Below, piece by piece: positions 1 to 64,000 of a stretch of DNA of 64,000 nucleotides. The DNA is from Candidatus Daviesbacteria bacterium (GTDB lineage Bacteria; Patescibacteriota; Microgenomatia; Daviesbacterales; UBA10151), in assembly GCA_030699125.1 (NCBI GenBank), contig JAUYKM010000009.1, forward strand, positions 108,647 through 172,646. The letters run 5' to 3'. The notes under the pieces are model-generated. The model was given only the letters and a program-made list of their open reading frames with translations. It had not been told where the DNA came from and did no database searches. Positions within the stretch are counted from its first letter, which is position 1, and each line of letters begins with the position of its first letter. The position numbers and the translations under genes are program-made.

Positions 1-2
1 TA

Positions 3-1013
3 GGATTTGCCTCTGCTCTAGCACTTGTTTCTTCCTACTGGTTCTTATTTAGAGCCAGATCCGGAAATCTGGATGTGCCCTTAACAGCCTTTTTCCTATT
101 AACTTTGCTTCTAGCTTTGTATTCTGTTAAAAATAAGAGATTCCTTCCTCTTTTTTCCGTGAGTCTAGCTGTATTACTACTTATGAAAACATTAGTTCCT
201 TTTACCATTTTTCCGACGCTCTTTTTAATTTTTTGGAAAAGGAAAGACAAAGATTATATTAAAGCTTTAGTTTTTCCTGTATTAATTTTTATTGGCTGGT
301 TTATTTTTCAATTCACTCAAGATCCGCTTTTTCTTAATCATTATTTTTTGATTGGGCTGGCAGGAGTAAATATGCAAAGTGATTACGGGAATAATTTGAG
401 ACTGATGAAAGAATATCTTCACGCAGGAGTGGGAAAGTGGTTCTGGCCTACTACATTAGCCATTTTTATTAGCCCACTCTTAAAAGAAAAAAGATTCATT
501 ATTCTTTCTTCTTTTTTTATTATTTTTTTCCTGCCATTTATTTTTTCCCAAAAGGGCCATATCTGGCATTTGATCCCGCTTTATCCGGTAATGATTTTAT
601 CTTTTTTTGGACTCAGCTATGTATTGATGAAAAGATATATTAGAAATCAAGTAATTATTGGGATTATGATTTTAGGAATAGCTTTTTATTTTTCATTTAT
701 TCAAATAAGCAGTATCTGGTATCAATTTATTGAAATCCCCAGATATATCTCGGATGAGGAAATTTTATCTCGTGAGGCAAAAAAATATCCTTTTGATTAT
801 TATGTGGATTCGGAATCAATAGCAGCAGCTGCTTTTTATTCTGAAAAGATAGTCACCAGATTAAGGGCTAAAGATTTGATACCGTTATTTAATACCGGAA
901 AAAAATTCACTCTGTTTACTTACCAATGGAGATTAGATGGAGCAGATATTAGCAAAAGCAGCTACCAAATTATCAAAAAAGATAGGGATAAAATTTTAGT
1001 CATCAGAAGATAG
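3..1013 (+). CDS. C-terminal part of a polytopic membrane protein, probably a GT-C/GT39-like glycosyltransferase; the 5' end is truncated by the window edge.
   Basis: The frame is open from nt 3 with no stop, so the gene starts upstream of the window. It encodes multiple hydrophobic helices followed by a hydrophilic C-terminal domain. Gene 1058 follows in the same direction. Confidence 0.5.
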   Translation, partial: GFASALALVSSYWFLFRARSGNLDVPLTAFFLLTLLLALYSVKNKRFLPLFSVSLAVLLLMKTLVPFTIFPTLFLIFWKRKDKDYIKALVFPVLIFIGWFIFQFTQDPLFLNHYFLIGLAGVNMQSDYGNNLRLMKEYLHAGVGKWFWPTTLAIFISPLLKEKRFIILSSFFIIFFLPFIFSQKGHIWHLIPLYPVMILSFFGLSYVLMKRYIRNQVIIGIMILGIAFYFSFIQISSIWYQFIEIPRYISDEEILSREAKKYPFDYYVDSESIAAAAFYSEKIVTRLRAKDLIPLFNTGKKFTLFTYQWRLDGADISKSSYQIIKKDRDKILVIRR

Positions 1014-1057
1014 TTTGAGCTGGACATATGAGGCTTTAGAGCTGATATAATGATATA

Positions 1058-2590
1058 GTGAACCTTTTATTAAGATACCGAAGAGAAATTTTAATCCTCA
1101 TTGTCTTAATCGGTGCATATTTTATTTTAAGATTACCGAATTTAACTTTGCAGCCTATTTTTGCTGATGAGGCAATCTATATTAGATGGGCACAGGTGAT
1201 GAAATCCGAACCTACTTTGAGGTTCTTACCTCTGTCTGATGGTAAAACCCCCCTTTTTATGTGGTCCATGATTCCCTTTTTTAAATTCTTCGAGGATCCC
1301 TTATTTGCTGGTAGATTTTTATCAGTGTTATCCGGCTTGATAACTCTTTTAGGCGTATTTGCCTTAAGTTGGAAAGTATTTGGGAAAAGAGTGGCTCTTT
1401 GGGCCAGTTTGATCTATGTAGTCGTGCCTTACACTATTTTTTTTGACCGAATGGCTTTAGTGGATTCTCTTTTGTCTGCCTTTAGTATTTGGTCTATATT
1501 TTTTGCCATTTGGCTGGCCCAAAAAGTTAGACTAGATCTGGCCATGATTTTGGGATTTATTTTAGGTGGAGGGATTCTAACTAAAACTCCGGGAATGTTA
1601 AGCCTCTTTTTAGTCCCTCTATCTTTCTTAGCTTTCAGAAGAGTGGGGGGAGATAAATATAAATTAGTGAGGTTAGTTTTATTTTGGGGAGTGGCTATTG
1701 GGATTGCTCTTTTTATGTATAATAGTTTGAGATTAGGCCCAAATTTTCACCTATTATCTTCTAGAAATGCTGATTATGTTTTTTCTCCTTTAGAGCTTAT
1801 CGGCAGACCCTTAGATCCTTTTATTCCACACCTTAAAGATATGGCGGATTGGTTCCCTAAGTTATTAGGATGGCCGGTGATTTTGGCGGGATTTGTAGGA
1901 ATTTTTGGAGTTATTCGCGAGAGGAATAAATTAAGAATCTTAGTTTTACTTTGGGCACTCTTGCCATTGCTTATAGAAATGGCATTTTTAAGGACCTTTA
2001 CTGCCAGGTATTTATTATTTACCATCCCACCGCTTTTGGTAGTTGCAGGATACGGGGTAGAAAAAATTTCCAATTTCAATCTCTCGACTTCGCTCGGGAC
2101 AAGATTTCCAATTTCAAATATAGTAATAACATGGATTATTCTTGTAGCTTTATTATTGCCCAACCTATATTTTAATTATCTGCTTCTGACTAATCCTCAA
2201 AAAGCTCCTTTACCTAGAGAGGAGAGGATTGGTTATTTTGAGGATTGGACTGCCGGATATGGGTTTTCTGAAATTGCCCAGTTTTTGATGGAAAAGAAAA
2301 AGGAGGGTCCTGTAACAGTGGGAACAGAAGGATATTTTGGCACTTTGCCAGATGGTTTATATATTTATCTGGATAAAGCCGGAATTCAAGTGGTACCGGA
2401 TCAAGCCACAGTTTCTGCTAAACTTCTTGATGCAGCTCAAACAAACCAAACCTTTTTTGTGGCTAATAAATCTCGACTCCTGGAATATACCAAGCAGTTA
2501 AAACTTATCAAGGAATATCCAAAAGCACAAAGTCCGGACGGTAAACAAGACGCCATTCAACTATTTGAGGTTATCCCAGATGCAAATTAA
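1058..2590 (+). CDS. GT39/GT83-like (PMT_2/ArnT-like) lipid-linked sugar glycosyltransferase. It is a membrane protein of about 12 TM helices.
   Basis: It has a GTG start. The first extracytoplasmic loop carries 'FADEAIY', the D-E motif typical of ArnT/PMT-family GT-C enzymes. The protein is polytopic with a C-terminal soluble region. Confidence 0.65.
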   Translation: MNLLLRYRREILILIVLIGAYFILRLPNLTLQPIFADEAIYIRWAQVMKSEPTLRFLPLSDGKTPLFMWSMIPFFKFFEDPLFAGRFLSVLSGLITLLGVFALSWKVFGKRVALWASLIYVVVPYTIFFDRMALVDSLLSAFSIWSIFFAIWLAQKVRLDLAMILGFILGGGILTKTPGMLSLFLVPLSFLAFRRVGGDKYKLVRLVLFWGVAIGIALFMYNSLRLGPNFHLLSSRNADYVFSPLELIGRPLDPFIPHLKDMADWFPKLLGWPVILAGFVGIFGVIRERNKLRILVLLWALLPLLIEMAFLRTFTARYLLFTIPPLLVVAGYGVEKISNFNLSTSLGTRFPISNIVITWIILVALLLPNLYFNYLLLTNPQKAPLPREERIGYFEDWTAGYGFSEIAQFLMEKKKEGPVTVGTEGYFGTLPDGLYIYLDKAGIQVVPDQATVSAKLLDAAQTNQTFFVANKSRLLEYTKQLKLIKEYPKAQSPDGKQDAIQLFEVIPDAN

Positions 2591-4283
2591 AAATTTTCTA
2601 TCTAGATTCCGCTTTCTACTGCTAGCTCTAGTATTGACTATACCTTTATATTATTCGTTAATCAGGCCCGGTTTTTTTCCCATGCAGGATGATCTACAGG
2701 CTTTTAGGCTGTATGAGATGCATGAGTGTTTTAAAGATTTGCAAATTCCCTGCAGGTGGATACCGGATGCAGGGTACGGTTATGGTTATCCACTTTTTAA
2801 CTTTTACTCTCCCGGAGTTTATTACCTGGGGGAAATTTTTCATCTGATAGGATTCCAGTTTATTGATGTAGTAAAAATTTTATTTATTTTGGGATTTTTG
2901 GCGGGGACATTTAGTATGTTTTTTTTAATTAAAGAACTTTTTGGCGCCTGGGCTGGCATGGTGGGTGCTTTGCTTTTTAGCTACTCCCCTTTTAAAGCAA
3001 CAGAGGTTTATGTGAGAGGATCTTTATCGGAGTTTTGGGCCCAAGTTTTTTTCCCATTTATATTTTGGTCCTCATATAAATTAATCAAAACTTCTCAGAT
3101 AAAATATCTTATTTTACTTGCTTTGAGTTGGGGATTGTTACTGATTACCCATAATTTAATGTCATTTATTTTTGCCCCTTTATTTTTAGTCTGGGTTATT
3201 TATTGGATGTTAGCAGAGAAAAAATGGATCAGTTTACCCAAAGTAATTGGAGGGATATTATTAGGATTTGGACTAGCTTCTTTTTTTATACTGCCTTTGA
3301 TTTTTGAAAGAGGATTTGTTCATCTGGAAACTTTACTGGGAGGATATTTTGACTACCGTCAGCATTTTGTATCTTTATATCAGCTTTTTATCTCTAATCA
3401 TTTTGGCTATGGTTCTTCATTTCTAGGGCCAATTGATGATTTGTCACTTTCGGTGGGCATTGCCCACTGGATAGTGGGACTTATGGCTGTTATTTTAGCT
3501 ATTTTAAATTTTAAAAAATATCCCAAAGTAGCTGGGATCATACTGACTTTGGCAACAGTAGAAGTTATGGTGATATTCTTAATGCACCAGAGGTCATCAT
3601 TTATCTGGGAGAATTTTTCCGCCATCTGGTGGCTGCAATTTCCCTGGAGATTTTTGGCAGCAAGTTATTTTTTCCTGTCTATTTTAGGGGGAGCAGCTTT
3701 TTTCTTCCTCCAAAAGCTTTTGGATAAAAAATATGTCAGAATTTTGGCAGTTACTATGATTGCGGTTTTAATCCTATTGCATGGCTCAAATTTTCAACCG
3801 AAAGAGTGGCTGAATATTTCTGATCAGGATAAATTTTCCCAAGATTCTTGGCAGAAACAGTTGACTATCTCAATTTTTGACTATCTGCCCATTTATGCCC
3901 AGCTTCCTCCCAACCATGAAGCTCCCCCCGCTCCGGAAATTTTAGAGGGTAAGGTAAATATCTTTAGTTACGAGAAGGGTAGCAATTACCAGATAGGGGA
4001 GGTGGAGGTGTTGGAAGAAGCCACACTCAGACTGCCGCTCTTTGATTTTCCAGGAATGGAGGTCACGCTTAATGGTAAAGTGATTAATCATGTAAATGAT
4101 GACTGTAGAGGAGAGGATTATTGTTTTGGACTGATCAGCTTTACTATCCCGGAAGGACGGCATATGATAAAAGTTCAACTTAAAGATACCTCGGTCAGAA
4201 CGATAGGGAATATAATTACCTTAGTAAGTTTCTTTATAGTGGTGTTTTCTTTCGCAAAAATTAAATATGGCAAAAATATTTAA
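2565..4283 (+). CDS. Family-B polytopic membrane protein, a GT-C-like paralog 1 of 4. It may be YfhO-related or PTPS-related membrane family.
   Basis: Conserved motifs are 'FFPMQDDLQAFRLYEM', 'IPCRWIPDAGYGYGYPLFNFY', 'EVYVRGSLSEF', 'THN', 'FERGFVHLETL', 'GYGSSFLGP' and 'QFPWRFL'. A C-terminal beta-rich soluble domain contains 'FDFPGMEVTLNGK'. Confidence 0.6.
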   Translation: MRLSQMQIKNFLSRFRFLLLALVLTIPLYYSLIRPGFFPMQDDLQAFRLYEMHECFKDLQIPCRWIPDAGYGYGYPLFNFYSPGVYYLGEIFHLIGFQFIDVVKILFILGFLAGTFSMFFLIKELFGAWAGMVGALLFSYSPFKATEVYVRGSLSEFWAQVFFPFIFWSSYKLIKTSQIKYLILLALSWGLLLITHNLMSFIFAPLFLVWVIYWMLAEKKWISLPKVIGGILLGFGLASFFILPLIFERGFVHLETLLGGYFDYRQHFVSLYQLFISNHFGYGSSFLGPIDDLSLSVGIAHWIVGLMAVILAILNFKKYPKVAGIILTLATVEVMVIFLMHQRSSFIWENFSAIWWLQFPWRFLAASYFFLSILGGAAFFFLQKLLDKKYVRILAVTMIAVLILLHGSNFQPKEWLNISDQDKFSQDSWQKQLTISIFDYLPIYAQLPPNHEAPPAPEILEGKVNIFSYEKGSNYQIGEVEVLEEATLRLPLFDFPGMEVTLNGKVINHVNDDCRGEDYCFGLISFTIPEGRHMIKVQLKDTSVRTIGNIITLVSFFIVVFSFAKIKYGKNI

Positions 4284-5925
4284 AAATAATATTTATCTCA
4301 TTTTGGTAATGGTTGCTTCCCTTATGATAAGTTGGCCGCTATTTTTGCCCGGTTACTTTTCTCATCATGATGATCTGCAGGTAATGAGAATTTTTGAGAT
4401 GAGAAAATGTATTGAGGATTTACAAATCCCCTGTCGGTGGGTTCCGGATATGGGGTATGGCAACGGCTATCCCTTATTCAATTATTACAACCCACTTCCT
4501 TATTATGTGGGCGCGATATTAAGTTTTGTATTAGGTTATGTAATTTCTGCCAAGGCCTTATTTTTAATTGCCATTTTCTTGGGGGGTGTTTCTATGTTTT
4601 TTTTGGCCAAAGAAATTTTTGGCAAAGAGCCAGCAATGGTTGCGGCGATTTTATATCAGCTTGCTCCGTATAAAGCTTTGGATTTATATGTGAGGGGTGC
4701 CCTGGCTGAAAGTTTTGCTTTGGGTATTGTTCCTTTCTGTTTTTTATTTGTCATAAAACTTTTAAGGGAAGATAGAAAGGTTTATTTCTGGGGATTAAGT
4801 TTGTCTTTGGCTGCTCTACTGATAAGTCATAATATTATGACTTTGGTTTTTGTGCCGATACTTTTAATCTTTTGTATTTTTTCGATATTTTTTGAAAAAT
4901 CGAAAAATATCCGTCTATTACTTTTTAGTTTGGTAGTGGGATTGGGGTTGGCTGCCTTTTTTATTATTCCCTCATATTTTGAGAAAGATCTGGTCCAAAT
5001 TGACAACTTAACCAGACTGGACTTAGATTTTCGTGCACACTTTGCAACAGTCAATCAACTCTTTTTAGATAGAAGTTGGGGATATGGGGCCTCTTTCCCG
5101 GGGCCTAACGATACTATTTCTTTGCAGATTGGTTGGCCGCATTGGGCCATTGTGACAATCTCTTTCTTCTGGGCCATTTTTTCATTTAAAAAAGCAAACT
5201 CAAAAATGGCATTATTATTTTTTACTATCTTTGTATTAGCAATCTTTATGACACATATTAGGTCTGCCTTTGTTTGGGAGCAAATTGGCATTTTAAGATT
5301 TGCCCAATTCCCCTGGAGATTTTTATCAGCGGCCATTTTTACAGCTAGTTTATTGGGAGCATATTTAATAAGTAATATAAATAATAAATACAAAATTTAT
5401 TTAACAATTCTTATCGGTGTCATAACAATAATCTTGAACTGGAATTATTTTAAGCCTGAAATATTTTACCCAAATATTGGTGACATAGAAAAATTATCAG
5501 GCGAAGAATGGGAGACCCAACAAAAAGCTGCCATTTTGGATTACTTACCCCAAACTGGGGTTCAACCTAGAGAAGGCGCACCGGCAAATCCCCTTATAAT
5601 AAATGGACAGGCCAATATCAGTAATTTTGTGAACAGATCTAGTAGGTGGAAATTTAATGTGGATGTAGATGAAAAGTCTAGAATAGAAGCACCTGTTTTT
5701 GATTTTCCCAAATGGAGAGTTTTTGTAGATGGAAAGAAAATTGCCCATGATAATAAAAATTATTTAGGAAGAATCGCCTTCGAGTTAACTGAAGGTGAAC
5801 ATGCTGTAGAGGGAAAATTAGAAAATACTCCAATTAGGACTTTAAGTAATACCATTACCTTAATATCAATAATAGTTTTGGGACTCATTACTTTATATGG
5901 AAAGAATCGAAAATTTTTTAGATAA
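4267..5925 (+). CDS. Family-B polytopic membrane protein (GT-C-like), paralog 2 of 4.
   Basis: It carries 'FSHHDDLQVMRIFEM', 'IPCRWVPDMGYGNGYPLFNYY', 'DLYVRGALAE', 'SHN', 'WGYGASFPGP' and 'QFPWRFL'. A C-terminal domain contains 'FDFPKWRVFVDGKK'. Confidence 0.6.
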   Translation: MAKIFKNNIYLILVMVASLMISWPLFLPGYFSHHDDLQVMRIFEMRKCIEDLQIPCRWVPDMGYGNGYPLFNYYNPLPYYVGAILSFVLGYVISAKALFLIAIFLGGVSMFFLAKEIFGKEPAMVAAILYQLAPYKALDLYVRGALAESFALGIVPFCFLFVIKLLREDRKVYFWGLSLSLAALLISHNIMTLVFVPILLIFCIFSIFFEKSKNIRLLLFSLVVGLGLAAFFIIPSYFEKDLVQIDNLTRLDLDFRAHFATVNQLFLDRSWGYGASFPGPNDTISLQIGWPHWAIVTISFFWAIFSFKKANSKMALLFFTIFVLAIFMTHIRSAFVWEQIGILRFAQFPWRFLSAAIFTASLLGAYLISNINNKYKIYLTILIGVITIILNWNYFKPEIFYPNIGDIEKLSGEEWETQQKAAILDYLPQTGVQPREGAPANPLIINGQANISNFVNRSSRWKFNVDVDEKSRIEAPVFDFPKWRVFVDGKKIAHDNKNYLGRIAFELTEGEHAVEGKLENTPIRTLSNTITLISIIVLGLITLYGKNRKFFR

Positions 5926-7606
5926 ATACTGGTGGCTTACGATCATTATTTTATCCATCCCTGCTTTTTGGGCGCTTTTGGTGCCAGGATTTTATGGAGC
6001 ATCCGATGATTTGCATATCGGGTGGCTCCATCAGATGGATAAAGTATTAAGGCTGGGACAAATTCCCCCCAGGTTTGTACCGGATTTAAGTTTCGGTTTT
6101 GGTTATCCATTATTTAATTTTGTTTTTCCCTTGCCATTCTATATTGCAGATATTTTTCACCGGATAGGTTTCAGCCTGGTAGACAGTATTAAAACTTTAT
6201 TTCTTTTAAGTCTGCCTATTTCAGGTATTTTCATGTACCTACTTTTGCGAGGATTTATTTCTCCAATATTAAGTATGGCAGGGGCAGTGATATACATTTA
6301 TACGCCCTACAGATCAACAGACATTTATGTCAGAGGAGCGATAGGGGAGATTGTCTCCTTTATATTTTTGCCACTGATAGTACTCTCCTTTATTAAACTA
6401 ACGGAAGATCATGAAAAATTTAATTTCTGGATAGGGATTGGAGCTCTTTCACTTGCTTCCCTAGTGTTGTCGCACAATATTACGGCCTTTATGTTTTTAC
6501 CGTATCTCTTTTTGTTAATAATTTTAAGGGTATTTTTTACCTCCGTAAATCCGACAGTTTCTATAAAGCGAATTTTTATATCAATAATTTTGGCTGTTTC
6601 CATTAGTTTATATTTTTGGCTGCCGGCAATGGTGGAGAGCAATCTTATGAAATATGACACTGTATTTGCAGTGGCAGACCATTTCCCCACTATTTTACAA
6701 CTAGTTACTCCTTATTGGGGATATGGCGCATCTGTGGCCGGTCCCTATGACGGCATGTCGTTTTTTATGGGGGTTATCAATATAGCCCTAATAATTGGGA
6801 CAATTTTAATACTGATTGCGTTTAGGAAAAAGATTGAAAAAGATTTAATGGTAATGACAATCTGGGCAATGATAGTAATATTTTCATCAATATTTATGAT
6901 GAATTATCGCTCTCTTTTTTTGTGGGAAAACTTACCCCTGTTACCATATTTTCAATTCCCCTGGAGATTTTTAGTAATGGTAACTTTAGCAACGCCAATT
7001 TCGGTGATCGTTTTATCAAAGTTTAAATATCAAAACTATTTGGCATTATCTATCATTGTTCTCTCTGTAGGTCTAAATGCAACAAGCTTTAGACCGCAAG
7101 ATTTCTTAGGAAGGGAAGATGATTATTACCTAAACCGTTATATACCTACCCCTCTTGCCAGTCAGGAGTATTTAGAAATTCAAGAGGAATATTTGAGATT
7201 GCCCAAAAATACTTATGCTAGGCCTGATAGGAATTATCCACTGGTATCTTCTGAGAGTGAAGAGATTGAGAATATAACCTTTATTGATGATTTAAAAACA
7301 GAAATTAATACGCAATCGAATGATAAATTTATTTTAACTTACAACAAGTATTATTTTCCGGGTTGGCAGGCAAGGGTAGATGGAATCTTGACAGAGATTA
7401 CACCAGGCACCCCCTTTGGTGAGATAAATATTCTGGTGGATGAAGGAGAGCATCAAATAGAGATTTTTTATCAGGAGAGCGGATTTCGGTTAATTCTGAA
7501 TTGGATTTCCTTTATTAGTTTCATTGTTACACTGTTTTTAATATTTAAAAACAGATTGCCAATACGCTTGTTTCAGATACATAATTTAACTAAAATTAGA
7601 GGATAG
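5897..7606 (+). CDS. Family-B polytopic membrane protein (GT-C-like), paralog 3 of 4. It is the most divergent of the four.
   Basis: It carries 'GASDDLHIGWLHQM', 'IPPRFVPDLSFGFGYPLFNFVFP', 'DIYVRGAIGE', 'SHN', 'WGYGASVAGP' and 'QFPWRFL'. The C-terminal domain contains 'YYFPGWQARVDG'. Confidence 0.55.
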   Translation: MERIENFLDKYWWLTIIILSIPAFWALLVPGFYGASDDLHIGWLHQMDKVLRLGQIPPRFVPDLSFGFGYPLFNFVFPLPFYIADIFHRIGFSLVDSIKTLFLLSLPISGIFMYLLLRGFISPILSMAGAVIYIYTPYRSTDIYVRGAIGEIVSFIFLPLIVLSFIKLTEDHEKFNFWIGIGALSLASLVLSHNITAFMFLPYLFLLIILRVFFTSVNPTVSIKRIFISIILAVSISLYFWLPAMVESNLMKYDTVFAVADHFPTILQLVTPYWGYGASVAGPYDGMSFFMGVINIALIIGTILILIAFRKKIEKDLMVMTIWAMIVIFSSIFMMNYRSLFLWENLPLLPYFQFPWRFLVMVTLATPISVIVLSKFKYQNYLALSIIVLSVGLNATSFRPQDFLGREDDYYLNRYIPTPLASQEYLEIQEEYLRLPKNTYARPDRNYPLVSSESEEIENITFIDDLKTEINTQSNDKFILTYNKYYFPGWQARVDGILTEITPGTPFGEINILVDEGEHQIEIFYQESGFRLILNWISFISFIVTLFLIFKNRLPIRLFQIHNLTKIRG

Positions 7607-7630
7607 CTAACAGTATCCGCGTATCTTTCT

Positions 7631-9364
7631 ATGGAATTTAAACAAAAGGTTTTTAATATATTAAAAAATAATTGGCAATTTTGGGTGGGTTTTGTTTTGA
7701 CCAGCAGTCTTCTCTGGCCACTCTGCGCAGCTCCTCTATTTAGCCATCATGATGATACAACCATCATCAGGCTTTATGAGATGGATAAATGTATTAAGGA
7801 TGGTCAGATACCCTGTCGGTGGGTACCTGATTTGGGAAATTTGTATGGTTACCCTCTTTTTAATTACTATGCCCCCCTCCCCTATTATTTTGGAGAAATA
7901 TTTTACTTTTTAAGTGGCAACTTAATCTTTTCAGTCAAGATAATGTTTGTCGTCTCCTTTTTGGGAGCTTATGTTTTTATGTATCTTTTTGGAGCAAAGT
8001 TCTGGGGAAAGTTGGGCGGCAGTTTATCTGCCATTTTTTATAGTTTTGCCCCATACCACGGCCTAGATTTTTACGTTAGAGGAGCCATGGGAGAGATGTG
8101 GGCATTAATGTTTTTTCCTTTGGTTGTTTATCTACTGATCAGGCTGAAAGACAAATTGAGCATCTTAAATTCATTGCTCTTAGCTACTTCTGTTGCTTTA
8201 TTAATTACTTCTCATAACCTTTCGGCCATGATCTTTCTACCCATTGTATTTTTATTGTATCTCTTACTTTTTATAGAAAAAAAGCAAATTAAGTTTCTGT
8301 TATACGGATTTGCAGCATTTTTAATAGGTATCTTTTTATCTTCATTCTACTTACTACCTGTGCTTGTTGAAAGAGATTTGGTTCATGTTGAGACCACTAC
8401 TTATGGTTATTTTTCCTATACAGAGCATTTCAAAGGATTTAAAAAGCTATTTTTAGAAAGAGATTGGGGATATGGGGCTTCAGTTAGAGAGATACCAGGA
8501 GGGGAGAGAGATAGACTGTCTTATCAGATCGGTTGGGTCCATCTTTTAGGTTGGATTTTGGCTCTGGTTGGCGCTTATATTTTACGGAAAAAAGAAAAAA
8601 GGGTTAGCCTCATAATAATTGTTTCCTCATTTATCATTGCCCTGGCAGTTTTTATGGTCAATCCTAGATCAATATTCATTTGGCAGGCAGTAGAACCTCT
8701 AAAGTATCTGCAATTTCCTTGGAGATTTTTACTTATTATCATCTTTCTCGCCTCATTTATTAGTGGGGCAGTTTTTTTAATATTAAAGGATCAAGTTAAG
8801 CAAAAGTTGATATGGTTAATTTTAGTTATTTTGGTTGTGACATTAAATTTTTCCTATTTTCGTCCGGAAAAATTTATTCAAACTTCAGATGAAGATCTTT
8901 TAACAGGCAGCAATTGGGAGAGACAGATCAAAAGAGCCATTCTTGATTATCTTCCTAAATCAGCAAGTGAGCCACCGGCTGAATTAGCCAGGGAAAGATA
9001 TCAGCTTCTAACAGGGGATTCATTTATCTATGATTTTAAGCAAGGGTCTAATTGGTTTTCATTTAAGACTAATACTAATACACATACTATTATCAGACTC
9101 TCTCAATACTATTTTCCAAAATGGAAGATCTTTATTGACGGTAAAGAAACTCTAATCGACTATAAAAATAACAGCTTGGGCTTAATGACAATAATTTTAG
9201 GAGAAGGAAATCATATTGTGGAAGGAAGATTATATGATACTCCAATTAGAACTATCGCTAACCTTTTAACTTCAGTATCAGCTCTCATAGTAGTAATCTT
9301 CTTGCTTTTACATATTCCGATCACAAGAAGTTGGATTAAATATTATAAGGAGAGGATTGCTTGA
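7631..9364 (+). CDS. Family-B polytopic membrane protein (GT-C-like), paralog 4 of 4.
   Basis: It carries 'FSHHDDTTIIRLYEM', 'IPCRWVPDLGNLYGYPLFNYYAP', 'DFYVRGAMGE', 'SHN', 'WGYGASV' and 'QFPWRFL'. The C-terminal domain contains 'YYFPKWKIFIDGKE'. Confidence 0.6.
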   Translation: MEFKQKVFNILKNNWQFWVGFVLTSSLLWPLCAAPLFSHHDDTTIIRLYEMDKCIKDGQIPCRWVPDLGNLYGYPLFNYYAPLPYYFGEIFYFLSGNLIFSVKIMFVVSFLGAYVFMYLFGAKFWGKLGGSLSAIFYSFAPYHGLDFYVRGAMGEMWALMFFPLVVYLLIRLKDKLSILNSLLLATSVALLITSHNLSAMIFLPIVFLLYLLLFIEKKQIKFLLYGFAAFLIGIFLSSFYLLPVLVERDLVHVETTTYGYFSYTEHFKGFKKLFLERDWGYGASVREIPGGERDRLSYQIGWVHLLGWILALVGAYILRKKEKRVSLIIIVSSFIIALAVFMVNPRSIFIWQAVEPLKYLQFPWRFLLIIIFLASFISGAVFLILKDQVKQKLIWLILVILVVTLNFSYFRPEKFIQTSDEDLLTGSNWERQIKRAILDYLPKSASEPPAELARERYQLLTGDSFIYDFKQGSNWFSFKTNTNTHTIIRLSQYYFPKWKIFIDGKETLIDYKNNSLGLMTIILGEGNHIVEGRLYDTPIRTIANLLTSVSALIVVIFLLLHIPITRSWIKYYKERIA

Positions 9365-10830
9365 TGGCAGATTTTGGAGATGAAGTCACAATCGAAGTTA
9401 TTAAAAAGCGTGCCATCAAAGGGGTGGCCATTTTGGCCGGCAGAACATTTCTATTGCAGATAATTTCTTTTTTTGCTGTATTTCTATTAACCGTATTTTT
9501 AGAACCAACTCAGTTAGGGACCTTCTTTTTGGTATCAGCGGTAATTAATTTTTTTGCCTACTTTTCTGATATTGGTTTGGCAGCAGCCTTAATACAAAAG
9601 AGAGATGCCCTAACAAAAGAGGAACTTCGGACCACCTTTACTATCCAGCAAACATTAGTTTTAGGGCTGATAATTATAATCTTGGCCATCACCCCTCTTT
9701 TGAAAAGTTGGTATAATTTATCGCAAGACTCAGTTTACCTTTTATGGGCATTAGCCTTTTCCCTTTTATTATCATCCCTAAAATCTATTCCCTCGGTACT
9801 TCTTGAGCGCGAGTTACGTTTTGAAAAATTAGTTATTCCTCAGATTGTGGAAACATTAATTTTTTACACAACAGTTGTCTATATGGCCTGGCAGGGATTT
9901 GGCATTATGAGTTTTACTGCGGCAGTGTTACTGCGAGGTTTTTCCGGGCTTGTTATTATCTATCTGATCAGACCATGGCAAATAGGTTTGGCATGGTCAG
10001 TGTCAGCTACCAGAGATCTTCTACGTTTTGGATTGCCTTATCAGCTAAATTCCTTTTTGGCTGTTTTTAAGGATGATGGTTTAATTGCTCTGTTGGGAGG
10101 GATTATTGGAACGCAAGGAATTGGTTTTTTGGGATGGGCGCAAAAGTGGGCTCAATCACCTTTGCGTTTTTTTATGGATCCGGTCACTAGGGTAACTTTT
10201 CCAGCTTTTTCCAGAATGCAGCATGACAGAGAGGAATTATCAAAAGCTCTATCCAGGTCAATTTTCTTTATCTGCCTTCTAACCTTTCCATTTTTGGTTG
10301 GTCTGGTTATTCTGGCACCAAAACTAATAGAGATTATTCCCAAATATGAGAAATGGCAACCAGCCCTTTTTGCACTTGTCTTTATCAGTTTTAATTCGCT
10401 TTGGGCTTCAGTTGCCACCCCCATCACAAATTTTTTTAATGCCACAGGGAGAATCTCCATCACTTTTAAACTAATGATCATGTGGACAACTATCAGTTGG
10501 TTATTGATACCAATTCTTTCTTTTGTTTACGGAGTAAACGGTGCAGGAATAGGTTATGCCATAGTAGGTTTAACCTCGATTGTAGCTTTAGTAATTGCTT
10601 CCAAAGTAATCAAAATAGATTTTTGGGGGAGCGTTATTAAACCCTTAGCGGCAGCACTTTTAATGGGACTATTTGTGAATATTGGCGCAAATTTCCTGCC
10701 GCTGGCATTTTTTTCAGTAATAATATCAGTAATCCTGGGGGTTTCGATCTATATTATTATTCTTTATTTGCTGATAGGACAAAAAATCATCTCTGATATT
10801 AGTTTAATCCTTAAAGTTTTTAAAAGATGA
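9364..10830 (+). CDS. MOP-superfamily oligosaccharide or polysaccharide flippase (Wzx-like, Polysacc_synt type).
   Basis: It has about 12-14 TM helices. The N-terminal 'KGVAILAGRTFLLQIISFFAVFLLTVFLEPTQLGTF' is typical of polysaccharide biosynthesis (Wzx) proteins. Its ATG overlaps the upstream TGA (TGATG). Confidence 0.7.
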   Translation: MADFGDEVTIEVIKKRAIKGVAILAGRTFLLQIISFFAVFLLTVFLEPTQLGTFFLVSAVINFFAYFSDIGLAAALIQKRDALTKEELRTTFTIQQTLVLGLIIIILAITPLLKSWYNLSQDSVYLLWALAFSLLLSSLKSIPSVLLERELRFEKLVIPQIVETLIFYTTVVYMAWQGFGIMSFTAAVLLRGFSGLVIIYLIRPWQIGLAWSVSATRDLLRFGLPYQLNSFLAVFKDDGLIALLGGIIGTQGIGFLGWAQKWAQSPLRFFMDPVTRVTFPAFSRMQHDREELSKALSRSIFFICLLTFPFLVGLVILAPKLIEIIPKYEKWQPALFALVFISFNSLWASVATPITNFFNATGRISITFKLMIMWTTISWLLIPILSFVYGVNGAGIGYAIVGLTSIVALVIASKVIKIDFWGSVIKPLAAALLMGLFVNIGANFLPLAFFSVIISVILGVSIYIIILYLLIGQKIISDISLILKVFKR

Positions 10831-10845
10831 TCAAATTTTTTTATA

Positions 10846-13800
10846 ATGAAAATTATTTTCTTATCATTATTATTTTTTATATCATTTTTACTAAATCCCC
10901 AAAAGATTTTGGCCGAGTCTTCTTCATTTGTCAGTGTGGTAAATCCTGTAAGAGGAAGCGATTTTTGGGATATTGAAAACCAGGATCCTAAAACTGTAGT
11001 CCTTGGTCAAATAAATATTTTGGAAAAATATTTAATAAGACCAACTTGGTTATTAAGATTTGATGCGCTAGAAAATTTAGAACTCGTAAATCTTATTAAG
11101 GATCAACCTTCTCATGAAGTCGGTCTGTTTTTGGAAATTACCCCCTCATGGACTGATAAAGCAAATGTAGTTTACAACCAATCGGAAGATTGGCATTTTG
11201 CCAAAAGCGTACTATTGACCGGTTACGAACCTGACCAGAGAGAAAAATTAATTGATACAGCCTTTGAAAAATTTAAGGAAGTATTTGGTAAATTTCCCAC
11301 ATCAGTTGGTGCCTGGTGGATAGATGCCTATTCCCTTGATTTTATGCAGAAAAAATATGGAATAGTTTCTGCCATGATTGTGGCTGACCAATATACCACG
11401 GATAACTATCAAATTTGGGGACAGTTTTGGTCTACTCCTTATTACCCTTCCAAAAATCACGCCCTTCAACCCTCCCAAAGTATGGAAGATAAGCTACCCA
11501 TTGTAGTGGTGCAGTGGGCAGCTAGAGACCCAGTGAATGGTTATGGGAAAGGGGTAGAGGACAGTACCTTTAGTATGCAACCTAATGATTATATAGATTA
11601 TCATGACCTGAGCGCTTCCTACTTCTCCAAATTGGTTGATATTTATACCAAGCAAAAGTTTAACAAGTTTGGCCACCTGATAGTGGGATTGGAGAATACT
11701 TATAGTTGGGATAAATACTCAGATGAATATGAAAATCAAATGAGAATACTTAAAGAGAAAAGCGACAGCGGTCAATTTTCTCTGGTAACCATGAGTGGTT
11801 TTGCCAATTGGTATCAGAGCAATTTCCAAATTTCCCCGGAACAAATTATTGAAGCTTCTGATCCGTTAGGGACAAATAAAAGAGTGGTCTGGTTTATGAG
11901 CCCCTATTATCGGGCCGGTTGGTTTTTTAATCAGGATGGTTCAGTTTTTAGGGACATCCGCCAATATGTAGGAGGAAATAAGGAACTCTGTTTCGATAAA
12001 AGTTGTGAAACGGTTAATTTTGCCACTTCAGCGGTGAGGGTTTTGGATGAAGTTTCCTTTGGACATAAATGGATTATAGATGATGGTGAAATTAGTAATC
12101 TTAAAATAGAAAAGATGGATGATAAGGTAGTCTTAACTTATCTTAATCAGGCTGGAAACGATAGGGTCATTGAATTTTTACCAAGGGATATTAGTGTGGA
12201 TGGAGAAATATCCTCAATTGATACCGCTATTTTGGAAGCTACTAAGCATAATTTGGATCAAAAAAATCAGGCTCAAATTGTCAGTGGACTATTTAATTGG
12301 ACCCTGCAGTCTGTAATTTTTAAAATTTTCAAATTTACACTCTTTATATTAATTGCTTTTTTTGTACCCGGTTTTCTCATAATTCAAAAACTAAAAAGAG
12401 AAAATTCGTTTTATCAAATAACTTTTTTAGGAATTGTTTTGGGATTAAGCTTTTTTAGCTTGATTTTCTATTTTATTAGCTTAATAAATCTTAAACAATT
12501 AATTTATCTATATCTTTCTATAAATCTTATTCTCTTTATTAAAAATTTTAAGCAATTTCTAAAAATACCTGTAAATATAAATAGATTTAACCTGATAATA
12601 ATTTTTTTAATTATGGTGGGGGTTGTCTTTCAGATTATACCCACTTTCAAAAACGGTTTGACTTACTCATATGGTATGGGATTGTGGGGACCCAATACTC
12701 ATGACGGCATGTGGCATATTAGTTTAATTAACCAGTTGGTAAAACATGTTCCACCAGAAAATCCTATTTTTGGAGGAGAAATATTAAAAAATTATCACTA
12801 TTTTTATGATCTAACGATCGCTGCAACGATATATGTTACAGGTATTTCTGTCATAGATTTAATTTTTAGATTTTATCCAATTCTTTTATCATCACTTCTA
12901 GGTTTAGGCAGTTTCTATTTAATAAAGGGTTTAATTAATATTAAGGAAAATCTGCAATCCAAGTTAAGTATTATAGCCGGGCTTTATCTGGTCTATTTTT
13001 CCGGTAGTTTCGGTTGGATTGTTTCATATATTAGAGAAAAAAATTTTTCAGGTGAGTCGCACTTTTGGGCAAATCAATCAATATCTTTTAACTTAAATCC
13101 TCCTTTTGCAATTTCTTTAATCATAGTGATTGCCATACTTCAGCTTTTAGATTTAAATAAACTATCAAAACTTAAAGTTGCAGTACTTACTATTCTGATT
13201 GGTCCGCTGATTGCTTTTAAAGCTTACGCGGCAATTCTTATATTGGCAAGTTTCTTTTTGGTGGGGTTAATAAAGAAGTCGATAAATTATCTAGTTATCT
13301 TCATAGCCAGTTCAGTTTTGACTACGTTTTTATTTTTGTCTAATTTTTCCCTAAATAATAAAATAATGCTTTTTTCACCATTTTGGTTTATCCACTCCAT
13401 GATTGACTCACCAGACAGAGTTGGTTGGATCAGATTAACTCTGGCCAGGGAAGATGGTCTCACCAAAGGCAATTGGTTAAAGTTCCTCTCAGTAGAGGCT
13501 ATAAGTTTGATAATTTTTATTGTAGGAAATCTAGGAGTTAGAGTCTTTGCCCTACTCTCCCTCATTAAATTCCCATATATTGTCCGACGAGCCGATTACC
13601 TGTTTATTTTTATTTTCTCAAGCTTAGCCTTTTTTATTCCTATCCTTTTTATTCAAGCTGGAAACCCTTGGAATACAATTCAATTTTTATATTATTTTCT
13701 TTATGTTTCAGCAGTAGTAGGAGGAGTAGTTATAGCAAAAGTAGTTGTGAATTTACCTAAGATGATAGGTGTACCGATACTGCTTTTTTTCATCGCCCTA

Positions 13801-14265
13801 ACCCCTATAAATTCCTGGGCCACAGCCAATAGCTACTTAACTAATCAACCGCATGGTTTCATCAGTAATGGAGAATTGGAGGCATTAAAGTTTTTAAAGT
13901 CACAGAAGGATGGAATAGTCCTGACCTATCCATATGACGGGAGACTGAAGAATAAATTTATGGAACCGTGGCCCATCATAATATATGATAGTACCGCTTA
14001 CGTCTCCGCACTAACAGAAAAATCCGTCTACATTGAAGATGAGCAACAGAATAATATTCTTTTAACCGATTATAAAAAGAGATTGGTTGCATCCAAAGAT
14101 TTTTATGCCAATTTTAAAGAATACGGAGATAAATTTATTTCTGAAAATAATATCAAATATATCTATCTTCCCAAAATTCACAATCTAAGACTGGATGAAA
14201 ATGTTCTTAATATTTCTAATATTTTTGAGAATAAAGAGGTGGTTATTTATAAAATAAATAAATGA
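10846..14265 (+). CDS. Family-C polytopic membrane protein, 1139 aa. A signal-peptide-led, roughly 480-aa extracytoplasmic N-terminal domain is fused to a GT-C-like membrane core.
   Basis: The Sec signal peptide is 'MKIIFLSLLFFISFLLNPQKILA/ESS', followed by a long hydrophilic domain. The membrane core carries 'THDGMWHISLINQL...PPENPIFGGEILKNYHYFYDL', which is shared with genes 14262 and 41492. Confidence 0.55.
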   Translation: MKIIFLSLLFFISFLLNPQKILAESSSFVSVVNPVRGSDFWDIENQDPKTVVLGQINILEKYLIRPTWLLRFDALENLELVNLIKDQPSHEVGLFLEITPSWTDKANVVYNQSEDWHFAKSVLLTGYEPDQREKLIDTAFEKFKEVFGKFPTSVGAWWIDAYSLDFMQKKYGIVSAMIVADQYTTDNYQIWGQFWSTPYYPSKNHALQPSQSMEDKLPIVVVQWAARDPVNGYGKGVEDSTFSMQPNDYIDYHDLSASYFSKLVDIYTKQKFNKFGHLIVGLENTYSWDKYSDEYENQMRILKEKSDSGQFSLVTMSGFANWYQSNFQISPEQIIEASDPLGTNKRVVWFMSPYYRAGWFFNQDGSVFRDIRQYVGGNKELCFDKSCETVNFATSAVRVLDEVSFGHKWIIDDGEISNLKIEKMDDKVVLTYLNQAGNDRVIEFLPRDISVDGEISSIDTAILEATKHNLDQKNQAQIVSGLFNWTLQSVIFKIFKFTLFILIAFFVPGFLIIQKLKRENSFYQITFLGIVLGLSFFSLIFYFISLINLKQLIYLYLSINLILFIKNFKQFLKIPVNINRFNLIIIFLIMVGVVFQIIPTFKNGLTYSYGMGLWGPNTHDGMWHISLINQLVKHVPPENPIFGGEILKNYHYFYDLTIAATIYVTGISVIDLIFRFYPILLSSLLGLGSFYLIKGLINIKENLQSKLSIIAGLYLVYFSGSFGWIVSYIREKNFSGESHFWANQSISFNLNPPFAISLIIVIAILQLLDLNKLSKLKVAVLTILIGPLIAFKAYAAILILASFFLVGLIKKSINYLVIFIASSVLTTFLFLSNFSLNNKIMLFSPFWFIHSMIDSPDRVGWIRLTLAREDGLTKGNWLKFLSVEAISLIIFIVGNLGVRVFALLSLIKFPYIVRRADYLFIFIFSSLAFFIPILFIQAGNPWNTIQFLYYFLYVSAVVGGVVIAKVVVNLPKMIGVPILLFFIALTPINSWATANSYLTNQPHGFISNGELEALKFLKSQKDGIVLTYPYDGRLKNKFMEPWPIIIYDSTAYVSALTEKSVYIEDEQQNNILLTDYKKRLVASKDFYANFKEYGDKFISENNIKYIYLPKIHNLRLDENVLNISNIFENKEVVIYKINK

Positions 14266-16262
14266 TATATATTTTATCACAATTATTGTTGGGAATATTA
14301 TTTTTATTTGCGGCTTTCTTTACGCTGACTATGCCAGGATTATTCTTCTTAAAGAAACTTAAAATAGAATTTCAAGATTTTTGGGAAAAATTTACCATCT
14401 CCTCAGTCTTAGGATTGGTGCTATTTACGCTAACTGCTTATGTATTATCGGCAATCCATCTAAGGTTTCTAATATGGTCTTTTCCCATTCTTGGTTTTTG
14501 GTCTGTCCTTAAATTCAAGAATGATCTTAAAATTGATTTTAAACTTAAATATAAGATATTTTTCCTTTTAGTTTTAATAATCGGCATAATTGCCCAAGTT
14601 GCTGTTAATGCTCCATCAGGGGCGCCCTATCAAGATGGAATATTTTTTTGGAGCTCACATGGTCATGATGGGATATGGCATATTGCTTTAATGGAAGAGC
14701 TAAAAAAAGATATCTTTCCCTTCCAAAATCCGGAAGTAGCAGGGGAGAAGCTACAAAATTATCATTTTTTTGTCGATCTTTTAATGTCCGAATTTAGCAG
14801 GCTTTATCAATTTTCCAGTTTAGATATTTATTTTAGATTTATGCCAGTGGTATTTTCTTTACTTTTGGGACTAACTTCTTTTATATTTGTGCGGGCATGG
14901 ACAGGTAAGGAACTCGCGGGAATTTGGGCAATGATTTTCACTTTTTTTGCCGGTAGTTTTGGCTACTTACTTTATGTACCCACTCATGGTAGTTTGGGTG
15001 GTGAGGCCATTTTCTGGTTGTCACAAACACATTCAGTATTGGGAAATCCACCTCATGCAGCAGCTTTTATTATAATAACTGTTTTTCTTTTTATCCTTCT
15101 AAAATATCTGAAAAATTATCAGCTGAATTATTTTATTTTATGTGCTTTGCTGGGAGCTGTAGTAATTGAATTTAAAGTCTATGGTGGGCTTTTAATCCTG
15201 GGTGGATTATTGGTCATTGGCATTTGGGAGATAATATCTAAGAGACGCTTAAAGACAATATTGCTTTTCATGGTAACTTCAGCTGGCGCTTTTGGTATTT
15301 ATTTTCCTAACAGTCAAAATTCTCAAGGTTTTTTGATTTTTGAGCCCTGGTGGTATATTCGGACCATGGTAGTGGTACCCGACCGTCTTAACTGGATAGA
15401 TCTAGAGTTAAGGCGGCAACATTACTTGGCCCAGGGGACCTGGAATGCTTACCTTAGAGTACTTCAGCTTGAACTAACAGCTTTTTTAATTTTTCTTATA
15501 GGCAATTTAGGAATGAGGTTTTTGGGATTCTGGACTATTTTTATAATGATCAAGAATAATTTATTCAGAAATTCATTTAGTATTTTCTTTTTAGCCATTA
15601 TTATAGCCTCTTTTGTAATCCCTCATTTATTTTTGCAAAAAGGGGTGGCGTGGAACTCGATACAGTTTAATCAATATTTTATATTGTTTTTTGGCTTTTT
15701 AGCAGGAGCAGCTGTGGACTCACTTATTACCAAATTTAAATATTTATCTATTAAAATTGCTATCGCATCTTTAATAATAATTCTGGCAATTCCCACTCAA
15801 ATTGGTCTTCTTTGGCAATTCTATTCCAATGCCCCCTTGTCAAAAGTTACATATAATGAACTAGAGGGTCTTCAATTTTTAAAAAATGAAACAAAGGATC
15901 AGACAGTTATTCTGACAATGCCGTTTAATAAATATGAGAGAGACAAATATAAGGATCCTCCAATCCCGATTTATGCTTGGTTTGATACAGGTTATGTCTC
16001 TGCTTTTTCCTCCAGAAGGACTCTTATTTCGGATGAAGAACAGGTCAATATCATGGGGTATCAGCTAAATGAATTGATAGAAGAAAGAAAACTTTCATTT
16101 AGCAGCAATGATTATCATATGATGAGTAATTTTATAGATAAATTTAATATAGATTACATATATCTCTCCTGGAAACAAGAATTGGCTACCGACTCTGGCT
16201 TACTCAATCTTGATTTAATTTTTGAAAATAAAGATGCTAAAATTTTTAAAGTAAGAAGATGA
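14262..16262 (+). CDS. Family-C polytopic membrane protein, a GT-C-like paralog.
   Basis: It carries 'SHGHDGIWHIALMEEL...FPFQNPEVAGEKLQNYHFFVDL' and has multiple TM helices. Its 5' end overlaps the upstream gene by 4 nt. Confidence 0.55.
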   Translation: MIYILSQLLLGILFLFAAFFTLTMPGLFFLKKLKIEFQDFWEKFTISSVLGLVLFTLTAYVLSAIHLRFLIWSFPILGFWSVLKFKNDLKIDFKLKYKIFFLLVLIIGIIAQVAVNAPSGAPYQDGIFFWSSHGHDGIWHIALMEELKKDIFPFQNPEVAGEKLQNYHFFVDLLMSEFSRLYQFSSLDIYFRFMPVVFSLLLGLTSFIFVRAWTGKELAGIWAMIFTFFAGSFGYLLYVPTHGSLGGEAIFWLSQTHSVLGNPPHAAAFIIITVFLFILLKYLKNYQLNYFILCALLGAVVIEFKVYGGLLILGGLLVIGIWEIISKRRLKTILLFMVTSAGAFGIYFPNSQNSQGFLIFEPWWYIRTMVVVPDRLNWIDLELRRQHYLAQGTWNAYLRVLQLELTAFLIFLIGNLGMRFLGFWTIFIMIKNNLFRNSFSIFFLAIIIASFVIPHLFLQKGVAWNSIQFNQYFILFFGFLAGAAVDSLITKFKYLSIKIAIASLIIILAIPTQIGLLWQFYSNAPLSKVTYNELEGLQFLKNETKDQTVILTMPFNKYERDKYKDPPIPIYAWFDTGYVSAFSSRRTLISDEEQVNIMGYQLNELIEERKLSFSSNDYHMMSNFIDKFNIDYIYLSWKQELATDSGLLNLDLIFENKDAKIFKVRR

Positions 16263-17869
16263 ATACTAAATTAGTACTGACAATTATTTTAATTTTGGGG
16301 CTTTTTTTTAGAGTTGTCGGCATTAACAATAATCCCCCTTCACTCTATGGTGATGAACTGACAATTAACCTAGATGCTTATTCAATTTTAAAGACAGGAC
16401 ATGACCAGCTGGGCAACTTCCTTCCATTAACTTTTGAAATGGGAGCAGGCAGACCAGGTGTTTATGTCTACGGCTCAGTTCCTTTTGTGGCGCTTTTCGG
16501 GCCATCTACCCTGGGAGTAAGAATGCTGTCTATACTCTCAGGCCTGGGTATTATATTGCTCCTATATTATATAGGTAGAAAACTCTTTTCAGAAAGAGTG
16601 GGACTTATTTCTTCCGCCATTGGGGCTGTTTCTCTCTGGGATATATCTTTAAGCAGGGGAGGATTTGAAGCTCATTTTGCGCTTTTTTTGGCCCTGTTAG
16701 GAATTTATTTTTTTATTAAAGCAGAAGAAAAACCCCAAACCTATATACTTTCTGCCATATGTTTTGGTTTAACCTTGCATACCTATCCAACATATAAAGT
16801 AACTTTATTTTTATTTTTACCTCTACTTGCTTGGTATAGGTGGAGAAGAAATTCTTTTAAAAGCGATCTAAAATATTTGGTTACAGGAATTCTGATATTT
16901 TTATTTTTGGGATTAATTGCATTAAGCCAGACCTTTGTAGCTGATTCTGAAATAAGATTTTCCGATATAAATATCTTCTCTCAAAGTCAATTACAAGTAT
17001 CAATTAAGGAGAAGATAAATTCAGAAAGGAAACTAACACAATTACCACAATGGTTTGCAAGATATCTTCATAATAAACCAATTGAATATACGAAAATTTT
17101 GATAGAAAACTATCTACAAAATTTCTCAATAGACTTTCTAGTTTTACACGGAGATAAGAATCCCAGACACAACATGGCAACAATGGGTCAATTTTATGCA
17201 ATTGAGTTATTTTTAATCTTGGCTGGTCTTTTAGTTATTTGGCAAGAAGACAAAAGAACTGCTCTATTTTTATTATTCTGGATCGTTTTATCGCCTGTTT
17301 CTACAGCGATAGTTGGTCAACCGCATGCTTTAAGGAGTGCCTTTATGCTGCCGCCTCTTTTATTTCTCTCAGCTACTGGCTTAAACGTGATTATAAATCA
17401 AAGGAAAAAAATTATACTTTCAATAGTAAGTATAGTATTTATTGTCCAATTTACATTTTTCATACAAAAGCTTTACTTTCTTGCTCCTTATGAATATAGC
17501 AATTTCTGGTCTTATTCTGGAAAATTAGCATCAGAGACTGCAATAAATAACAAAAATAAATATGACTTTGTGATTGTTGCTGATAAGATAGATAGTGTTG
17601 AATTTGCCTACCCACTTTATGCAAAAGTAGATCCGAAAATAATAATTTCACAAAATAAAGATAGGGTCTTATTAAATGATTATTTATTCAAAAAATTTGA
17701 CAATGTATATATAGGTTATATCCCGGATACCTTGATAAGCAGTTTCTTAAGCAGTTTAAGTGGAAGCTATTTTTATATAGGTTTACCAAGTGATGCAAAA
17801 TTTTTGCAACCTTATGAAACTTTACAAGGTCCGGATAAGAAAGATACCATCTTGATTCACTATCCATAG
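16259..17869 (+). CDS. GT39/PMT_2-like (ArnT-like) membrane glycosyltransferase.
   Basis: It carries 'PPSLYGDELTINLDAYSILKTGHDQLGNFLPLTF' (a D-E loop) and a later 'NGxxxxxHxxGxxG' pattern shared with the other GT39-like paralogs. It is polytopic. Confidence 0.65.
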   Translation: MNTKLVLTIILILGLFFRVVGINNNPPSLYGDELTINLDAYSILKTGHDQLGNFLPLTFEMGAGRPGVYVYGSVPFVALFGPSTLGVRMLSILSGLGIILLLYYIGRKLFSERVGLISSAIGAVSLWDISLSRGGFEAHFALFLALLGIYFFIKAEEKPQTYILSAICFGLTLHTYPTYKVTLFLFLPLLAWYRWRRNSFKSDLKYLVTGILIFLFLGLIALSQTFVADSEIRFSDINIFSQSQLQVSIKEKINSERKLTQLPQWFARYLHNKPIEYTKILIENYLQNFSIDFLVLHGDKNPRHNMATMGQFYAIELFLILAGLLVIWQEDKRTALFLLFWIVLSPVSTAIVGQPHALRSAFMLPPLLFLSATGLNVIINQRKKIILSIVSIVFIVQFTFFIQKLYFLAPYEYSNFWSYSGKLASETAINNKNKYDFVIVADKIDSVEFAYPLYAKVDPKIIISQNKDRVLLNDYLFKKFDNVYIGYIPDTLISSFLSSLSGSYFYIGLPSDAKFLQPYETLQGPDKKDTILIHYP

Positions 17870-17880
17870 AATAGGAATTA

Positions 17881-19053
17881 ATGAAGCATATTCCAAAGAT
17901 AGATAAATTTTTCTTATCTTTAAATCTATTTTTAATCTCCATTCATATACTTTTTTTAGCTCTTTTGATAAAAACTCTTTACCCTATTCATTTTATGGAA
18001 GAGAATCTATTCTTTTTTGATTTATTAAGCAAACCACTCCATATCCCTTATTGGTTAATTATTATTTGTACTAATATTAATATTTTGAGCTTATCGTTTA
18101 TCGGTAAACTAATCTGGGGCAGTAGAGAATGGGTGATATTACCTGCCTTGTATGTTCTAAACCCCTGGACTCCCTATCTTGCCTCTCTTAATTCCTTTTA
18201 TATATATCTTGCCAGTTTAATTTTGATAATGATTTTGGGATTTATTTTTATTAAATCTACAAATCATTGGATAGGTGCTGTAATTTCAATCTTTGCAGGG
18301 GTTTTACTTCTCTATAGCTCGCTTATAATATTCATTATATTCCCCTTGATGGTAATTGGAATTATAATTTTAAGATTGTTTTCTAAGAATGAAATAAAAA
18401 AATTATCTTTCTGGATTATCTTATTTTGTGTACCTCTTTTTATGGCCATTTTTAAAAATTCTGTGGGATGGGAAAATATTTATAGAAACGAAGTCACTAT
18501 TTTAAGCGAAGAGGGTTTTCTAAATGATGTAAATAAATTTCAGGGGCAGGCGCAAAAAAGAGGTTTTAGGCTATTATCAAAAGTAGCCGAGAACAGGTAC
18601 GTATATTTTGCAAAATATGCTTCTTTAAAAATTATTAAAAATTTAACTCCTGCGACCTACTTTACACCTCAAGAAAAGTTGGCATCCTTTTCCTTCAGCC
18701 CGCCAATCTTTTTGGGATTTATATTGCCATTTCTTTTTGGCCTTTATTCACTGCTAAAATCCACTCAATCAGCCAAGTTTCTGGGGTTATCCTTAATTCT
18801 GATAATTCCTTCTCTATTGTCAAAACAAATAGTGGATTTAAATAGACTGGTAATTTTTTCCCCTATTATTTTTTATGCAATAAGCTATGGTCTTATCAAT
18901 CTTTATAGAAGTAAGAAATTTTCTTTTAGAATAATCCTTTTCTTGACAATTATCTTAGTATTTATTCAAATGTTTGTAACAATTTCCGATATCTATCTTA
19001 GAGAAACCATACGTTTTGATAAAACATCTGGTATAAACTTTGAAATCAAATGA
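17881..19053 (+). CDS. Truncated GT39-like paralog of 390 aa that lacks the N-terminal D-E catalytic loop.
   Basis: It aligns by eye with the middle and C-terminal TM region of the neighbouring GT39-like proteins ('SPPIFLGFILPFLFGLYSLLK...LILIIPSLL'). No D-E motif region is present. It starts 11 nt after the upstream stop. Confidence 0.4.
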   Translation: MKHIPKIDKFFLSLNLFLISIHILFLALLIKTLYPIHFMEENLFFFDLLSKPLHIPYWLIIICTNINILSLSFIGKLIWGSREWVILPALYVLNPWTPYLASLNSFYIYLASLILIMILGFIFIKSTNHWIGAVISIFAGVLLLYSSLIIFIIFPLMVIGIIILRLFSKNEIKKLSFWIILFCVPLFMAIFKNSVGWENIYRNEVTILSEEGFLNDVNKFQGQAQKRGFRLLSKVAENRYVYFAKYASLKIIKNLTPATYFTPQEKLASFSFSPPIFLGFILPFLFGLYSLLKSTQSAKFLGLSLILIIPSLLSKQIVDLNRLVIFSPIIFYAISYGLINLYRSKKFSFRIILFLTIILVFIQMFVTISDIYLRETIRFDKTSGINFEIK

Positions 19054-20669
19054 TCAAGCTACAAGTTATTCTTTTATTGCTAGCAATAACTATTATAGGT
19101 GCAGTACTGAGATTTACCAATCTTACCAACAACCCTCCCAGTTTAAATATTGATGAAGTAGCTTACGGGTATAGCGCTTATTCTATTTTGAAAACCGGTA
19201 AAGATGAGAATGGTAAATTTATGCCGATAGCCTTTAGATCAATTGGTGATTACAAAAGTCCGGTACTGATATACTCATTAGTTCCTTCAATTGCCCTTTT
19301 TGGATTAAATGAATTTGGCGTCCGATTCACCACTGTCTTAGCCGGAGTATTGTCTATACCATTGATCTTTTTATTAATAAATATCCTGACTCACAATTTT
19401 AAGATATCATTGGTTGGAGCGGCATTTTTATCAACTTCTCCTTGGCATATTTATTACTCGCGATTTGCCTCTGATCACATGATGGGGACATTTTTTCTGA
19501 TGCTGGGTTTCATTTTCTTCCATAAGTTACTCGCGGGATTTAAAGTCTGGTTGCCGGCAGCCATTTTTTTAGCTGCCTCTATGTACTCATATCATTCGCA
19601 TAGACTTTTTATACCGCTTTTTATTGGATCAGTTCTTATCTTTAATCATAGGATAATCAGACCTCCCAATATAAAAGCATTTTTAGCAATTTTCATCGTT
19701 TTAATTTTGCCATTGATCTTTTTAACATTATTTGGCCCCCTTAATACCAGAGCGCAAATGGTATTTTTATCACAAGATATTGATTACACCAGATATGTCA
19801 TACTTGATCATATTGAAAAATCTGGAGAGAATTCTCTTTTATTTTTCTTTTGGGCAAAAAGATATTTGAATTATTTTCAGCCGGATTTTCTTTTTTTCAA
19901 TGGTCTAAATATGACTTCCCCCGGCACCCTGGGATTGGGAGTCTTGCATCTCTTTGAGTTTCCATTGCTTGTACTGGGGATTATTCACTTGATACAAAAA
20001 AAGTCAAACTTTAAAAAATTAATTATCCTTTGGATTTTGATAGGACTGGTGCCTGCCTCAGTTACCAACAATGAGCAGAGTGCTGGTAGGAGCCTGCTTA
20101 TTTTACCAGCCTTGGTCGTTGTGATAAGTTTGGGCACCATATATTTTTTTAAAATAGTTAAGAATTTATCAAATATTTTTCTAAAAACTGCTGTATTGGG
20201 ATTGCTTACTCTTTTAACGTTTATCTCTTTGGTCCATGCTTTTTTGGTATTTAGTGTTTATTTTCCAAATGAGCGGGGCGAGGCTTTCATGGAGGGAACA
20301 AAAGAAACTGTTTTGTATGCACTGGAAAACAAGGACAAATACCGGGAAATTGTTTTTGATCCATATCGGGGAATAGAGGCTCAAAATATTGTTAATATTC
20401 CATATATGTACGTTTTATTCTATTCTCAGTATGATCCGGTTAAATTTCAAACTGAACAAAAGGAAAATCAGGGTGAGATTTTCAAATTCGATAAATTTGT
20501 ATTTAGAAGGATTGATTGGAGACAAGATAGATTAAAAAGGGGAATTTTATTTGTAGGTAGCCCCTGGAGTCTGCCTCTTCAAGATATTAGAGAGGAAGAG
20601 ATATTGAAAAAAATATACTTAACCAATGGAAATTTGGCGCTTCTGGTAGTTTCTCCCCATCCGGATTAA
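19050..20669 (+). CDS. GT39/PMT_2-like (ArnT-like) membrane glycosyltransferase.
   Basis: It carries 'PPSLNIDEVAYGYSAYSILKTGKDENGKFMPIAFRS' and a C-terminal soluble domain, 'FDPYRGIEAQNIVNIPYMYVLFYSQYDPVKFQ', shared with paralogs 31825 and 33480. Confidence 0.7.
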   Translation: MIKLQVILLLLAITIIGAVLRFTNLTNNPPSLNIDEVAYGYSAYSILKTGKDENGKFMPIAFRSIGDYKSPVLIYSLVPSIALFGLNEFGVRFTTVLAGVLSIPLIFLLINILTHNFKISLVGAAFLSTSPWHIYYSRFASDHMMGTFFLMLGFIFFHKLLAGFKVWLPAAIFLAASMYSYHSHRLFIPLFIGSVLIFNHRIIRPPNIKAFLAIFIVLILPLIFLTLFGPLNTRAQMVFLSQDIDYTRYVILDHIEKSGENSLLFFFWAKRYLNYFQPDFLFFNGLNMTSPGTLGLGVLHLFEFPLLVLGIIHLIQKKSNFKKLIILWILIGLVPASVTNNEQSAGRSLLILPALVVVISLGTIYFFKIVKNLSNIFLKTAVLGLLTLLTFISLVHAFLVFSVYFPNERGEAFMEGTKETVLYALENKDKYREIVFDPYRGIEAQNIVNIPYMYVLFYSQYDPVKFQTEQKENQGEIFKFDKFVFRRIDWRQDRLKRGILFVGSPWSLPLQDIREEEILKKIYLTNGNLALLVVSPHPD

Positions 20670-20670
20670 A

Positions 20671-23100
20671 TTAAAAGGACTTTCTTTTTACTGAAATAAT
20701 AGTTATGGCCAAAAGAGTGATGATAGTTAAGATTGAGATCATTAAACCGGTTTCAAATGATTTAGGTAAATAAGAAAAAATAATTTCATGATGACCGGCT
20801 GGAACTTTAATAGCCCTGAAGATCAAATTCGCTTTTGATATTTTTGTCTCTTCCCCGTCTAGGGTGGCTCTCCATCCATCTTCGTATTGATCGGCTAATA
20901 TCAAGATTTCTTCATTTGTGGTTTTAGTTTCTAATCTTACAGAATTGGGTGAATAATCGGTAATTTTAATCTCTCCATCGCCTGTAATATCAGTAACGTC
21001 TAAATTCTCGGATAAGACAGTAATTTCTTTGGGATTAAAATTCGCCTTTGATAATAATCCTTCTGCATTAACAGGTTCAATAATAATTGATTTAGCAAAG
21101 TAGGCTCTCTCCAAAGCGTTAGGATTTTTCAATATGACAAACGATTTTCCTTTATAGATAATTTGATAATCTGTATCTTTAAATTTATAGTACAGTTCAT
21201 CGCCGGGTATGCGCCCTTCCTTATCCCTCAATATCCCTACAAAATATTTGGCATTTAAGATATCAAGGAAAGGAGATTGATATGATGAAGAAAGTTCGGC
21301 ATATCGGCTTACTGCCGCATTTTGGAAATTGCCAGTATTTAAAAAATTCATAAATTTGGCGTAACTTTCTAAATATATGGGATCATATCCTTCAAAAGAT
21401 TGGACTCCGTATGCCATCCAGGTATTCGGAGGGAAAACTTCCGCATGCTCTCTCCCTACCCTAAATATGCCGGGCTGTTTTTTTAAAACAGTTAGGTCAT
21501 GAATCTCGGGAAAAATTAAATTTTGGTTAACAAACGGATTAAATTTTATAAAATACCTACCCAGATCAAAAGAGACCAAAAAAAGTAAAATTAGTCCTAT
21601 TAGTTTGAATTGGTATTTATGAAAAAAATTTATTTTCTGTTTTAGCAACAAGAATAAAACGAATAAAGAAACTAAGCTAAAAGGTAAGATAGAATTTTTT
21701 AAAGATACTTTAAAATTGGTAATATCATATTGGAGGTGATTAACCAAAGAGTCGGAAGGGGAGAGCATGATAGTGACCTTAAGGAATAAGTAAGATAAAA
21801 TAATGCCTAAAATCGCCCCAATTATGGCCGAGAATACCCAAATCGAAGTTTTAGTTAACCTACTTAGTGACCTACTATTTAAGGTTGAATCCAATGCAAA
21901 TGCGGATAAAATTGCGCCGGAAAAAGATATTATAAAAAGCATTCTGGAGGCAAAAGAAGAAGTTAAAATAGGTATTTCCAACTGATAAATAAGTTTGGAG
22001 ATAGGATTTTCAAAGACAAAAACTAGGGAAAAGATAAATAAATAAATAAAGAAAGCAACTCTTCTATCCTTTTTGAGATAAATTAAGGCAAGTAGAATCA
22101 AAGGAATAGATAAACTTCCCAAAAAACCGCTGGTTTCAGAATAATTCAAATATCCCCAGTAGTTTCTGGTAACGGGATGTCCGAAAAAATCCGCCATATA
22201 AAATTTTAAAAAATCCTGTAAAGGTAAAAGACCAAAATTGCTTTGTTCTATATAAGTTTCACTTACCCTGATGGATTTATTTAGAAGATCTAGACTAGGG
22301 AGGATTTGTATCGCAAGTAGTGGGATGGTAGTTAAAATGGCAATAATTGGTGTTATTAGATGATAATTTTTGAACTGATTATCTTTAAATTTAGTAACAA
22401 CAATATATGAAAACAGAATAATAAAAGAATAGGTGGAAATTTGGGCATGTCCAGCTAAAATTATTAAAGATAGAGCAAATATCAGTAGGAATAAGTATCT
22501 TGATTTAAAATCTGAAAAATATTTCTCAATTGCAAACAAACTTAGGGGAAGAAAAGATAAAGCATGCCCGGCTGTGCCAAGTTCCAGCCAGGTAGTCATA
22601 AGCCCCCCTAAAGCAAATATGATTGAGCCTGTTATTCTAGCAATAGGTGATTTAGTCCAAAGTGACAATAATAAATACATAGTTATTAAGGAAATTAATG
22701 TCTGGGAAAAAATAAAGAGTCCCCACCCGGTATACTTAGGAAGAATTAGTAAGAAATTTAGGGGAAAAAGCGTTGCAGAATGATAAGTTGCCAAAAAAGG
22801 GGTGCCGGCAAATGAATAAGGATTCCAGAGTGGCCATTGAGCAGTTTTGATTATATCAACTGAGAGATATTTCCATAAAAAAAATTGGGAAAAAACATCC
22901 GAAATTAGGGGATTTTGAACAGGAATTTTATAATAATCAAACCAGGGGGAGTAGCTAGCAACTAACAAATCACCGGGAAATGGAATCTGATTAAATAAAA
23001 ATAATTTGTAATAAATAATTACAGCAAATAGTAGTAAAACTAAAAAAGGAAAGTACCTAGATTGAGTGACGAGATAAATTTTTCGGATAATCTTTTTCAT
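20671..23100 (-). CDS. YfhO-family-like GT-C membrane glycosyltransferase, 809 aa.
   Basis: The N-terminal region is 'FPGDLLVASYSPWFDYY...WPLWNPYSFAGTPFLA'. It has many TM helices and a large C-terminal extracytoplasmic domain. It is the only minus-strand gene in the first 47 kb and is convergent with gene 19050. Confidence 0.55.
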   Translation of the reverse strand: MKKIIRKIYLVTQSRYFPFLVLLLFAVIIYYKLFLFNQIPFPGDLLVASYSPWFDYYKIPVQNPLISDVFSQFFLWKYLSVDIIKTAQWPLWNPYSFAGTPFLATYHSATLFPLNFLLILPKYTGWGLFIFSQTLISLITMYLLLSLWTKSPIARITGSIIFALGGLMTTWLELGTAGHALSFLPLSLFAIEKYFSDFKSRYLFLLIFALSLIILAGHAQISTYSFIILFSYIVVTKFKDNQFKNYHLITPIIAILTTIPLLAIQILPSLDLLNKSIRVSETYIEQSNFGLLPLQDFLKFYMADFFGHPVTRNYWGYLNYSETSGFLGSLSIPLILLALIYLKKDRRVAFFIYLFIFSLVFVFENPISKLIYQLEIPILTSSFASRMLFIISFSGAILSAFALDSTLNSRSLSRLTKTSIWVFSAIIGAILGIILSYLFLKVTIMLSPSDSLVNHLQYDITNFKVSLKNSILPFSLVSLFVLFLLLKQKINFFHKYQFKLIGLILLFLVSFDLGRYFIKFNPFVNQNLIFPEIHDLTVLKKQPGIFRVGREHAEVFPPNTWMAYGVQSFEGYDPIYLESYAKFMNFLNTGNFQNAAVSRYAELSSSYQSPFLDILNAKYFVGILRDKEGRIPGDELYYKFKDTDYQIIYKGKSFVILKNPNALERAYFAKSIIIEPVNAEGLLSKANFNPKEITVLSENLDVTDITGDGEIKITDYSPNSVRLETKTTNEEILILADQYEDGWRATLDGEETKISKANLIFRAIKVPAGHHEIIFSYLPKSFETGLMISILTIITLLAITIISVKRKSF

Positions 23101-23156
23101 AAAATGTACCTGTCTAGCATTTTACATCATTTGGTTTAACTGTTAAGATTTAAATT

Positions 23157-24056
23157 ATGCATCAGAAGATCTCAGTAGTAATCAATACCTATAATGAAGA
23201 AAAAAATATTGAACGGGCCATAAAAAGTGTAGCCTGGGCAGATGAAATTCTAGTTTGTGATATGCGCTCGGAAGATAATACAGTTGAAATTGCCGAAAAA
23301 ATGGGGGCTAAGGTGATATTTTGCAAAAGAGAGGATTATGTGGAACCGGTCAGAAATTTTGCAATTACCAAGGCACAGGGACCATGGATATTAATTTTAG
23401 ATGCAGATGAGGAGACCCCCCCAAGCTTAGATAATAGGTTAAAGGAAATTACAAAAAAAATGAAGGAAATGGATTATATTAGAATCCCCCGTAAGAATTT
23501 AATATTTGGTAAATGGATGAAAGCCTCAATGTGGTGGCCGGATTTGAATATTAGATTTTTCAAAAAAGGAAAAGTAGAATGGAGTGATAAAATTCATAGA
23601 CCACCAAAAGTAATAGGAGAAGGCATAGACCTGCCATTAGATGAAAAGTTTGCCATTATCCACCATCACTATGATTCAGTTTCTCAATTTTTAGAAAGAA
23701 TGATCAAATACACAAAGATTCAGGCAAAAGAATTAAAAGAAGAGGAATATAATTTTGACTGGAAAGATCTTATCAAAAAGCCTTTGGGTGAATTCTTATC
23801 AAGATTTTTTGCCAATCGGGGTTTTGAAGATGGCCTACATGGTTTAGGTCTAAGTTTACTCCAGGCTTTTTCACATCTGGTTGTTTATCTCCGAGTCTGG
23901 GAAATGGAAAAATTTGACCAAAAGGAGATCGATATCAGTGAAGCTAAATCCCTAAGAGATGAATCAGGCCGAGAAATTAATTGGTGGTTTGAACATGTTT
24001 CAAGAAGTGGTGTTAAAGGACTTTTCAAAAAAATAAAAGAAAATTTTGCTAAATAA
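23157..24056 (+). CDS. GT2-family glycosyltransferase (GT-A fold, soluble).
   Basis: It carries 'ISVVINTYNEEKNIERAIKSV...ILVCDMRSEDNTVEIAEKMGAKVI' and the DXD motif 'WILILDADEE'. Confidence 0.75.
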   Translation: MHQKISVVINTYNEEKNIERAIKSVAWADEILVCDMRSEDNTVEIAEKMGAKVIFCKREDYVEPVRNFAITKAQGPWILILDADEETPPSLDNRLKEITKKMKEMDYIRIPRKNLIFGKWMKASMWWPDLNIRFFKKGKVEWSDKIHRPPKVIGEGIDLPLDEKFAIIHHHYDSVSQFLERMIKYTKIQAKELKEEEYNFDWKDLIKKPLGEFLSRFFANRGFEDGLHGLGLSLLQAFSHLVVYLRVWEMEKFDQKEIDISEAKSLRDESGREINWWFEHVSRSGVKGLFKKIKENFAK

Positions 24057-24059
24057 CCT

Positions 24060-24866
24060 ATGTTAAGCGTAATCGTTATCACCAAAAACGAAGCAGAAAG
24101 GATAAAAGTCTGTCTAGAATCCATTAAATGGGTTGATGAAATTATCATTGCTGATAATGGTTCCTCAGATAAAACTTTAGAAATTGCCAAAGAATACACC
24201 GATAAAATATTGAAATTTAATGATCTTGATTTTGCCGTATTAAGAAATAAAGCTTTTGAGCAGTCTAGAGGAGATTGGGTTCTATATGTTGATGCTGACG
24301 AGAGAGTATTAACTGATTTAAAAAATGAAATTGAGACGCTTGTATCTTTTTCAAAAGAATCAGCTTTTGCCATCTCCAGGAAAAATATTATTTTTGGGGT
24401 TGAAGTAAAATACACTCCATTCTGGCCTGATTGGGTAGTAAGACTTATAAAAAGATCTGATTTCATAGAATGGGTAGGTATGGTTCATGAGTACCCAAAA
24501 TTTAACGGGAATTTGGGTTATACCAAAAATTCCTTATTACACTTAACACATAGAGATATAGATCAGATTGTTTTAAAAAGTCTGGATTGGTCTAAGATTG
24601 ACGCCAAATTAAGATTTGATGCCAAACACCCGAAAATGAATGGTTGGAGGTTTTTAAGAATTTTTATTACTGAAATTTTCAATCAGGGTATTGCAAGAAG
24701 AGGATTTTTTAATGGGACCGCCAGTGTAATGGACTCCCTTTTGCAAGCTTTTAGCATGTACATAACTTATGTTAGATTATGGCAGCTGCAACAGCCAAAA
24801 TCCCTGGATAAAGTTTATGATGAGATAGACAAAAAACTAATCGAAGATGCTTTTCAATATAAATAG
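24060..24866 (+). CDS. GT2-family glycosyltransferase, a paralog of 23157 and 36477.
   Basis: It carries 'LSVIVITKNEAERIKVCLESIKWVDEIIIADNGSSDKTLEIAKEY' and 'WVLYVDADERV'. Confidence 0.75.
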   Translation: MLSVIVITKNEAERIKVCLESIKWVDEIIIADNGSSDKTLEIAKEYTDKILKFNDLDFAVLRNKAFEQSRGDWVLYVDADERVLTDLKNEIETLVSFSKESAFAISRKNIIFGVEVKYTPFWPDWVVRLIKRSDFIEWVGMVHEYPKFNGNLGYTKNSLLHLTHRDIDQIVLKSLDWSKIDAKLRFDAKHPKMNGWRFLRIFITEIFNQGIARRGFFNGTASVMDSLLQAFSMYITYVRLWQLQQPKSLDKVYDEIDKKLIEDAFQYK

Positions 24867-25940
24867 ATGAAAACTGCAATTTATTCCCCATATCTTGATA
24901 CTTTAGGTGGGGGAGAGAAATATATGATGACAATTGCGGAAATTCTTCTTAAAAATGGCTTCTTGGTAGATATACTGCTTGATAAACATTTGCTTGATTT
25001 TAAAGAGCTTAAGAGTAGTCTAGAAAAGAGATTTAATCTCAATTTGAGCAGTGCGAATTTTACTGGCGCCCCAATAGGTAAAGGCTCAGACTTTTTTTCA
25101 AGATTTATTTTTTTAAAAAAATATGATGTATTATTCTACTTAACTGATGGAAGTATTTTTTATCCAACTGCAAAAAAAAATATTTTGCATATTCAATCAC
25201 CCTTGATTGGCCAGCCTGCAAAAAGCACTTTAGGAAAAATTAAATTAAAGGGGTGGGATTTGATAATCTATAATTCTAAATTTACTCAAAAGTATGCAAA
25301 AGATAATTGGCCGATTAAATCGAAAGTCGTCTACCCTCCTATTGATATTAAAAAAATAGAACCTTTAAAAAAGGAGAAGTATATTTTATCAGTGGGCAGA
25401 TTCTTTGGTTTTCTAAAAGATAAAAAACACTCAATCTTAATCAAAACTTTTAGAAATCTCTATACTAAAAAGAAAATCAAGGATTGGAGTTTTTATTTGG
25501 TTGGTTCAGCAAGCAAAGGAGATACATCATATGTGAATGAACTGAAAAAATTATCGAGGGGGTTACCTATTATATTTTACCCCAATTTAAATTATGATAG
25601 ACTGATTCAAGTTTATGGTAAATCCAGTATTTACTGGCATGCTTCAGGTTATGGAGAGAATAATCCAACTAAAATGGAACATTTTGGTATATCGACAGTT
25701 GAAGCAATGGCGGCAGGGTCAGTGCCGGTGGTGATTGGAAAGGGCGGCCAAGTTGAGATTGTTGATGATGGTAAAAATGGTTTTCTTTGGAATAACCTTT
25801 CAGAATTGGAAAATAAGAGTTTGCAATTGATGGATGATGACAAACTGAGAATTAGAATGTCTCAAGAGGCTGTTAAAAAAGCTGCCGATTTCGATAAGAG
25901 TATCTTTGAAGCGAAAATTAAAGAAATTGTAAATATATGA
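24867..25940 (+). CDS. GT4-family (GT-B fold) glycosyltransferase.
   Basis: The C-terminal 'MEHFGISTVEAMAAGSVPVVIGKGGQVEIV' is the E-x7-E / GT1-4 sugar-donor binding signature. Confidence 0.7.
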   Translation: MKTAIYSPYLDTLGGGEKYMMTIAEILLKNGFLVDILLDKHLLDFKELKSSLEKRFNLNLSSANFTGAPIGKGSDFFSRFIFLKKYDVLFYLTDGSIFYPTAKKNILHIQSPLIGQPAKSTLGKIKLKGWDLIIYNSKFTQKYAKDNWPIKSKVVYPPIDIKKIEPLKKEKYILSVGRFFGFLKDKKHSILIKTFRNLYTKKKIKDWSFYLVGSASKGDTSYVNELKKLSRGLPIIFYPNLNYDRLIQVYGKSSIYWHASGYGENNPTKMEHFGISTVEAMAAGSVPVVIGKGGQVEIVDDGKNGFLWNNLSELENKSLQLMDDDKLRIRMSQEAVKKAADFDKSIFEAKIKEIVNI

Positions 25941-27061
25941 GTAAGATTTGGATTATTATAATTTTAGCAATAGCTCTAAGAATATTTTTATCATTGGCGA
26001 CATATCATCCTGATATTGCTGCGTTAGCAAATGGTGGACAATTTATCGCCAGCGGGCATATTTTGAATTTATATGATTTCAGTTCTGATACTTTAGTATT
26101 AAATTATCCCCCTTTAATCTATTGGTACTTTGGATTTTTTGATCTCTTCTTTAATGGGATTTTCGGACTTCTTAAACTCCCTTATCTTATTTTTGATCTC
26201 CTTTTAGGTTTTTTACTTTATAAAATGGTTGAGCCAAAGAAGGCATTATTGGCTTTTACAGTATGGATGTTTAATCCTATCAGTCTTTACGCCACCTATA
26301 TGATGGGGCAATTTGATATAATTCCTACTTTTTTCTCCGTGCTTTCCATTTATTTAGCAATTAAGAATAAATTAGCTTTGGCTGCATTGGCTTTAGGGGG
26401 TGGAATAGCGTTTAAACTATATCCGGTATTTTTGATCATTCCTTTAATTCTTTTAAGTAAAAGATGGTGGATGAGGGCTAAAATAATAATTCTGACGATT
26501 TTGCCTTATTTAGTTTCCGTATTGCCTTATCTTTCGTCAGTTAATTTTAGAACAAATGCTTTATTTGCCAACCAGAGTTCAAAAAGTCTATATGCCTCAA
26601 TTCCAGTTTCAGGGGGGGAATCTATACTACTTTTTCCGACAATGCTTATAGTTTTTTACCTTTTAATTTGGAATGAGGCAACTAATAAAATGAATTTATG
26701 GAAAGTTTATTTGATACCATTACTGGTATTTTTTATATTGACCCACTTCCATCCTCAGTGGTTAATTTGGGTATTCCCATATCTGATTTTGGAATTAATC
26801 AATAATGACTTCAAAAACTGGATAGCTCAATTTTTACTCTTGATAAGTTGGATTATCTCCTTATTCTTCTTTGACCCTTCTTTAACAATCGGATTATTTG
26901 CACCTTTATTCCCGTTTCTAAATAACTTACCAAGCATTTGGATAATGATGGGAATATCAATGGATTACAATTTTTCAAGGGCTATTCTTCAGACAGTTTT
27001 TGCGGCATCTGCACTTCTTTTGATTGTTAGAAATTTTCCCAAAAATGCTTTTCAAAAATAA
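25937..27061 (+). CDS. Polytopic membrane protein, possibly a GT87/DUF2029-like GT-C mannosyltransferase.
   Basis: It has about 10 TM helices and the N-terminal 'LATYHPDIAALANGG...LNYPPLIYWYFGFF'. Its 5' end overlaps the upstream gene by 4 nt. Confidence 0.4.
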   Translation: MSKIWIIIILAIALRIFLSLATYHPDIAALANGGQFIASGHILNLYDFSSDTLVLNYPPLIYWYFGFFDLFFNGIFGLLKLPYLIFDLLLGFLLYKMVEPKKALLAFTVWMFNPISLYATYMMGQFDIIPTFFSVLSIYLAIKNKLALAALALGGGIAFKLYPVFLIIPLILLSKRWWMRAKIIILTILPYLVSVLPYLSSVNFRTNALFANQSSKSLYASIPVSGGESILLFPTMLIVFYLLIWNEATNKMNLWKVYLIPLLVFFILTHFHPQWLIWVFPYLILELINNDFKNWIAQFLLLISWIISLFFFDPSLTIGLFAPLFPFLNNLPSIWIMMGISMDYNFSRAILQTVFAASALLLIVRNFPKNAFQK

Positions 27062-28538
27062 TTTCCTAATAAGTAAAACTTTTTTAGTAGTATTATTTTA
27101 TATAGTAAGTTGGTTTCTCTTAAGTTTTAAAATTTTGGATGTTCCTCCGGGAATAAATGGTGATGAGGCCATCATTGGTTACAATGCCGCTTTAATTACG
27201 AAGAACGGTTATGATTCAACTGGAAAATTCTTACCTCTTTTTACCAGAGTACCTAACTCAAATGATTGGAAGCAGCCCGTTACTCTCTATGTAACTGTAC
27301 TGGCATTTAAACTATTTGGACCATCATTTCTTGTCCTAAGAAGTGTCAGTGTGGCGGTGGCGCTTTTAGGAGGAATAATTATATTTCTTTTGATTAAAAA
27401 AATCCTGGGATTTAGAATTGCAATCGGGGGGCTGATATTGTTTATATCAACTCCAATCATCTTTATTCAATCGCACTTGGCTTTGGAAAATATAGCTCCA
27501 GTTCCCTTCGTAGCTTTCTGGTTAATAATGCTGGCAAGTTATACAGTAAAGAGAAATAAAATCTTTTTGTCAGTTGCAGGAATATCTTTAGGAGTCAGTA
27601 TCTTCTCTTACTTGGGGATGAGAATGATAACTCCGATACTGATATTGATAAGCTTGGGCTACATATTTTACTTAAATCGTCAAAAACGTGCCCTAATTTT
27701 TAATCATTTAACTTGGTTTCTTTCCGGTATTATCCCATTTTCTATTTTGCTAATATTTTCAAGATCTTTTTATCCGGGAGCAATATTGGGGTTATACAGA
27801 GCAGTTGAAATCCAGGACTATCAATCATTTTTCTTACCATTCTTATCATCATTTGATTTATCGTTTCTCTATATCTTAGGCGATTCAACACCTTATCACT
27901 CTACCGGAAGAGGAGGAATGTTTCTTCTAGCAAGTTTGCCGCTATTTTTTCTTGGTATTATAAGTACCATAAAAAAAAGGAATTCCTTTTCAGTTCTTTG
28001 CCTGATCACCTTTTTATTAATCCCTATTCTTTTTGGCTTGGGATCTACCATACATAGAGCCAGTAGACTTTTGGCGCTAGTCCCACCCTATATTATTATT
28101 TCCTGTTTTGGCTTTCAATTAATTGATGAAATTAAGCAAAAGGCAATAAAACTCTTAGTTCTAACTGCAATTTTATTTTTGATTTTGTTAAATTTCATTG
28201 ATTTCACTAAGGATTACTGGTATCAATATCCCCAAAGGGTGAGGGCGCAATTTGCAAAGCCCATTCATATTGTTTTTGATAGAGCTCAACATCTGCTAAA
28301 GGAAAATCAATCTGAAATATATATCCAGAAAGATTTTTTTTCGGAAAGTGATTTTACTGTCAATTTTTTTGAACAAGCCTATTTTCCAGATGGATCATCT
28401 AAATGGTCGACAAATCAAACCTTACCCTCCAAGGCGTTACTTATTGCTGATCCTAATGTTATTCCCCAAAGCTTGAAACAAAATTTAGTGAACTATAGTT
28501 CAGGACTAGAAGGTTTTAGCATTTTTGTTGCAAAATAA
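27045..28538 (+). CDS. GT39/PMT_2-like membrane glycosyltransferase, 1 of 6 consecutive.
   Basis: It carries 'PPGINGDEAIIGYNAALITKNGYDSTGKFLPLF'. The 27045 ATG is preferred over the 27024 ATG because it shortens the overlap with the upstream gene. Confidence 0.65.
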   Translation: MLFKNNFLISKTFLVVLFYIVSWFLLSFKILDVPPGINGDEAIIGYNAALITKNGYDSTGKFLPLFTRVPNSNDWKQPVTLYVTVLAFKLFGPSFLVLRSVSVAVALLGGIIIFLLIKKILGFRIAIGGLILFISTPIIFIQSHLALENIAPVPFVAFWLIMLASYTVKRNKIFLSVAGISLGVSIFSYLGMRMITPILILISLGYIFYLNRQKRALIFNHLTWFLSGIIPFSILLIFSRSFYPGAILGLYRAVEIQDYQSFFLPFLSSFDLSFLYILGDSTPYHSTGRGGMFLLASLPLFFLGIISTIKKRNSFSVLCLITFLLIPILFGLGSTIHRASRLLALVPPYIIISCFGFQLIDEIKQKAIKLLVLTAILFLILLNFIDFTKDYWYQYPQRVRAQFAKPIHIVFDRAQHLLKENQSEIYIQKDFFSESDFTVNFFEQAYFPDGSSKWSTNQTLPSKALLIADPNVIPQSLKQNLVNYSSGLEGFSIFVAK

Positions 28539-28546
28539 TCATCATA

Positions 28547-30172
28547 ATGAAACAAATAAAATCCATTGTCGGAAATAATTTGTTACTGATTACTATACTG
28601 CTGGCTTTAATTATCAGACTCATAAATATTGATTTTCCCAAATTTAGCGCAGAGGAAGCACAAGTAGCATCCCGTGCCAATTTTCTAATTAGTCACGGAA
28701 CAGATGAATTGGGTAGAAAACTTCCCTTTATTTTCAATTCCTCCTATGATTATCAATTGCCACTCACCTCATATATAACAGCATTTGGAGTACTGATATT
28801 TTCTAATAATGACTTAGGGGTAAGGCTACCGTTTATTTTAATTGGTATATTAATAGTTATATTAATTTATTTTATTTCGAAAATCTTATTTAAAGATAAG
28901 AAATTGGCCTATTTTTCAGCAATAATTGCAGTCGCTTCCCCTGGATTAGTATTCTTTTCTAAAATTCCCAATGAGTATATTGTATTAATAGTTCTTATGC
29001 TGATATTAATTTTGCTACTTCTGCAAGAGAAGATAAATAAATTTTTTATCATTACAGCCGTAATCTTACTGCTTATGACATCTAAGTTGGCATGGTTTAT
29101 CACCGTGCCCATTATTTTATTAAGCTTTTTCTTAAGAAATGATCTTAGTAGAGGAGAAAAGATTAACCTAATTGTTTTAGGCAGTATCCCAAATATATTG
29201 ATGGTTTATATTTTTCTTAATATCCCACAGGGAGGGAGGAGTTTAATAGAAAATAATTTTTCTATCCTTAATGATCTTAGCATCAAAAACGGGATAGATA
29301 GATTAAGGGGTCAGCAAATTGATGGTTGGCCTAATCTTTTAGATAGAATTTTACTAAATAAATCTTTTTTAATTATCGCCTCCTTTTTTCACTGGTTGTC
29401 TTATCTTCAGCCATCGTCTTTATTCGGACAGATAGATGCAAGTGGTAAATTTGGCTTTCTCAACCAGGGAGGATTGTCTAAAATCATTATCATCCCCCTT
29501 CTTATTGGATTAGTTCATTTAATAAAAGAGAAAAACAAAAAGGTTCTTACATTTTTTTTATTTGCCATACTTTTATCAATTCCTGGTGCACTTATTTATC
29601 CGAAAATTGAAATTGGTGTGTTAATTATCATTTTGCCCTTTTTGATATTGATTTCTGCATTCGGGATGTCAAAACTTAAGTCTGCATTTGTGAACATAGT
29701 AATAGTATTCATAGTTTTTGAGGCAATTCTTAATTCTTTTTTTATCTCTTCTAATGTAAAAATTTCCAATACTGATCGTCCTTTCTGGATAAAGCAAATA
29801 GTTAATGAAGCATATGATTACTCAAAAGTAGCTCAAGTTTTTTTCTCGGATAAAATAGCCCCGGATCCGGCTCCCTTCATTTTTTGGTATACATCCGCAG
29901 CTCCGCCTATTTCTTCTAAAGATAACTTCCCATATAAAATAATTCAAAGAGACATTGGAGCAATAAAAATTATCAATTCCGATAGAATTTCTTATCAATG
30001 CAAAGGCGACAAAATAAATTATTTTTTTCTTAACGAAGACGAATCAAAAACTTTCGAGAAAAATGCCACAACTTTTCAAAATTTTGATACTAAATTTGAG
30101 AGGATTTATGCTGATAATTTTAATCAGGATAGAGTTTATCTATATAAATCGTCAATATGCTTGAAACAATGA
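28547..30172 (+). CDS. GT39/PMT_2-like membrane glycosyltransferase variant, 2 of 6. Its loop motif is E-E instead of D-E.
   Basis: It carries 'FPKFSAEEAQVASRANFLISHGTDELGRKLPFIF' and has the same topology as its neighbours. Confidence 0.55.
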   Translation: MKQIKSIVGNNLLLITILLALIIRLINIDFPKFSAEEAQVASRANFLISHGTDELGRKLPFIFNSSYDYQLPLTSYITAFGVLIFSNNDLGVRLPFILIGILIVILIYFISKILFKDKKLAYFSAIIAVASPGLVFFSKIPNEYIVLIVLMLILILLLLQEKINKFFIITAVILLLMTSKLAWFITVPIILLSFFLRNDLSRGEKINLIVLGSIPNILMVYIFLNIPQGGRSLIENNFSILNDLSIKNGIDRLRGQQIDGWPNLLDRILLNKSFLIIASFFHWLSYLQPSSLFGQIDASGKFGFLNQGGLSKIIIIPLLIGLVHLIKEKNKKVLTFFLFAILLSIPGALIYPKIEIGVLIIILPFLILISAFGMSKLKSAFVNIVIVFIVFEAILNSFFISSNVKISNTDRPFWIKQIVNEAYDYSKVAQVFFSDKIAPDPAPFIFWYTSAAPPISSKDNFPYKIIQRDIGAIKIINSDRISYQCKGDKINYFFLNEDESKTFEKNATTFQNFDTKFERIYADNFNQDRVYLYKSSICLKQ

Positions 30173-31788
30173 ATAAACAAATTTTAATTCTTTTATTAAT
30201 AATAATTTTTGGTTCGTTTCTAAGGTTTTATAGACTAGATAATATACCAGTACAACTTAATCATGATGAGATTAGCCAATTGTATGATCTTAAATCAATT
30301 GTTGGAACGGGAAAAGATATCTATGGCAACTCTTATCCTTTGGCATTTCCATCAACAGGTGATTATAAACCTGGCCACTATATTTATATAAGTATGATTC
30401 CGTATCTTTTATTTGGGGATCAGGAAGTAACAATTAGAATTGCTGCAGCTTTTTTCGGAATCCTGACTATTTTGGGAACATTTTTATTTGTAAAAATTCT
30501 TACCAAAAATTGGCATGTAGCACTACTGGCGTCATTTTTAATAGCTATTACTCCTTCTGAGATTTTCTATTCCAGGAAAAGTTTCGAAAGTATTATTGGA
30601 GTATGTTTAAATCTTTTTGGTCTGTTCTATTTAATAAAAGGCCTAACTCTTAGAGGACTGAATGCGTTTATATATATAGGTATTTTGATAATGACTTTAG
30701 CGATGTATGTATACACCTCTTATGTAATAACCGTTCCGCTAACATTACTTCTGATATTTTTTATTTATTGGAAGAAGGCAAATCTTAATAGAAATAGTTT
30801 TTTTAGGATAGTTACCCTTTGGCTTATTTGTATTTTTCCGCTTATTTTTATTACTTTTACCAACAATGATTTGCGATTCCGCGCATCTTCTGTTTTTCTA
30901 ACGCAAGATCCTAATTTAGGTAAATTAATCGGTTTAACGCATAACCCATTAAAAGCATACTTTGACCTAGTGTTTGTTAAATATCTAAATCAATTTAATC
31001 CCGTTTTCCTTTTTGTAAATGGCTTGTCGCTTACTAATCAAACTATGTTGGATTCTGGCCCATTAATGATTGTTCAATTTCCGCTTATTATCATGAGTTT
31101 TATTTTTCTATTTTTGTATAAAGAATTCCTATTTCAAGGAAAATTTTTATTTTTTCTAATCTTAATTGCTATGATACCTTCATCTATAACTTTTGATGAT
31201 TTCAGTCCCCATAGGTCTGTCTTTGCATTTACCCTCTTTAGTATCATTTCAGCTTTTGGGTTATATTGGCTGATTCATGTAATTATTACATCCGAATTGA
31301 ATAAACTGTTTCAGTCAGTATTATTAGGAATTATTATGCTTATTTTAACCCTAAATTTAACCTACTTCATAAGAATATACGCATTTAGTTATCCTTATGA
31401 AAAATCTCAATATATAGAGTACCCTTTTAAGGAGGTATCTCAATATATCTGGTCACAATATGGTAATTTTGACAATATTATTTTCGACCCCAAATTTGGG
31501 ACGATTCAACCTTTTGTAGGAGTAGGAGCACAATATTATATAGCTTACTATGGAAATTTAGAGCCTATCTTTGTTCAATCTGAGTATTTAGATCTAAAAG
31601 ATAGACAGATGAGTATAGGAAAGATTAAAATCCGTCAAATTTATTGGCCAAATGATAAAAATTTGAAAAATATTTTAATAATAGGGAGTAAATGGACTAT
31701 CCCAATTAATGAACTTGATAAGGCTAAAATAATACATGAGTTCGCCTTATATGATGGTCAGCCCGCCCTTTATGCTATAAAGTTGTAG
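30157..31788 (+). CDS. GT39/PMT_2-like membrane glycosyltransferase, 3 of 6.
   Basis: It carries 'IPVQLNHDEISQLYDLKSIVGTGKDIYGNSYPLAF'. The C-terminal soluble domain contains 'NIIFDPKFGTIQPF'. Confidence 0.65.
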   Translation: MLETMNKQILILLLIIIFGSFLRFYRLDNIPVQLNHDEISQLYDLKSIVGTGKDIYGNSYPLAFPSTGDYKPGHYIYISMIPYLLFGDQEVTIRIAAAFFGILTILGTFLFVKILTKNWHVALLASFLIAITPSEIFYSRKSFESIIGVCLNLFGLFYLIKGLTLRGLNAFIYIGILIMTLAMYVYTSYVITVPLTLLLIFFIYWKKANLNRNSFFRIVTLWLICIFPLIFITFTNNDLRFRASSVFLTQDPNLGKLIGLTHNPLKAYFDLVFVKYLNQFNPVFLFVNGLSLTNQTMLDSGPLMIVQFPLIIMSFIFLFLYKEFLFQGKFLFFLILIAMIPSSITFDDFSPHRSVFAFTLFSIISAFGLYWLIHVIITSELNKLFQSVLLGIIMLILTLNLTYFIRIYAFSYPYEKSQYIEYPFKEVSQYIWSQYGNFDNIIFDPKFGTIQPFVGVGAQYYIAYYGNLEPIFVQSEYLDLKDRQMSIGKIKIRQIYWPNDKNLKNILIIGSKWTIPINELDKAKIIHEFALYDGQPALYAIKL

Positions 31789-31824
31789 AAATTAGCTTTT
31801 ATCTTTCCAAATTGTTAACATTAA

Positions 31825-33483
31825 TTGGTGAATAGAAAATTTCTCATTTTCTTTCTTGGGCTAATTTTACTATTTTCTTTTATCTTACGGTTTTATAAAG
31901 TAAACGAAATCCCACCATCTTTAAACTGGGATGAGGTATCCATTGCCTATAATGCTTACTCTATTTTAAAAACCGGCAAAGATGAGTGGGGACAATTTTT
32001 CCCCGTACATTTTAAGGCTTACGGAGAATATAAACTTCCAGTCCAAGTTTACGGTTCAATTCCAGGAATTACCATTTTTGGATTAAATGAGTTAGGGGTA
32101 AGGATTACGCCGGTTGTTTATGGAACTTTGACAGTATTGATAATGTTTTTTTTGGGACAAGTCTTATTTAGAAATAATCTAGTTGGTCTTTTGTCATCAT
32201 TTCTTCTGGCCATCTCTCCTTGGCATATCCAGTTAACTCGTGCCTCTTACGAATCGTCATTTGCTCTTTTTTGGGTAATTCTCGGGACGTGGTTACTTAT
32301 TAAAGGATTTGAGGATAGAAAGTGGTTTATATGGTCCATGATTCCTTTTGCAGCTTCAGTTTTTACATATAACAGTGCCAGGATTTTTACTCCTTTATTT
32401 TTGATGGCTGTTGCCATTATTTATAGACATCATTTGATAAAAGTAAAAAGAACTGTCTTAATCTCTATGATAGTCTTTACCATACTGATATTACCGTTAA
32501 CCCCATTTCTATTTGGTGGGGAAAGGAGCGCCAGATATAAATTGGTTAGCATAACAGATGATCCGGGACTTATTCCCAGAATTGAAGAAAGAAGAAATAA
32601 TTCAATTCTTCCCTCTCCTCTGACTAGATTAATCCATAACAGAATAACCTATGTGTCATTTTATTTCACCAGAAATTATTTAGCTCATTTTACCCCGGAC
32701 TTTTTATTCATTAATGGCGCACCTCATAAACAGCATCATGTACAGGGAATGGGGCAGCTATATTGGTTCCAGGCGCCATTTTTATTTCTAGGATTCTTTC
32801 TTTTATTCAAAAAGAAAAATGAATTTAGATGGTTGATAATGAGTTGGATTCTTCTTATTTATATACCTGTGTCCGTGACTAATGATAGTATTCCTCACGC
32901 CTTGCGGTCTGCCATAGCTACACCAGTCTATCAACTTCTTACGGCTTTTGGCATATATCAAGCCTATCTATTGATAAAAAATAAAAAGATGCTGTGGCAA
33001 TTTTTATTATGGGGGATAGTGGTAACAATAGGATTATGGCAGTTTATAAGTTACTTAATAAATTACTACACCATTTATCCCAAAAATTATTCCAGAGATT
33101 GGCAGTATGGTTATAAGCAAGTGCTGGAATATATAAGGGTACACAAAGATGAATATGACGAGATTGTTTTTACCAGACATTTCGGAGAACCGCATATGTT
33201 TACTTTATTCTACCTAAATTATGATCCAGCGAAATACCAAACTGATCCGAATTTAGTCAGATTCGAAACCTATGATTGGGTGAGAGTATTAAGATTTGAT
33301 AAATACTACTTCCCTGATTTAGGAGATAGAGAAACTCAATTTGCAGATATTGTTAGGGATAATCCGGGAGAGAAATTGTTATTTATTGGTAGAGAAGGAG
33401 ATTTTCCAAAAGAAATGCCACGACTTTTGTCCATAGACTTTTTAAATGGTGATAATGCCTTTGATGTTGTAGAGGTCAGATGA
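31825..33483 (+). CDS. GT39/PMT_2-like membrane glycosyltransferase, 4 of 6.
   Basis: It carries 'PPSLNWDEVSIAYNAYSILKTGKDEWGQFFPVHFKAYGEYKLPV', 'SPWHIQLTR' and 'DSIPHALRSA'. The C-terminal domain contains 'FTLFYLNYDPAKYQ'. Confidence 0.7.
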   Translation: MVNRKFLIFFLGLILLFSFILRFYKVNEIPPSLNWDEVSIAYNAYSILKTGKDEWGQFFPVHFKAYGEYKLPVQVYGSIPGITIFGLNELGVRITPVVYGTLTVLIMFFLGQVLFRNNLVGLLSSFLLAISPWHIQLTRASYESSFALFWVILGTWLLIKGFEDRKWFIWSMIPFAASVFTYNSARIFTPLFLMAVAIIYRHHLIKVKRTVLISMIVFTILILPLTPFLFGGERSARYKLVSITDDPGLIPRIEERRNNSILPSPLTRLIHNRITYVSFYFTRNYLAHFTPDFLFINGAPHKQHHVQGMGQLYWFQAPFLFLGFFLLFKKKNEFRWLIMSWILLIYIPVSVTNDSIPHALRSAIATPVYQLLTAFGIYQAYLLIKNKKMLWQFLLWGIVVTIGLWQFISYLINYYTIYPKNYSRDWQYGYKQVLEYIRVHKDEYDEIVFTRHFGEPHMFTLFYLNYDPAKYQTDPNLVRFETYDWVRVLRFDKYYFPDLGDRETQFADIVRDNPGEKLLFIGREGDFPKEMPRLLSIDFLNGDNAFDVVEVR

Positions 33484-34877
33484 AGAATTCAACAATTCTA
33501 TTAACCATAATTTGTGTTCTTTTTCTCATTACACATCTATATAAAATTGGTGAAATTCCACCTTCAGTTTATTGGGATGAGGCATCAATTGGCTATAATG
33601 CATATTCCATTGCCCAGACTGGAAAAGATGAATGGGGGGATTTTTTGCCGATACACTTTAGGGCATTTGGAGAATTTAAATTACCTGTATATATTTATTC
33701 TGTAGTGGCTTTCGTACAACTTTTCGGACTAAATGAGTTTTCAGTTAGAATTCCTGCAGTTTTATTTTCATTGGGAAGTATAATTTTTACTTTTTTATTG
33801 GCAAAGAAATTGTCAGGAAATGAAACTGTTGGATTATTTGGTGCTTTCCTCCTTGCCATTTCACCCTGGTTTTTTATTTTTTCAAGAATAGGGTTTGAGG
33901 TAACTGCAGGACTGATGTTTTATCTTTTGGGAATCGTACTCTTTTTAAAAGCCGAAAATAAAGGTAAGTTTATCCTTTTTTCCATAATTAGTTTTATTCT
34001 AAGTGCTTATAGTTACAATAGTTTTAGAATTATCTCACCATTAACGCTCTTGGCACTGATTATTTTTGAGTACGGTAACTTGAAGGAAGTTTCAAGCAAG
34101 AACAAAGTTTATTTTCTTACATCAATTATCCTTTTATTTTTAGCTGCTATACCAATTCTCAGATTATATGTTTTTGATGCCGGTATTGCTAGATTCCAAA
34201 CGGTTGGAGAGATGTCTACCTTAACTATAGTAAATAATTATCTCTCGCATTTTGATCCGATTTTTTTATTTATCCAGGGAGATAATAATTTAAGGCATCA
34301 GCAAGCTGGTTTCGGACAACTTTATTTTCCGGAACTTGCACCTATTATAATAGGATTAATTTATATGTTTAGGAGTAAATTTAAATATAGGTGGATTCTC
34401 CTAATAATAATTTTTATTTCACCCATTCCTGCTGCAATTACCAAGGAGTCACCACATGCTTTGAGGTCTTTATCCATGGTGCCATTCATTCATATTACTT
34501 CAGCGATGGGAGTTTTTTATTTGACACAATTCTTCAGGCAAAAAATGCTGATAAGTCTAACCTTAGTTACTGTATTTTTAATCTTTTTTGTTAATTACTT
34601 TATTAATTTCATAACTATTTATCCGAAAGAGTCTGCAGGCTGGTGGCAATTTAATTATAAAAAAATATTTACAGATTCAAAACTTCAATCTGAAAATGAA
34701 AACAAAATTTATATATCTGACAAGGAAGGACAACCATATATTTTTGCTCTATTTTATTTAAAGTATAATCCGGAAAAATTCAGAGAAGAAGTTGAAAGAA
34801 ACAGTGTCGATATGTGGGGTTTCTCAACTGTTAAAAGTTTTTCTAATTTTGAGTTTGGGGATTATAATGAAAAATAA
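33480..34877 (+). CDS. GT39/PMT_2-like membrane glycosyltransferase, 5 of 6.
   Basis: It carries 'PPSVYWDEASIGYNAYSIAQTGKDEWGDFLPIHFRAFGEFKLPV', 'SPWFFIFSR' and 'ESPHALRSL'. It is about 50% identical to gene 31825 in the N-terminal half. Confidence 0.7.
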   Translation: MKNSTILLTIICVLFLITHLYKIGEIPPSVYWDEASIGYNAYSIAQTGKDEWGDFLPIHFRAFGEFKLPVYIYSVVAFVQLFGLNEFSVRIPAVLFSLGSIIFTFLLAKKLSGNETVGLFGAFLLAISPWFFIFSRIGFEVTAGLMFYLLGIVLFLKAENKGKFILFSIISFILSAYSYNSFRIISPLTLLALIIFEYGNLKEVSSKNKVYFLTSIILLFLAAIPILRLYVFDAGIARFQTVGEMSTLTIVNNYLSHFDPIFLFIQGDNNLRHQQAGFGQLYFPELAPIIIGLIYMFRSKFKYRWILLIIIFISPIPAAITKESPHALRSLSMVPFIHITSAMGVFYLTQFFRQKMLISLTLVTVFLIFFVNYFINFITIYPKESAGWWQFNYKKIFTDSKLQSENENKIYISDKEGQPYIFALFYLKYNPEKFREEVERNSVDMWGFSTVKSFSNFEFGDYNEK

Positions 34878-36462
34878 CTTAATTAAGATATTATTAATCC
34901 TGATATTGATTCTTTCCGCCGTTGTTCGGATTTATCGTTTAGATAGTGTTCCTCCCTCAATCTCTTGGGATGAGGCAGCAGTAGGTTACAATGCCTGGAC
35001 GATCAGTGAGTATGGCAAAGATGAGTATGGGAAAAGCTTTCCCCTAACATTTAAATCTTTTGGAGATGATAAACATTCTGTCCACATTTACTTAACTGCC
35101 ATTTCTGTAAAACTTTTCGGTTTATCTGAATTTACTACTAGATTGCCAGCTGCCCTTTTTGGAATTTTCAATATCTTCTTAATATTTTATTTAGGCAAAT
35201 TGCTTTTTAGAAATGAGTGGATAGGAATTATGGCAGCAGTATTTCTTGCCATTTCACCATACCATATCCAATTTTCCAGATTTAATCATGAATTAAACTT
35301 TGCATTATTTTTCTTTTTATTGGGATTAATAACATTTATTAGAGGATTAGAAGGAAGAAAATGGTTACTTACAGCCTCATTTATTAGTTTTGGATTAGAT
35401 TTGTTAAGTTATCATAGTGCTAAGGTAGTTGTTATTCCCTTCATATTAATCTTAATATTGATGTATTTTCAAAACCTTTGGAAAATGAGGATTTATTTTT
35501 TCTTGGGTATAGTTTTTCTACTATTTTTTTTGGGGCTAATTTTTTTAAATCCTACTTTGTTGGGTATAGCAAGGGCAAAACAAACTGCTCTTCCTCAGTC
35601 AGATATTAATGATACCAAGCTTTATAAATTTTTTCAAAATCAATACTTAGGTTATTCAGAAAGATTAGTTCAAAATTACCTGTCTCATTTTAATCCGGAA
35701 TATTTATTTATTAAGGGTGGAGAAAATACTAAATTTTCTACTCACCAAGTTGGGGAATTTTATAAGATTGACGCCCTTTTCTTATTAGTAGGTTTTTTAG
35801 CTTTAGTATTAAAAAAAACAAGGACATCAATAATTTTGCTTTCTTGGGCTTTACTAGCACCGATTCCTTCTAGTTTAACTAACGAAGCTCCTCATGCAGG
35901 GAGAGCACTATATATGATGGGAAGTTGGCATCTAGTCTCAGTATATGGTTTTTATATAATTTTTACCAAATTAAAAGGTAGAAAATTTATGCATAGCTTA
36001 ATAGCAGTAACCTTTTTTATTTTGTTTATTTCATTTATAACTCATCTAAAATATTATTTTGAAAAATATCCTAGGGAAAATGCAATCGACTGGCAATATG
36101 GAATGAAACAAGTAGTAGAGTTTATTAAGACTAGTCCTCAATATAATTATATATACATGACAGATAGTAGATTTCAACCTTACATCTTCTTTTTGTATTA
36201 CCTGAAAACTCCGCTACCTGAATATTTATTGAGAGTCGTTTATAATAATTCGGAAAGCAAAAGTTATAGTATGGTATCTTATTTTGATAAATATTTTTTT
36301 GGAGGATGGGATACAGCAGAAAGTGTGCCACAAAAGGACGTATTATATATCTTAACTCCTTATGAGTACGATGGTTTAAAATATAAAAGTAAATTTGATA
36401 TAAGAAAGAAAGTTCAATATCCTAACGGAATTGACGCTTTCTTTATAGTGAGTGGAAACTAG
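34867..36462 (+). CDS. GT39/PMT_2-like membrane glycosyltransferase, 6 of 6.
   Basis: It carries 'PPSISWDEAAVGYNAWTISEYGKDEYGKSFPLTF', 'SPYHIQFSR' and 'EAPHAGRAL'. The start is placed at the ATG at 34867 (MKNNLIK), not at 34792, because the 34792 ATG would overlap the upstream gene by 86 nt. Confidence 0.65.
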   Translation: MKNNLIKILLILILILSAVVRIYRLDSVPPSISWDEAAVGYNAWTISEYGKDEYGKSFPLTFKSFGDDKHSVHIYLTAISVKLFGLSEFTTRLPAALFGIFNIFLIFYLGKLLFRNEWIGIMAAVFLAISPYHIQFSRFNHELNFALFFFLLGLITFIRGLEGRKWLLTASFISFGLDLLSYHSAKVVVIPFILILILMYFQNLWKMRIYFFLGIVFLLFFLGLIFLNPTLLGIARAKQTALPQSDINDTKLYKFFQNQYLGYSERLVQNYLSHFNPEYLFIKGGENTKFSTHQVGEFYKIDALFLLVGFLALVLKKTRTSIILLSWALLAPIPSSLTNEAPHAGRALYMMGSWHLVSVYGFYIIFTKLKGRKFMHSLIAVTFFILFISFITHLKYYFEKYPRENAIDWQYGMKQVVEFIKTSPQYNYIYMTDSRFQPYIFFLYYLKTPLPEYLLRVVYNNSESKSYSMVSYFDKYFFGGWDTAESVPQKDVLYILTPYEYDGLKYKSKFDIRKKVQYPNGIDAFFIVSGN

Positions 36463-36476
36463 AAAAAAGTTAAATT

Positions 36477-37232
36477 ATGAATAGACTTTCAGTAGTTTTG
36501 GCAACCTATAACGAGGAAAAAAACTTAGAAGATTGTTTAAGGAGTATTTGTGATATTGCTTGGGAAATTGTTGTAGTAGATGGAGCATCTCAAGATAAAA
36601 CTGTTGCTATTGCCAAAAAGTATGGAGCAAAGGTATCCATAACTGATAATCCGCAAAACTTTCATATTAATAAAAATAAAGCCATAGATAAAGCAGTCGG
36701 AGATTGGATATTTCAGCTAGATGCTGATGAAAGAGTGACAGAAGAGTTAAAAAGAGAGATAAGGCAAGCAATTGGTAAAAATGAGCAAGTAAACGGTTAT
36801 TGGATACCACGAAAAAACTTTTTTTTGGGAAGATTTTTAAAAAAAGGTGGTCAATATCCTGACTATACTTTAAGGTTATATAAAAAGGGTAAAGGGAAAC
36901 TTCCTGCGAAAGATGTGCATGAGCAAGCCGAGGTAGAAGGTAAGGTAGGTTATTTAAAAAATGATTTATTACATATTCGAGATAAAAACTTCTCGACTTA
37001 TATGGACGGATTTAATAGATATACTGACTTAATGGCAAATGATTTGAAAAAGAGAAAAGATGGAAAGTTGTTGTCCTTTTTTAATTTTGTTTTTTTAAAG
37101 CCTGCGATCTGGTTTATGAAAGCATACATTAGACACAAAGGTTTTGAAGATGGATTTCCTGGTTTTATTTTTGCTCTTTTTTCTTCGTTAAGATTTCCTG
37201 TATCATATTTTAAATATCTAACCAATGATTAA
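36477..37232 (+). CDS. GT2-family glycosyltransferase (GT-A, DXD).
   Basis: It carries 'LSVVLATYNEEKNLEDCLRSI...IVVVDGASQDKTVAIAKKYGAKV' and 'WIFQLDADERV'. It is a paralog of genes 23157 and 24060. Confidence 0.75.
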   Translation: MNRLSVVLATYNEEKNLEDCLRSICDIAWEIVVVDGASQDKTVAIAKKYGAKVSITDNPQNFHINKNKAIDKAVGDWIFQLDADERVTEELKREIRQAIGKNEQVNGYWIPRKNFFLGRFLKKGGQYPDYTLRLYKKGKGKLPAKDVHEQAEVEGKVGYLKNDLLHIRDKNFSTYMDGFNRYTDLMANDLKKRKDGKLLSFFNFVFLKPAIWFMKAYIRHKGFEDGFPGFIFALFSSLRFPVSYFKYLTND

Positions 37233-38295
37233 AGTAGCCATAAGTAAGTACCCGCTAATAAGTGCCCATAAAAAAAGAGGTATTGGTTACTATACGCAAA
37301 ATCTTATAGATCAGCTAAAAAAAGATAAATCTATTTCAATTCAGGAATTTGTCAATCAATCTGAGGTAAAAGATACAGATGTAATTCATTATCCCTGGTT
37401 TGATCTGTATTCCCATACCTTACCAATAAAAAATAAATTTCCGACTGTCGTGACAATTCATGATGTGATCCCACTTATTTTTCGGAAGAATTACCCAGTC
37501 GGTATTAAGGGTAAGTTTAATTTCTTTTTGCAAAAAATTTCGCTAAATAATTGTCGGGCCATCATCACTGATTCTGAAGCTTCTAAAAAAGATATCAAGA
37601 AATACCTAAAGATTGAAGACGAAAAAATATTTATTGTATATTTGGCAGTAGATGAATCATTTAAAAAAATAAATGAATCGCAATTAATTCGTTTAAGAAG
37701 AAAATATCATTTACCACAGAGATTTATCCTGTACTCGGGCGATGCCAATTGGACTAAGAACCTCCCTTTTTTGGTAAAAGGCTTTAAAAATTTAGTAAAT
37801 ATAAAAGGGTATGATGATATTAAATTAGTGCTAATTTCAGATGTTTTTTTAAAAAAATTAGATAACATAGATCACCCGGAACTTAATAGTTTAAAAGACA
37901 CTTTAAAATTTATTGAAACAAATTTGGAAGGAAAAGTAATTACACCAGGATTTGTGGAAAAGGATGAATTGGTGGCTTTTTACAATCTGGCAACAGTTTA
38001 TGTTCAGCCTTCTCTTTACGAGGGTTTTGGTTTACCCATACTACAGGCTTTAGCTTGCGGAACTCCGACAGTCTCTTCCAGTGCCGGATCTTTGCCGGAA
38101 GTAGGGGGAAAAACTGCTCTGTATTTTGATCCGAATAATTTAGAACAGTTTAGTTCACTACTAAAAGAAACAATTAATGATGAGTCGTTAAGAAGTAGAT
38201 TAACCATCTTGGGTTTGGAGCAGGCTAAAAAATTTTCCTGGGAAAAAGTAGCGGCGGAAACAAAAAATGTTTATCTAAAAGCTTTAAGGAAGTAG
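37225..38295 (+). CDS. GT4-family (GT-B) glycosyltransferase.
   Basis: It carries 'YEGFGLPILQALACGTPTVSSSAGSLPEV', the canonical GT4 E-x7-E motif. Confidence 0.75.
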   Translation: MIKVAISKYPLISAHKKRGIGYYTQNLIDQLKKDKSISIQEFVNQSEVKDTDVIHYPWFDLYSHTLPIKNKFPTVVTIHDVIPLIFRKNYPVGIKGKFNFFLQKISLNNCRAIITDSEASKKDIKKYLKIEDEKIFIVYLAVDESFKKINESQLIRLRRKYHLPQRFILYSGDANWTKNLPFLVKGFKNLVNIKGYDDIKLVLISDVFLKKLDNIDHPELNSLKDTLKFIETNLEGKVITPGFVEKDELVAFYNLATVYVQPSLYEGFGLPILQALACGTPTVSSSAGSLPEVGGKTALYFDPNNLEQFSSLLKETINDESLRSRLTILGLEQAKKFSWEKVAAETKNVYLKALRK

Positions 38296-38303
38296 ATAGT
38301 TGG

Positions 38304-39449
38304 ATGAAGAAAGATCTCTTAAAAATCATTTATATTTTTTTGACATGGAGAGTGTTATTGATACTTTTTTTATTTTTTGCTATTACATCTGTACCCCTAG
38401 GTTATAAGGATCGTTTTTTAGGGGGAGGAGCTAATCTTTACTCCCTCTCTCCGCAGCTCTTTTCATGGGCTAATTTTGACGGAGAACATTATCTCTCCAT
38501 TGCCTATATAGGTTATAGAGGTTTGGAACAAGCCTTTTTCCCGGTTTATCCTATGTTAATTTCATTTTTGAGTAAACCGTTTGTAAATGATATTTATTCA
38601 TCATTAGTATTTGGAACAGTTGTGGGAATAATTATATCCAGTGTGGCTTTCTTTTTGGCATTAATAATTTTGTGGAAGACAATCAGAATAGACTATTCTA
38701 AAAATATTGCTTTCTTAACACTGACTGCTCTTATATTGTTCCCTACCTCTTTCTATTTCGGAGCGGTTTATAGTGAGTCGATATTCCTACTTTTATCGGT
38801 ACTATCATTCTATTTTGCTAAAAGAAATAAATGGGTAATGGCATCTATTTTTGGCTTTATAGCTTCGGCCACCAGAATCTTTGGATTGCTACTTTTACCC
38901 GCACTGTTAATAGAAGCATATCAGAGGAGAATTCCTTTTAAGAAAATTGTCTGGCTTTTCATTATTCCGTTGGGCCTGGGAGTATATATGTTATATCAAA
39001 ATTTAACAGTGGGGGATCCTTTGGCTTTTTACCATCTACAAAAAATAGTAGGAGAACAACATCAGTCTGGGCTAACTATTCTGCCGCAGGTATATTTTAG
39101 ATACCTTAAAATGCTTTTAACTGTTGATATGGCGAATCCCATCTATCAGACAATTCTATTAGAATTTGTTGTGGGGATAGTATTTTTTCTGCTACCAATT
39201 TACGGATATTTCAAAAAGGTGAAACTGTCTTATCTTTTCTATGCTATGGTAGGTTTTTTACTGCCATCAATTCAGGGTAGTTTTTCATCTGTACCGCGGT
39301 ATGTAATTGTTTTCTTTCCGTCATTTTTGATTATTGCTTTATGGCTTGAAAAATTGCCTCAAGTTTTAAGATTAATTATTTTTTTAGGAATGTCAATTGC
39401 GTTATTTGTAGAAACAACTCTTTTTCTGAGAGGATATTGGGTCGCATGA
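38304..39449 (+). CDS. Polytopic membrane protein, a PIG-V (GPI mannosyltransferase 2, GT76)-like GT-C candidate.
   Basis: 'SWANFDGEHYLSIAYIGYRGLEQAFFPVYPML' resembles the WDaeHfl...GY..E...AFFP signature of the Mannosyl_trans2 family. It has about 9-10 TM helices. Confidence 0.45.
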   Translation: MKKDLLKIIYIFLTWRVLLILFLFFAITSVPLGYKDRFLGGGANLYSLSPQLFSWANFDGEHYLSIAYIGYRGLEQAFFPVYPMLISFLSKPFVNDIYSSLVFGTVVGIIISSVAFFLALIILWKTIRIDYSKNIAFLTLTALILFPTSFYFGAVYSESIFLLLSVLSFYFAKRNKWVMASIFGFIASATRIFGLLLLPALLIEAYQRRIPFKKIVWLFIIPLGLGVYMLYQNLTVGDPLAFYHLQKIVGEQHQSGLTILPQVYFRYLKMLLTVDMANPIYQTILLEFVVGIVFFLLPIYGYFKKVKLSYLFYAMVGFLLPSIQGSFSSVPRYVIVFFPSFLIIALWLEKLPQVLRLIIFLGMSIALFVETTLFLRGYWVA

Positions 39450-40699
39450 AAAGATATATCAAAGAATTAATCACACATCCGTTATTTTCTGGAAGTGCCA
39501 TTATGGTGATTGGAAGCAATGCCATAAACGTTCTCAACTATTTATACCATTTACTCATGGGAAGAATGTTGGGACCTTCCTTTTATGGAGAATTGGCTGC
39601 CCTTATCTCTTTCATGGGTCTTTTGGCGGTCATCCCCTCCTCTCTTAGCTTAGTAATTATCAAGTATGTTTCTGCCGCAAAAAATAAAAAAGAAACGGCC
39701 AGTTTAATAAAATGGCTACAAGCAAGAGGTATCAAAGTGTCAATGATTATGTTTGGTTTTACCTTAATCATATCTCCCATAATTGCCAACTTTTTACATA
39801 TAGGTAAGATTAGTTACTTAATATTAATTGCTGTATCATTTTTATTTTCCATTCAAACTTTAATTAATAGATCAATTCTTCAGGGATTATTAAAGTTTAA
39901 AGAGACAGTGTTGACTATTCTTTCAGAATCAATTGTTAAATTAGCCAGCAGTATGGTGTTAATATTTATCGGGTTTCGAGTAGGCGGAGCTATGTTGGCT
40001 TTAGCAATCTCTGTATTCCTAGGATGGTATATGACAACGGTTTATCTGAAAGGTAGTTTGCAGGGTCAAGGAGAATACTCTCCCAATATTAAAAAGATGC
40101 TGATGTTTAGTATTCCCGTTATATTACAATCATTGGCTACATCCTCCATTTATTCGTCAGATGTACTTTTAGTTAAACACTTTTTTACATCACACGACGC
40201 TGGGATTTATGCTTCCCTTTCAACTTTAGGAAAAATTATTTTTTTTGGGGCTGCGCCAATTGGGTCAGTAATGTTCCCACTTGTTTCCAAAAGACAATCT
40301 CAGGGACAGGATTATAGAAAAATATTTATCTATAGTTTATTGGGTACATCGCTTTTAGCAAGTGGAGTATTGTTAATATATTGGTTATTTCCAGAGCTTG
40401 CTGTCAGCTTACTTTATGGTTCTGCGTATTTAGAGGCTACTAGTCTATTAATTTGGTTTGGAATTTTTATCACTCTTTTTACACTATCATTTCTAATTAT
40501 TAATTATGGGCTTTCGTTGGGTAGAACTTCAGTTGTTATTTTTCCCCTGATTGCTGCCTTTTTACAAATTATAATGATTTGGTTTTATCATCAAACTCTA
40601 CTTGAGGTAATAATTATTTCTCTAGTAATCTCTGCTTTACTACTAGTAAGTTTGATTATATACTCTCTTTATGATTCGGGAGGCTCAAAAAAGAACTAG
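39437..40699 (+). CDS. MOP-superfamily oligosaccharide flippase (Wzx-like).
   Basis: It has 12-14 TM helices. 'GSNAINVLNYLYHLLMGRMLGPSFYGELAALISFMGL' is typical of the polysaccharide biosynthesis / flippase family. Confidence 0.65.
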   Translation: MGRMKRYIKELITHPLFSGSAIMVIGSNAINVLNYLYHLLMGRMLGPSFYGELAALISFMGLLAVIPSSLSLVIIKYVSAAKNKKETASLIKWLQARGIKVSMIMFGFTLIISPIIANFLHIGKISYLILIAVSFLFSIQTLINRSILQGLLKFKETVLTILSESIVKLASSMVLIFIGFRVGGAMLALAISVFLGWYMTTVYLKGSLQGQGEYSPNIKKMLMFSIPVILQSLATSSIYSSDVLLVKHFFTSHDAGIYASLSTLGKIIFFGAAPIGSVMFPLVSKRQSQGQDYRKIFIYSLLGTSLLASGVLLIYWLFPELAVSLLYGSAYLEATSLLIWFGIFITLFTLSFLIINYGLSLGRTSVVIFPLIAAFLQIIMIWFYHQTLLEVIIISLVISALLLVSLIIYSLYDSGGSKKN

Positions 40700-41495
40700 C
40701 CTGATTTCCATAATAGTTCCGGCTTTTAATCAGGAAAAAACCATAGTTCATGATTTAAAAAAAATACATCAAGTTCTTGAGAAACTAAGATATAGCTCTG
40801 AACTTATTTGTGTGGTTGACGGCATGTTGGATAGAACCTTTGAGAAAGCCACCAAGTTTGCCAAAGAATCCCCCCGTATTAAGGTAGTGGGATACGAGAA
40901 AAATAAGGGTAAGGGTTATGCCATACGTTATGGCATAGCGGAAAGTAAGGGGGATATTGTGGGCTTTATAGATGCGGGGATGGATTTAAATCCAAATGGA
41001 TTATCGATGCTTCTTGAGCATTTTGAATGGTACAATGCCGATATTATTGTTGGTTCTAAAAGACACCCTGTTTCTAAGGTGATTTATCCTTGGCAAAGAA
41101 GAGTCCTTTCGCTTGGCTATCAAATTTTAGTAAGATTATTGTTTGGTCTTCGGGTAAGAGACACACAGGTGGGAATGAAATTTTTTAGAAGAGGAGTATT
41201 AAAAAAAGTTTTGCCAAGATTGTTGGTAAAAGAATATGCTTTTGATGTAGAGATGTTGGCCGTTTCCAAATACTTGGGGTTTAATCGAATTTTCGAGGCA
41301 CCTGTAGATATCAAGTTGAGATTTGGGGGAGCATCTACCATTACCAGTCAAAAATTCTTAAGAACAGTCTTGGCTATGTTTTGGGATACTTTGGCAGTAT
41401 TTTATAGGTTGAAAATTCTGAGATACTATTCCGACAAAAATAAGAGAAGATGGAAATTTGACCCGGAGTTAAATTTCAGAATAAATATCGGATGA
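40671..41495 (+). CDS. GT2 polyprenyl-phosphate sugar synthase (Dpm1/GtrB-like; dolichyl or undecaprenyl-phosphate hexosyltransferase).
   Basis: It carries 'ISIIVPAFNQEKTI', 'VVDGMLDRTFEKA', 'EKNKGKGYAIRYG' and 'FIDAGMDLNP' (DXD), plus a C-terminal 'RFGGAS' region. Its 3' end overlaps the downstream GT-C-like gene by 4 nt. Confidence 0.7.
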   Translation: MIREAQKRTSLISIIVPAFNQEKTIVHDLKKIHQVLEKLRYSSELICVVDGMLDRTFEKATKFAKESPRIKVVGYEKNKGKGYAIRYGIAESKGDIVGFIDAGMDLNPNGLSMLLEHFEWYNADIIVGSKRHPVSKVIYPWQRRVLSLGYQILVRLLFGLRVRDTQVGMKFFRRGVLKKVLPRLLVKEYAFDVEMLAVSKYLGFNRIFEAPVDIKLRFGGASTITSQKFLRTVLAMFWDTLAVFYRLKILRYYSDKNKRRWKFDPELNFRINIG

Positions 41496-43387
41496 TTTTA
41501 TTTGACTACATACGTTTCCTTGTATTTTGCTTTCTGATAATTATTCCAGTGGGCGAATTAGTCTTAAGAGTAATAGGTTTTAGGGGCAAGTTTTGGGAGA
41601 CTCTTTTAATAACAACAAATATTGGTTTTATTTTTACTACTCTGGTCGTCTATATTGCGGGTTTAATAGGAATAAATAATATTCTTCCGGCATTAATCCT
41701 ATTACCCTTTTTTCACCTATTAATATTTAGATCTAATTTTTTTGTTAAATTGGTAAGTAAAAAGATAAGTTTAGACATTGTTCTTTTAATTATTATTGCT
41801 GCTGTTGTCATACTACAGGGAGCCCTTAATTTTTATTCAGGCGAAATTCTTCCAGAGGGTATTAGGCTAACAGCAGGACATGCTCATGACAGTTTATGGC
41901 ACATAAGTCTAATAAATAATCTCAAAATACAAATACCTCCGGAAAACCCAATTTATTCAGGGACTTTATTAACTAATTATCATTATTTCACTGATATTTT
42001 TATGGCTTTTGTTTCAAATTTTACGAGTATATCAACTCTTGGCATTTATTTTAAGATAATGGGACCATTTCTGCTTATACTATTTAGCGGTTCGGTTTTT
42101 CTTCTTTCTCTAAGATTGACTGCCAATAAGATTCTCTCCTACATGGCAATTCTTTTAACTGTTCTGAGCAGTAATCTATATTATTTAATAGGAATATTTT
42201 ATGAAAATGCCAAAATTACCCCTTCTGTATTTTGGGTGGATGAATTTGCTACTAGGATGACCAATTTACAGCTTTTGGCATCCTATATAGTCATACTCAC
42301 TGTTCTATACCTAATGCTTATTTTCAGAGAAAAATTTTATATGAAAATCACATTAATCTTATCAATTATCATCTCCTCCCTTTTAGGATTCAAAGCATAC
42401 GGTTTCATACTTATTATGCTATCGTTACTAATTCTTTTTATCTATAGAAGAAGCTTTAATTATTTAAAGCTTAGTTTAGCAAGTATTTTTTTCTCACTTA
42501 TTATTTATAAAAATAGTATCTCTTCAAGCAACTTCCCTTTCATTTTTATGCCCTTTTGGTTTATCAAAAATATGTTTGAGACTGGAGATCATCTAAATTA
42601 CTCAATATGGGAATTAAAAAGACAAACCTATCTTCAGGATAATAACTTTCTTCGTATAGGTACCCTTTACATTGAAGGAATTATAGTTTTTCTTTTAGGA
42701 AATTTAGGAGGAAAAATAGCGGGTTTTTTAACTATATTTCAAAAATATCAAAAAGATAAAATTGATATAATCATAATTCTGACATTGGTATCCGTTTTTG
42801 GAACTTTAATTCCCTGTATCTTTCTCCAAAAGGGAATAGTTTGGAATACCATTCAATTTTTTTATTATTCCTACCTTTCGCTTTCTCTGCTTTTCACACT
42901 TTTTATCTCAAGATTATTGTTAAGAGCAAAACTTATCACATTAATAATTCTCGCCTTTATTTGGGGAACCTTGCTTCCTGGTGTTTTCTATACTTTAGAT
43001 TTATATTCCCCAAATAAATCTTCTATCCAAAACCGCTCAGCTTTAATTGATGCATCTTTTTTTCTTAAGAATCAAGATAAAGGTAATGTTGTGGTAGACC
43101 CTTTATATTATCAGGATTCATTGATTCCGGCTTTATCAGGACAATCAGTATTTATGGCAGATTCAACCCAATTGAATCTCTTGCTTATAAATGATGATGA
43201 TCGGGATAGAGATCTAAGGAATTTTTTTGATGACAAGCTAGAAGAAAATAAATTTAATTTTCTTGAAAATAACAATATTAGATATATAATTTCCAATGAG
43301 GGCAGAATTTTTTTGGATAAAATAATGCAATTAAAAAAAGTTTATTCTAATTCAGAAATTAGTATTTACAAAAATATTTCTAAATAA
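41492..43387 (+). CDS. Family-C polytopic membrane protein (GT-C-like paralog), immediately downstream of a GtrB-like GT2.
   Basis: It carries 'TAGHAHDSLWHISLINNLKIQIPPENPIYSGTLLTNYHYFTDIF' and has multiple TM helices. Confidence 0.55.
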   Translation: MILFDYIRFLVFCFLIIIPVGELVLRVIGFRGKFWETLLITTNIGFIFTTLVVYIAGLIGINNILPALILLPFFHLLIFRSNFFVKLVSKKISLDIVLLIIIAAVVILQGALNFYSGEILPEGIRLTAGHAHDSLWHISLINNLKIQIPPENPIYSGTLLTNYHYFTDIFMAFVSNFTSISTLGIYFKIMGPFLLILFSGSVFLLSLRLTANKILSYMAILLTVLSSNLYYLIGIFYENAKITPSVFWVDEFATRMTNLQLLASYIVILTVLYLMLIFREKFYMKITLILSIIISSLLGFKAYGFILIMLSLLILFIYRRSFNYLKLSLASIFFSLIIYKNSISSSNFPFIFMPFWFIKNMFETGDHLNYSIWELKRQTYLQDNNFLRIGTLYIEGIIVFLLGNLGGKIAGFLTIFQKYQKDKIDIIIILTLVSVFGTLIPCIFLQKGIVWNTIQFFYYSYLSLSLLFTLFISRLLLRAKLITLIILAFIWGTLLPGVFYTLDLYSPNKSSIQNRSALIDASFFLKNQDKGNVVVDPLYYQDSLIPALSGQSVFMADSTQLNLLLINDDDRDRDLRNFFDDKLEENKFNFLENNNIRYIISNEGRIFLDKIMQLKKVYSNSEISIYKNISK

Positions 43388-43388
43388 T

Positions 43389-44498
43389 ATGAATATTCTA
43401 ATCTTATCTTGGAGAGGACCGGGGCATCCACATGCTGGGGGGGCGGAAATTTCAACTCATGAACACGCCAAGGGTTGGATAAAAGCTGGGCATCAGGTAA
43501 CACTCTTCACCTCCTATTATATAGGTGCGAAGAAGGAGGAGAAAGTAGATGGAATTAAAATAATTAGACAAGGTGAGCAAGTTCTAGGAGTACATCTAAG
43601 AGCAATATCCTGGTATCTTTTTGGTAATCACCCCAAATTTGATATTGTAATTGATCAGTTCCATGGGATACCTTTTTTTACACCACTTTATGTCCGAGTA
43701 AAAAAATTAGCTTTTATTCATGAGGTGGCAAAAGATGTTTGGAAAACAAATTTCAGCTTAATTCCTGCAACTTTAGGTGAAGTTTTTGAGTCCTACGTAT
43801 TTAAACTTTATAAAAATATTCCCTTTATGACGGTATCGCATTCAACAAGAGAAGATCTTATTAGTTGGGGGATTCCGGATAAAAATATCACAATCATACA
43901 TAACGGCGTTACAGTTCCTAAAACGCTTAAACCAATGGCTAAAGAAAAGAAAAAGACAATAATTTTTTTGGGGGCCATCAGTAAGGATAAAGGGATTGAG
44001 AAGGCAATTAATGTTTTTTCAATTATTAATAATAAAGAGAGAGATTGGCAATTTTGGGTAGTAGGAAAGTCAGATCAACCATATATGTTAAAGCTCAAGA
44101 GTTTATCAAGAAAATTAGGTCTTTCAAGTAAAATAAAATTTTTTGGTTTTATTTCGGAAGATAAAAAATTTGAATTTTTATCAAAGGCTCATATTTTAAT
44201 AAATCCTTCTATTAGGGAGGGATGGGGGTTGGTGGTAATTGAAGCTGCAAGAATGGGTACACCTACTGTAGCATTTAATGTTCCGGGTCTTAGGGATTCA
44301 ATTATTAATAATAAAACTGGGATTCTCTGTTCTGATAATAGTGTAGAAAATTTAGCCAAAAATATTTTTAATCTGCTGGAAAATAAGAAAGAATATGATC
44401 GGATCAGAAAAAATGCCCTTCTTTGGAGTGAAAACTTTTCTTGGGATAAAGCTGTAAAAAAAAGTTTAGAGCTGATTGAGATGATTGACAAGGGATAG
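43389..44498 (+). CDS. GT4-family (GT-B) glycosyltransferase.
   Basis: The N-terminal 'ILILSWRGPGHPHAGGAEI' and C-terminal 'REGWGLVVIEAARMGTPTVAFNVPGLRDSI' give it away. Confidence 0.75.
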   Translation: MNILILSWRGPGHPHAGGAEISTHEHAKGWIKAGHQVTLFTSYYIGAKKEEKVDGIKIIRQGEQVLGVHLRAISWYLFGNHPKFDIVIDQFHGIPFFTPLYVRVKKLAFIHEVAKDVWKTNFSLIPATLGEVFESYVFKLYKNIPFMTVSHSTREDLISWGIPDKNITIIHNGVTVPKTLKPMAKEKKKTIIFLGAISKDKGIEKAINVFSIINNKERDWQFWVVGKSDQPYMLKLKSLSRKLGLSSKIKFFGFISEDKKFEFLSKAHILINPSIREGWGLVVIEAARMGTPTVAFNVPGLRDSIINNKTGILCSDNSVENLAKNIFNLLENKKEYDRIRKNALLWSENFSWDKAVKKSLELIEMIDKG

Positions 44499-44528
44499 AG
44501 TTTATTTAATAATGGAGGGGCAAAAAAG

Positions 44529-45584
44529 GTGATGAAAAATAAGATACTCGTAACAGGAGCAGGTGGATTTATTGGTCACCATATGGTCAAATTCCTCAAA
44601 GAAAAAGGGTTTTGGGTGAGAGGAGTGGATATTAAGGAGCCGGAATTTGAATCTACTGTCGCTGATGAATTTTTACTTTTGGATTTAAGAGACAAAGAAA
44701 ATACTCTAAAGGTAACAAGAGGTATCGATCATGTATATAATTTTGCTGCCAATATGGGCGGAATTGGCTTTATTGAGACTGTTCATGCTGAAGTAATGAG
44801 GGATAATGTTTTAATTAATACGCATCTTTTAGAAGCATCCCTTATGAATGGAGTAAAGAAATTCTTCTTTGCTTCATCTGCCTGTATTTATCCAAAATAC
44901 CTTCAAGAGGGAGAAGAAAATACTGGTTTAAGAGAATTTAATGCTTACCCTGCTGATCCAGATAATGAATACGGTTGGGAAAAATTATTTACTGAACGCC
45001 TCTGCTATAACTATTGGACAGACTTTGGTTTGGAAACTAGAGTTGCCAGATTTCATAATGTTTATGGACCATTAGGTACTTGGCAAGGTGGTAGGGAGAA
45101 ATCTCCAGCAGCCCTTTGTAGAAAAATTGCAGAGGCAGAAAACAATGGGGAAATTGAGGTTTGGGGAGATGGTAACCAGACAAGATCATATTGTTTTGTA
45201 TCAGATTGTGTAGAAGGGGTATATAGATTGATGAATTCCGATGTAAGAAAACCTATTAATGTCGGATCTGATAGACTGATTTCCATTAATGAAATGATTG
45301 AAATTATTTCACAGATCGCTGGGAAAAATATCAGAAAAAGATATGATTTAACCAAACCTCAAGGAGTACGCGGTAGGAATTCCAACAATGATCTTATTCG
45401 TTATCTATTTGATTGGGAACCTAAGATTCCTTTGGAAGCAGGATTAAAACAGACTTATTTTTGGATTAAATCGCAAATCGATAAAGGAAAATTAATAAAA
45501 AAAAGTAAGGCAAATGGTGAAGATATCCCTAAAAAGAAAGAAAATGCAAGAAAAATTAGGAACAGAAAAGTAATAGTTATATAA
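44529..45584 (+). CDS. GDP-mannose 3,5-epimerase homolog (GME family, NAD-dependent SDR).
   Basis: It carries 'ILVTGAGGFIGHH'. A long near-collinear match to plant and bacterial GME is visible from memory: 'DHVYNFAANMGGIGFI', 'FFFASSACIYP', 'RFHNVYGPLGTWQGGREKSPAALCRK', 'VWGDGNQTRSYCFVSDCVEG', 'PINVGSDRLISINEM', 'QGVRGRNSNNDL' and 'YFWIKSQI'. There is an AGGTG Shine-Dalgarno sequence 4 nt upstream. Confidence 0.8.
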   Translation: MMKNKILVTGAGGFIGHHMVKFLKEKGFWVRGVDIKEPEFESTVADEFLLLDLRDKENTLKVTRGIDHVYNFAANMGGIGFIETVHAEVMRDNVLINTHLLEASLMNGVKKFFFASSACIYPKYLQEGEENTGLREFNAYPADPDNEYGWEKLFTERLCYNYWTDFGLETRVARFHNVYGPLGTWQGGREKSPAALCRKIAEAENNGEIEVWGDGNQTRSYCFVSDCVEGVYRLMNSDVRKPINVGSDRLISINEMIEIISQIAGKNIRKRYDLTKPQGVRGRNSNNDLIRYLFDWEPKIPLEAGLKQTYFWIKSQIDKGKLIKKSKANGEDIPKKKENARKIRNRKVIVI

Positions 45585-45617
45585 TTACCTCTAGAAAAAA
45601 GTTATTTTCCTAAAAAA

Positions 45618-47990
45618 ATGTTGGATTATTCAACAATCGCTTGGATTAAAATTATAGTTTTTTTGATTCCCATTTGGTTTACAGGAATAATAGTGGTTCG
45701 ATCTATCGTTAAGAGACAGAGAGTCGAGCTGGTCCTTCCTGTAGGCTTAATAGTGGGGCTTTCCCTATATGTTTTTTTCTTAAACAGTTTGTCATATATT
45801 TTAACTCCTCCTTGGAGCATCTTAATCTCTTACATAATTTTTCCCATGATAGGATTTATCTTTTGGAGAGTTTGTAAATTTGATAAGTGGGATTTGCTCA
45901 ATGGTAAGATATTATTCGTCTACCTTTTATCACTTTTATTGTGGACAAGCTTATTCATTTGGAAAGGTAATTTTGCTTTAATTGGAAGCGATACAAATCT
46001 TTATTATTCTGTTGCGCATACATTCTTAAATGGTAATTTCCCTCCCAAAACGCCATGGCAGCCGGATCTATCATTAGTTTATCATCTTGGAACCTTTGAA
46101 CTATTAGGTGCTTTTTATTATTTTACAAATCTCCCGTTTCAATTTCTACATATTTTCTTTTCTGCTATTATGATTCTTGCATGTTCGCAGATTATTATTT
46201 GGCTTTGGAAAAGACATGAGTCCTTCATTTCAGTAACTATAATAAATTTAGCAGTTGCTGTAATTTTTATCAGTTTTGGTTTCTTTAAAATAGTGATTCC
46301 CGTCTTTCCTTTAAAATTTCCAAATATACCCTCGATTCATGAGTTTTTTTTATATATCAGAAACCTGCCTACTGTTAATCAGTCAATTGAAGTATATGGA
46401 GCCGCGATTAATTTGGATGGTCTAATTTATTTCATTTTTCATATTTTTGGAATTTCCATATTTATAGCCCTTTTAGCTTTAGTAGTTAATCTCAAAAAGG
46501 AAACCATATATTTGGGATTTACAGTTTTCCTAATTTGTTTGGCTTCCTTAGCTATTATAAATGAATCATTATTTATTGGAGCCTCCTCGTTAATAGTAAT
46601 AAGTTTAATTTATTTGCTTAAGGAGAAAGTTCTTTTAAAAAAGATTAAATTTGTTTCAGTATCTATCCTGATCTTTGGGGTTATTGTTTTGTTTCAAGGG
46701 GGGGTAATAACGAATATTTTGGTAAAAAATGATGCAATTGAATCATCAATAATTTTTTTTCCAAAGAAAGGCCAAATTGAGGGAGATATAGACGCTTATC
46801 ATCTTCATCAACAAATATCAAAAGCATTAGAAGGAAGAAAAAATTGGTATCCTTTCACTTGGATTCATGTGGGAGTTGATTTGTTAATTCTATTTATAAC
46901 TTTATCCATTACTTTCATAAAATATACATCAAATCAGAGGCTGATAATTTTCGCATTATTTCTTGGCGGAGCCCTTTCTTTAATTGCCTATAATAATATA
47001 GTGCCAAAGCTCTTGGCGGCAAATGGTAACAGATTTTTAGGATTTGCATTTATATTTTTTTCATTAGCATTGCTTTACTCCCTTTCTAACTGGATAGGCA
47101 ATTTTCTGAAAGGAAAATCACCCCTTAACTATTTATTAATAATTATTGTGGTGAGTTGGATTTTCTTACCAACGGTTTTGCCGCCATTGACACTTCTTTC
47201 CAAAACTAGATTTGGAGAAAACAAGCTAATTCCCAACGAGTCAATAAGCAGTCCTGGGATTCTGTGGTTGAGAAATAATGCAAATTTTTCCAACAGAGTA
47301 ATGGTCTTAGATAAAAATGCACCTCATCCCAGTGGTCAGGCGCGTGCTTTAGTTGAAGCAGGAATTTTTGCACCGGTTTTTACTGGTAACTTTAGAGCTT
47401 ATACTATTGAAGCCTCTCCGGAATATATTGATACAGCATATTCATTAAGCCCATTAGCTTTGCAAAAATTACAAATCTCTCTACTGCTAATCGATGCAGA
47501 TTTTTACCAGATGTTGCACCAAAAAAGAAAGATTCAATTAGATGATGATAAATACTTCGAAAAAGTTTTTGACAATTCCAATATGCAAAATAATTGGGAA
47601 AAAATTTATAAGATAAAAAAGGAATACTTAAAAAATGGAGAAGAATTAAGCGGTACCCTGGAAGAATTATCGGAAAAATTACTAAAAAGGGAAAAAATTT
47701 ATATAGACAATGAGGAAAATTTTAAGTATGATTTTTTAAGAAGACCAATCATATTTATGTTAAGAAATAAGGATTTATACTTTAATCCTCAGTCAGGTGT
47801 ATATTTAAATGTTGAGGCAAAAATTAATCAAAGGACCCCCGAAGAAGATATTAAATATGATTTTTTAATTTTGGGAAATAAAACTGACTCACATGAGGTT
47901 TGTGATTGCAGTGCAGAATTGATATGGAGGGGATTAAATGGTCAGGTTTATTTATGGAGGTCGGAGTATTTTGGCAAAGTGGAAAAATAA
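45618..47990 (+). CDS. Large polytopic membrane protein (790 aa) with a C-terminal soluble domain of about 280 aa; family unknown.
   Basis: It has at least 14 predicted TM helices over about 500 aa, then a hydrophilic C-terminus. Its 3' end overlaps the convergent GT2 gene by 43 nt. Confidence 0.45.
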   Translation: MLDYSTIAWIKIIVFLIPIWFTGIIVVRSIVKRQRVELVLPVGLIVGLSLYVFFLNSLSYILTPPWSILISYIIFPMIGFIFWRVCKFDKWDLLNGKILFVYLLSLLLWTSLFIWKGNFALIGSDTNLYYSVAHTFLNGNFPPKTPWQPDLSLVYHLGTFELLGAFYYFTNLPFQFLHIFFSAIMILACSQIIIWLWKRHESFISVTIINLAVAVIFISFGFFKIVIPVFPLKFPNIPSIHEFFLYIRNLPTVNQSIEVYGAAINLDGLIYFIFHIFGISIFIALLALVVNLKKETIYLGFTVFLICLASLAIINESLFIGASSLIVISLIYLLKEKVLLKKIKFVSVSILIFGVIVLFQGGVITNILVKNDAIESSIIFFPKKGQIEGDIDAYHLHQQISKALEGRKNWYPFTWIHVGVDLLILFITLSITFIKYTSNQRLIIFALFLGGALSLIAYNNIVPKLLAANGNRFLGFAFIFFSLALLYSLSNWIGNFLKGKSPLNYLLIIIVVSWIFLPTVLPPLTLLSKTRFGENKLIPNESISSPGILWLRNNANFSNRVMVLDKNAPHPSGQARALVEAGIFAPVFTGNFRAYTIEASPEYIDTAYSLSPLALQKLQISLLLIDADFYQMLHQKRKIQLDDDKYFEKVFDNSNMQNNWEKIYKIKKEYLKNGEELSGTLEELSEKLLKREKIYIDNEENFKYDFLRRPIIFMLRNKDLYFNPQSGVYLNVEAKINQRTPEEDIKYDFLILGNKTDSHEVCDCSAELIWRGLNGQVYLWRSEYFGKVEK

Positions 47991-48673
47991 ACTTTCCAAA
48001 TGGCTTTTAAAACATTAAAACCATCTCTTAAAGCTCTGATTCCTGATGCCCCACCCTTTCTTCTAGTGTAAGTAATAGGAATTTGTACCAGTTTCATCCC
48101 CATTCTACAAGCCTTAGTGACAGTTTCCGCCTCATATTCAAAATGCCTTTCTTTTAAATCCAGGGCTAGAAAAGCATCTTTTTTAAACCCTTTAAATCCT
48201 GCCATCACATCGGTAATTTTTCTGTCACAAGCGATGGATGTAGCCAAAGACATGATCCAATTGCCGAAATAGTTTCTAAAACTAATAGAACCTTTCTCAA
48301 TTTTTCCCTGACCACTAAATCTGGTACCAATTACTACATCAGCACCTTTATCTAATGCCTCAACAAAAAGAGGAATTTCCTGAGGCTGAAATTGATGGTC
48401 AGTATCTATTTGAACAATATAATTGCCTGCTGCAAGAAGTCCACCTGCCCAAAAATCCGCCCCCTTACCTCTTTTAAAAGGAAATCTTAAGATTCTATCC
48501 ACTTTCATCCTTTTAGCAATTTGGATAGTTTCATCCTTGGAGGCAGCATCAACTACGATAATTTCTATTGGAAAAAACTTTTTCAGAACTTTGCAATCCT
48601 TAATAGTCCTACCAATATTTTTTTCCTCATTGTAAGAAGTCAAAATTATACTGACCATTTTTTTTCTTTTCAT
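47948..48673 (-). CDS. GT2 polyprenyl-phosphate sugar synthase (Dpm1/GtrB-like).
   Basis: It carries 'VSIILTSYNEEKNIGRTI', 'IIVVDAASKDETIQIAK', 'KRGKGADFWAGG' and 'IVQIDTDHQ' (DXD). Confidence 0.7.
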   Translation of the reverse strand: MKRKKMVSIILTSYNEEKNIGRTIKDCKVLKKFFPIEIIVVDAASKDETIQIAKRMKVDRILRFPFKRGKGADFWAGGLLAAGNYIVQIDTDHQFQPQEIPLFVEALDKGADVVIGTRFSGQGKIEKGSISFRNYFGNWIMSLATSIACDRKITDVMAGFKGFKKDAFLALDLKERHFEYEAETVTKACRMGMKLVQIPITYTRRKGGASGIRALRDGFNVLKAIWKVYFSTLPKYSDLHK

Positions 48674-48708
48674 GATTCTAGAGGCTAGCTTATCCTATAT
48701 AAAAATAC

Positions 48709-48737
48709 TTGTCAATATCGGGTGAATATGCTATAAA
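48709..48737 (+). promoter_or_regulatory. Candidate sigma70-type promoter for gene 48744: a TTGTCA -35 box, a 17-nt spacer, then an extended -10 TGcTATAAA.
   Basis: TTGTCA lies at 48709-48714 and TATAAA at 48732-48737, preceded by TGc. The ATG at 48744 is only 6 nt downstream, suggesting a leaderless or very short-leader mRNA. Confidence 0.35.
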
Positions 48738-48743
48738 ACTCCC

Positions 48744-49775
48744 ATGCCAGAAAAACCAGCAGAATCAAGATGGCTTTATAATCAACCTACTCCCGGTATT
48801 GTAGAGAATTGGTATAGAAGAAATGAGGCTAAGATAAGAAGCCAATGGATTGACCCTAAAATATTAGATGGTGCTTTCATTATGGCAAGTACTGCAGAAG
48901 AGATGAATGGAACGCTTAATTTTAGATATTCGCAAGATAGAGTGGTCATGACTAGAACTGGTTTAGAGGTACCCAGAAGAGATTCACAACTTTATGATGT
49001 TTGGCAAGCTCACAAAAGAGATATGGAAACTAGAGGAGAACGAGATGGGGCAAAATACAGTGTCAGAAGATCCTCTCCATTTCTGACAGATAGTGAACTT
49101 CAGATTGAAGTTTCTGACTTTAGCTGGTCTGGGATGGAACTAAATAATGATGTCAATATAGGCGTACTACCTGAATCATTAAGAGATGGAATATTGCCTA
49201 CCTTAAGATCGGAAGGATACGTTTTTGAGGGTGAACCTCCTAATAATGCAGTTGTCCAAGGTATTATTACCACCAAAGATAAAAAATTAGTTTTAACAAC
49301 AAGAGCTGTTAATGCACAGTATTATCAGGGAACAGTCTCACCCTCTTTTGAGGAGCAAATAGATAGAGATAAAGATGATGATCCTATCGAAACATATTTA
49401 AGGGCTGTCTCATATTCACCGAAATTAAAAAGAGGTGAAGAATTACGACTGAATGTTAGACCCGAAAATATCAGATTAGTCTCTATGGTTTTAGAACCGC
49501 AGTTTAATGCAGTGGGGTTTGTAGTGTTAGGAGTTTGTGAAGAAGAATCCGAGGAAATAGACGAGACTAAGTTTGGGGTGGATAGATCTGAGTTTAATCC
49601 TGAAAAACCAATTTGGACCTTACCATTGGATGAGCCATCTCAACTTCTCAGAGATTTTTATAATCCACAAGGCTTTAGGTGGCATGGAATTGGTAGGGAG
49701 AGAGTGGTAGATGCTCTTGCATCAGTACTTGGTTATGAGGAAGCACTTGATAGATTCTATAAGGCCAGACCTTAA
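48744..49775 (+). CDS. Hypothetical soluble acidic protein of 343 aa; function unknown.
   Basis: It has no TM segment or signal peptide and no motif I recognise. It contains several Cys/Trp and acidic stretches such as 'GVCEEESEEIDE'. It has its own upstream sigma70-like promoter. Confidence 0.5.
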   Translation: MPEKPAESRWLYNQPTPGIVENWYRRNEAKIRSQWIDPKILDGAFIMASTAEEMNGTLNFRYSQDRVVMTRTGLEVPRRDSQLYDVWQAHKRDMETRGERDGAKYSVRRSSPFLTDSELQIEVSDFSWSGMELNNDVNIGVLPESLRDGILPTLRSEGYVFEGEPPNNAVVQGIITTKDKKLVLTTRAVNAQYYQGTVSPSFEEQIDRDKDDDPIETYLRAVSYSPKLKRGEELRLNVRPENIRLVSMVLEPQFNAVGFVVLGVCEEESEEIDETKFGVDRSEFNPEKPIWTLPLDEPSQLLRDFYNPQGFRWHGIGRERVVDALASVLGYEEALDRFYKARP

Positions 49776-49827
49776 AACTTTTCTTCTTGATTTTTGAAGT
49801 TTAATTTAGTAGGATCCTTTTATCTTC

Positions 49828-51156
49828 ATGGACGAGAAAAAAATTGCTATATTTGGGGTAGGCAGAGTAGGACTTCCGCTTGCTTTAGTTTTGGCTGATA
49901 AAGGATTTCAAGTTACGGGAATTGATGTTGATCCCTATAGAATTTCTCTTTTGAAACACAAAATCATGCCTTTTTTGGAAGAAGGGGCACAACCTCTTTT
50001 AGAAAAACATTCTGGTAAAAACTTTCAGATTTTTTCCCAACAACATTTAGATAGGGTAGTATCTGAGAACGATATAATAATTTTAACTTTAGGTACTCCC
50101 ATTGATGATACCTACAGTCCTGACTTTGGTGGAATAGAGGATTTATTAAGAAGTATGGCACCTTCAATAAAGAATGACCATCTAATTATTTTTAGAAGCA
50201 CTTTATCCCCTGGAGCTACTGAACAATTAGCAAGGCAGTTAGAAGAACAGACAAAACTAGAAGTTGGGAAAAATTTATTTATTGTTTATTGCCCGGAAAG
50301 AATTGCTGAGGGAAAATCAGTTGAGGAGTTGGGACAAATCCCTCAAATAATTGGTAGCTTGGATGATGTAAGTGCCAAAAAAGCAGCGGAAGTTTTTGAA
50401 AAAATTGCTCCCAAAATTTTATTTACTAACCCCCGTTCTGCCGAACTTGCCAAATTATTTTGCAATATGTATCGCTATATTGATTTTGCCATCGGGAATG
50501 AATTCATGATGATTGCAGAAGATTATGGATGTGATATTTATGAAGTTTTAAATTTAGTTAATAATGACTATAAAAGGGCTGGGTTAAAAGCTCCCGGCTT
50601 GACTGCGGGTCCGTGTCTTGTTAAGGACGGCTTTTTCCTGATAGATAAGAGCCCTTTTATGGAACTGGTCACGGCAGCATGGAGACTTAATGAGAATATT
50701 CCAGGATATTTACTTTCCAAAATTAAGTCGGAAATTAAGGATTTACACAAGAAGAAAGTGGCTATTTTAGGTTTGGCATTTAAGAAAAATATTGATGATA
50801 TCCGCTATTCTCTTTCTCCAAAAATGCAAAGATATTTTTTAGCAGAAGGGGCAGATGTTTCTGTTTCGGATCCTTTTATAGATTCTAAACCAATCGAGGG
50901 TGCTCTAAAAGGGACAAATATCTTGGTGATTGGTATAAATCATGATATTTATAAAAATTTGGATTTTGGTTATTTAAAAAAATTGGTCTCTGATGATTGT
51001 TTGGTCTGTGATATCTGGAATATCTTTAACACCGGAAAAATCATCTTTTATTTAAAAGATGTGGTTGCTAAATCAGAGGATGGGATTCGATCAAATGGGG
51101 AGGTTAGACCATATAGTAAAAAAAGGAAGGCGGAACGCCCTGGATTAGGTGTATGA
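49828..51156 (+). CDS. Nucleotide-sugar 6-dehydrogenase (UDP-glucose / UDP-ManNAc dehydrogenase family).
   Basis: It carries the N-terminal Rossmann motif 'KIAIFGVGRVGLPLAL', then 'CPERIAEGKSVEEL', 'GPCLVKDG' with the catalytic Cys, and 'GLAFKKNIDDIRYS'. Confidence 0.7.
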   Translation: MDEKKIAIFGVGRVGLPLALVLADKGFQVTGIDVDPYRISLLKHKIMPFLEEGAQPLLEKHSGKNFQIFSQQHLDRVVSENDIIILTLGTPIDDTYSPDFGGIEDLLRSMAPSIKNDHLIIFRSTLSPGATEQLARQLEEQTKLEVGKNLFIVYCPERIAEGKSVEELGQIPQIIGSLDDVSAKKAAEVFEKIAPKILFTNPRSAELAKLFCNMYRYIDFAIGNEFMMIAEDYGCDIYEVLNLVNNDYKRAGLKAPGLTAGPCLVKDGFFLIDKSPFMELVTAAWRLNENIPGYLLSKIKSEIKDLHKKKVAILGLAFKKNIDDIRYSLSPKMQRYFLAEGADVSVSDPFIDSKPIEGALKGTNILVIGINHDIYKNLDFGYLKKLVSDDCLVCDIWNIFNTGKIIFYLKDVVAKSEDGIRSNGEVRPYSKKRKAERPGLGV

Positions 51157-52109
51157 AGACAAAGATACTGGTGACAGGTGGGGCGGGATTTATTGGTAGT
51201 GAGGTTGTAAAACAACTTATTGAAAGAGGGTACCAAGTCAGAGTAGCTGATGATTTATCAAAAAAAGAGGCTAAAGTCCCTAAAGAATGTGAGTTCTTGA
51301 AGCTTGATTTGACTAAAAAAGAAGCAGCGTTACGGGCAATGGAAGGGATAGATTATTGCATACATTTGGCAGCCAAAATTGGCGGGATTGGCTATTTTCA
51401 TAAATATCCAGCAACAATACTTTCCGAAAATAATAAAATGTACTCTGCTGTGTTTGAAGCAGCGGTTGCCAAAAAAATAAAAAGAATTATTTATTTATCC
51501 TCATCCATGGTTTTTGAATCAACTAATAGATTTCCCAGTAAAGAGAGTGATTTGGATAAAATTCCCCCTCCGGTCTCAAGTTATGGTTTCTCCAAATTAG
51601 TGGGGGAGTGGTACTGCAGAGCTTTTAGAGACGAATATGGACTCCCTTACACCATCATAAGACCCTTTAATGCTTATGGCATAAATGAAGCTCCAGGAGA
51701 AGAGATAGGTTATGCTCATGTTATCCCGGATTTAATAAAAAAAATATTGTCTGGCCAATATCCGCTGGAACTTTTAGGAAATGGAAGGCAAACCAGATGT
51801 TTTACTCATGTTTCAGATATTACTAGGGGAATAATACTGGCCATGGAATCTGATAAAGCAATTAATGATGATTTCAATATTGGCTCGGAGAAAGAAATGA
51901 GGATGCTAGATTTAGCAGAGCTACTCTGGCGAAAATGTAATGCAGACAAACCATTTAAAGTTAAATATGTAAAAGGCTTTAAATACGATATTAAAAGAAG
52001 AGTACCATCCTCAAAAAAAACAAAAAAAATATTGAAATGGGAACCCAAAAAGAAATTTGAGCAAGAGTTACCGGAAATTATTAATTGGATTAGTCATAGT
52101 ATTTCTTAA
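51153..52109 (+). CDS. NAD-dependent nucleotide-sugar epimerase/dehydratase (extended SDR).
   Basis: It carries 'KILVTGGAGFIGSEVVKQL', the 'YGFSK' active-site YxxxK motif, and 'RPFNAYG'. Its 5' end overlaps gene 49828 by 4 nt. Confidence 0.75.
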   Translation: MKTKILVTGGAGFIGSEVVKQLIERGYQVRVADDLSKKEAKVPKECEFLKLDLTKKEAALRAMEGIDYCIHLAAKIGGIGYFHKYPATILSENNKMYSAVFEAAVAKKIKRIIYLSSSMVFESTNRFPSKESDLDKIPPPVSSYGFSKLVGEWYCRAFRDEYGLPYTIIRPFNAYGINEAPGEEIGYAHVIPDLIKKILSGQYPLELLGNGRQTRCFTHVSDITRGIILAMESDKAINDDFNIGSEKEMRMLDLAELLWRKCNADKPFKVKYVKGFKYDIKRRVPSSKKTKKILKWEPKKKFEQELPEIINWISHSIS

Positions 52110-52839
52110 AATTGTTTAATCTAATCCTTAAAAGATCATATAAAGATGTAATAATATCGTGAGGCAGTTTCACCTTAGTATTTGAGTCATCTCTCCAGGT
52201 TACCGGCATCTCTTTTATATTAAAACCCCTTTTCTTGCCTATAAAAAGTATTTCCGAATCAAAACCCCAACGATCAATCCTTTGCCTTCTAAAAATTTCC
52301 TCGGCTGCTTTTTTTGAAAAGCATTTGAATCCACAAGTAAAATCCAATAGATTAAGGCCCAAGAAAATTTGAGATAACTTTGTAAATCCTTTACCTAATT
52401 TCTCGCGAATTTTCGGCTGATGCATCAATAATTTTGCCCCTCTTTTTTTCCTTGAGCCAATCAAAATATCAAACTTTTTAAGATGCGGAAGGTAATTATC
52501 AAATTCTTCAATCGGTGTAGAAAAATCAATATCTGTGAAAAGCCGGTAATCGCCTTTTGCTTTAAGCATACCGGTTTTGATTGCAAATCCCTTGCCCTTA
52601 TTCATTTGATAAGAAATTAGTTCGAAAAAATGATGAGGAGGTAGTTGCTTCAATATTTTTCTGATTAATTTTAAACTTTCATCTGTACTGCCATCATTTA
52701 CGAGAATAACTTCAGTTGAGAACTTTTTTTGTCTCAAATAATGAAAAAGTAAGGAGAGATTAGCAATTCTTCCCCCTTCGTTATAAAAGGGAATAATAAT
52801 AGATAAAAAAGGAATATCAATTTTTTTTCTTCTCTTCAT
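52090..52839 (-). CDS. GT2 polyprenyl-phosphate sugar synthase (Dpm1/GtrB-like).
   Basis: It carries 'LSIIIPFYNEGGRI', 'VILVNDGSTDES', 'NKGKGFAIKTG' and 'LFTDIDFSTP' (DXD). Confidence 0.7.
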   Translation of the reverse strand: MKRRKKIDIPFLSIIIPFYNEGGRIANLSLLFHYLRQKKFSTEVILVNDGSTDESLKLIRKILKQLPPHHFFELISYQMNKGKGFAIKTGMLKAKGDYRLFTDIDFSTPIEEFDNYLPHLKKFDILIGSRKKRGAKLLMHQPKIREKLGKGFTKLSQIFLGLNLLDFTCGFKCFSKKAAEEIFRRQRIDRWGFDSEILFIGKKRGFNIKEMPVTWRDDSNTKVKLPHDIITSLYDLLRIRLNNFKKYYD

Positions 52840-53561
52840 TCTTTCTTTGCAATAGCGATAATTGAGGTGCCGAAAGGGATAGTAAAGTGTTTTGCAAGAT
52901 AAAATTCACCGCTTGCCATAAGATTTAATAATGCATTAAAGAATGGATTTGACAATCTAAAATCTGATGGGTAGTTGTTTTTAAAGAACATCCCTTTGAT
53001 CTTACGGATAATTAGTGATGGTATGACTAAAAAGGAATAAAGGTAGGTTACCTTTAGGGGGTGTAAATTAGTATTCTCTAGGGTTCTGATTAAGTTTTCT
53101 TTGGTATACCTTCTCTTATGAAATAGAACTTCATCCCATCTACTCCAGAGCCATGAGAAAGCTGGAACCGTAATAATAATTATGCCATCCTTTTTTAAAA
53201 TTCTTTGCATCTCTTTTAAAGTTTTATTATCATCAGTATGCTCCAATACATCAAGTAGAGTAATAACATCAAAATTATCAGGACTTAGATTTGTTTTTTT
53301 AGCATCCCCGACGAGAACATTTTTCAATCCCCTCATCTTACAATATTTAATAGCGTCAATTGATTGGTCAAGCCCCCAAACTTTGCCAATTTTTTGAAGA
53401 CCTTCCATATTTTTACCCGTCCCACAACCAACATCTAAAATTTTTGGATTTTTAATCTTAATATATGTTTTAATCATATTTTGTACTATTTTCCTTTTTG
53501 AAATATGCCACCAATGTATATCTTCTAACTCGTATAGATCTTGATATAAGTAGGACTTCAT
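52836..53561 (-). CDS. Class I SAM-dependent methyltransferase.
   Basis: It carries 'ILDVGCGTGKNMEGL' (motif I) and 'ITLLDVLEH'. The start is placed at the ATG at 53561 (MKSYLYQ), not 53669, to avoid overlapping the divergent gene 53605 and to give normal spacing to motif I. Confidence 0.65.
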   Translation of the reverse strand: MKSYLYQDLYELEDIHWWHISKRKIVQNMIKTYIKIKNPKILDVGCGTGKNMEGLQKIGKVWGLDQSIDAIKYCKMRGLKNVLVGDAKKTNLSPDNFDVITLLDVLEHTDDNKTLKEMQRILKKDGIIIITVPAFSWLWSRWDEVLFHKRRYTKENLIRTLENTNLHPLKVTYLYSFLVIPSLIIRKIKGMFFKNNYPSDFRLSNPFFNALLNLMASGEFYLAKHFTIPFGTSIIAIAKKE

Positions 53562-53604
53562 AGTATGATGAATTTTGAGAATAATAACATACCAAACATA
53601 AATA

Positions 53605-54111
53605 ATGAAAAGATTAGTATATTTTCTCGCCATCAATTTTTTAATTATACCCTCAATTTTAGTTGCCATTACGCCTAATGTGGTTTATGCGGATGAGATT
53701 GAGGATTTAAAACTGGAGAAGCAACTGGTCAATCCTGACTCTTTCTATTACCCTGCTAAGAGATATATTGAGAATCTACAAAATATGTTTATGTTTTCTA
53801 AAGATAGTAAAGTAAATTTACATAAAAATCTTCTTAAAAAAAGAGCCTCTGAATTAAAGTATATTGTAGAAGATAGGGTTTTATCGGAACTAGAAAGAGG
53901 TTCACAAAGATTTGCTTATCAAGCAGGGATCTTAGTTGAGGAAGCAGAAAAAGATTACACCGAACAAGGTAAGAAGGAAATTAAGGATCAGTTCAGCAAA
54001 TATAAAAAATTACTCGATCAATTGAGAGAAAATTTTAAAGCTAACTCAAGTTTTTGGATGCTAATTCAACAGGATATAGATACACTTGATATACTTTCCG
54101 AAAAGATTTAA
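53605..54111 (+). CDS. Secreted, predominantly alpha-helical protein of 168 aa; function unknown.
   Basis: It has the signal peptide 'MKRLVYFLAINFLIIPSILVAITPNVVYA/DE'. The remainder is charged and coiled-coil-like. Confidence 0.5.
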   Translation: MKRLVYFLAINFLIIPSILVAITPNVVYADEIEDLKLEKQLVNPDSFYYPAKRYIENLQNMFMFSKDSKVNLHKNLLKKRASELKYIVEDRVLSELERGSQRFAYQAGILVEEAEKDYTEQGKKEIKDQFSKYKKLLDQLRENFKANSSFWMLIQQDIDTLDILSEKI

Positions 54112-54114
54112 TTG

Positions 54115-54681
54115 CTATTCCAGATATACCTGGTAAACTCTAAATTTAAGCTCGAATGAAGGATCATAGTTGCTTAAACCAAAAGCTGCTGTTTCATAGT
54201 CTCCCGAAATCCAATTTAGCTTTCTTTCCACAACATCTAGATCTTGGGTTAATAGAACAGTCTTATTAGTATCTTCAGAGCCTATATGGATAGGCTGCCC
54301 ACCAGGACCCCATCCTTTTCTGTAGATTGACAAGAATATATCAAGGGGTTGATTTACACTAATAAGTGCCTTCAGGTTATGTGCCCTATACAATATATAT
54401 TGGGAAATCTCTCCCCTACATTCAATTAAAGGAGTATAAGGAGTTTTGTCCAGATTGATAAAAGTAAATTCTATATAGTTATCCGAGGTAACTAGACCGT
54501 ATTCAGGTACGACTCTACTGGGAAATAGTCTAGTATACTGCCATATAGTGGGATTAGGAATGGCGCATATATGGTAATTGATATTTAAGGGTGCAGGTTT
54601 TATTGGGTCTCCTGTTCTATAGATTATATACAAAAAAAAGAAAACTAAAAGAAAGATAGCAGTATACTTTATGGTTTTCAT
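54115..54681 (-). CDS. Small N-terminally anchored or secreted protein, paralog B (188 aa); function unknown.
   Basis: The N-terminal TM is 'AIFLLVFFFLYIIY', followed by 'GDPIKP'. It has two conserved Cys, 'VNQPLDIFLSIYRKGWGPGGQP' and 'KLNWISGDYE', all shared with gene 54689. Confidence 0.55.
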   Translation of the reverse strand: MKTIKYTAIFLLVFFFLYIIYRTGDPIKPAPLNINYHICAIPNPTIWQYTRLFPSRVVPEYGLVTSDNYIEFTFINLDKTPYTPLIECRGEISQYILYRAHNLKALISVNQPLDIFLSIYRKGWGPGGQPIHIGSEDTNKTVLLTQDLDVVERKLNWISGDYETAAFGLSNYDPSFELKFRVYQVYLE

Positions 54682-54688
54682 TAAAATA

Positions 54689-55294
54689 CTAGTCTAAAAA
54701 GACCGAATATATAGTTATGATTAAATCTTTATTTTCATCAAATTCCTTTGCTCCGATTGATACTGCTTCATAATCTCCAGAGAGCCAATTAAGCCGTTTC
54801 TCCTGTTCGACCTGTCCGCTATCAATTTGCCAATCTAATGTTATGATATTATTAATTTCATCAGTACCAATATCCTGGGGTTGCCAACCGGGTCCCTGGC
54901 CTACTCTATGTATACCGATATCAAACTTTATAGGTTGATTAACCTCCATTTTGATGTTAATTGTTTTAGCGCGGAATAATATTTCTTTTGGGATTCTCTT
55001 TTTGCACTGTATCATGAAATGAGTAGTATCCTTGTAGGTAAACTGGATATGTGATTCCACTTCATCATTAAAAGATTTGGTACTAGAGATCAGGAAAGGT
55101 TTTTTTATTACGTCAACCCAAGAGTTAATATCATTAAGGTCACAAGCGTAAAACCGCTCAGTTAACCGTTGTGGTTTAATTGGGTTGGCAGTAACAAATA
55201 TCGTCCATGTAAACACTATAGTAATTATAATTACTAATAGTTTATTAATTAAGTGAAACCTATTTATTTTCAGTATGCGACTCAAGTACATCAT
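54689..55294 (-). CDS. Small N-terminally anchored or secreted protein, paralog A (201 aa); function unknown.
   Basis: The N-terminal TM is 'LLVIIITIVFTWTIFV', followed by 'ANPIKP'. It has two conserved Cys, 'VNQPIKFDIGIHRVGQGPGWQP' and 'RLNWLSGDYE'. Confidence 0.55.
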   Translation of the reverse strand: MMYLSRILKINRFHLINKLLVIIITIVFTWTIFVTANPIKPQRLTERFYACDLNDINSWVDVIKKPFLISSTKSFNDEVESHIQFTYKDTTHFMIQCKKRIPKEILFRAKTINIKMEVNQPIKFDIGIHRVGQGPGWQPQDIGTDEINNIITLDWQIDSGQVEQEKRLNWLSGDYEAVSIGAKEFDENKDLIITIYSVFLD

Positions 55295-57068
55295 CTTTTA
55301 TATCAATAAGCTTTGTGCCCTCAATACGAAATGCAAAAAATGAATTAGTGGCAATAAGATCTTCTTTCTCTTCATTAAGGATATTATTGATGTCTTCTCT
55401 ATTAAATATAAAGTTTACCTGAGGCGGATTATTTATTTCTCCTAAATGTATAGGTACTCTCCTTTTAAATACTGCATTTGCTATTTTTTCATCAAAATCC
55501 TTATCAAGCTCTAAATAAATATAAGTTACTTCTTCCTTTGCCAGGAGCTGAGAAATAGTAGGCTCAAGCATAATCCATACAGAGTCATACTTAGAAGCAT
55601 TAATATTATGACCTTCTTGTATCAGAAATTCTCTTGTCGAAATTGCCTGAATAAATATGAGCCACAAACCGATTACAATAAGAAAGAAACTAAAAACAAT
55701 TGAAGTGAAATAACTAAAAAGGGACGATAATTGGAATAAATTTCTTTTTACTTGCAGTAGACGATCTTTAATTGAATAAAAACAAATGGCAAGTACCGAA
55801 CCTATTAGCATACCCATACCTATACTTGGAACAGTGTAATAACGATGTATATAGGTAAATGCTGATTGATCATTTCCTGAAACTTCTGGAGATATTAACC
55901 ATGGTATCAAAAGATTAGCAAGCACAATGCCACTACCCAAAAGGCCTATTTGAGAAATTTCTTTAAACCGATTCCAATATTTAATAAGTACTAGATTTGA
56001 TAGGAGGAAAAAAGTACCGCCAAACTGAGTAATTGGTATCCAAACGGCTTGCCAACCTTCAAGATTTTTTAAGGAATAACCTACCAGAGGCGAGAAGATC
56101 ACTACTGGGATTGATAAAAACACCAGTAAAAACTTCCTTTTTAAAAAGAGATTAAATGAGAAGAGTATCGCAAATAAGGGGATAATCTGTGGTAAGTTTT
56201 GTATCAGGGTAGTGCTTATATAGCCATAATTTACAGAGAATGGTGAGATAATTAGGTTGCTGATAAAAAACCATAAGGAAAGTATAACTGGAGGATACCC
56301 TGTAAAAAGGGCCAGCAATAAAATGGACGGAGAGACTCTTTTATATGATAATTCAGGGGTAGAACTTAATGTACCGGTTATAAAGATAAGCAAAAAAATG
56401 ACAGCGATAAGGGTAAGAAAGTGATAAACTCTGATTCTCCTACCCCTCTCTTTATAATTTTTGAAAAACCAATAAAATTCTCCTGCAAAAGTCAAAAGAA
56501 CAGTACCTACCAATCTTACAGGATGAGTAAGAACGGTTAATAAAAAAAAGGAAATTGAGCCTATAAGTGTTTTTCTGGTGGGGTGTTGGTGAAATTGAAA
56601 CCACTTTCCCAAAAAAAATGAAAAAACTATTATTGCTGTATATATTTGAAAAAGAGATACTCGAGTAGTTGACTGAATTCCTGCAGTATTAATTCCAAAA
56701 AAGAGTGCAGCAATAGAGGCTGTTATTCTATTTTTTGACCATTTAACAACAAAATAATATATCGATATAACAGCTAAAATTCTCAAGACCACATTTAAAA
56801 TAAAATAATATTTAGAGTTAAAATCAAAAAAGCGGTAGGCAATAGCTAAAGAGGTAAATTGAGTACCATATTGATGAAAATAATAAAGAGGTGAAGGATG
56901 CAGAAAGCTCACATTTCTGCCAAAATGCCCCTCACCTTTAACAATGCTTAAATCCTCATGACTTGGATCAGGAAGGATATGAAAGAGTGCAGGATATAAA
57001 ACAATAAAAGTCACTATGACTACAAATAGGATAGGTAAAAATGATAAAAAATTATGTTTAAAGGTCAT
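55260..57068 (-). CDS. Polytopic membrane protein of 602 aa (GT-C-like candidate), downstream of a GtrB-like GT2.
   Basis: It has about 13 TM helices and a C-terminal hydrophilic domain of about 150 aa. Its 5' end overlaps GT2 gene 57065 by 4 nt. Confidence 0.45.
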   Translation of the reverse strand: MTFKHNFLSFLPILFVVIVTFIVLYPALFHILPDPSHEDLSIVKGEGHFGRNVSFLHPSPLYYFHQYGTQFTSLAIAYRFFDFNSKYYFILNVVLRILAVISIYYFVVKWSKNRITASIAALFFGINTAGIQSTTRVSLFQIYTAIIVFSFFLGKWFQFHQHPTRKTLIGSISFFLLTVLTHPVRLVGTVLLTFAGEFYWFFKNYKERGRRIRVYHFLTLIAVIFLLIFITGTLSSTPELSYKRVSPSILLLALFTGYPPVILSLWFFISNLIISPFSVNYGYISTTLIQNLPQIIPLFAILFSFNLFLKRKFLLVFLSIPVVIFSPLVGYSLKNLEGWQAVWIPITQFGGTFFLLSNLVLIKYWNRFKEISQIGLLGSGIVLANLLIPWLISPEVSGNDQSAFTYIHRYYTVPSIGMGMLIGSVLAICFYSIKDRLLQVKRNLFQLSSLFSYFTSIVFSFFLIVIGLWLIFIQAISTREFLIQEGHNINASKYDSVWIMLEPTISQLLAKEEVTYIYLELDKDFDEKIANAVFKRRVPIHLGEINNPPQVNFIFNREDINNILNEEKEDLIATNSFFAFRIEGTKLIDIKDDVLESHTENK

Positions 57069-57757
57069 TTTAGATAGTAACGTAATTTTAGCATATCAAT
57101 CATTGCTCCGATGATGGATTTTAAATGTGCTCCAGTTGCTTTGCCGCCTTTACGGGGAAAATAACTTATAGGCACAGATACTATCTTAAAGCCTAACAGC
57201 TGAGCTCTGATTATTCTTTCGGCTTCAGAAAAAACACTCTTAGAGATTGGTGTAGTTTTTTTTAAAACCTCCATTTTATAAACTTTATTACTTCCGGCAT
57301 CATATAATTTAACACCAAACAATATCTCCGGAAGTATATTATAAATATAGCTCAGAGCTTTTCTGAAAATTCCATAGTAGACTTTCGTTCTTCTTTTTCC
57401 AATAATCAAATCATATCTCTCATCTACTTTATCAAGCATTTTCGACAGATCTTTAATAGTGTATTGACCATCAGCTGCATTTATAAACACTAATTGTTTA
57501 GATGCTTTTTTGTAAAGAAACTCCAGTCCTCCTGAAATACCTAAAGGTTTCTTTTGATGAAATATTTTTATTTTGGGGTATTTTTTAGAGTAAAAATCTA
57601 ATATTTGACCTGTTTTATCACTGCTAGCATCATCGTTTACCAAAATTTCCCAATTTCTGGTCAATTTGGATAGTACATCCAGTGATTCCTCTATAACTTT
57701 TTTTACAGAATTTTCTTCATTCTTAGCAATTATTACAGCGGAAATAGAATATGTCAT
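57065..57757 (-). CDS. GT2 polyprenyl-phosphate sugar synthase (Dpm1/GtrB-like).
   Basis: It carries 'ISAVIIAKNEENSV', 'ILVNDDASSDKT', 'KKPLGISGG' and 'FINAADGQY' (DXD). Confidence 0.65.
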   Translation of the reverse strand: MTYSISAVIIAKNEENSVKKVIEESLDVLSKLTRNWEILVNDDASSDKTGQILDFYSKKYPKIKIFHQKKPLGISGGLEFLYKKASKQLVFINAADGQYTIKDLSKMLDKVDERYDLIIGKRRTKVYYGIFRKALSYIYNILPEILFGVKLYDAGSNKVYKMEVLKKTTPISKSVFSEAERIIRAQLLGFKIVSVPISYFPRKGGKATGAHLKSIIGAMIDMLKLRYYLK

Positions 57758-58791
57758 CTGTCTAGAATAATTGGTTTGTTTTTTTGAATAGATTCATCAC
57801 AAGCCTCAAGTAAAGAAATAATCTCAATATTCATTTTGGCATTTTCATAACTAATTTTTTTGTTCAAGATCTGCTTGATTACCTCATCTATTTCCACATA
57901 TAATGCTTCTTCGTTTTCCAATTTTGGGATAACTATTTTTCCACTTCGATAAATTGGTTTAAAAGGAGTTACAGTATTTGTAGGCAAGCTGATACCTCTA
58001 TCATAGATTTTAACTTTTTCATCCGGTTCTACATCATCATAAAAAATCATTTTCTTTGTCCCCCCTATTAAAATAGTTCTAAGCTTAACCGGAGAGATCC
58101 AAGAAACATGAATATGAGCTATAAAATTATTTGAATAGTTTATGGTGATATGAGCCATTTCTTCTCTGGTATTATCCCCATGATGTTTAGAACCCGTACA
58201 GAAAATTTTAGTGGGTTTAAGGTTGAAGCAATAAATCAATATAGCCAGATCATGAGGAACCAAATCCCAAATAACGTTAATATCCTGCTGGATAAGTCCC
58301 AAGTTTGATCTGGTTGAATCATAATATAGAGGTTCCCCTAGTAGTGATCGATTTTGAGTAAGATCTTTAATGGCTTTGATTGCTCCCGTATACAAATAAG
58401 TTAGGTCACAATGCAGCAGAAGTCCTTTCTTTTGTGCTAAATTTATTAGTTTTTTTGCATCTTGAGACTTGGTGGCTAATGGTTTTGCCACTATTATGTG
58501 TTTATTAGCTTTTAGGGCATTATAAGCAATCTGAAAATGAGTTTGGGGAGGTGTTGCTATTGCCAATAGATCTATTGTTTTATCTGATAAAATATCCTGA
58601 TAATTCTTAGTTAACTTGATATTAGGATAATATTTGTTAATCTTTTTAAGAGATTCGTCAGATAAGTCACAGGCCCAAATAACTTCTGCCTGATCATGGC
58701 CCATTAGATTCCTTATAAAATTTGGACCCCAATAGCCTACCCCTATTACAGCTGTTTTTATTTTCGGAGGAAAAAACTTGCTCATTTTCAT
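57754..58791 (-). CDS. Gfo/Idh/MocA-family NAD(P)-dependent oxidoreductase, likely a nucleotide-sugar dehydrogenase/oxidoreductase.
   Basis: It carries the N-terminal Rossmann 'KTAVIGVGYWGPNFIRNL' and 'HIIVAKPLA' (an EKP-like motif). Confidence 0.7.
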   Translation of the reverse strand: MKMSKFFPPKIKTAVIGVGYWGPNFIRNLMGHDQAEVIWACDLSDESLKKINKYYPNIKLTKNYQDILSDKTIDLLAIATPPQTHFQIAYNALKANKHIIVAKPLATKSQDAKKLINLAQKKGLLLHCDLTYLYTGAIKAIKDLTQNRSLLGEPLYYDSTRSNLGLIQQDINVIWDLVPHDLAILIYCFNLKPTKIFCTGSKHHGDNTREEMAHITINYSNNFIAHIHVSWISPVKLRTILIGGTKKMIFYDDVEPDEKVKIYDRGISLPTNTVTPFKPIYRSGKIVIPKLENEEALYVEIDEVIKQILNKKISYENAKMNIEIISLLEACDESIQKNKPIILDR

Positions 58792-58837
58792 ATTTATTCA
58801 AAAATTTTTACAATAATACCATAATTAGCAGAGATTA

Positions 58838-58867
58838 TTTACACAAGCTACTTGATCTTGTTAGAAT
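58838..58867 (+). promoter_or_regulatory. Candidate sigma70-type promoter for the plus-strand operon starting at 58877: a TTTACA -35 box, an 18-nt spacer, then a TAGAAT -10 box.
   Basis: TTTACA lies at 58838-58843 and TAGAAT at 58862-58867. The ATG at 58877 is about 9 nt downstream. This is a divergent intergenic region between the minus-strand operon ending at 58791 and the plus-strand operon. Confidence 0.3.
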
Positions 58868-58876
58868 AGGTTTTCA

Positions 58877-59950
58877 ATGAATAGAATATTAATTACAGGG
58901 ATAGGAGGATCAGCTGGTTTGGGGTTTGTAAACTCTTTAAAAGATTCAGGAGAAGAATGTTATATTATTGGATGCGACAGTGATAAATATTCCTTAGAAA
59001 GAGCAAAAGCAGATGAAAAATATCTGGTTCCTTTATGTAGAGATAAGAACTATTTAAAAGTCTTAAAAAAAATTATCAGAAAAACTGAGCCCGATTTGAT
59101 CTATTCTCAAGTGGATGTGGAAATTGAAGTCTTATCTGAAAATAGAGAAATTTTTGAAAAAATGGGAGTCAAAACCTTTTGGCCGTCCAAAAAAGTAGTT
59201 AAGATTTGTCAAAACAAGCACCTTTCTTATTTAGCTTGGAAAAAAGCAGGGATGACTGTTCCAAATACAATCCTTATAGATAATGGGGATGATTTAAAAA
59301 AAGCAATCAGGAAATTTGGGTTACCAATATGGATAAGAGAGATTAAGGGAGCTTTTGGGAAAGGATCCCTTCCAGCTAATTCTTTTGAGGAAGCAGCAAT
59401 TTGGATTGATGCTCACAAAGGTTGGGGGAAATTTAGTGCGGCAGAACTTTTAGACGCAGAAAGAATGGTTACTTGGCAGTCAATTTGGTATAAGGGCAAC
59501 TTGATAATTGCTCAAAGTAGAAAAAGACTTTACTGGGAATTTGCTAACAGAGTTCCTTCTGGCGTGACGGGCTTGACGGGTGCGGGAATAACGGTTAAGG
59601 ATAAGTTAGTGGATAAACTAGCCATAAAAGCCATAAAAGCAATAGATAAGAAACCACACGGGATATTTAGTGTTGATTTCACTTATAATAAAAAAGGGAT
59701 TCCTAATCCAACAGAAATAAACATTGGTAGATTTTTCACAACCCACTATTTTTTTACCAAGGCTGGATTAAATATGCCATATATATATGTCAAACTTGCT
59801 CTTAAAGGTGAGATACCTAAAATTAAAAATAAAATAAATCCGCTCAAAGCTGGTCTGGTTTGGATACGCGGACTAGATTTCGAGCCAATTTTAACAACTA
59901 TAGATCATTTAAAATTATATGAAAAAAAGCTAAAAGCGCTTACCGATTAA
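58877..59950 (+). CDS. ATP-grasp-fold ligase (candidate carboxylate-amine ligase).
   Basis: It has the N-terminal pre-ATP-grasp 'ILITGIGGSAGLGFV'. The central region 'WIREIKGAFGKGS...' and its length are consistent with ATP-grasp enzymes. The assignment is tentative. Confidence 0.45.
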   Translation: MNRILITGIGGSAGLGFVNSLKDSGEECYIIGCDSDKYSLERAKADEKYLVPLCRDKNYLKVLKKIIRKTEPDLIYSQVDVEIEVLSENREIFEKMGVKTFWPSKKVVKICQNKHLSYLAWKKAGMTVPNTILIDNGDDLKKAIRKFGLPIWIREIKGAFGKGSLPANSFEEAAIWIDAHKGWGKFSAAELLDAERMVTWQSIWYKGNLIIAQSRKRLYWEFANRVPSGVTGLTGAGITVKDKLVDKLAIKAIKAIDKKPHGIFSVDFTYNKKGIPNPTEINIGRFFTTHYFFTKAGLNMPYIYVKLALKGEIPKIKNKINPLKAGLVWIRGLDFEPILTTIDHLKLYEKKLKALTD

Positions 59951-59952
59951 TT

Positions 59953-60843
59953 ATGAGAATTATTCTAACAGGAGCAACAGGATTTATTGGAAGTCATCTA
60001 ATACCGCAACTTCTTAATGATAGCGAAATTAAAAAAGTCTTATTATTAATCCGGAATGTTGACAAACTAAATAGGGAATATTTTAAGAATAAAAAGGTAG
60101 AGATATTAGAGATTGATTTACTTAGGGTGAACATACCAAGATTGCCAAAATATGATGTATTGATTCATTTAGCAGATATTATACCTTCCAAAAAGGATGT
60201 AACGAATTTTTCCGATAATATAAGAATTGTAGAAAATATTATTAACAGTATAATTTTAAAAAAGGTTGTCAAAAAAGTAATTTATACCTCCACCTTAGAT
60301 GTTTATGGGAAAATTATTTATTTGCCAGTAGATGAGGTTCATCCTACTAATCCATTAACTTTCTATGGTATTTCCAAATTGGCCAATGAATTATTAATTA
60401 TTAGGGCATCAAGGAATGCCAAGATAAGTTGTATAATATTAAGATTGTCTCAGGTTTATGGACCAAATGAACCTTTAGTAAAAGTGATACCTTTATTTAT
60501 TAAAAAGATAAAAAATAGTGAGGAAATCTCATTAAAAAATAAGGGCAAAATTATTCGTGATTGGGTATACGTCAAAGATGTAGTATCAGCAATTGATAAT
60601 GCTTTATACGCTAACTCCCAAGGCATTTTTAATATAGCCACAGGCAAGGGTTATCCACTTGAGGAATTAATAAAAATTCTAGGTAAACTTGCTAATAACA
60701 AACCTAAAATAATAAAGGAAGCTAACAATAACGAATTAAGACCAAAAATTATTCTAGGTATTGAAAAGGCAAAAAAGTTATTAAATTATCATCCCACTTA
60801 TTTTTTAGAAAAGGGCCTTAAGGATTATTTAGAAAACTTATGA
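59953..60843 (+). CDS. NAD-dependent epimerase/dehydratase (SDR family).
   Basis: It carries 'MRIILTGATGFIGSHLIPQL' and 'YGISK' (YxxxK). Confidence 0.7.
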   Translation: MRIILTGATGFIGSHLIPQLLNDSEIKKVLLLIRNVDKLNREYFKNKKVEILEIDLLRVNIPRLPKYDVLIHLADIIPSKKDVTNFSDNIRIVENIINSIILKKVVKKVIYTSTLDVYGKIIYLPVDEVHPTNPLTFYGISKLANELLIIRASRNAKISCIILRLSQVYGPNEPLVKVIPLFIKKIKNSEEISLKNKGKIIRDWVYVKDVVSAIDNALYANSQGIFNIATGKGYPLEELIKILGKLANNKPKIIKEANNNELRPKIILGIEKAKKLLNYHPTYFLEKGLKDYLENL

Positions 60844-61466
60844 AAATTTTCTTTGATCTAGATGGGACACTGATAGATGTATCGAAAAGATATTATTTTG
60901 TCCATAAAAAAGCGGCACTAGTTATTGGCAAAAAATCGTTATCTTTTAAAGAATATTGGCAAAAAAAAAGAAAAAAAATTCCAGAGAATAAAATCTTAAA
61001 TATAGATAGCGAGAGTTCTCAATTTAAAGAATATCAGAAAATAAGAATAAATTTGTTAGAAAATTTAGACTATCTGAGTCTAGATACCCCATTTGAAAAT
61101 GTATTTGATACCTTGGTTGCATTGACCAAAAAACATAAGTTGTATCTGATTACCTTGAGAAGGAATGAAAAGAATTTAAATACCCAACTTAAACAACTTA
61201 AACTAAATAAATTTTTCATAAAAATTTTTTCATCTCCTCCGGATAAAGATCTTACAATAACAAAAATAAAAATTATAAAGAACTTGGGATACTCAAAGAA
61301 TGATTTGATTATAGGGGATACGGAAGCTGACACTGAAGCGGCAAAAAAATTAGGTATAAGATCTGTGGCAGTATTTAGCGGAATTAGGACTGAATCTTTT
61401 TTAAAAAAATATCATCCGGATATATTAATTAAAGATGTTTCGCATTTGCTCAAGATCCACTTATGA
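60840..61466 (+). CDS. HAD-superfamily hydrolase/phosphatase.
   Basis: It carries motif I 'FFDLDGTL' and motif IV 'GDTEADTEAAKKLG'. Confidence 0.7.
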   Translation: MKIFFDLDGTLIDVSKRYYFVHKKAALVIGKKSLSFKEYWQKKRKKIPENKILNIDSESSQFKEYQKIRINLLENLDYLSLDTPFENVFDTLVALTKKHKLYLITLRRNEKNLNTQLKQLKLNKFFIKIFSSPPDKDLTITKIKIIKNLGYSKNDLIIGDTEADTEAAKKLGIRSVAVFSGIRTESFLKKYHPDILIKDVSHLLKIHL

Positions 61467-61482
61467 TAATATAAAATTCAGC

Positions 61483-63384
61483 ATGCCTTTTTTAAAAAAT
61501 TCTACCTTTTGGATTTTTACACTATTACTAGTTATTGTATCGGTTATTCAATTTACGATATTTCAGCCATTAATTGAGAATAGCCGTCTAATTAATTTTA
61601 GAGATGATTTATTGTTTCTTTTAATGTACAAAACATTGGATCCTGAGCCTATAAGTCAATTTTGGAATGTTTGGACAAAATACTCCGGTCTACACAACAC
61701 GGCCCATGTGTATCACATTGGAATATTGTCTGAATTTTTAGGTAACAACTATCAATATTATCCAACAGCAAATATTTTATTAAAAATTGTGGCAACTTTA
61801 TCTATTTTTCCTGCGGTAATTGTTATTTTTAAAAACAGATTACTGGCTTTTTTATCCTCCATTCTTTTTAGTATTAGCTCTGCCACTGCCGGTTCGCTTT
61901 TTCGGGTAAGTAATGGAAATGATTACGTAGCATTGACAATAATGAATATTTTCTTTATCAGTTATTATTGGATTTTCGTAAAGCATTCAAAAGGGCTGCT
62001 TGTATTATCAGCTCTTCTTTTTTTTATAGCTTATTTAACATCTCCTGGTAGAATATTTCCACTATTGTTGCTTATTTTTCTAGTTGAAATATTCTGGTTA
62101 TTGAAATTGCGCAATATTAATAATATAGGATTTTCCTTAGTTAGAATAATCTTCTATCTCATTCCAGTTTTTCTAATCTCTATTCCGGCGCCTGTTTCTA
62201 CATGCTGTCCCCTTATCAGTCAATCGCATACGTTACTTAAGGATATTATCAGCGGTAGTTTGTTTAATTTACTTGATCCCTTTGCATCAATTGGATGGAC
62301 AATATTTACCAATGATTACTGGAGATTTTTCGGCATCTTTGATTACAAAAGTTTAACTAATTTTGGTGATTACTTATCCTTCTTACTTAAAGGCCCAACT
62401 TTTATTTTCGGAACCTTGACACTTATATTATCTTTAATTTTAGTTAAAAAGCCACTCAGATTTTTCTTAAAGGTTTTTATTTTTAATTTTACACTTGAGG
62501 TTTTAATATTTTTTATAGCCAACAAGCATCCTACTCTAACAGAAGCGGACACATTCCAGTTACTCTTATTAAGATATCCAACATTGGTAAGCATATATAT
62601 TCTAACTTTAGCTTTGATTATTTTTTTGAGTTGGAGGAAAAATGATCTCAAAAGTGGTGTATCAAACGCTTTATGGGTTGGACCATTTATATCAATAATA
62701 TTTTTATGGCCAATGTGGGTTATAATGGGCCGTTTAATTAATGATTGGCATAGTGTGATTAGATATTTTCTCTGGCCAGCCTTAGGAACCTCTTTATTTG
62801 TGGGAGTAATATTATCTGCATTTTATGAAAGATTAAAAGGTAAAGATTTCCTTAGATACCTTTCAGTAATTATTATTTCTATTATCATCTTTAATTTATA
62901 CTTAAATAACAAAGAGGCCATTCAAAAAGAATTTCTGCCCGAAGGTGCACAGAAAATCAAAGTTACAGATCAGCGAATATTACAGGAGAAATTAGTAAGA
63001 AAATTGGATAGATCTGCTCAGAAAGGTGATCTATTAATTTATTTTGATTTTGAACAATCTGATTTGGGTTCTCAATATTATATTGAAGCCCTTCCTGTAG
63101 AGGCATTAGGAGTTATGCTCCATGTTAATAGAGGAAAGGGAACAAGTGGCTGTATAGCTGGTTTTACTGATCAAAAGGTATTTAAAAGTAGTATTAAAGA
63201 AAAAAATAATGAAATTGGCTTTGAGTACCCAGGGGTTTGTGTTAATGAAGATATAGTAAAAGCGGGTCTCAAAGAGAGTACAGAACCTCATTTCTTCACA
63301 CTTGATAAATTCTATGCGTTTAGTATAGAAAACGGAGATTTTGTGGATGTAAAAACTGATGTTTTAAGGGAATTAGGTATTTAA
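61483..63384 (+). CDS. Large polytopic membrane protein with a C-terminal soluble domain; family unknown.
   Basis: It has more than 12 TM helices and a hydrophilic C-terminus of about 170 aa. The start is placed at the ATG at 61483 (MPFLKNSTFW) to avoid a 32-nt overlap with the HAD gene. Confidence 0.45.
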   Translation: MPFLKNSTFWIFTLLLVIVSVIQFTIFQPLIENSRLINFRDDLLFLLMYKTLDPEPISQFWNVWTKYSGLHNTAHVYHIGILSEFLGNNYQYYPTANILLKIVATLSIFPAVIVIFKNRLLAFLSSILFSISSATAGSLFRVSNGNDYVALTIMNIFFISYYWIFVKHSKGLLVLSALLFFIAYLTSPGRIFPLLLLIFLVEIFWLLKLRNINNIGFSLVRIIFYLIPVFLISIPAPVSTCCPLISQSHTLLKDIISGSLFNLLDPFASIGWTIFTNDYWRFFGIFDYKSLTNFGDYLSFLLKGPTFIFGTLTLILSLILVKKPLRFFLKVFIFNFTLEVLIFFIANKHPTLTEADTFQLLLLRYPTLVSIYILTLALIIFLSWRKNDLKSGVSNALWVGPFISIIFLWPMWVIMGRLINDWHSVIRYFLWPALGTSLFVGVILSAFYERLKGKDFLRYLSVIIISIIIFNLYLNNKEAIQKEFLPEGAQKIKVTDQRILQEKLVRKLDRSAQKGDLLIYFDFEQSDLGSQYYIEALPVEALGVMLHVNRGKGTSGCIAGFTDQKVFKSSIKEKNNEIGFEYPGVCVNEDIVKAGLKESTEPHFFTLDKFYAFSIENGDFVDVKTDVLRELGI

Positions 63385-63385
63385 T

Positions 63386-64000
63386 TTATTTCCTCCTGAA
63401 TTTTGAATTTGATTTAACAACTTGTTGTAATAGTGTAGGAGTATATCCAAATTTCTGGGCTGTTTTTATAAGAGCAGAAAGGTCTTTTGGTAAGCATCTT
63501 CCCCCAAAACCTCTATTTTGGGGAAATACCCCACTATGAGATTTGTCTACCCTTGGATCAAGGGCCCAACCTTCCCAAACTTTATACCAATTTGCCCCGA
63601 GTTTCCTACATATTTCGAACATCTCATTTACGAAGGTAACTTTAGTTGCTAGATAGGCATTCTCCATATATTTAATAAGTTCTGCCTCTTTTGCATTGCA
63701 AATATAATATTTTTTATATGGTCCTAAAATAGGAATGAAATAATCCATAATTTCTGTTGCATCTTTCTCTTCTCCTCCAATAATAAGGTATGGCCAATCC
63801 TTTGCAGACGACCATTCTTTAGGAATCCAATAAGAAAACTCTCCAAAATATTCAGGAGACATACAAATTCTTTTTTTATACCTTTTTCTCAATCGATCTG
63901 TTGTCCCAGGTTCTACCGTAGACTTGATTAAAATAAGAGGAGTTTTCAACCATTTAACAGATGATTCAACAGCGGAGACATCACAGCTGCCATCCTTATT
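63386..64000 (-). CDS. UDP-glucose 6-dehydrogenase family protein, 5'-truncated by the window end (the gene continues beyond 64000).
   Basis: The minus-strand frame stays open from the annotated TTG to the window edge. It carries 'LIKSTVEPGTT' (the KSTVPvGT motif), 'GFGGRCLPKD' (the catalytic Cys motif) and 'KEAELIKYMENAYLATKVTFVNE'. Confidence 0.8.
   Translation of the reverse strand, partial: NKDGSCDVSAVESSVKWLKTPLILIKSTVEPGTTDRLRKRYKKRICMSPEYFGEFSYWIPKEWSSAKDWPYLIIGGEEKDATEIMDYFIPILGPYKKYYICNAKEAELIKYMENAYLATKVTFVNEMFEICRKLGANWYKVWEGWALDPRVDKSHSGVFPQNRGFGGRCLPKDLSALIKTAQKFGYTPTLLQQVVKSNSKFRRK

Follow-up and report, generated by a model that had tools for sequence, protein, structure and literature searches.

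An ATP-grasp, SDR, HAD and Gfo/Idh/MocA gene set in a bacterial glycan island forms the core of an uncharacterised cassette found across phyla, with a possible role in amide decoration of envelope sugars

What could a Gfo/Idh/MocA oxidoreductase, an ATP-grasp ligase, an SDR and a HAD phosphatase make together, and do their genes belong together at all? The question arises in the window (the whole 64-kb stretch of DNA analysed here, part of a Candidatus Daviesbacteria contig), which is a glycan gene island along its entire length. A sequence-only reading had described the Gfo gene on the minus strand and a divergent ATP-grasp/SDR/HAD operon as one nucleotide-sugar tailoring set. All four ORFs lie where it had placed them (Table 1), with strong family matches and with catalytic motifs intact in 4/4 proteins. 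Two nucleotides separate the ATP-grasp stop from the SDR start, SDR and HAD overlap by 4 nt, and HAD overlaps the following ORF (orf649, the last gene of this operon) by 32 nt; on the other strand Gfo overlaps the downstream GT2 gene by 4 nt and orf602 lies downstream of GT2. This arrangement fits two divergent operons, the Gfo side on the minus strand and the ATP-grasp/SDR/HAD side on the plus strand. A promoter-like site (+) between them (TTTACA-18-TAGAAT with a TG extension and 10/12 consensus matches, a consensus match only) ends 10 nt ahead of the ATP-grasp ATG.

Table 1. Features of the locus, in positions of the 64-kb window.
Feature	Position	Strand	Match or remark
Polytopic membrane protein orf602, 602 aa, candidate GT-C-type transferase	55260..57068	-	TM prediction
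Small GT2, putative ArnC/DPM1-like polyprenyl-phosphate glycosyltransferase	57065..57757	-	PF00535 (81.6 bits)
Gfo/Idh/MocA NAD-dependent oxidoreductase, sugar 3-dehydrogenase-like	57754..58791	-	PF01408 (E 6e-25), PF22725, PF02894
Divergent intergenic region, 85 bp	58792..58876		contains promoter-like site 58838-58867 (+)
ATP-grasp carboxylate-amine ligase, conserved uncharacterised family, PylC-like N domain	58877..59950	+	PF21360 PylC-like_N (E 3e-13), weak PF02222
Extended GalE-like NAD-dependent SDR, nucleotide-sugar epimerase-like	59953..60843	+	PF01370 (E 1e-38)
HAD-IA phosphatase, phosphoglycolate-phosphatase-like subfamily	60840..61466	+	PF13419 (E 3e-15, 57 bits), PF00702
Polytopic membrane protein orf649, 649 aa, candidate GT-C-type transferase	61435..63384	+	TM prediction
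Context: nucleotide-sugar 6-dehydrogenase, 442 aa, and coupled extended SDR, 318 aa	49828..52109	+	TIGR03026 (298 bits)
Context: short dehydrogenase-like gene, 259 aa in full	63386..64000, ends 64165 outside the window	-	no C-terminal UDP-binding domain

The ATP-grasp protein belongs to a highly conserved family whose members share 48-76% identity between phyla of bacteria and archaea. It has 2538 homologues, of which the top ones (54-76%) come from Patescibacteria, Omnitrophota, Desulfobacterota, Chloroflexota, Acidobacteriota and DPANN archaea, and a relative is encoded in 418 species representatives. Partners within 5 kb of the ATP-grasp gene were counted in the 57 loci that have at least 4 kb on both flanks. 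The commonest neighbour is a HAD phosphatase (47/57, 82%), followed by a GalE-like SDR (44/57, 77%), a DegT aminotransferase (37/57, 65%), a Gfo/Idh/MocA protein (36-39/57, 63%) and an ArnC-like GT2 (25-26/57, 44%). The canonical gene order is DegT-Gfo-ATPgrasp-SDR-HAD-(DegT)-GT2, and Gfo orthologues stand directly upstream of ATP-grasp in many loci. Several partners are fused: SDR to HAD in a 499-aa JGI gene and in loci L032, L038, L052, L063, L066 and L073, ATP-grasp to SDR in L024, and HAD to a CE4 deacetylase in L021. Dozens of unrelated genomes carry the same genes next to an ATP-grasp of this family. The grouping is therefore far beyond chance, and the four genes make up the core of a cassette that is widespread and uncharacterised.

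The AF2 model of the ATP-grasp protein (pLDDT 87, pTM 0.86) has the three-domain ATP-grasp fold. Foldseek returned 734 PDB matches at E<=1e-3, with 2pn1 at the top, and the best 50 of the 734 are ATP-grasp enzymes (TMq 0.56-0.70); after 2pn1 the structural neighbours are mainly biotin carboxylases and PurK, together with L-amino-acid ligases and carbamoyl-phosphate synthetase (TM 0.65-0.70), at only 12-19% identity. Among 20 family members 80 columns are invariant, including K114, R154, D267, E280-I-N282 and R285. The ATP/Mg2+ residues expected of the superfamily (central-domain Lys, Glu-x-Asn, Arg) are thus in place, and we take the invariant residues, by our own reading rather than by superposition, as equivalents of biotin-carboxylase K116/K159/E276/E288/N290/R292. 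PF21360 exceeds its Pfam cut-off; all NCBIfam models score far below theirs: PurT scored 27.7-30.5 bits (cut-offs 339/502), PurK 19.4 (326), CarB 21.8-25.7 (599/1027), D-Ala-D-Lac ligases of the Ddl type (Van) 15-18 (700-760) and biotin carboxylase 19-22 (739-768). The grouping with PurK/PurT, Ddl or CarB that had been named as grounds against a tailoring role is therefore not seen, given these scores and the low identity to the structural neighbours, and the window protein is no housekeeping enzyme. Some sources label family members 'carbamoyl-phosphate synthase large subunit'; our literature search found no paper on the family and no characterised member.

The SDR carries the NAD motif GATGFIG and the S/T-Y-K residues (T/S112-114, Y138xxxK142). 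The solved structures closest to the cassette SDR profile are epimerases (T. maritima GalE 4zrm, 219 bits; UDP-GlcA 4-epimerase 6zl6, 201; MoeE5 6kv9, 186), which places it in the 4-epimerase branch; the GalE equivalog cut-off in NCBIfam is missed (82 bits vs 262). RmlB-type dehydratases have an Asp-Glu pair within T-D-E-V-Y-G. A 4,6-dehydratase was rejected for this SDR, whose S-T-L-D-V-Y-G lacks that pair and holds one, unusual acidic residue; D or E at position 116 is kept in most cassette SDRs.

In the HAD protein both the nucleophile motif (D6-L-D8-G-T-L) and the acidic motif (G159-D-T-E-A-D164) of the superfamily are intact, and no NCBIfam equivalog cut-off is reached. Distant relatives use phosphatases of other, unrelated superfamilies: on S. 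meliloti pSymB the order is PHP phosphatase, ATP-grasp (NF009402, 465 bits) and an SDR most similar to the cassette SDR, and on a C. estertheticum plasmid an ATP-grasp homologue (47% identity) is accompanied by a histidine-phosphatase-family enzyme, a HisC-like aminotransferase and a kinase. No partner is more conserved than HAD, which is found fused to the SDR and which relatives swap for other phosphatase superfamilies; it is therefore not incidental. That a phosphatase is an obligate partner speaks for a co-substrate bearing a phosphate and not for a free amino acid.

Gfo shows the motifs GVGYWG, AKP and D..PH, and its PDB matches include 7bvj and 3q2k. Its best NCBIfam match, the archaeal UDP-GlcNAc 3-dehydrogenase NF040723, leads the next one by 43 bits and at 116.5 bits stays below the cut-off of 450 required for an equivalog-level match to UDP-GlcNAc(A) 3-dehydrogenase. 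In the closest relatives (72-76% identity) a DegT gene adjoins the cassette; unlike them, the window together with 6 kb beyond it yielded no DegT, HisC-like aminotransferase, CE4 deacetylase or acetyltransferase, so the amine-forming step would be encoded elsewhere or absent here. An amine-generating gene is likewise missing nearby in 17 of the 57 loci.

The nearby 6-dehydrogenase at 49828-51156 and the SDR at 51153-52109 are both real and translationally coupled, and the dehydrogenase scores higher against UDP-ManNAc/GlcNAc dehydrogenases (201 bits) than against those for UDP-Glc (140). A second dehydrogenase, at 63386, had been called truncated: the gene exists, runs only a little way past the window end and, even in its complete form, has no C-terminal UDP-binding domain. 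It is followed, just outside the window, by an amidotransferase of the AsnB type, the kind of enzyme that classically forms uronamides, and an ArnC-like GT2.

Transfer to a lipid carrier is suggested by the GT2 at 57065-57757, which is translationally coupled to Gfo and whose best NCBIfam matches, all below cut-off, are ArnC (49 bits, cut-off 529) and dolichyl-phosphate hexose transferase (42 bits). Its orthologues (111-140 bits) adjoin ATP-grasp in six loci (L011, L012, L018, L030, L044 and L066). By topology, orf649, with more than 10 predicted TM segments and a C-terminal soluble domain, and its weak paralogue orf602 (E 3e-10) are candidate GT-C-type transferases. The two resemble only each other, with no Pfam or NCBIfam family match and no match to the PMT_2/YfhO paralogues in the window, where PMT_2/YfhO/PTPS_related GT-C proteins are abundant; a Desulfobulbus locus has a flippase-like protein and PMT_2 in addition.

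Taken together, we put at roughly one in two the probability that Gfo, ATP-grasp, SDR, HAD, the ArnC-like GT2 and the two membrane proteins form a copy of the cassette that delivers an amide-decorated sugar to the envelope via a lipid carrier; an amide-forming role is the best reading of the ATP-grasp enzyme. The chemical steps are inferred from gene identities, intact motifs, conserved synteny and fusions. In most relatives a dehydrogenase (Gfo/Idh/MocA, in some a DAO-type flavoenzyme) and a DegT aminotransferase would make an amino group. ATP-grasp would convert a carboxylate to an acyl phosphate and condense it with that amine, one partner being a UDP-sugar and one bearing a phosphate ester that the HAD phosphatase would take off after ligation. 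The nucleotide sugar would be epimerised by the SDR, the product loaded onto polyprenyl phosphate by the small GT2, and a GT-C-type enzyme would transfer it outside the membrane, in an Arn-like logic. Two regiochemistries stand at about even odds: a UDP-hexuronic acid amidated at C6 by a phosphorylated amine, giving a uronamide, or a UDP-amino sugar N-acylated by a phosphorylated acid. Against this scheme stand the lack of an aminotransferase in the window, the 17 loci with no amine-generating gene nearby, and two variants. In about six loci Gfo-DegT is accompanied by a WbpD-like acetyltransferase, which would be a consumer of the amine, and an Omnitrophota/Planctomycetes variant without DegT and HAD has instead an acetolactate-synthase-type ThDP enzyme and a FabG-like reductase.

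Taken literally, the sequence-only reading would have the ATP-grasp enzyme amidate the C6 carboxylate of UDP-GlcA or UDP-GlcNAcA with a free amino acid, the UDP-uronate coming from the neighbouring 6-dehydrogenases and HAD and Gfo being incidental. Two dehydrogenase-type genes do lie within 8 kb, a 6-dehydrogenase is directly coupled to ATP-grasp or Gfo in L029, L064, L041, L065 and L086, the SDR profile is close to the UDP-GlcA 4-epimerases 6zl6 and 6kv9, and a common metabolite as amine would fit a window that has no amine-forming enzyme. The co-location argument does not carry over to other genomes, however: a UDP-sugar 6-dehydrogenase is found within 5 kb in only 7 of the 57 well-flanked loci (12%), the conserved partners being HAD, SDR, DegT and Gfo. 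A free amino acid would require no phosphatase, the known ATP-grasp-type uronic-acid amide ligase, Cj1438C, is unrelated, and the AsnB-type amidotransferase beside the short dehydrogenase is available to form a uronamide. We regard this version as unlikely; its amide formation survives as the best reading, with nothing specific to amino-acid amidation of uronic acids. A route outside nucleotide-sugar tailoring, in which ATP-grasp, phosphatase and SDR together produce a small amide (such as an amino-alcohol amide or peptide-like compound) that may later be attached to a glycan, is also rather improbable. The PylC-like N domain would suit such a product, as would the C. estertheticum plasmid, where HydE/PylB-like radical SAM, APH-family kinase, HprK-related and PqqD-family proteins accompany the ATP-grasp homologue and the HisC-like aminotransferase with no glycosyltransferase nearby; against this, nearly all of the 80 genome loci place the family among glycosyltransferases, DegT enzymes, nucleotide-sugar SDRs and ArnC-like GT2s, and the SDR plainly belongs to the GalE class acting on nucleotide sugars.

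The predominance of biotin carboxylases and PurK among the structural neighbours, and the carbamoyl-phosphate synthase name borne by some family members, would suit a carboxylase that uses carboxyphosphate chemistry to turn a sugar amine into a carbamate. Identity to biotin carboxylases, PurK and their kin is only 15-19%, however, NCBIfam scores of 17-30 bits fall far short of the cut-offs (300-1000), L-amino-acid ligases score about equally, and the conserved phosphatase would be left without a role, all of which makes a carboxylase very unlikely. Least credible is that the four genes are mere neighbours from separate pathways, or that ATP-grasp is a housekeeping enzyme. In a window made up of glycan genes proximity alone says little, yet conserved order, overlapping start and stop codons and gene fusions across phyla contradict separate pathways and bear out the earlier claim of a single tailoring set, and no housekeeping model comes near its cut-off.

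Component types of the cassette are also seen in several known systems. Wbp/Gnn 3-amination pairs a Gfo-family 3-dehydrogenase (WbpB/WlbA/GnnA) with an aminotransferase (WbpE/GnnB), and the kanosamine trios NtdC/NtdA/NtdB and RifL/RifK/RifM consist of a Gfo-type dehydrogenase, a DegT aminotransferase and a HAD phosphatase. The cassette shares the Gfo/Idh/MocA and DegT pair with both and HAD with the kanosamine routes; unlike them, the window is without an aminotransferase and its Gfo scores 116 against a cut-off of 450. We know of no ATP-grasp enzyme in any Wbp/Gnn or kanosamine pathway. The Arn (polymyxin-resistance) pathway comprises Ugd, ArnA, ArnB, ArnC, ArnD, ArnE/F and ArnT, and its component types have counterparts in the window or in related loci: a 6-dehydrogenase, an extended SDR, a DegT aminotransferase, a presumed N-acylation, a putative ArnC-like GT2 that would use polyprenyl phosphate, in some loci a CE4 deacylase, and a PMT_2 or candidate GT-C transferase. 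All scores against Arn equivalogs are below the NCBIfam cut-offs; the N-acylating enzyme would be an ATP-grasp instead of the Arn formyltransferase, and to our knowledge Gfo/Idh/MocA and HAD have no counterpart in Arn.

The best sequence and structure neighbours of the window ATP-grasp are members of NCBIfam PRK12767, 'carbamoyl phosphate synthase-like protein' (NF009402, PRK12767.1-1; S. meliloti pSymB, PDB 2pn1), a family itself functionally uncharacterised. The S. meliloti member, too, keeps company with a phosphatase and an extended SDR related to that of the cassette, one on each side. The alignment is good in the N-terminal half alone (29% identity over 181 aa), and the NF009402 match (106.6 bits, cut-off 218) covers residues 2-173 only. 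A functional precedent for a ligase and a phosphatase acting on a phosphorylated amine is the glucuronamide pathway of Campylobacter jejuni HS:2, in which a DegT-type PLP enzyme (the pathway has the PLP enzymes Cj1437/Cj1436) yields the phosphorylated amine, the ATP-dependent C-terminal amide ligase of Cj1438 joins it to the sugar carboxylate and the HAD phosphatase Cj1435 dephosphorylates the product, the substrate of Cj1438 being the polymer and not UDP-GlcA (PMC11800397). The likeness is functional only, since no homology was found between the ATP-grasp profile and Cj1438C (hhalign probability 0.4%) or between HAD and Cj1435 (BLASTP E 4.9); Cj1438C/Cj1435 is the only ATP-grasp/HAD pair with biochemical proof of uronamide formation. 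Like HS:2, the cassette brings DegT, ATP-grasp and HAD enzymes together within glycan loci; it differs in adding a GalE-like SDR, Gfo/Idh/MocA and an ArnC-like GT2. The same logic as that proposed for the cassette, a phosphorylated partner ligated and then dephosphorylated, is also that of cobalamin CbiB/CobC.

All four genes that the sequence-only reading had grouped as a nucleotide-sugar tailoring set (a Gfo/Idh/MocA oxidoreductase, an ATP-grasp, an extended SDR and a HAD hydrolase) were recovered as described. The motifs expected of each are retained: K114, R154, D267, E280-x-N282 and R285 in the ATP-grasp, GATGFIG and Y138xxxK142 in the SDR, DLDGTL and GDTEAD in the HAD, and GVGYWG, AKP and D..PH in the Gfo. 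An 85 bp spacer with a promoter-like site separates the divergent Gfo and ATP-grasp genes, and from the ATP-grasp onward plus-strand genes lie 2 nt apart or overlap. Each of the two divergent operons ends in a gene for a polytopic membrane protein (orf602 and orf649). The ATP-grasp itself matches, at 100% identity, a MAG protein in NCBI that is labelled 'carboxylate--amine ligase'.

Features around the cassette and just past the window end (L084 is the window's own contig, reaching past that end)
Feature	Coordinates	Strand	Remarks
Soluble ORF, 343 aa	48744-49775	+	Immediately upstream of 6-dehydrogenase; no Pfam or NCBIfam match
DUF5667 protein	53605-54111	+	Between methyltransferase/GT2 genes and two small membrane-anchored ORFs
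Polytopic membrane protein, 602 aa (orf602)	55260-57068	-	Overlapped by small GT2
Small GT2	57065-57757	-	4-nt overlap with Gfo
Gfo/Idh/MocA	57754-58791	-	
ATP-grasp	58877-59950	+	
Extended SDR	59953-60843	+	
HAD-IA hydrolase	60840-61466	+	
Polytopic membrane protein, 649 aa (orf649)	61435-63384	+	Continues plus-strand gene series
Short UDP-sugar-dehydrogenase-like gene, 259 aa	63386-64000 in window, to 64165; L084 14510-15289		
AsnB-type glutamine amidotransferase, 605 aa, then ArnC-like GT2	L084 15333-18109		Just past window end; TIGR01536 453 bits; ArnC 198 bits

The 64-kb window, part of a Candidatus Daviesbacteria (CPR) contig, is a glycan island throughout; besides GT2s and GT4s it encodes a Wzx-type flippase and over 20 membrane proteins of GT-C-like type (PMT_2, PTPS_related, YfhO). 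Over 20 large polytopic proteins, several with matches of these GT-C types, occupy 1058-47990 as tandem paralogue runs, one of four members at 2565-9364 (225-400 bits mutually) and a second at 16259-36462. GT2 and GT4 genes are interleaved among them, which implies many lipid-carrier-dependent extracytoplasmic glycosylation steps. The DUF5667 domain is one that we take to be mostly restricted to CPR bacteria.

Subfamily assignment by HMMs and structure does not group the ATP-grasp with housekeeping enzymes. In Pfam only its PylC-like N domain is matched, and the best NCBIfam model, PRK12767.1-1 ('carbamoyl phosphate synthase-like'), scores 106 bits against a cut-off of 218, while models of PurT, PurK, CarB, Van-type D-Ala-D-Lac ligases and biotin carboxylase give 15-30 bits against cut-offs of 300-1000. 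Its AF2 model is confident (pLDDT 87) and lies nearest to 2pn1, itself uncharacterised, followed, with 12-19% identity, by biotin carboxylases, PurK and L-amino-acid ligases. NCBIfam scores and structure together rule out a housekeeping role. From Campylobacter, the ligase domain that forms glucuronamide (Cj1438C) and the partner HAD phosphatase (Cj1435), with sequences from PMC11800397, showed no detectable relatedness to the window proteins in sequence and profile comparison. Lacking similarity to Cj1438C, the ATP-grasp is not that known uronamide ligase. Literature searches returned nothing relevant on ATP-grasp plus Gfo/DegT/HAD cassettes or on ATP-grasp N-acylation of amino sugars, and nothing usable on AglU/MMP1084, the threonine-attaching step of the Methanococcus N-glycan.

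The family is widespread and its neighbourhood is conserved. A homologue search returned 2538 proteins, the best 120 of which share 53-76% identity and span many phyla. Among 20 aligned members 80 columns are invariant, arginines R42, R90, R215, R217 and R331 being among the invariant residues, and scanning a single genome for each species turned up relatives in 418 species. The best 80 loci from that scan were analysed, and genes up to 5 kb from the ATP-grasp were counted in the 57 loci that had 4 kb or more of flanking sequence in both directions. A HAD is present in 47 of the 57, a GalE-like SDR in 44, a DegT aminotransferase in 37, a Gfo/Idh/MocA in 36-39, a small ArnC/DPM1-like GT2 in 25-26 and a nucleotide-sugar 6-dehydrogenase in 7. 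The canonical order is DegT-Gfo-ATPgrasp-SDR-HAD-(DegT)-GT2, commonly with stop/start overlaps, and the enzymes are further tied together by gene fusions: SDR to HAD (one JGI gene of 499 aa and six genome loci), ATP-grasp to SDR (L024) and HAD to a CE4 deacetylase (L021). The window Gfo, SDR, HAD and GT2 are orthologous to their cassette counterparts, scoring 341, 285 and 168 bits for the first three against the related locus L004 and 111-140 bits for the GT2 against those of L011, L012, L018, L030, L044 and L066. Conserved order, fusions and orthology thus dispose of the alternative that the genes serve separate pathways: the four window genes belong together, as one tailoring set.

The cassette aminotransferase is the missing piece. 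In the closest relatives (L091, 76% identity; L090, 72%; L004, 71%) a DegT gene adjoins the ATP-grasp, and neither the window nor the next 6 kb holds a DegT, HisC-like, CE4, hexapeptide acetyltransferase, ALS or DAO gene; with no amine-forming enzyme found, the aminotransferase would be encoded at another place on the 360-kb contig, unless the cassette is incomplete here. The dehydrogenase-like gene at the window end keeps the NAD-binding and central domains with the GGRC catalytic Cys motif and lacks the C-terminal UDP-binding domain. A 265-aa counterpart (35% identity) stands beside a GT2 in an unrelated locus (L086), and this, with the retained Cys motif, argues against a pseudogene; the protein looks like a conserved short form. 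AsnB-type enzymes are classical uronamide formers, so that the one next door is a second, independent candidate for uronic-acid amidation, and the short dehydrogenase, AsnB and ArnC-like GT2 form a candidate separate module for a lipid-carrier uronamide.

The phosphatase is integral to the ATP-grasp system. More distant relatives also pair the ATP-grasp with a phosphatase, though one not homologous to the HAD. S. meliloti pSymB carries, in a row, a PHP-family 'histidinol-phosphatase', an ATP-grasp that is the archetype of NF009402 (465 bits) and an extended SDR whose greatest similarity is to the cassette SDR (117 bits). This triad (L089, 9261-11931) lies immediately downstream of the cysD-nodQ-cysQ sulfate-activation genes, with a GT4 and a gene for polysaccharide biosynthesis nearby. 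In Clostridium estertheticum a plasmid-borne ATP-grasp of 47% identity accompanies a HisC-like aminotransferase, an APH-family kinase, a histidine-phosphatase-family enzyme and an extended SDR. The context there (NZ_CP086250.1; L088, 9192-17785) is a non-glycosyltransferase one, with two HydE/PylB-like radical SAM enzymes, a classical SDR and an HprK-related protein as further neighbours and a PqqD-family protein, a CPBP protease and an ABC transporter upstream. Recruitment from three different phosphatase superfamilies leads us to argue that one substrate or product of the ligase carries a phosphate ester. Such a ligate-then-dephosphorylate pattern is that of cobinamide-phosphate synthesis. 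In Campylobacter, a DegT-type enzyme produces serinol phosphate or ethanolamine phosphate, which Cj1438 joins to glucuronate before Cj1435 takes off the phosphate (PMC11800397).

In one form of this chemistry a phosphorylated amine would amidate a UDP-uronic acid; in the other a phosphorylated acid would N-acylate a UDP-amino sugar. The two stand at about even odds; the evidence divides, and neighbour statistics, used as arbiter, point both ways. The Campylobacter precedent favours amidation, as does the Clostridium set of HisC-like enzyme, kinase and phosphatase, and UDP-GlcA 4-epimerases rank second and fifth among solved structures for the cassette SDR profile. Also for amidation, a 6-dehydrogenase is directly coupled to the cassette in L029, L064, L041, L065 and L086, yet across the family it is seldom nearby, which argues for N-acylation. 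The Gfo is closest to UDP-GlcNAc 3-dehydrogenase, the DegT proteins resemble ordinary nucleotide-sugar aminotransferases, and DegT is found in most loci without another N-acyltransferase, all in favour of N-acylation; on the side of amidation, a WbpD-like acetyltransferase that would use up the sugar amine accompanies Gfo-DegT in about six loci, and the ATPgrasp-SDR-phosphatase triad occurs alone in S. meliloti, in the window and in several other loci. Chloroflexi loci in turn replace Gfo/DegT by a CE4 deacetylase, another way to a bare sugar amine and one even fused to the HAD, and the component list of the cassette parallels that of the Arn pathway, with the ATP-grasp where Arn has a formyltransferase, both of which count for N-acylation.

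Neither form accommodates neatly an Omnitrophota/Planctomycetes variant without DegT and HAD, which carries an acetolactate-synthase-type ThDP enzyme (607 bits, above cut-off) and a FabG-like reductase in the order Gfo or SDR, ATP-grasp, FabG-like SDR, ThDP enzyme, GT2 (L087, 10001-14532; also L033, L036, L043, L048 and L069). Its role may lie in a YerE/YerF-like route to branched sugars or in supplying a hydroxy acid. The cassette SDR carries S-T-x-[D/E]-V-Y-G (residues 112-119 of the window protein), its acidic residue, D116 there, being retained in most of 27 aligned cassette SDRs at a site that is Ser/Thr in GalE-type epimerases and Glu in decarboxylases and dehydratases. The conserved residue hints at a possible decarboxylase-like role. 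A 4,6-dehydratase is ruled out by the missing Asp-Glu pair, and the nearest solved structures are epimerases.

As to delivery, ArnC, dolichyl-phosphate hexose transferase and PpgS-type enzymes are the best matches of the small GT2, with every score below cut-off. In Desulfobulbus propionicus the ATP-grasp, Despr_0344, precedes a GT2 of this kind, then a TIGR00374 protein that resembles flippases and a GT-C enzyme of PMT_2 type. This locus, the GT2 and the two polytopic proteins ending the window operons suggest an Arn-like route, in which the nucleotide sugar would be converted to a polyprenyl-phosphate sugar and transferred outside the membrane. Both orf602 and orf649 lack a Pfam or NCBIfam match; they are weak paralogues of each other (E 3e-10) and share no relationship with any of the window's remaining membrane proteins.

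Taken together, the evidence best supports a two-step amide ligation in which a nucleotide sugar is joined to a phosphorylated partner, followed by lipid-carrier delivery; to this mechanism we give a probability of about 0.5. What is supported of the sequence-only reading is the single tailoring set with an amide-forming ATP-grasp, whereas the neighbourhood seen across the family weakens its tie to uronic-acid-forming dehydrogenases and free amino acids. More tentatively, and as a possible rather than a probable generalization, the family could be an unrecognised class of sugar-nucleotide amide synthetases, widespread in CPR, DPANN and many uncultured phyla, that would act on a UDP-amino sugar by N-acylation, or on a UDP-uronic acid by amidation, using a phosphorylated small-molecule partner afterwards unmasked by a dedicated phosphatase. 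If so, surface glycans would be decorated independently of CoA and folate, feeding an Arn-like polyprenyl-phosphate/GT-C route.

To our knowledge, the surface glycans of CPR, DPANN and other uncultured phyla are almost unknown. The cassette is found in at least 418 species representatives, its ligase is very strongly conserved with no characterised member, and two carriers available in culture, Desulfobulbus propionicus DSM 2032 and Clostridium estertheticum DSM 14864, open it to experiment. Once the chemistry is defined, a new sugar substituent could be named and thousands of 'carboxylate--amine ligase / hypothetical' genes annotated, and a second, non-homologous ligate-then-dephosphorylate example would stand beside Campylobacter, whose route is the sole biochemical precedent that we could document for glycans. 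What we describe is likely a new enzyme family inside known glycan-tailoring logic and no new biological principle.
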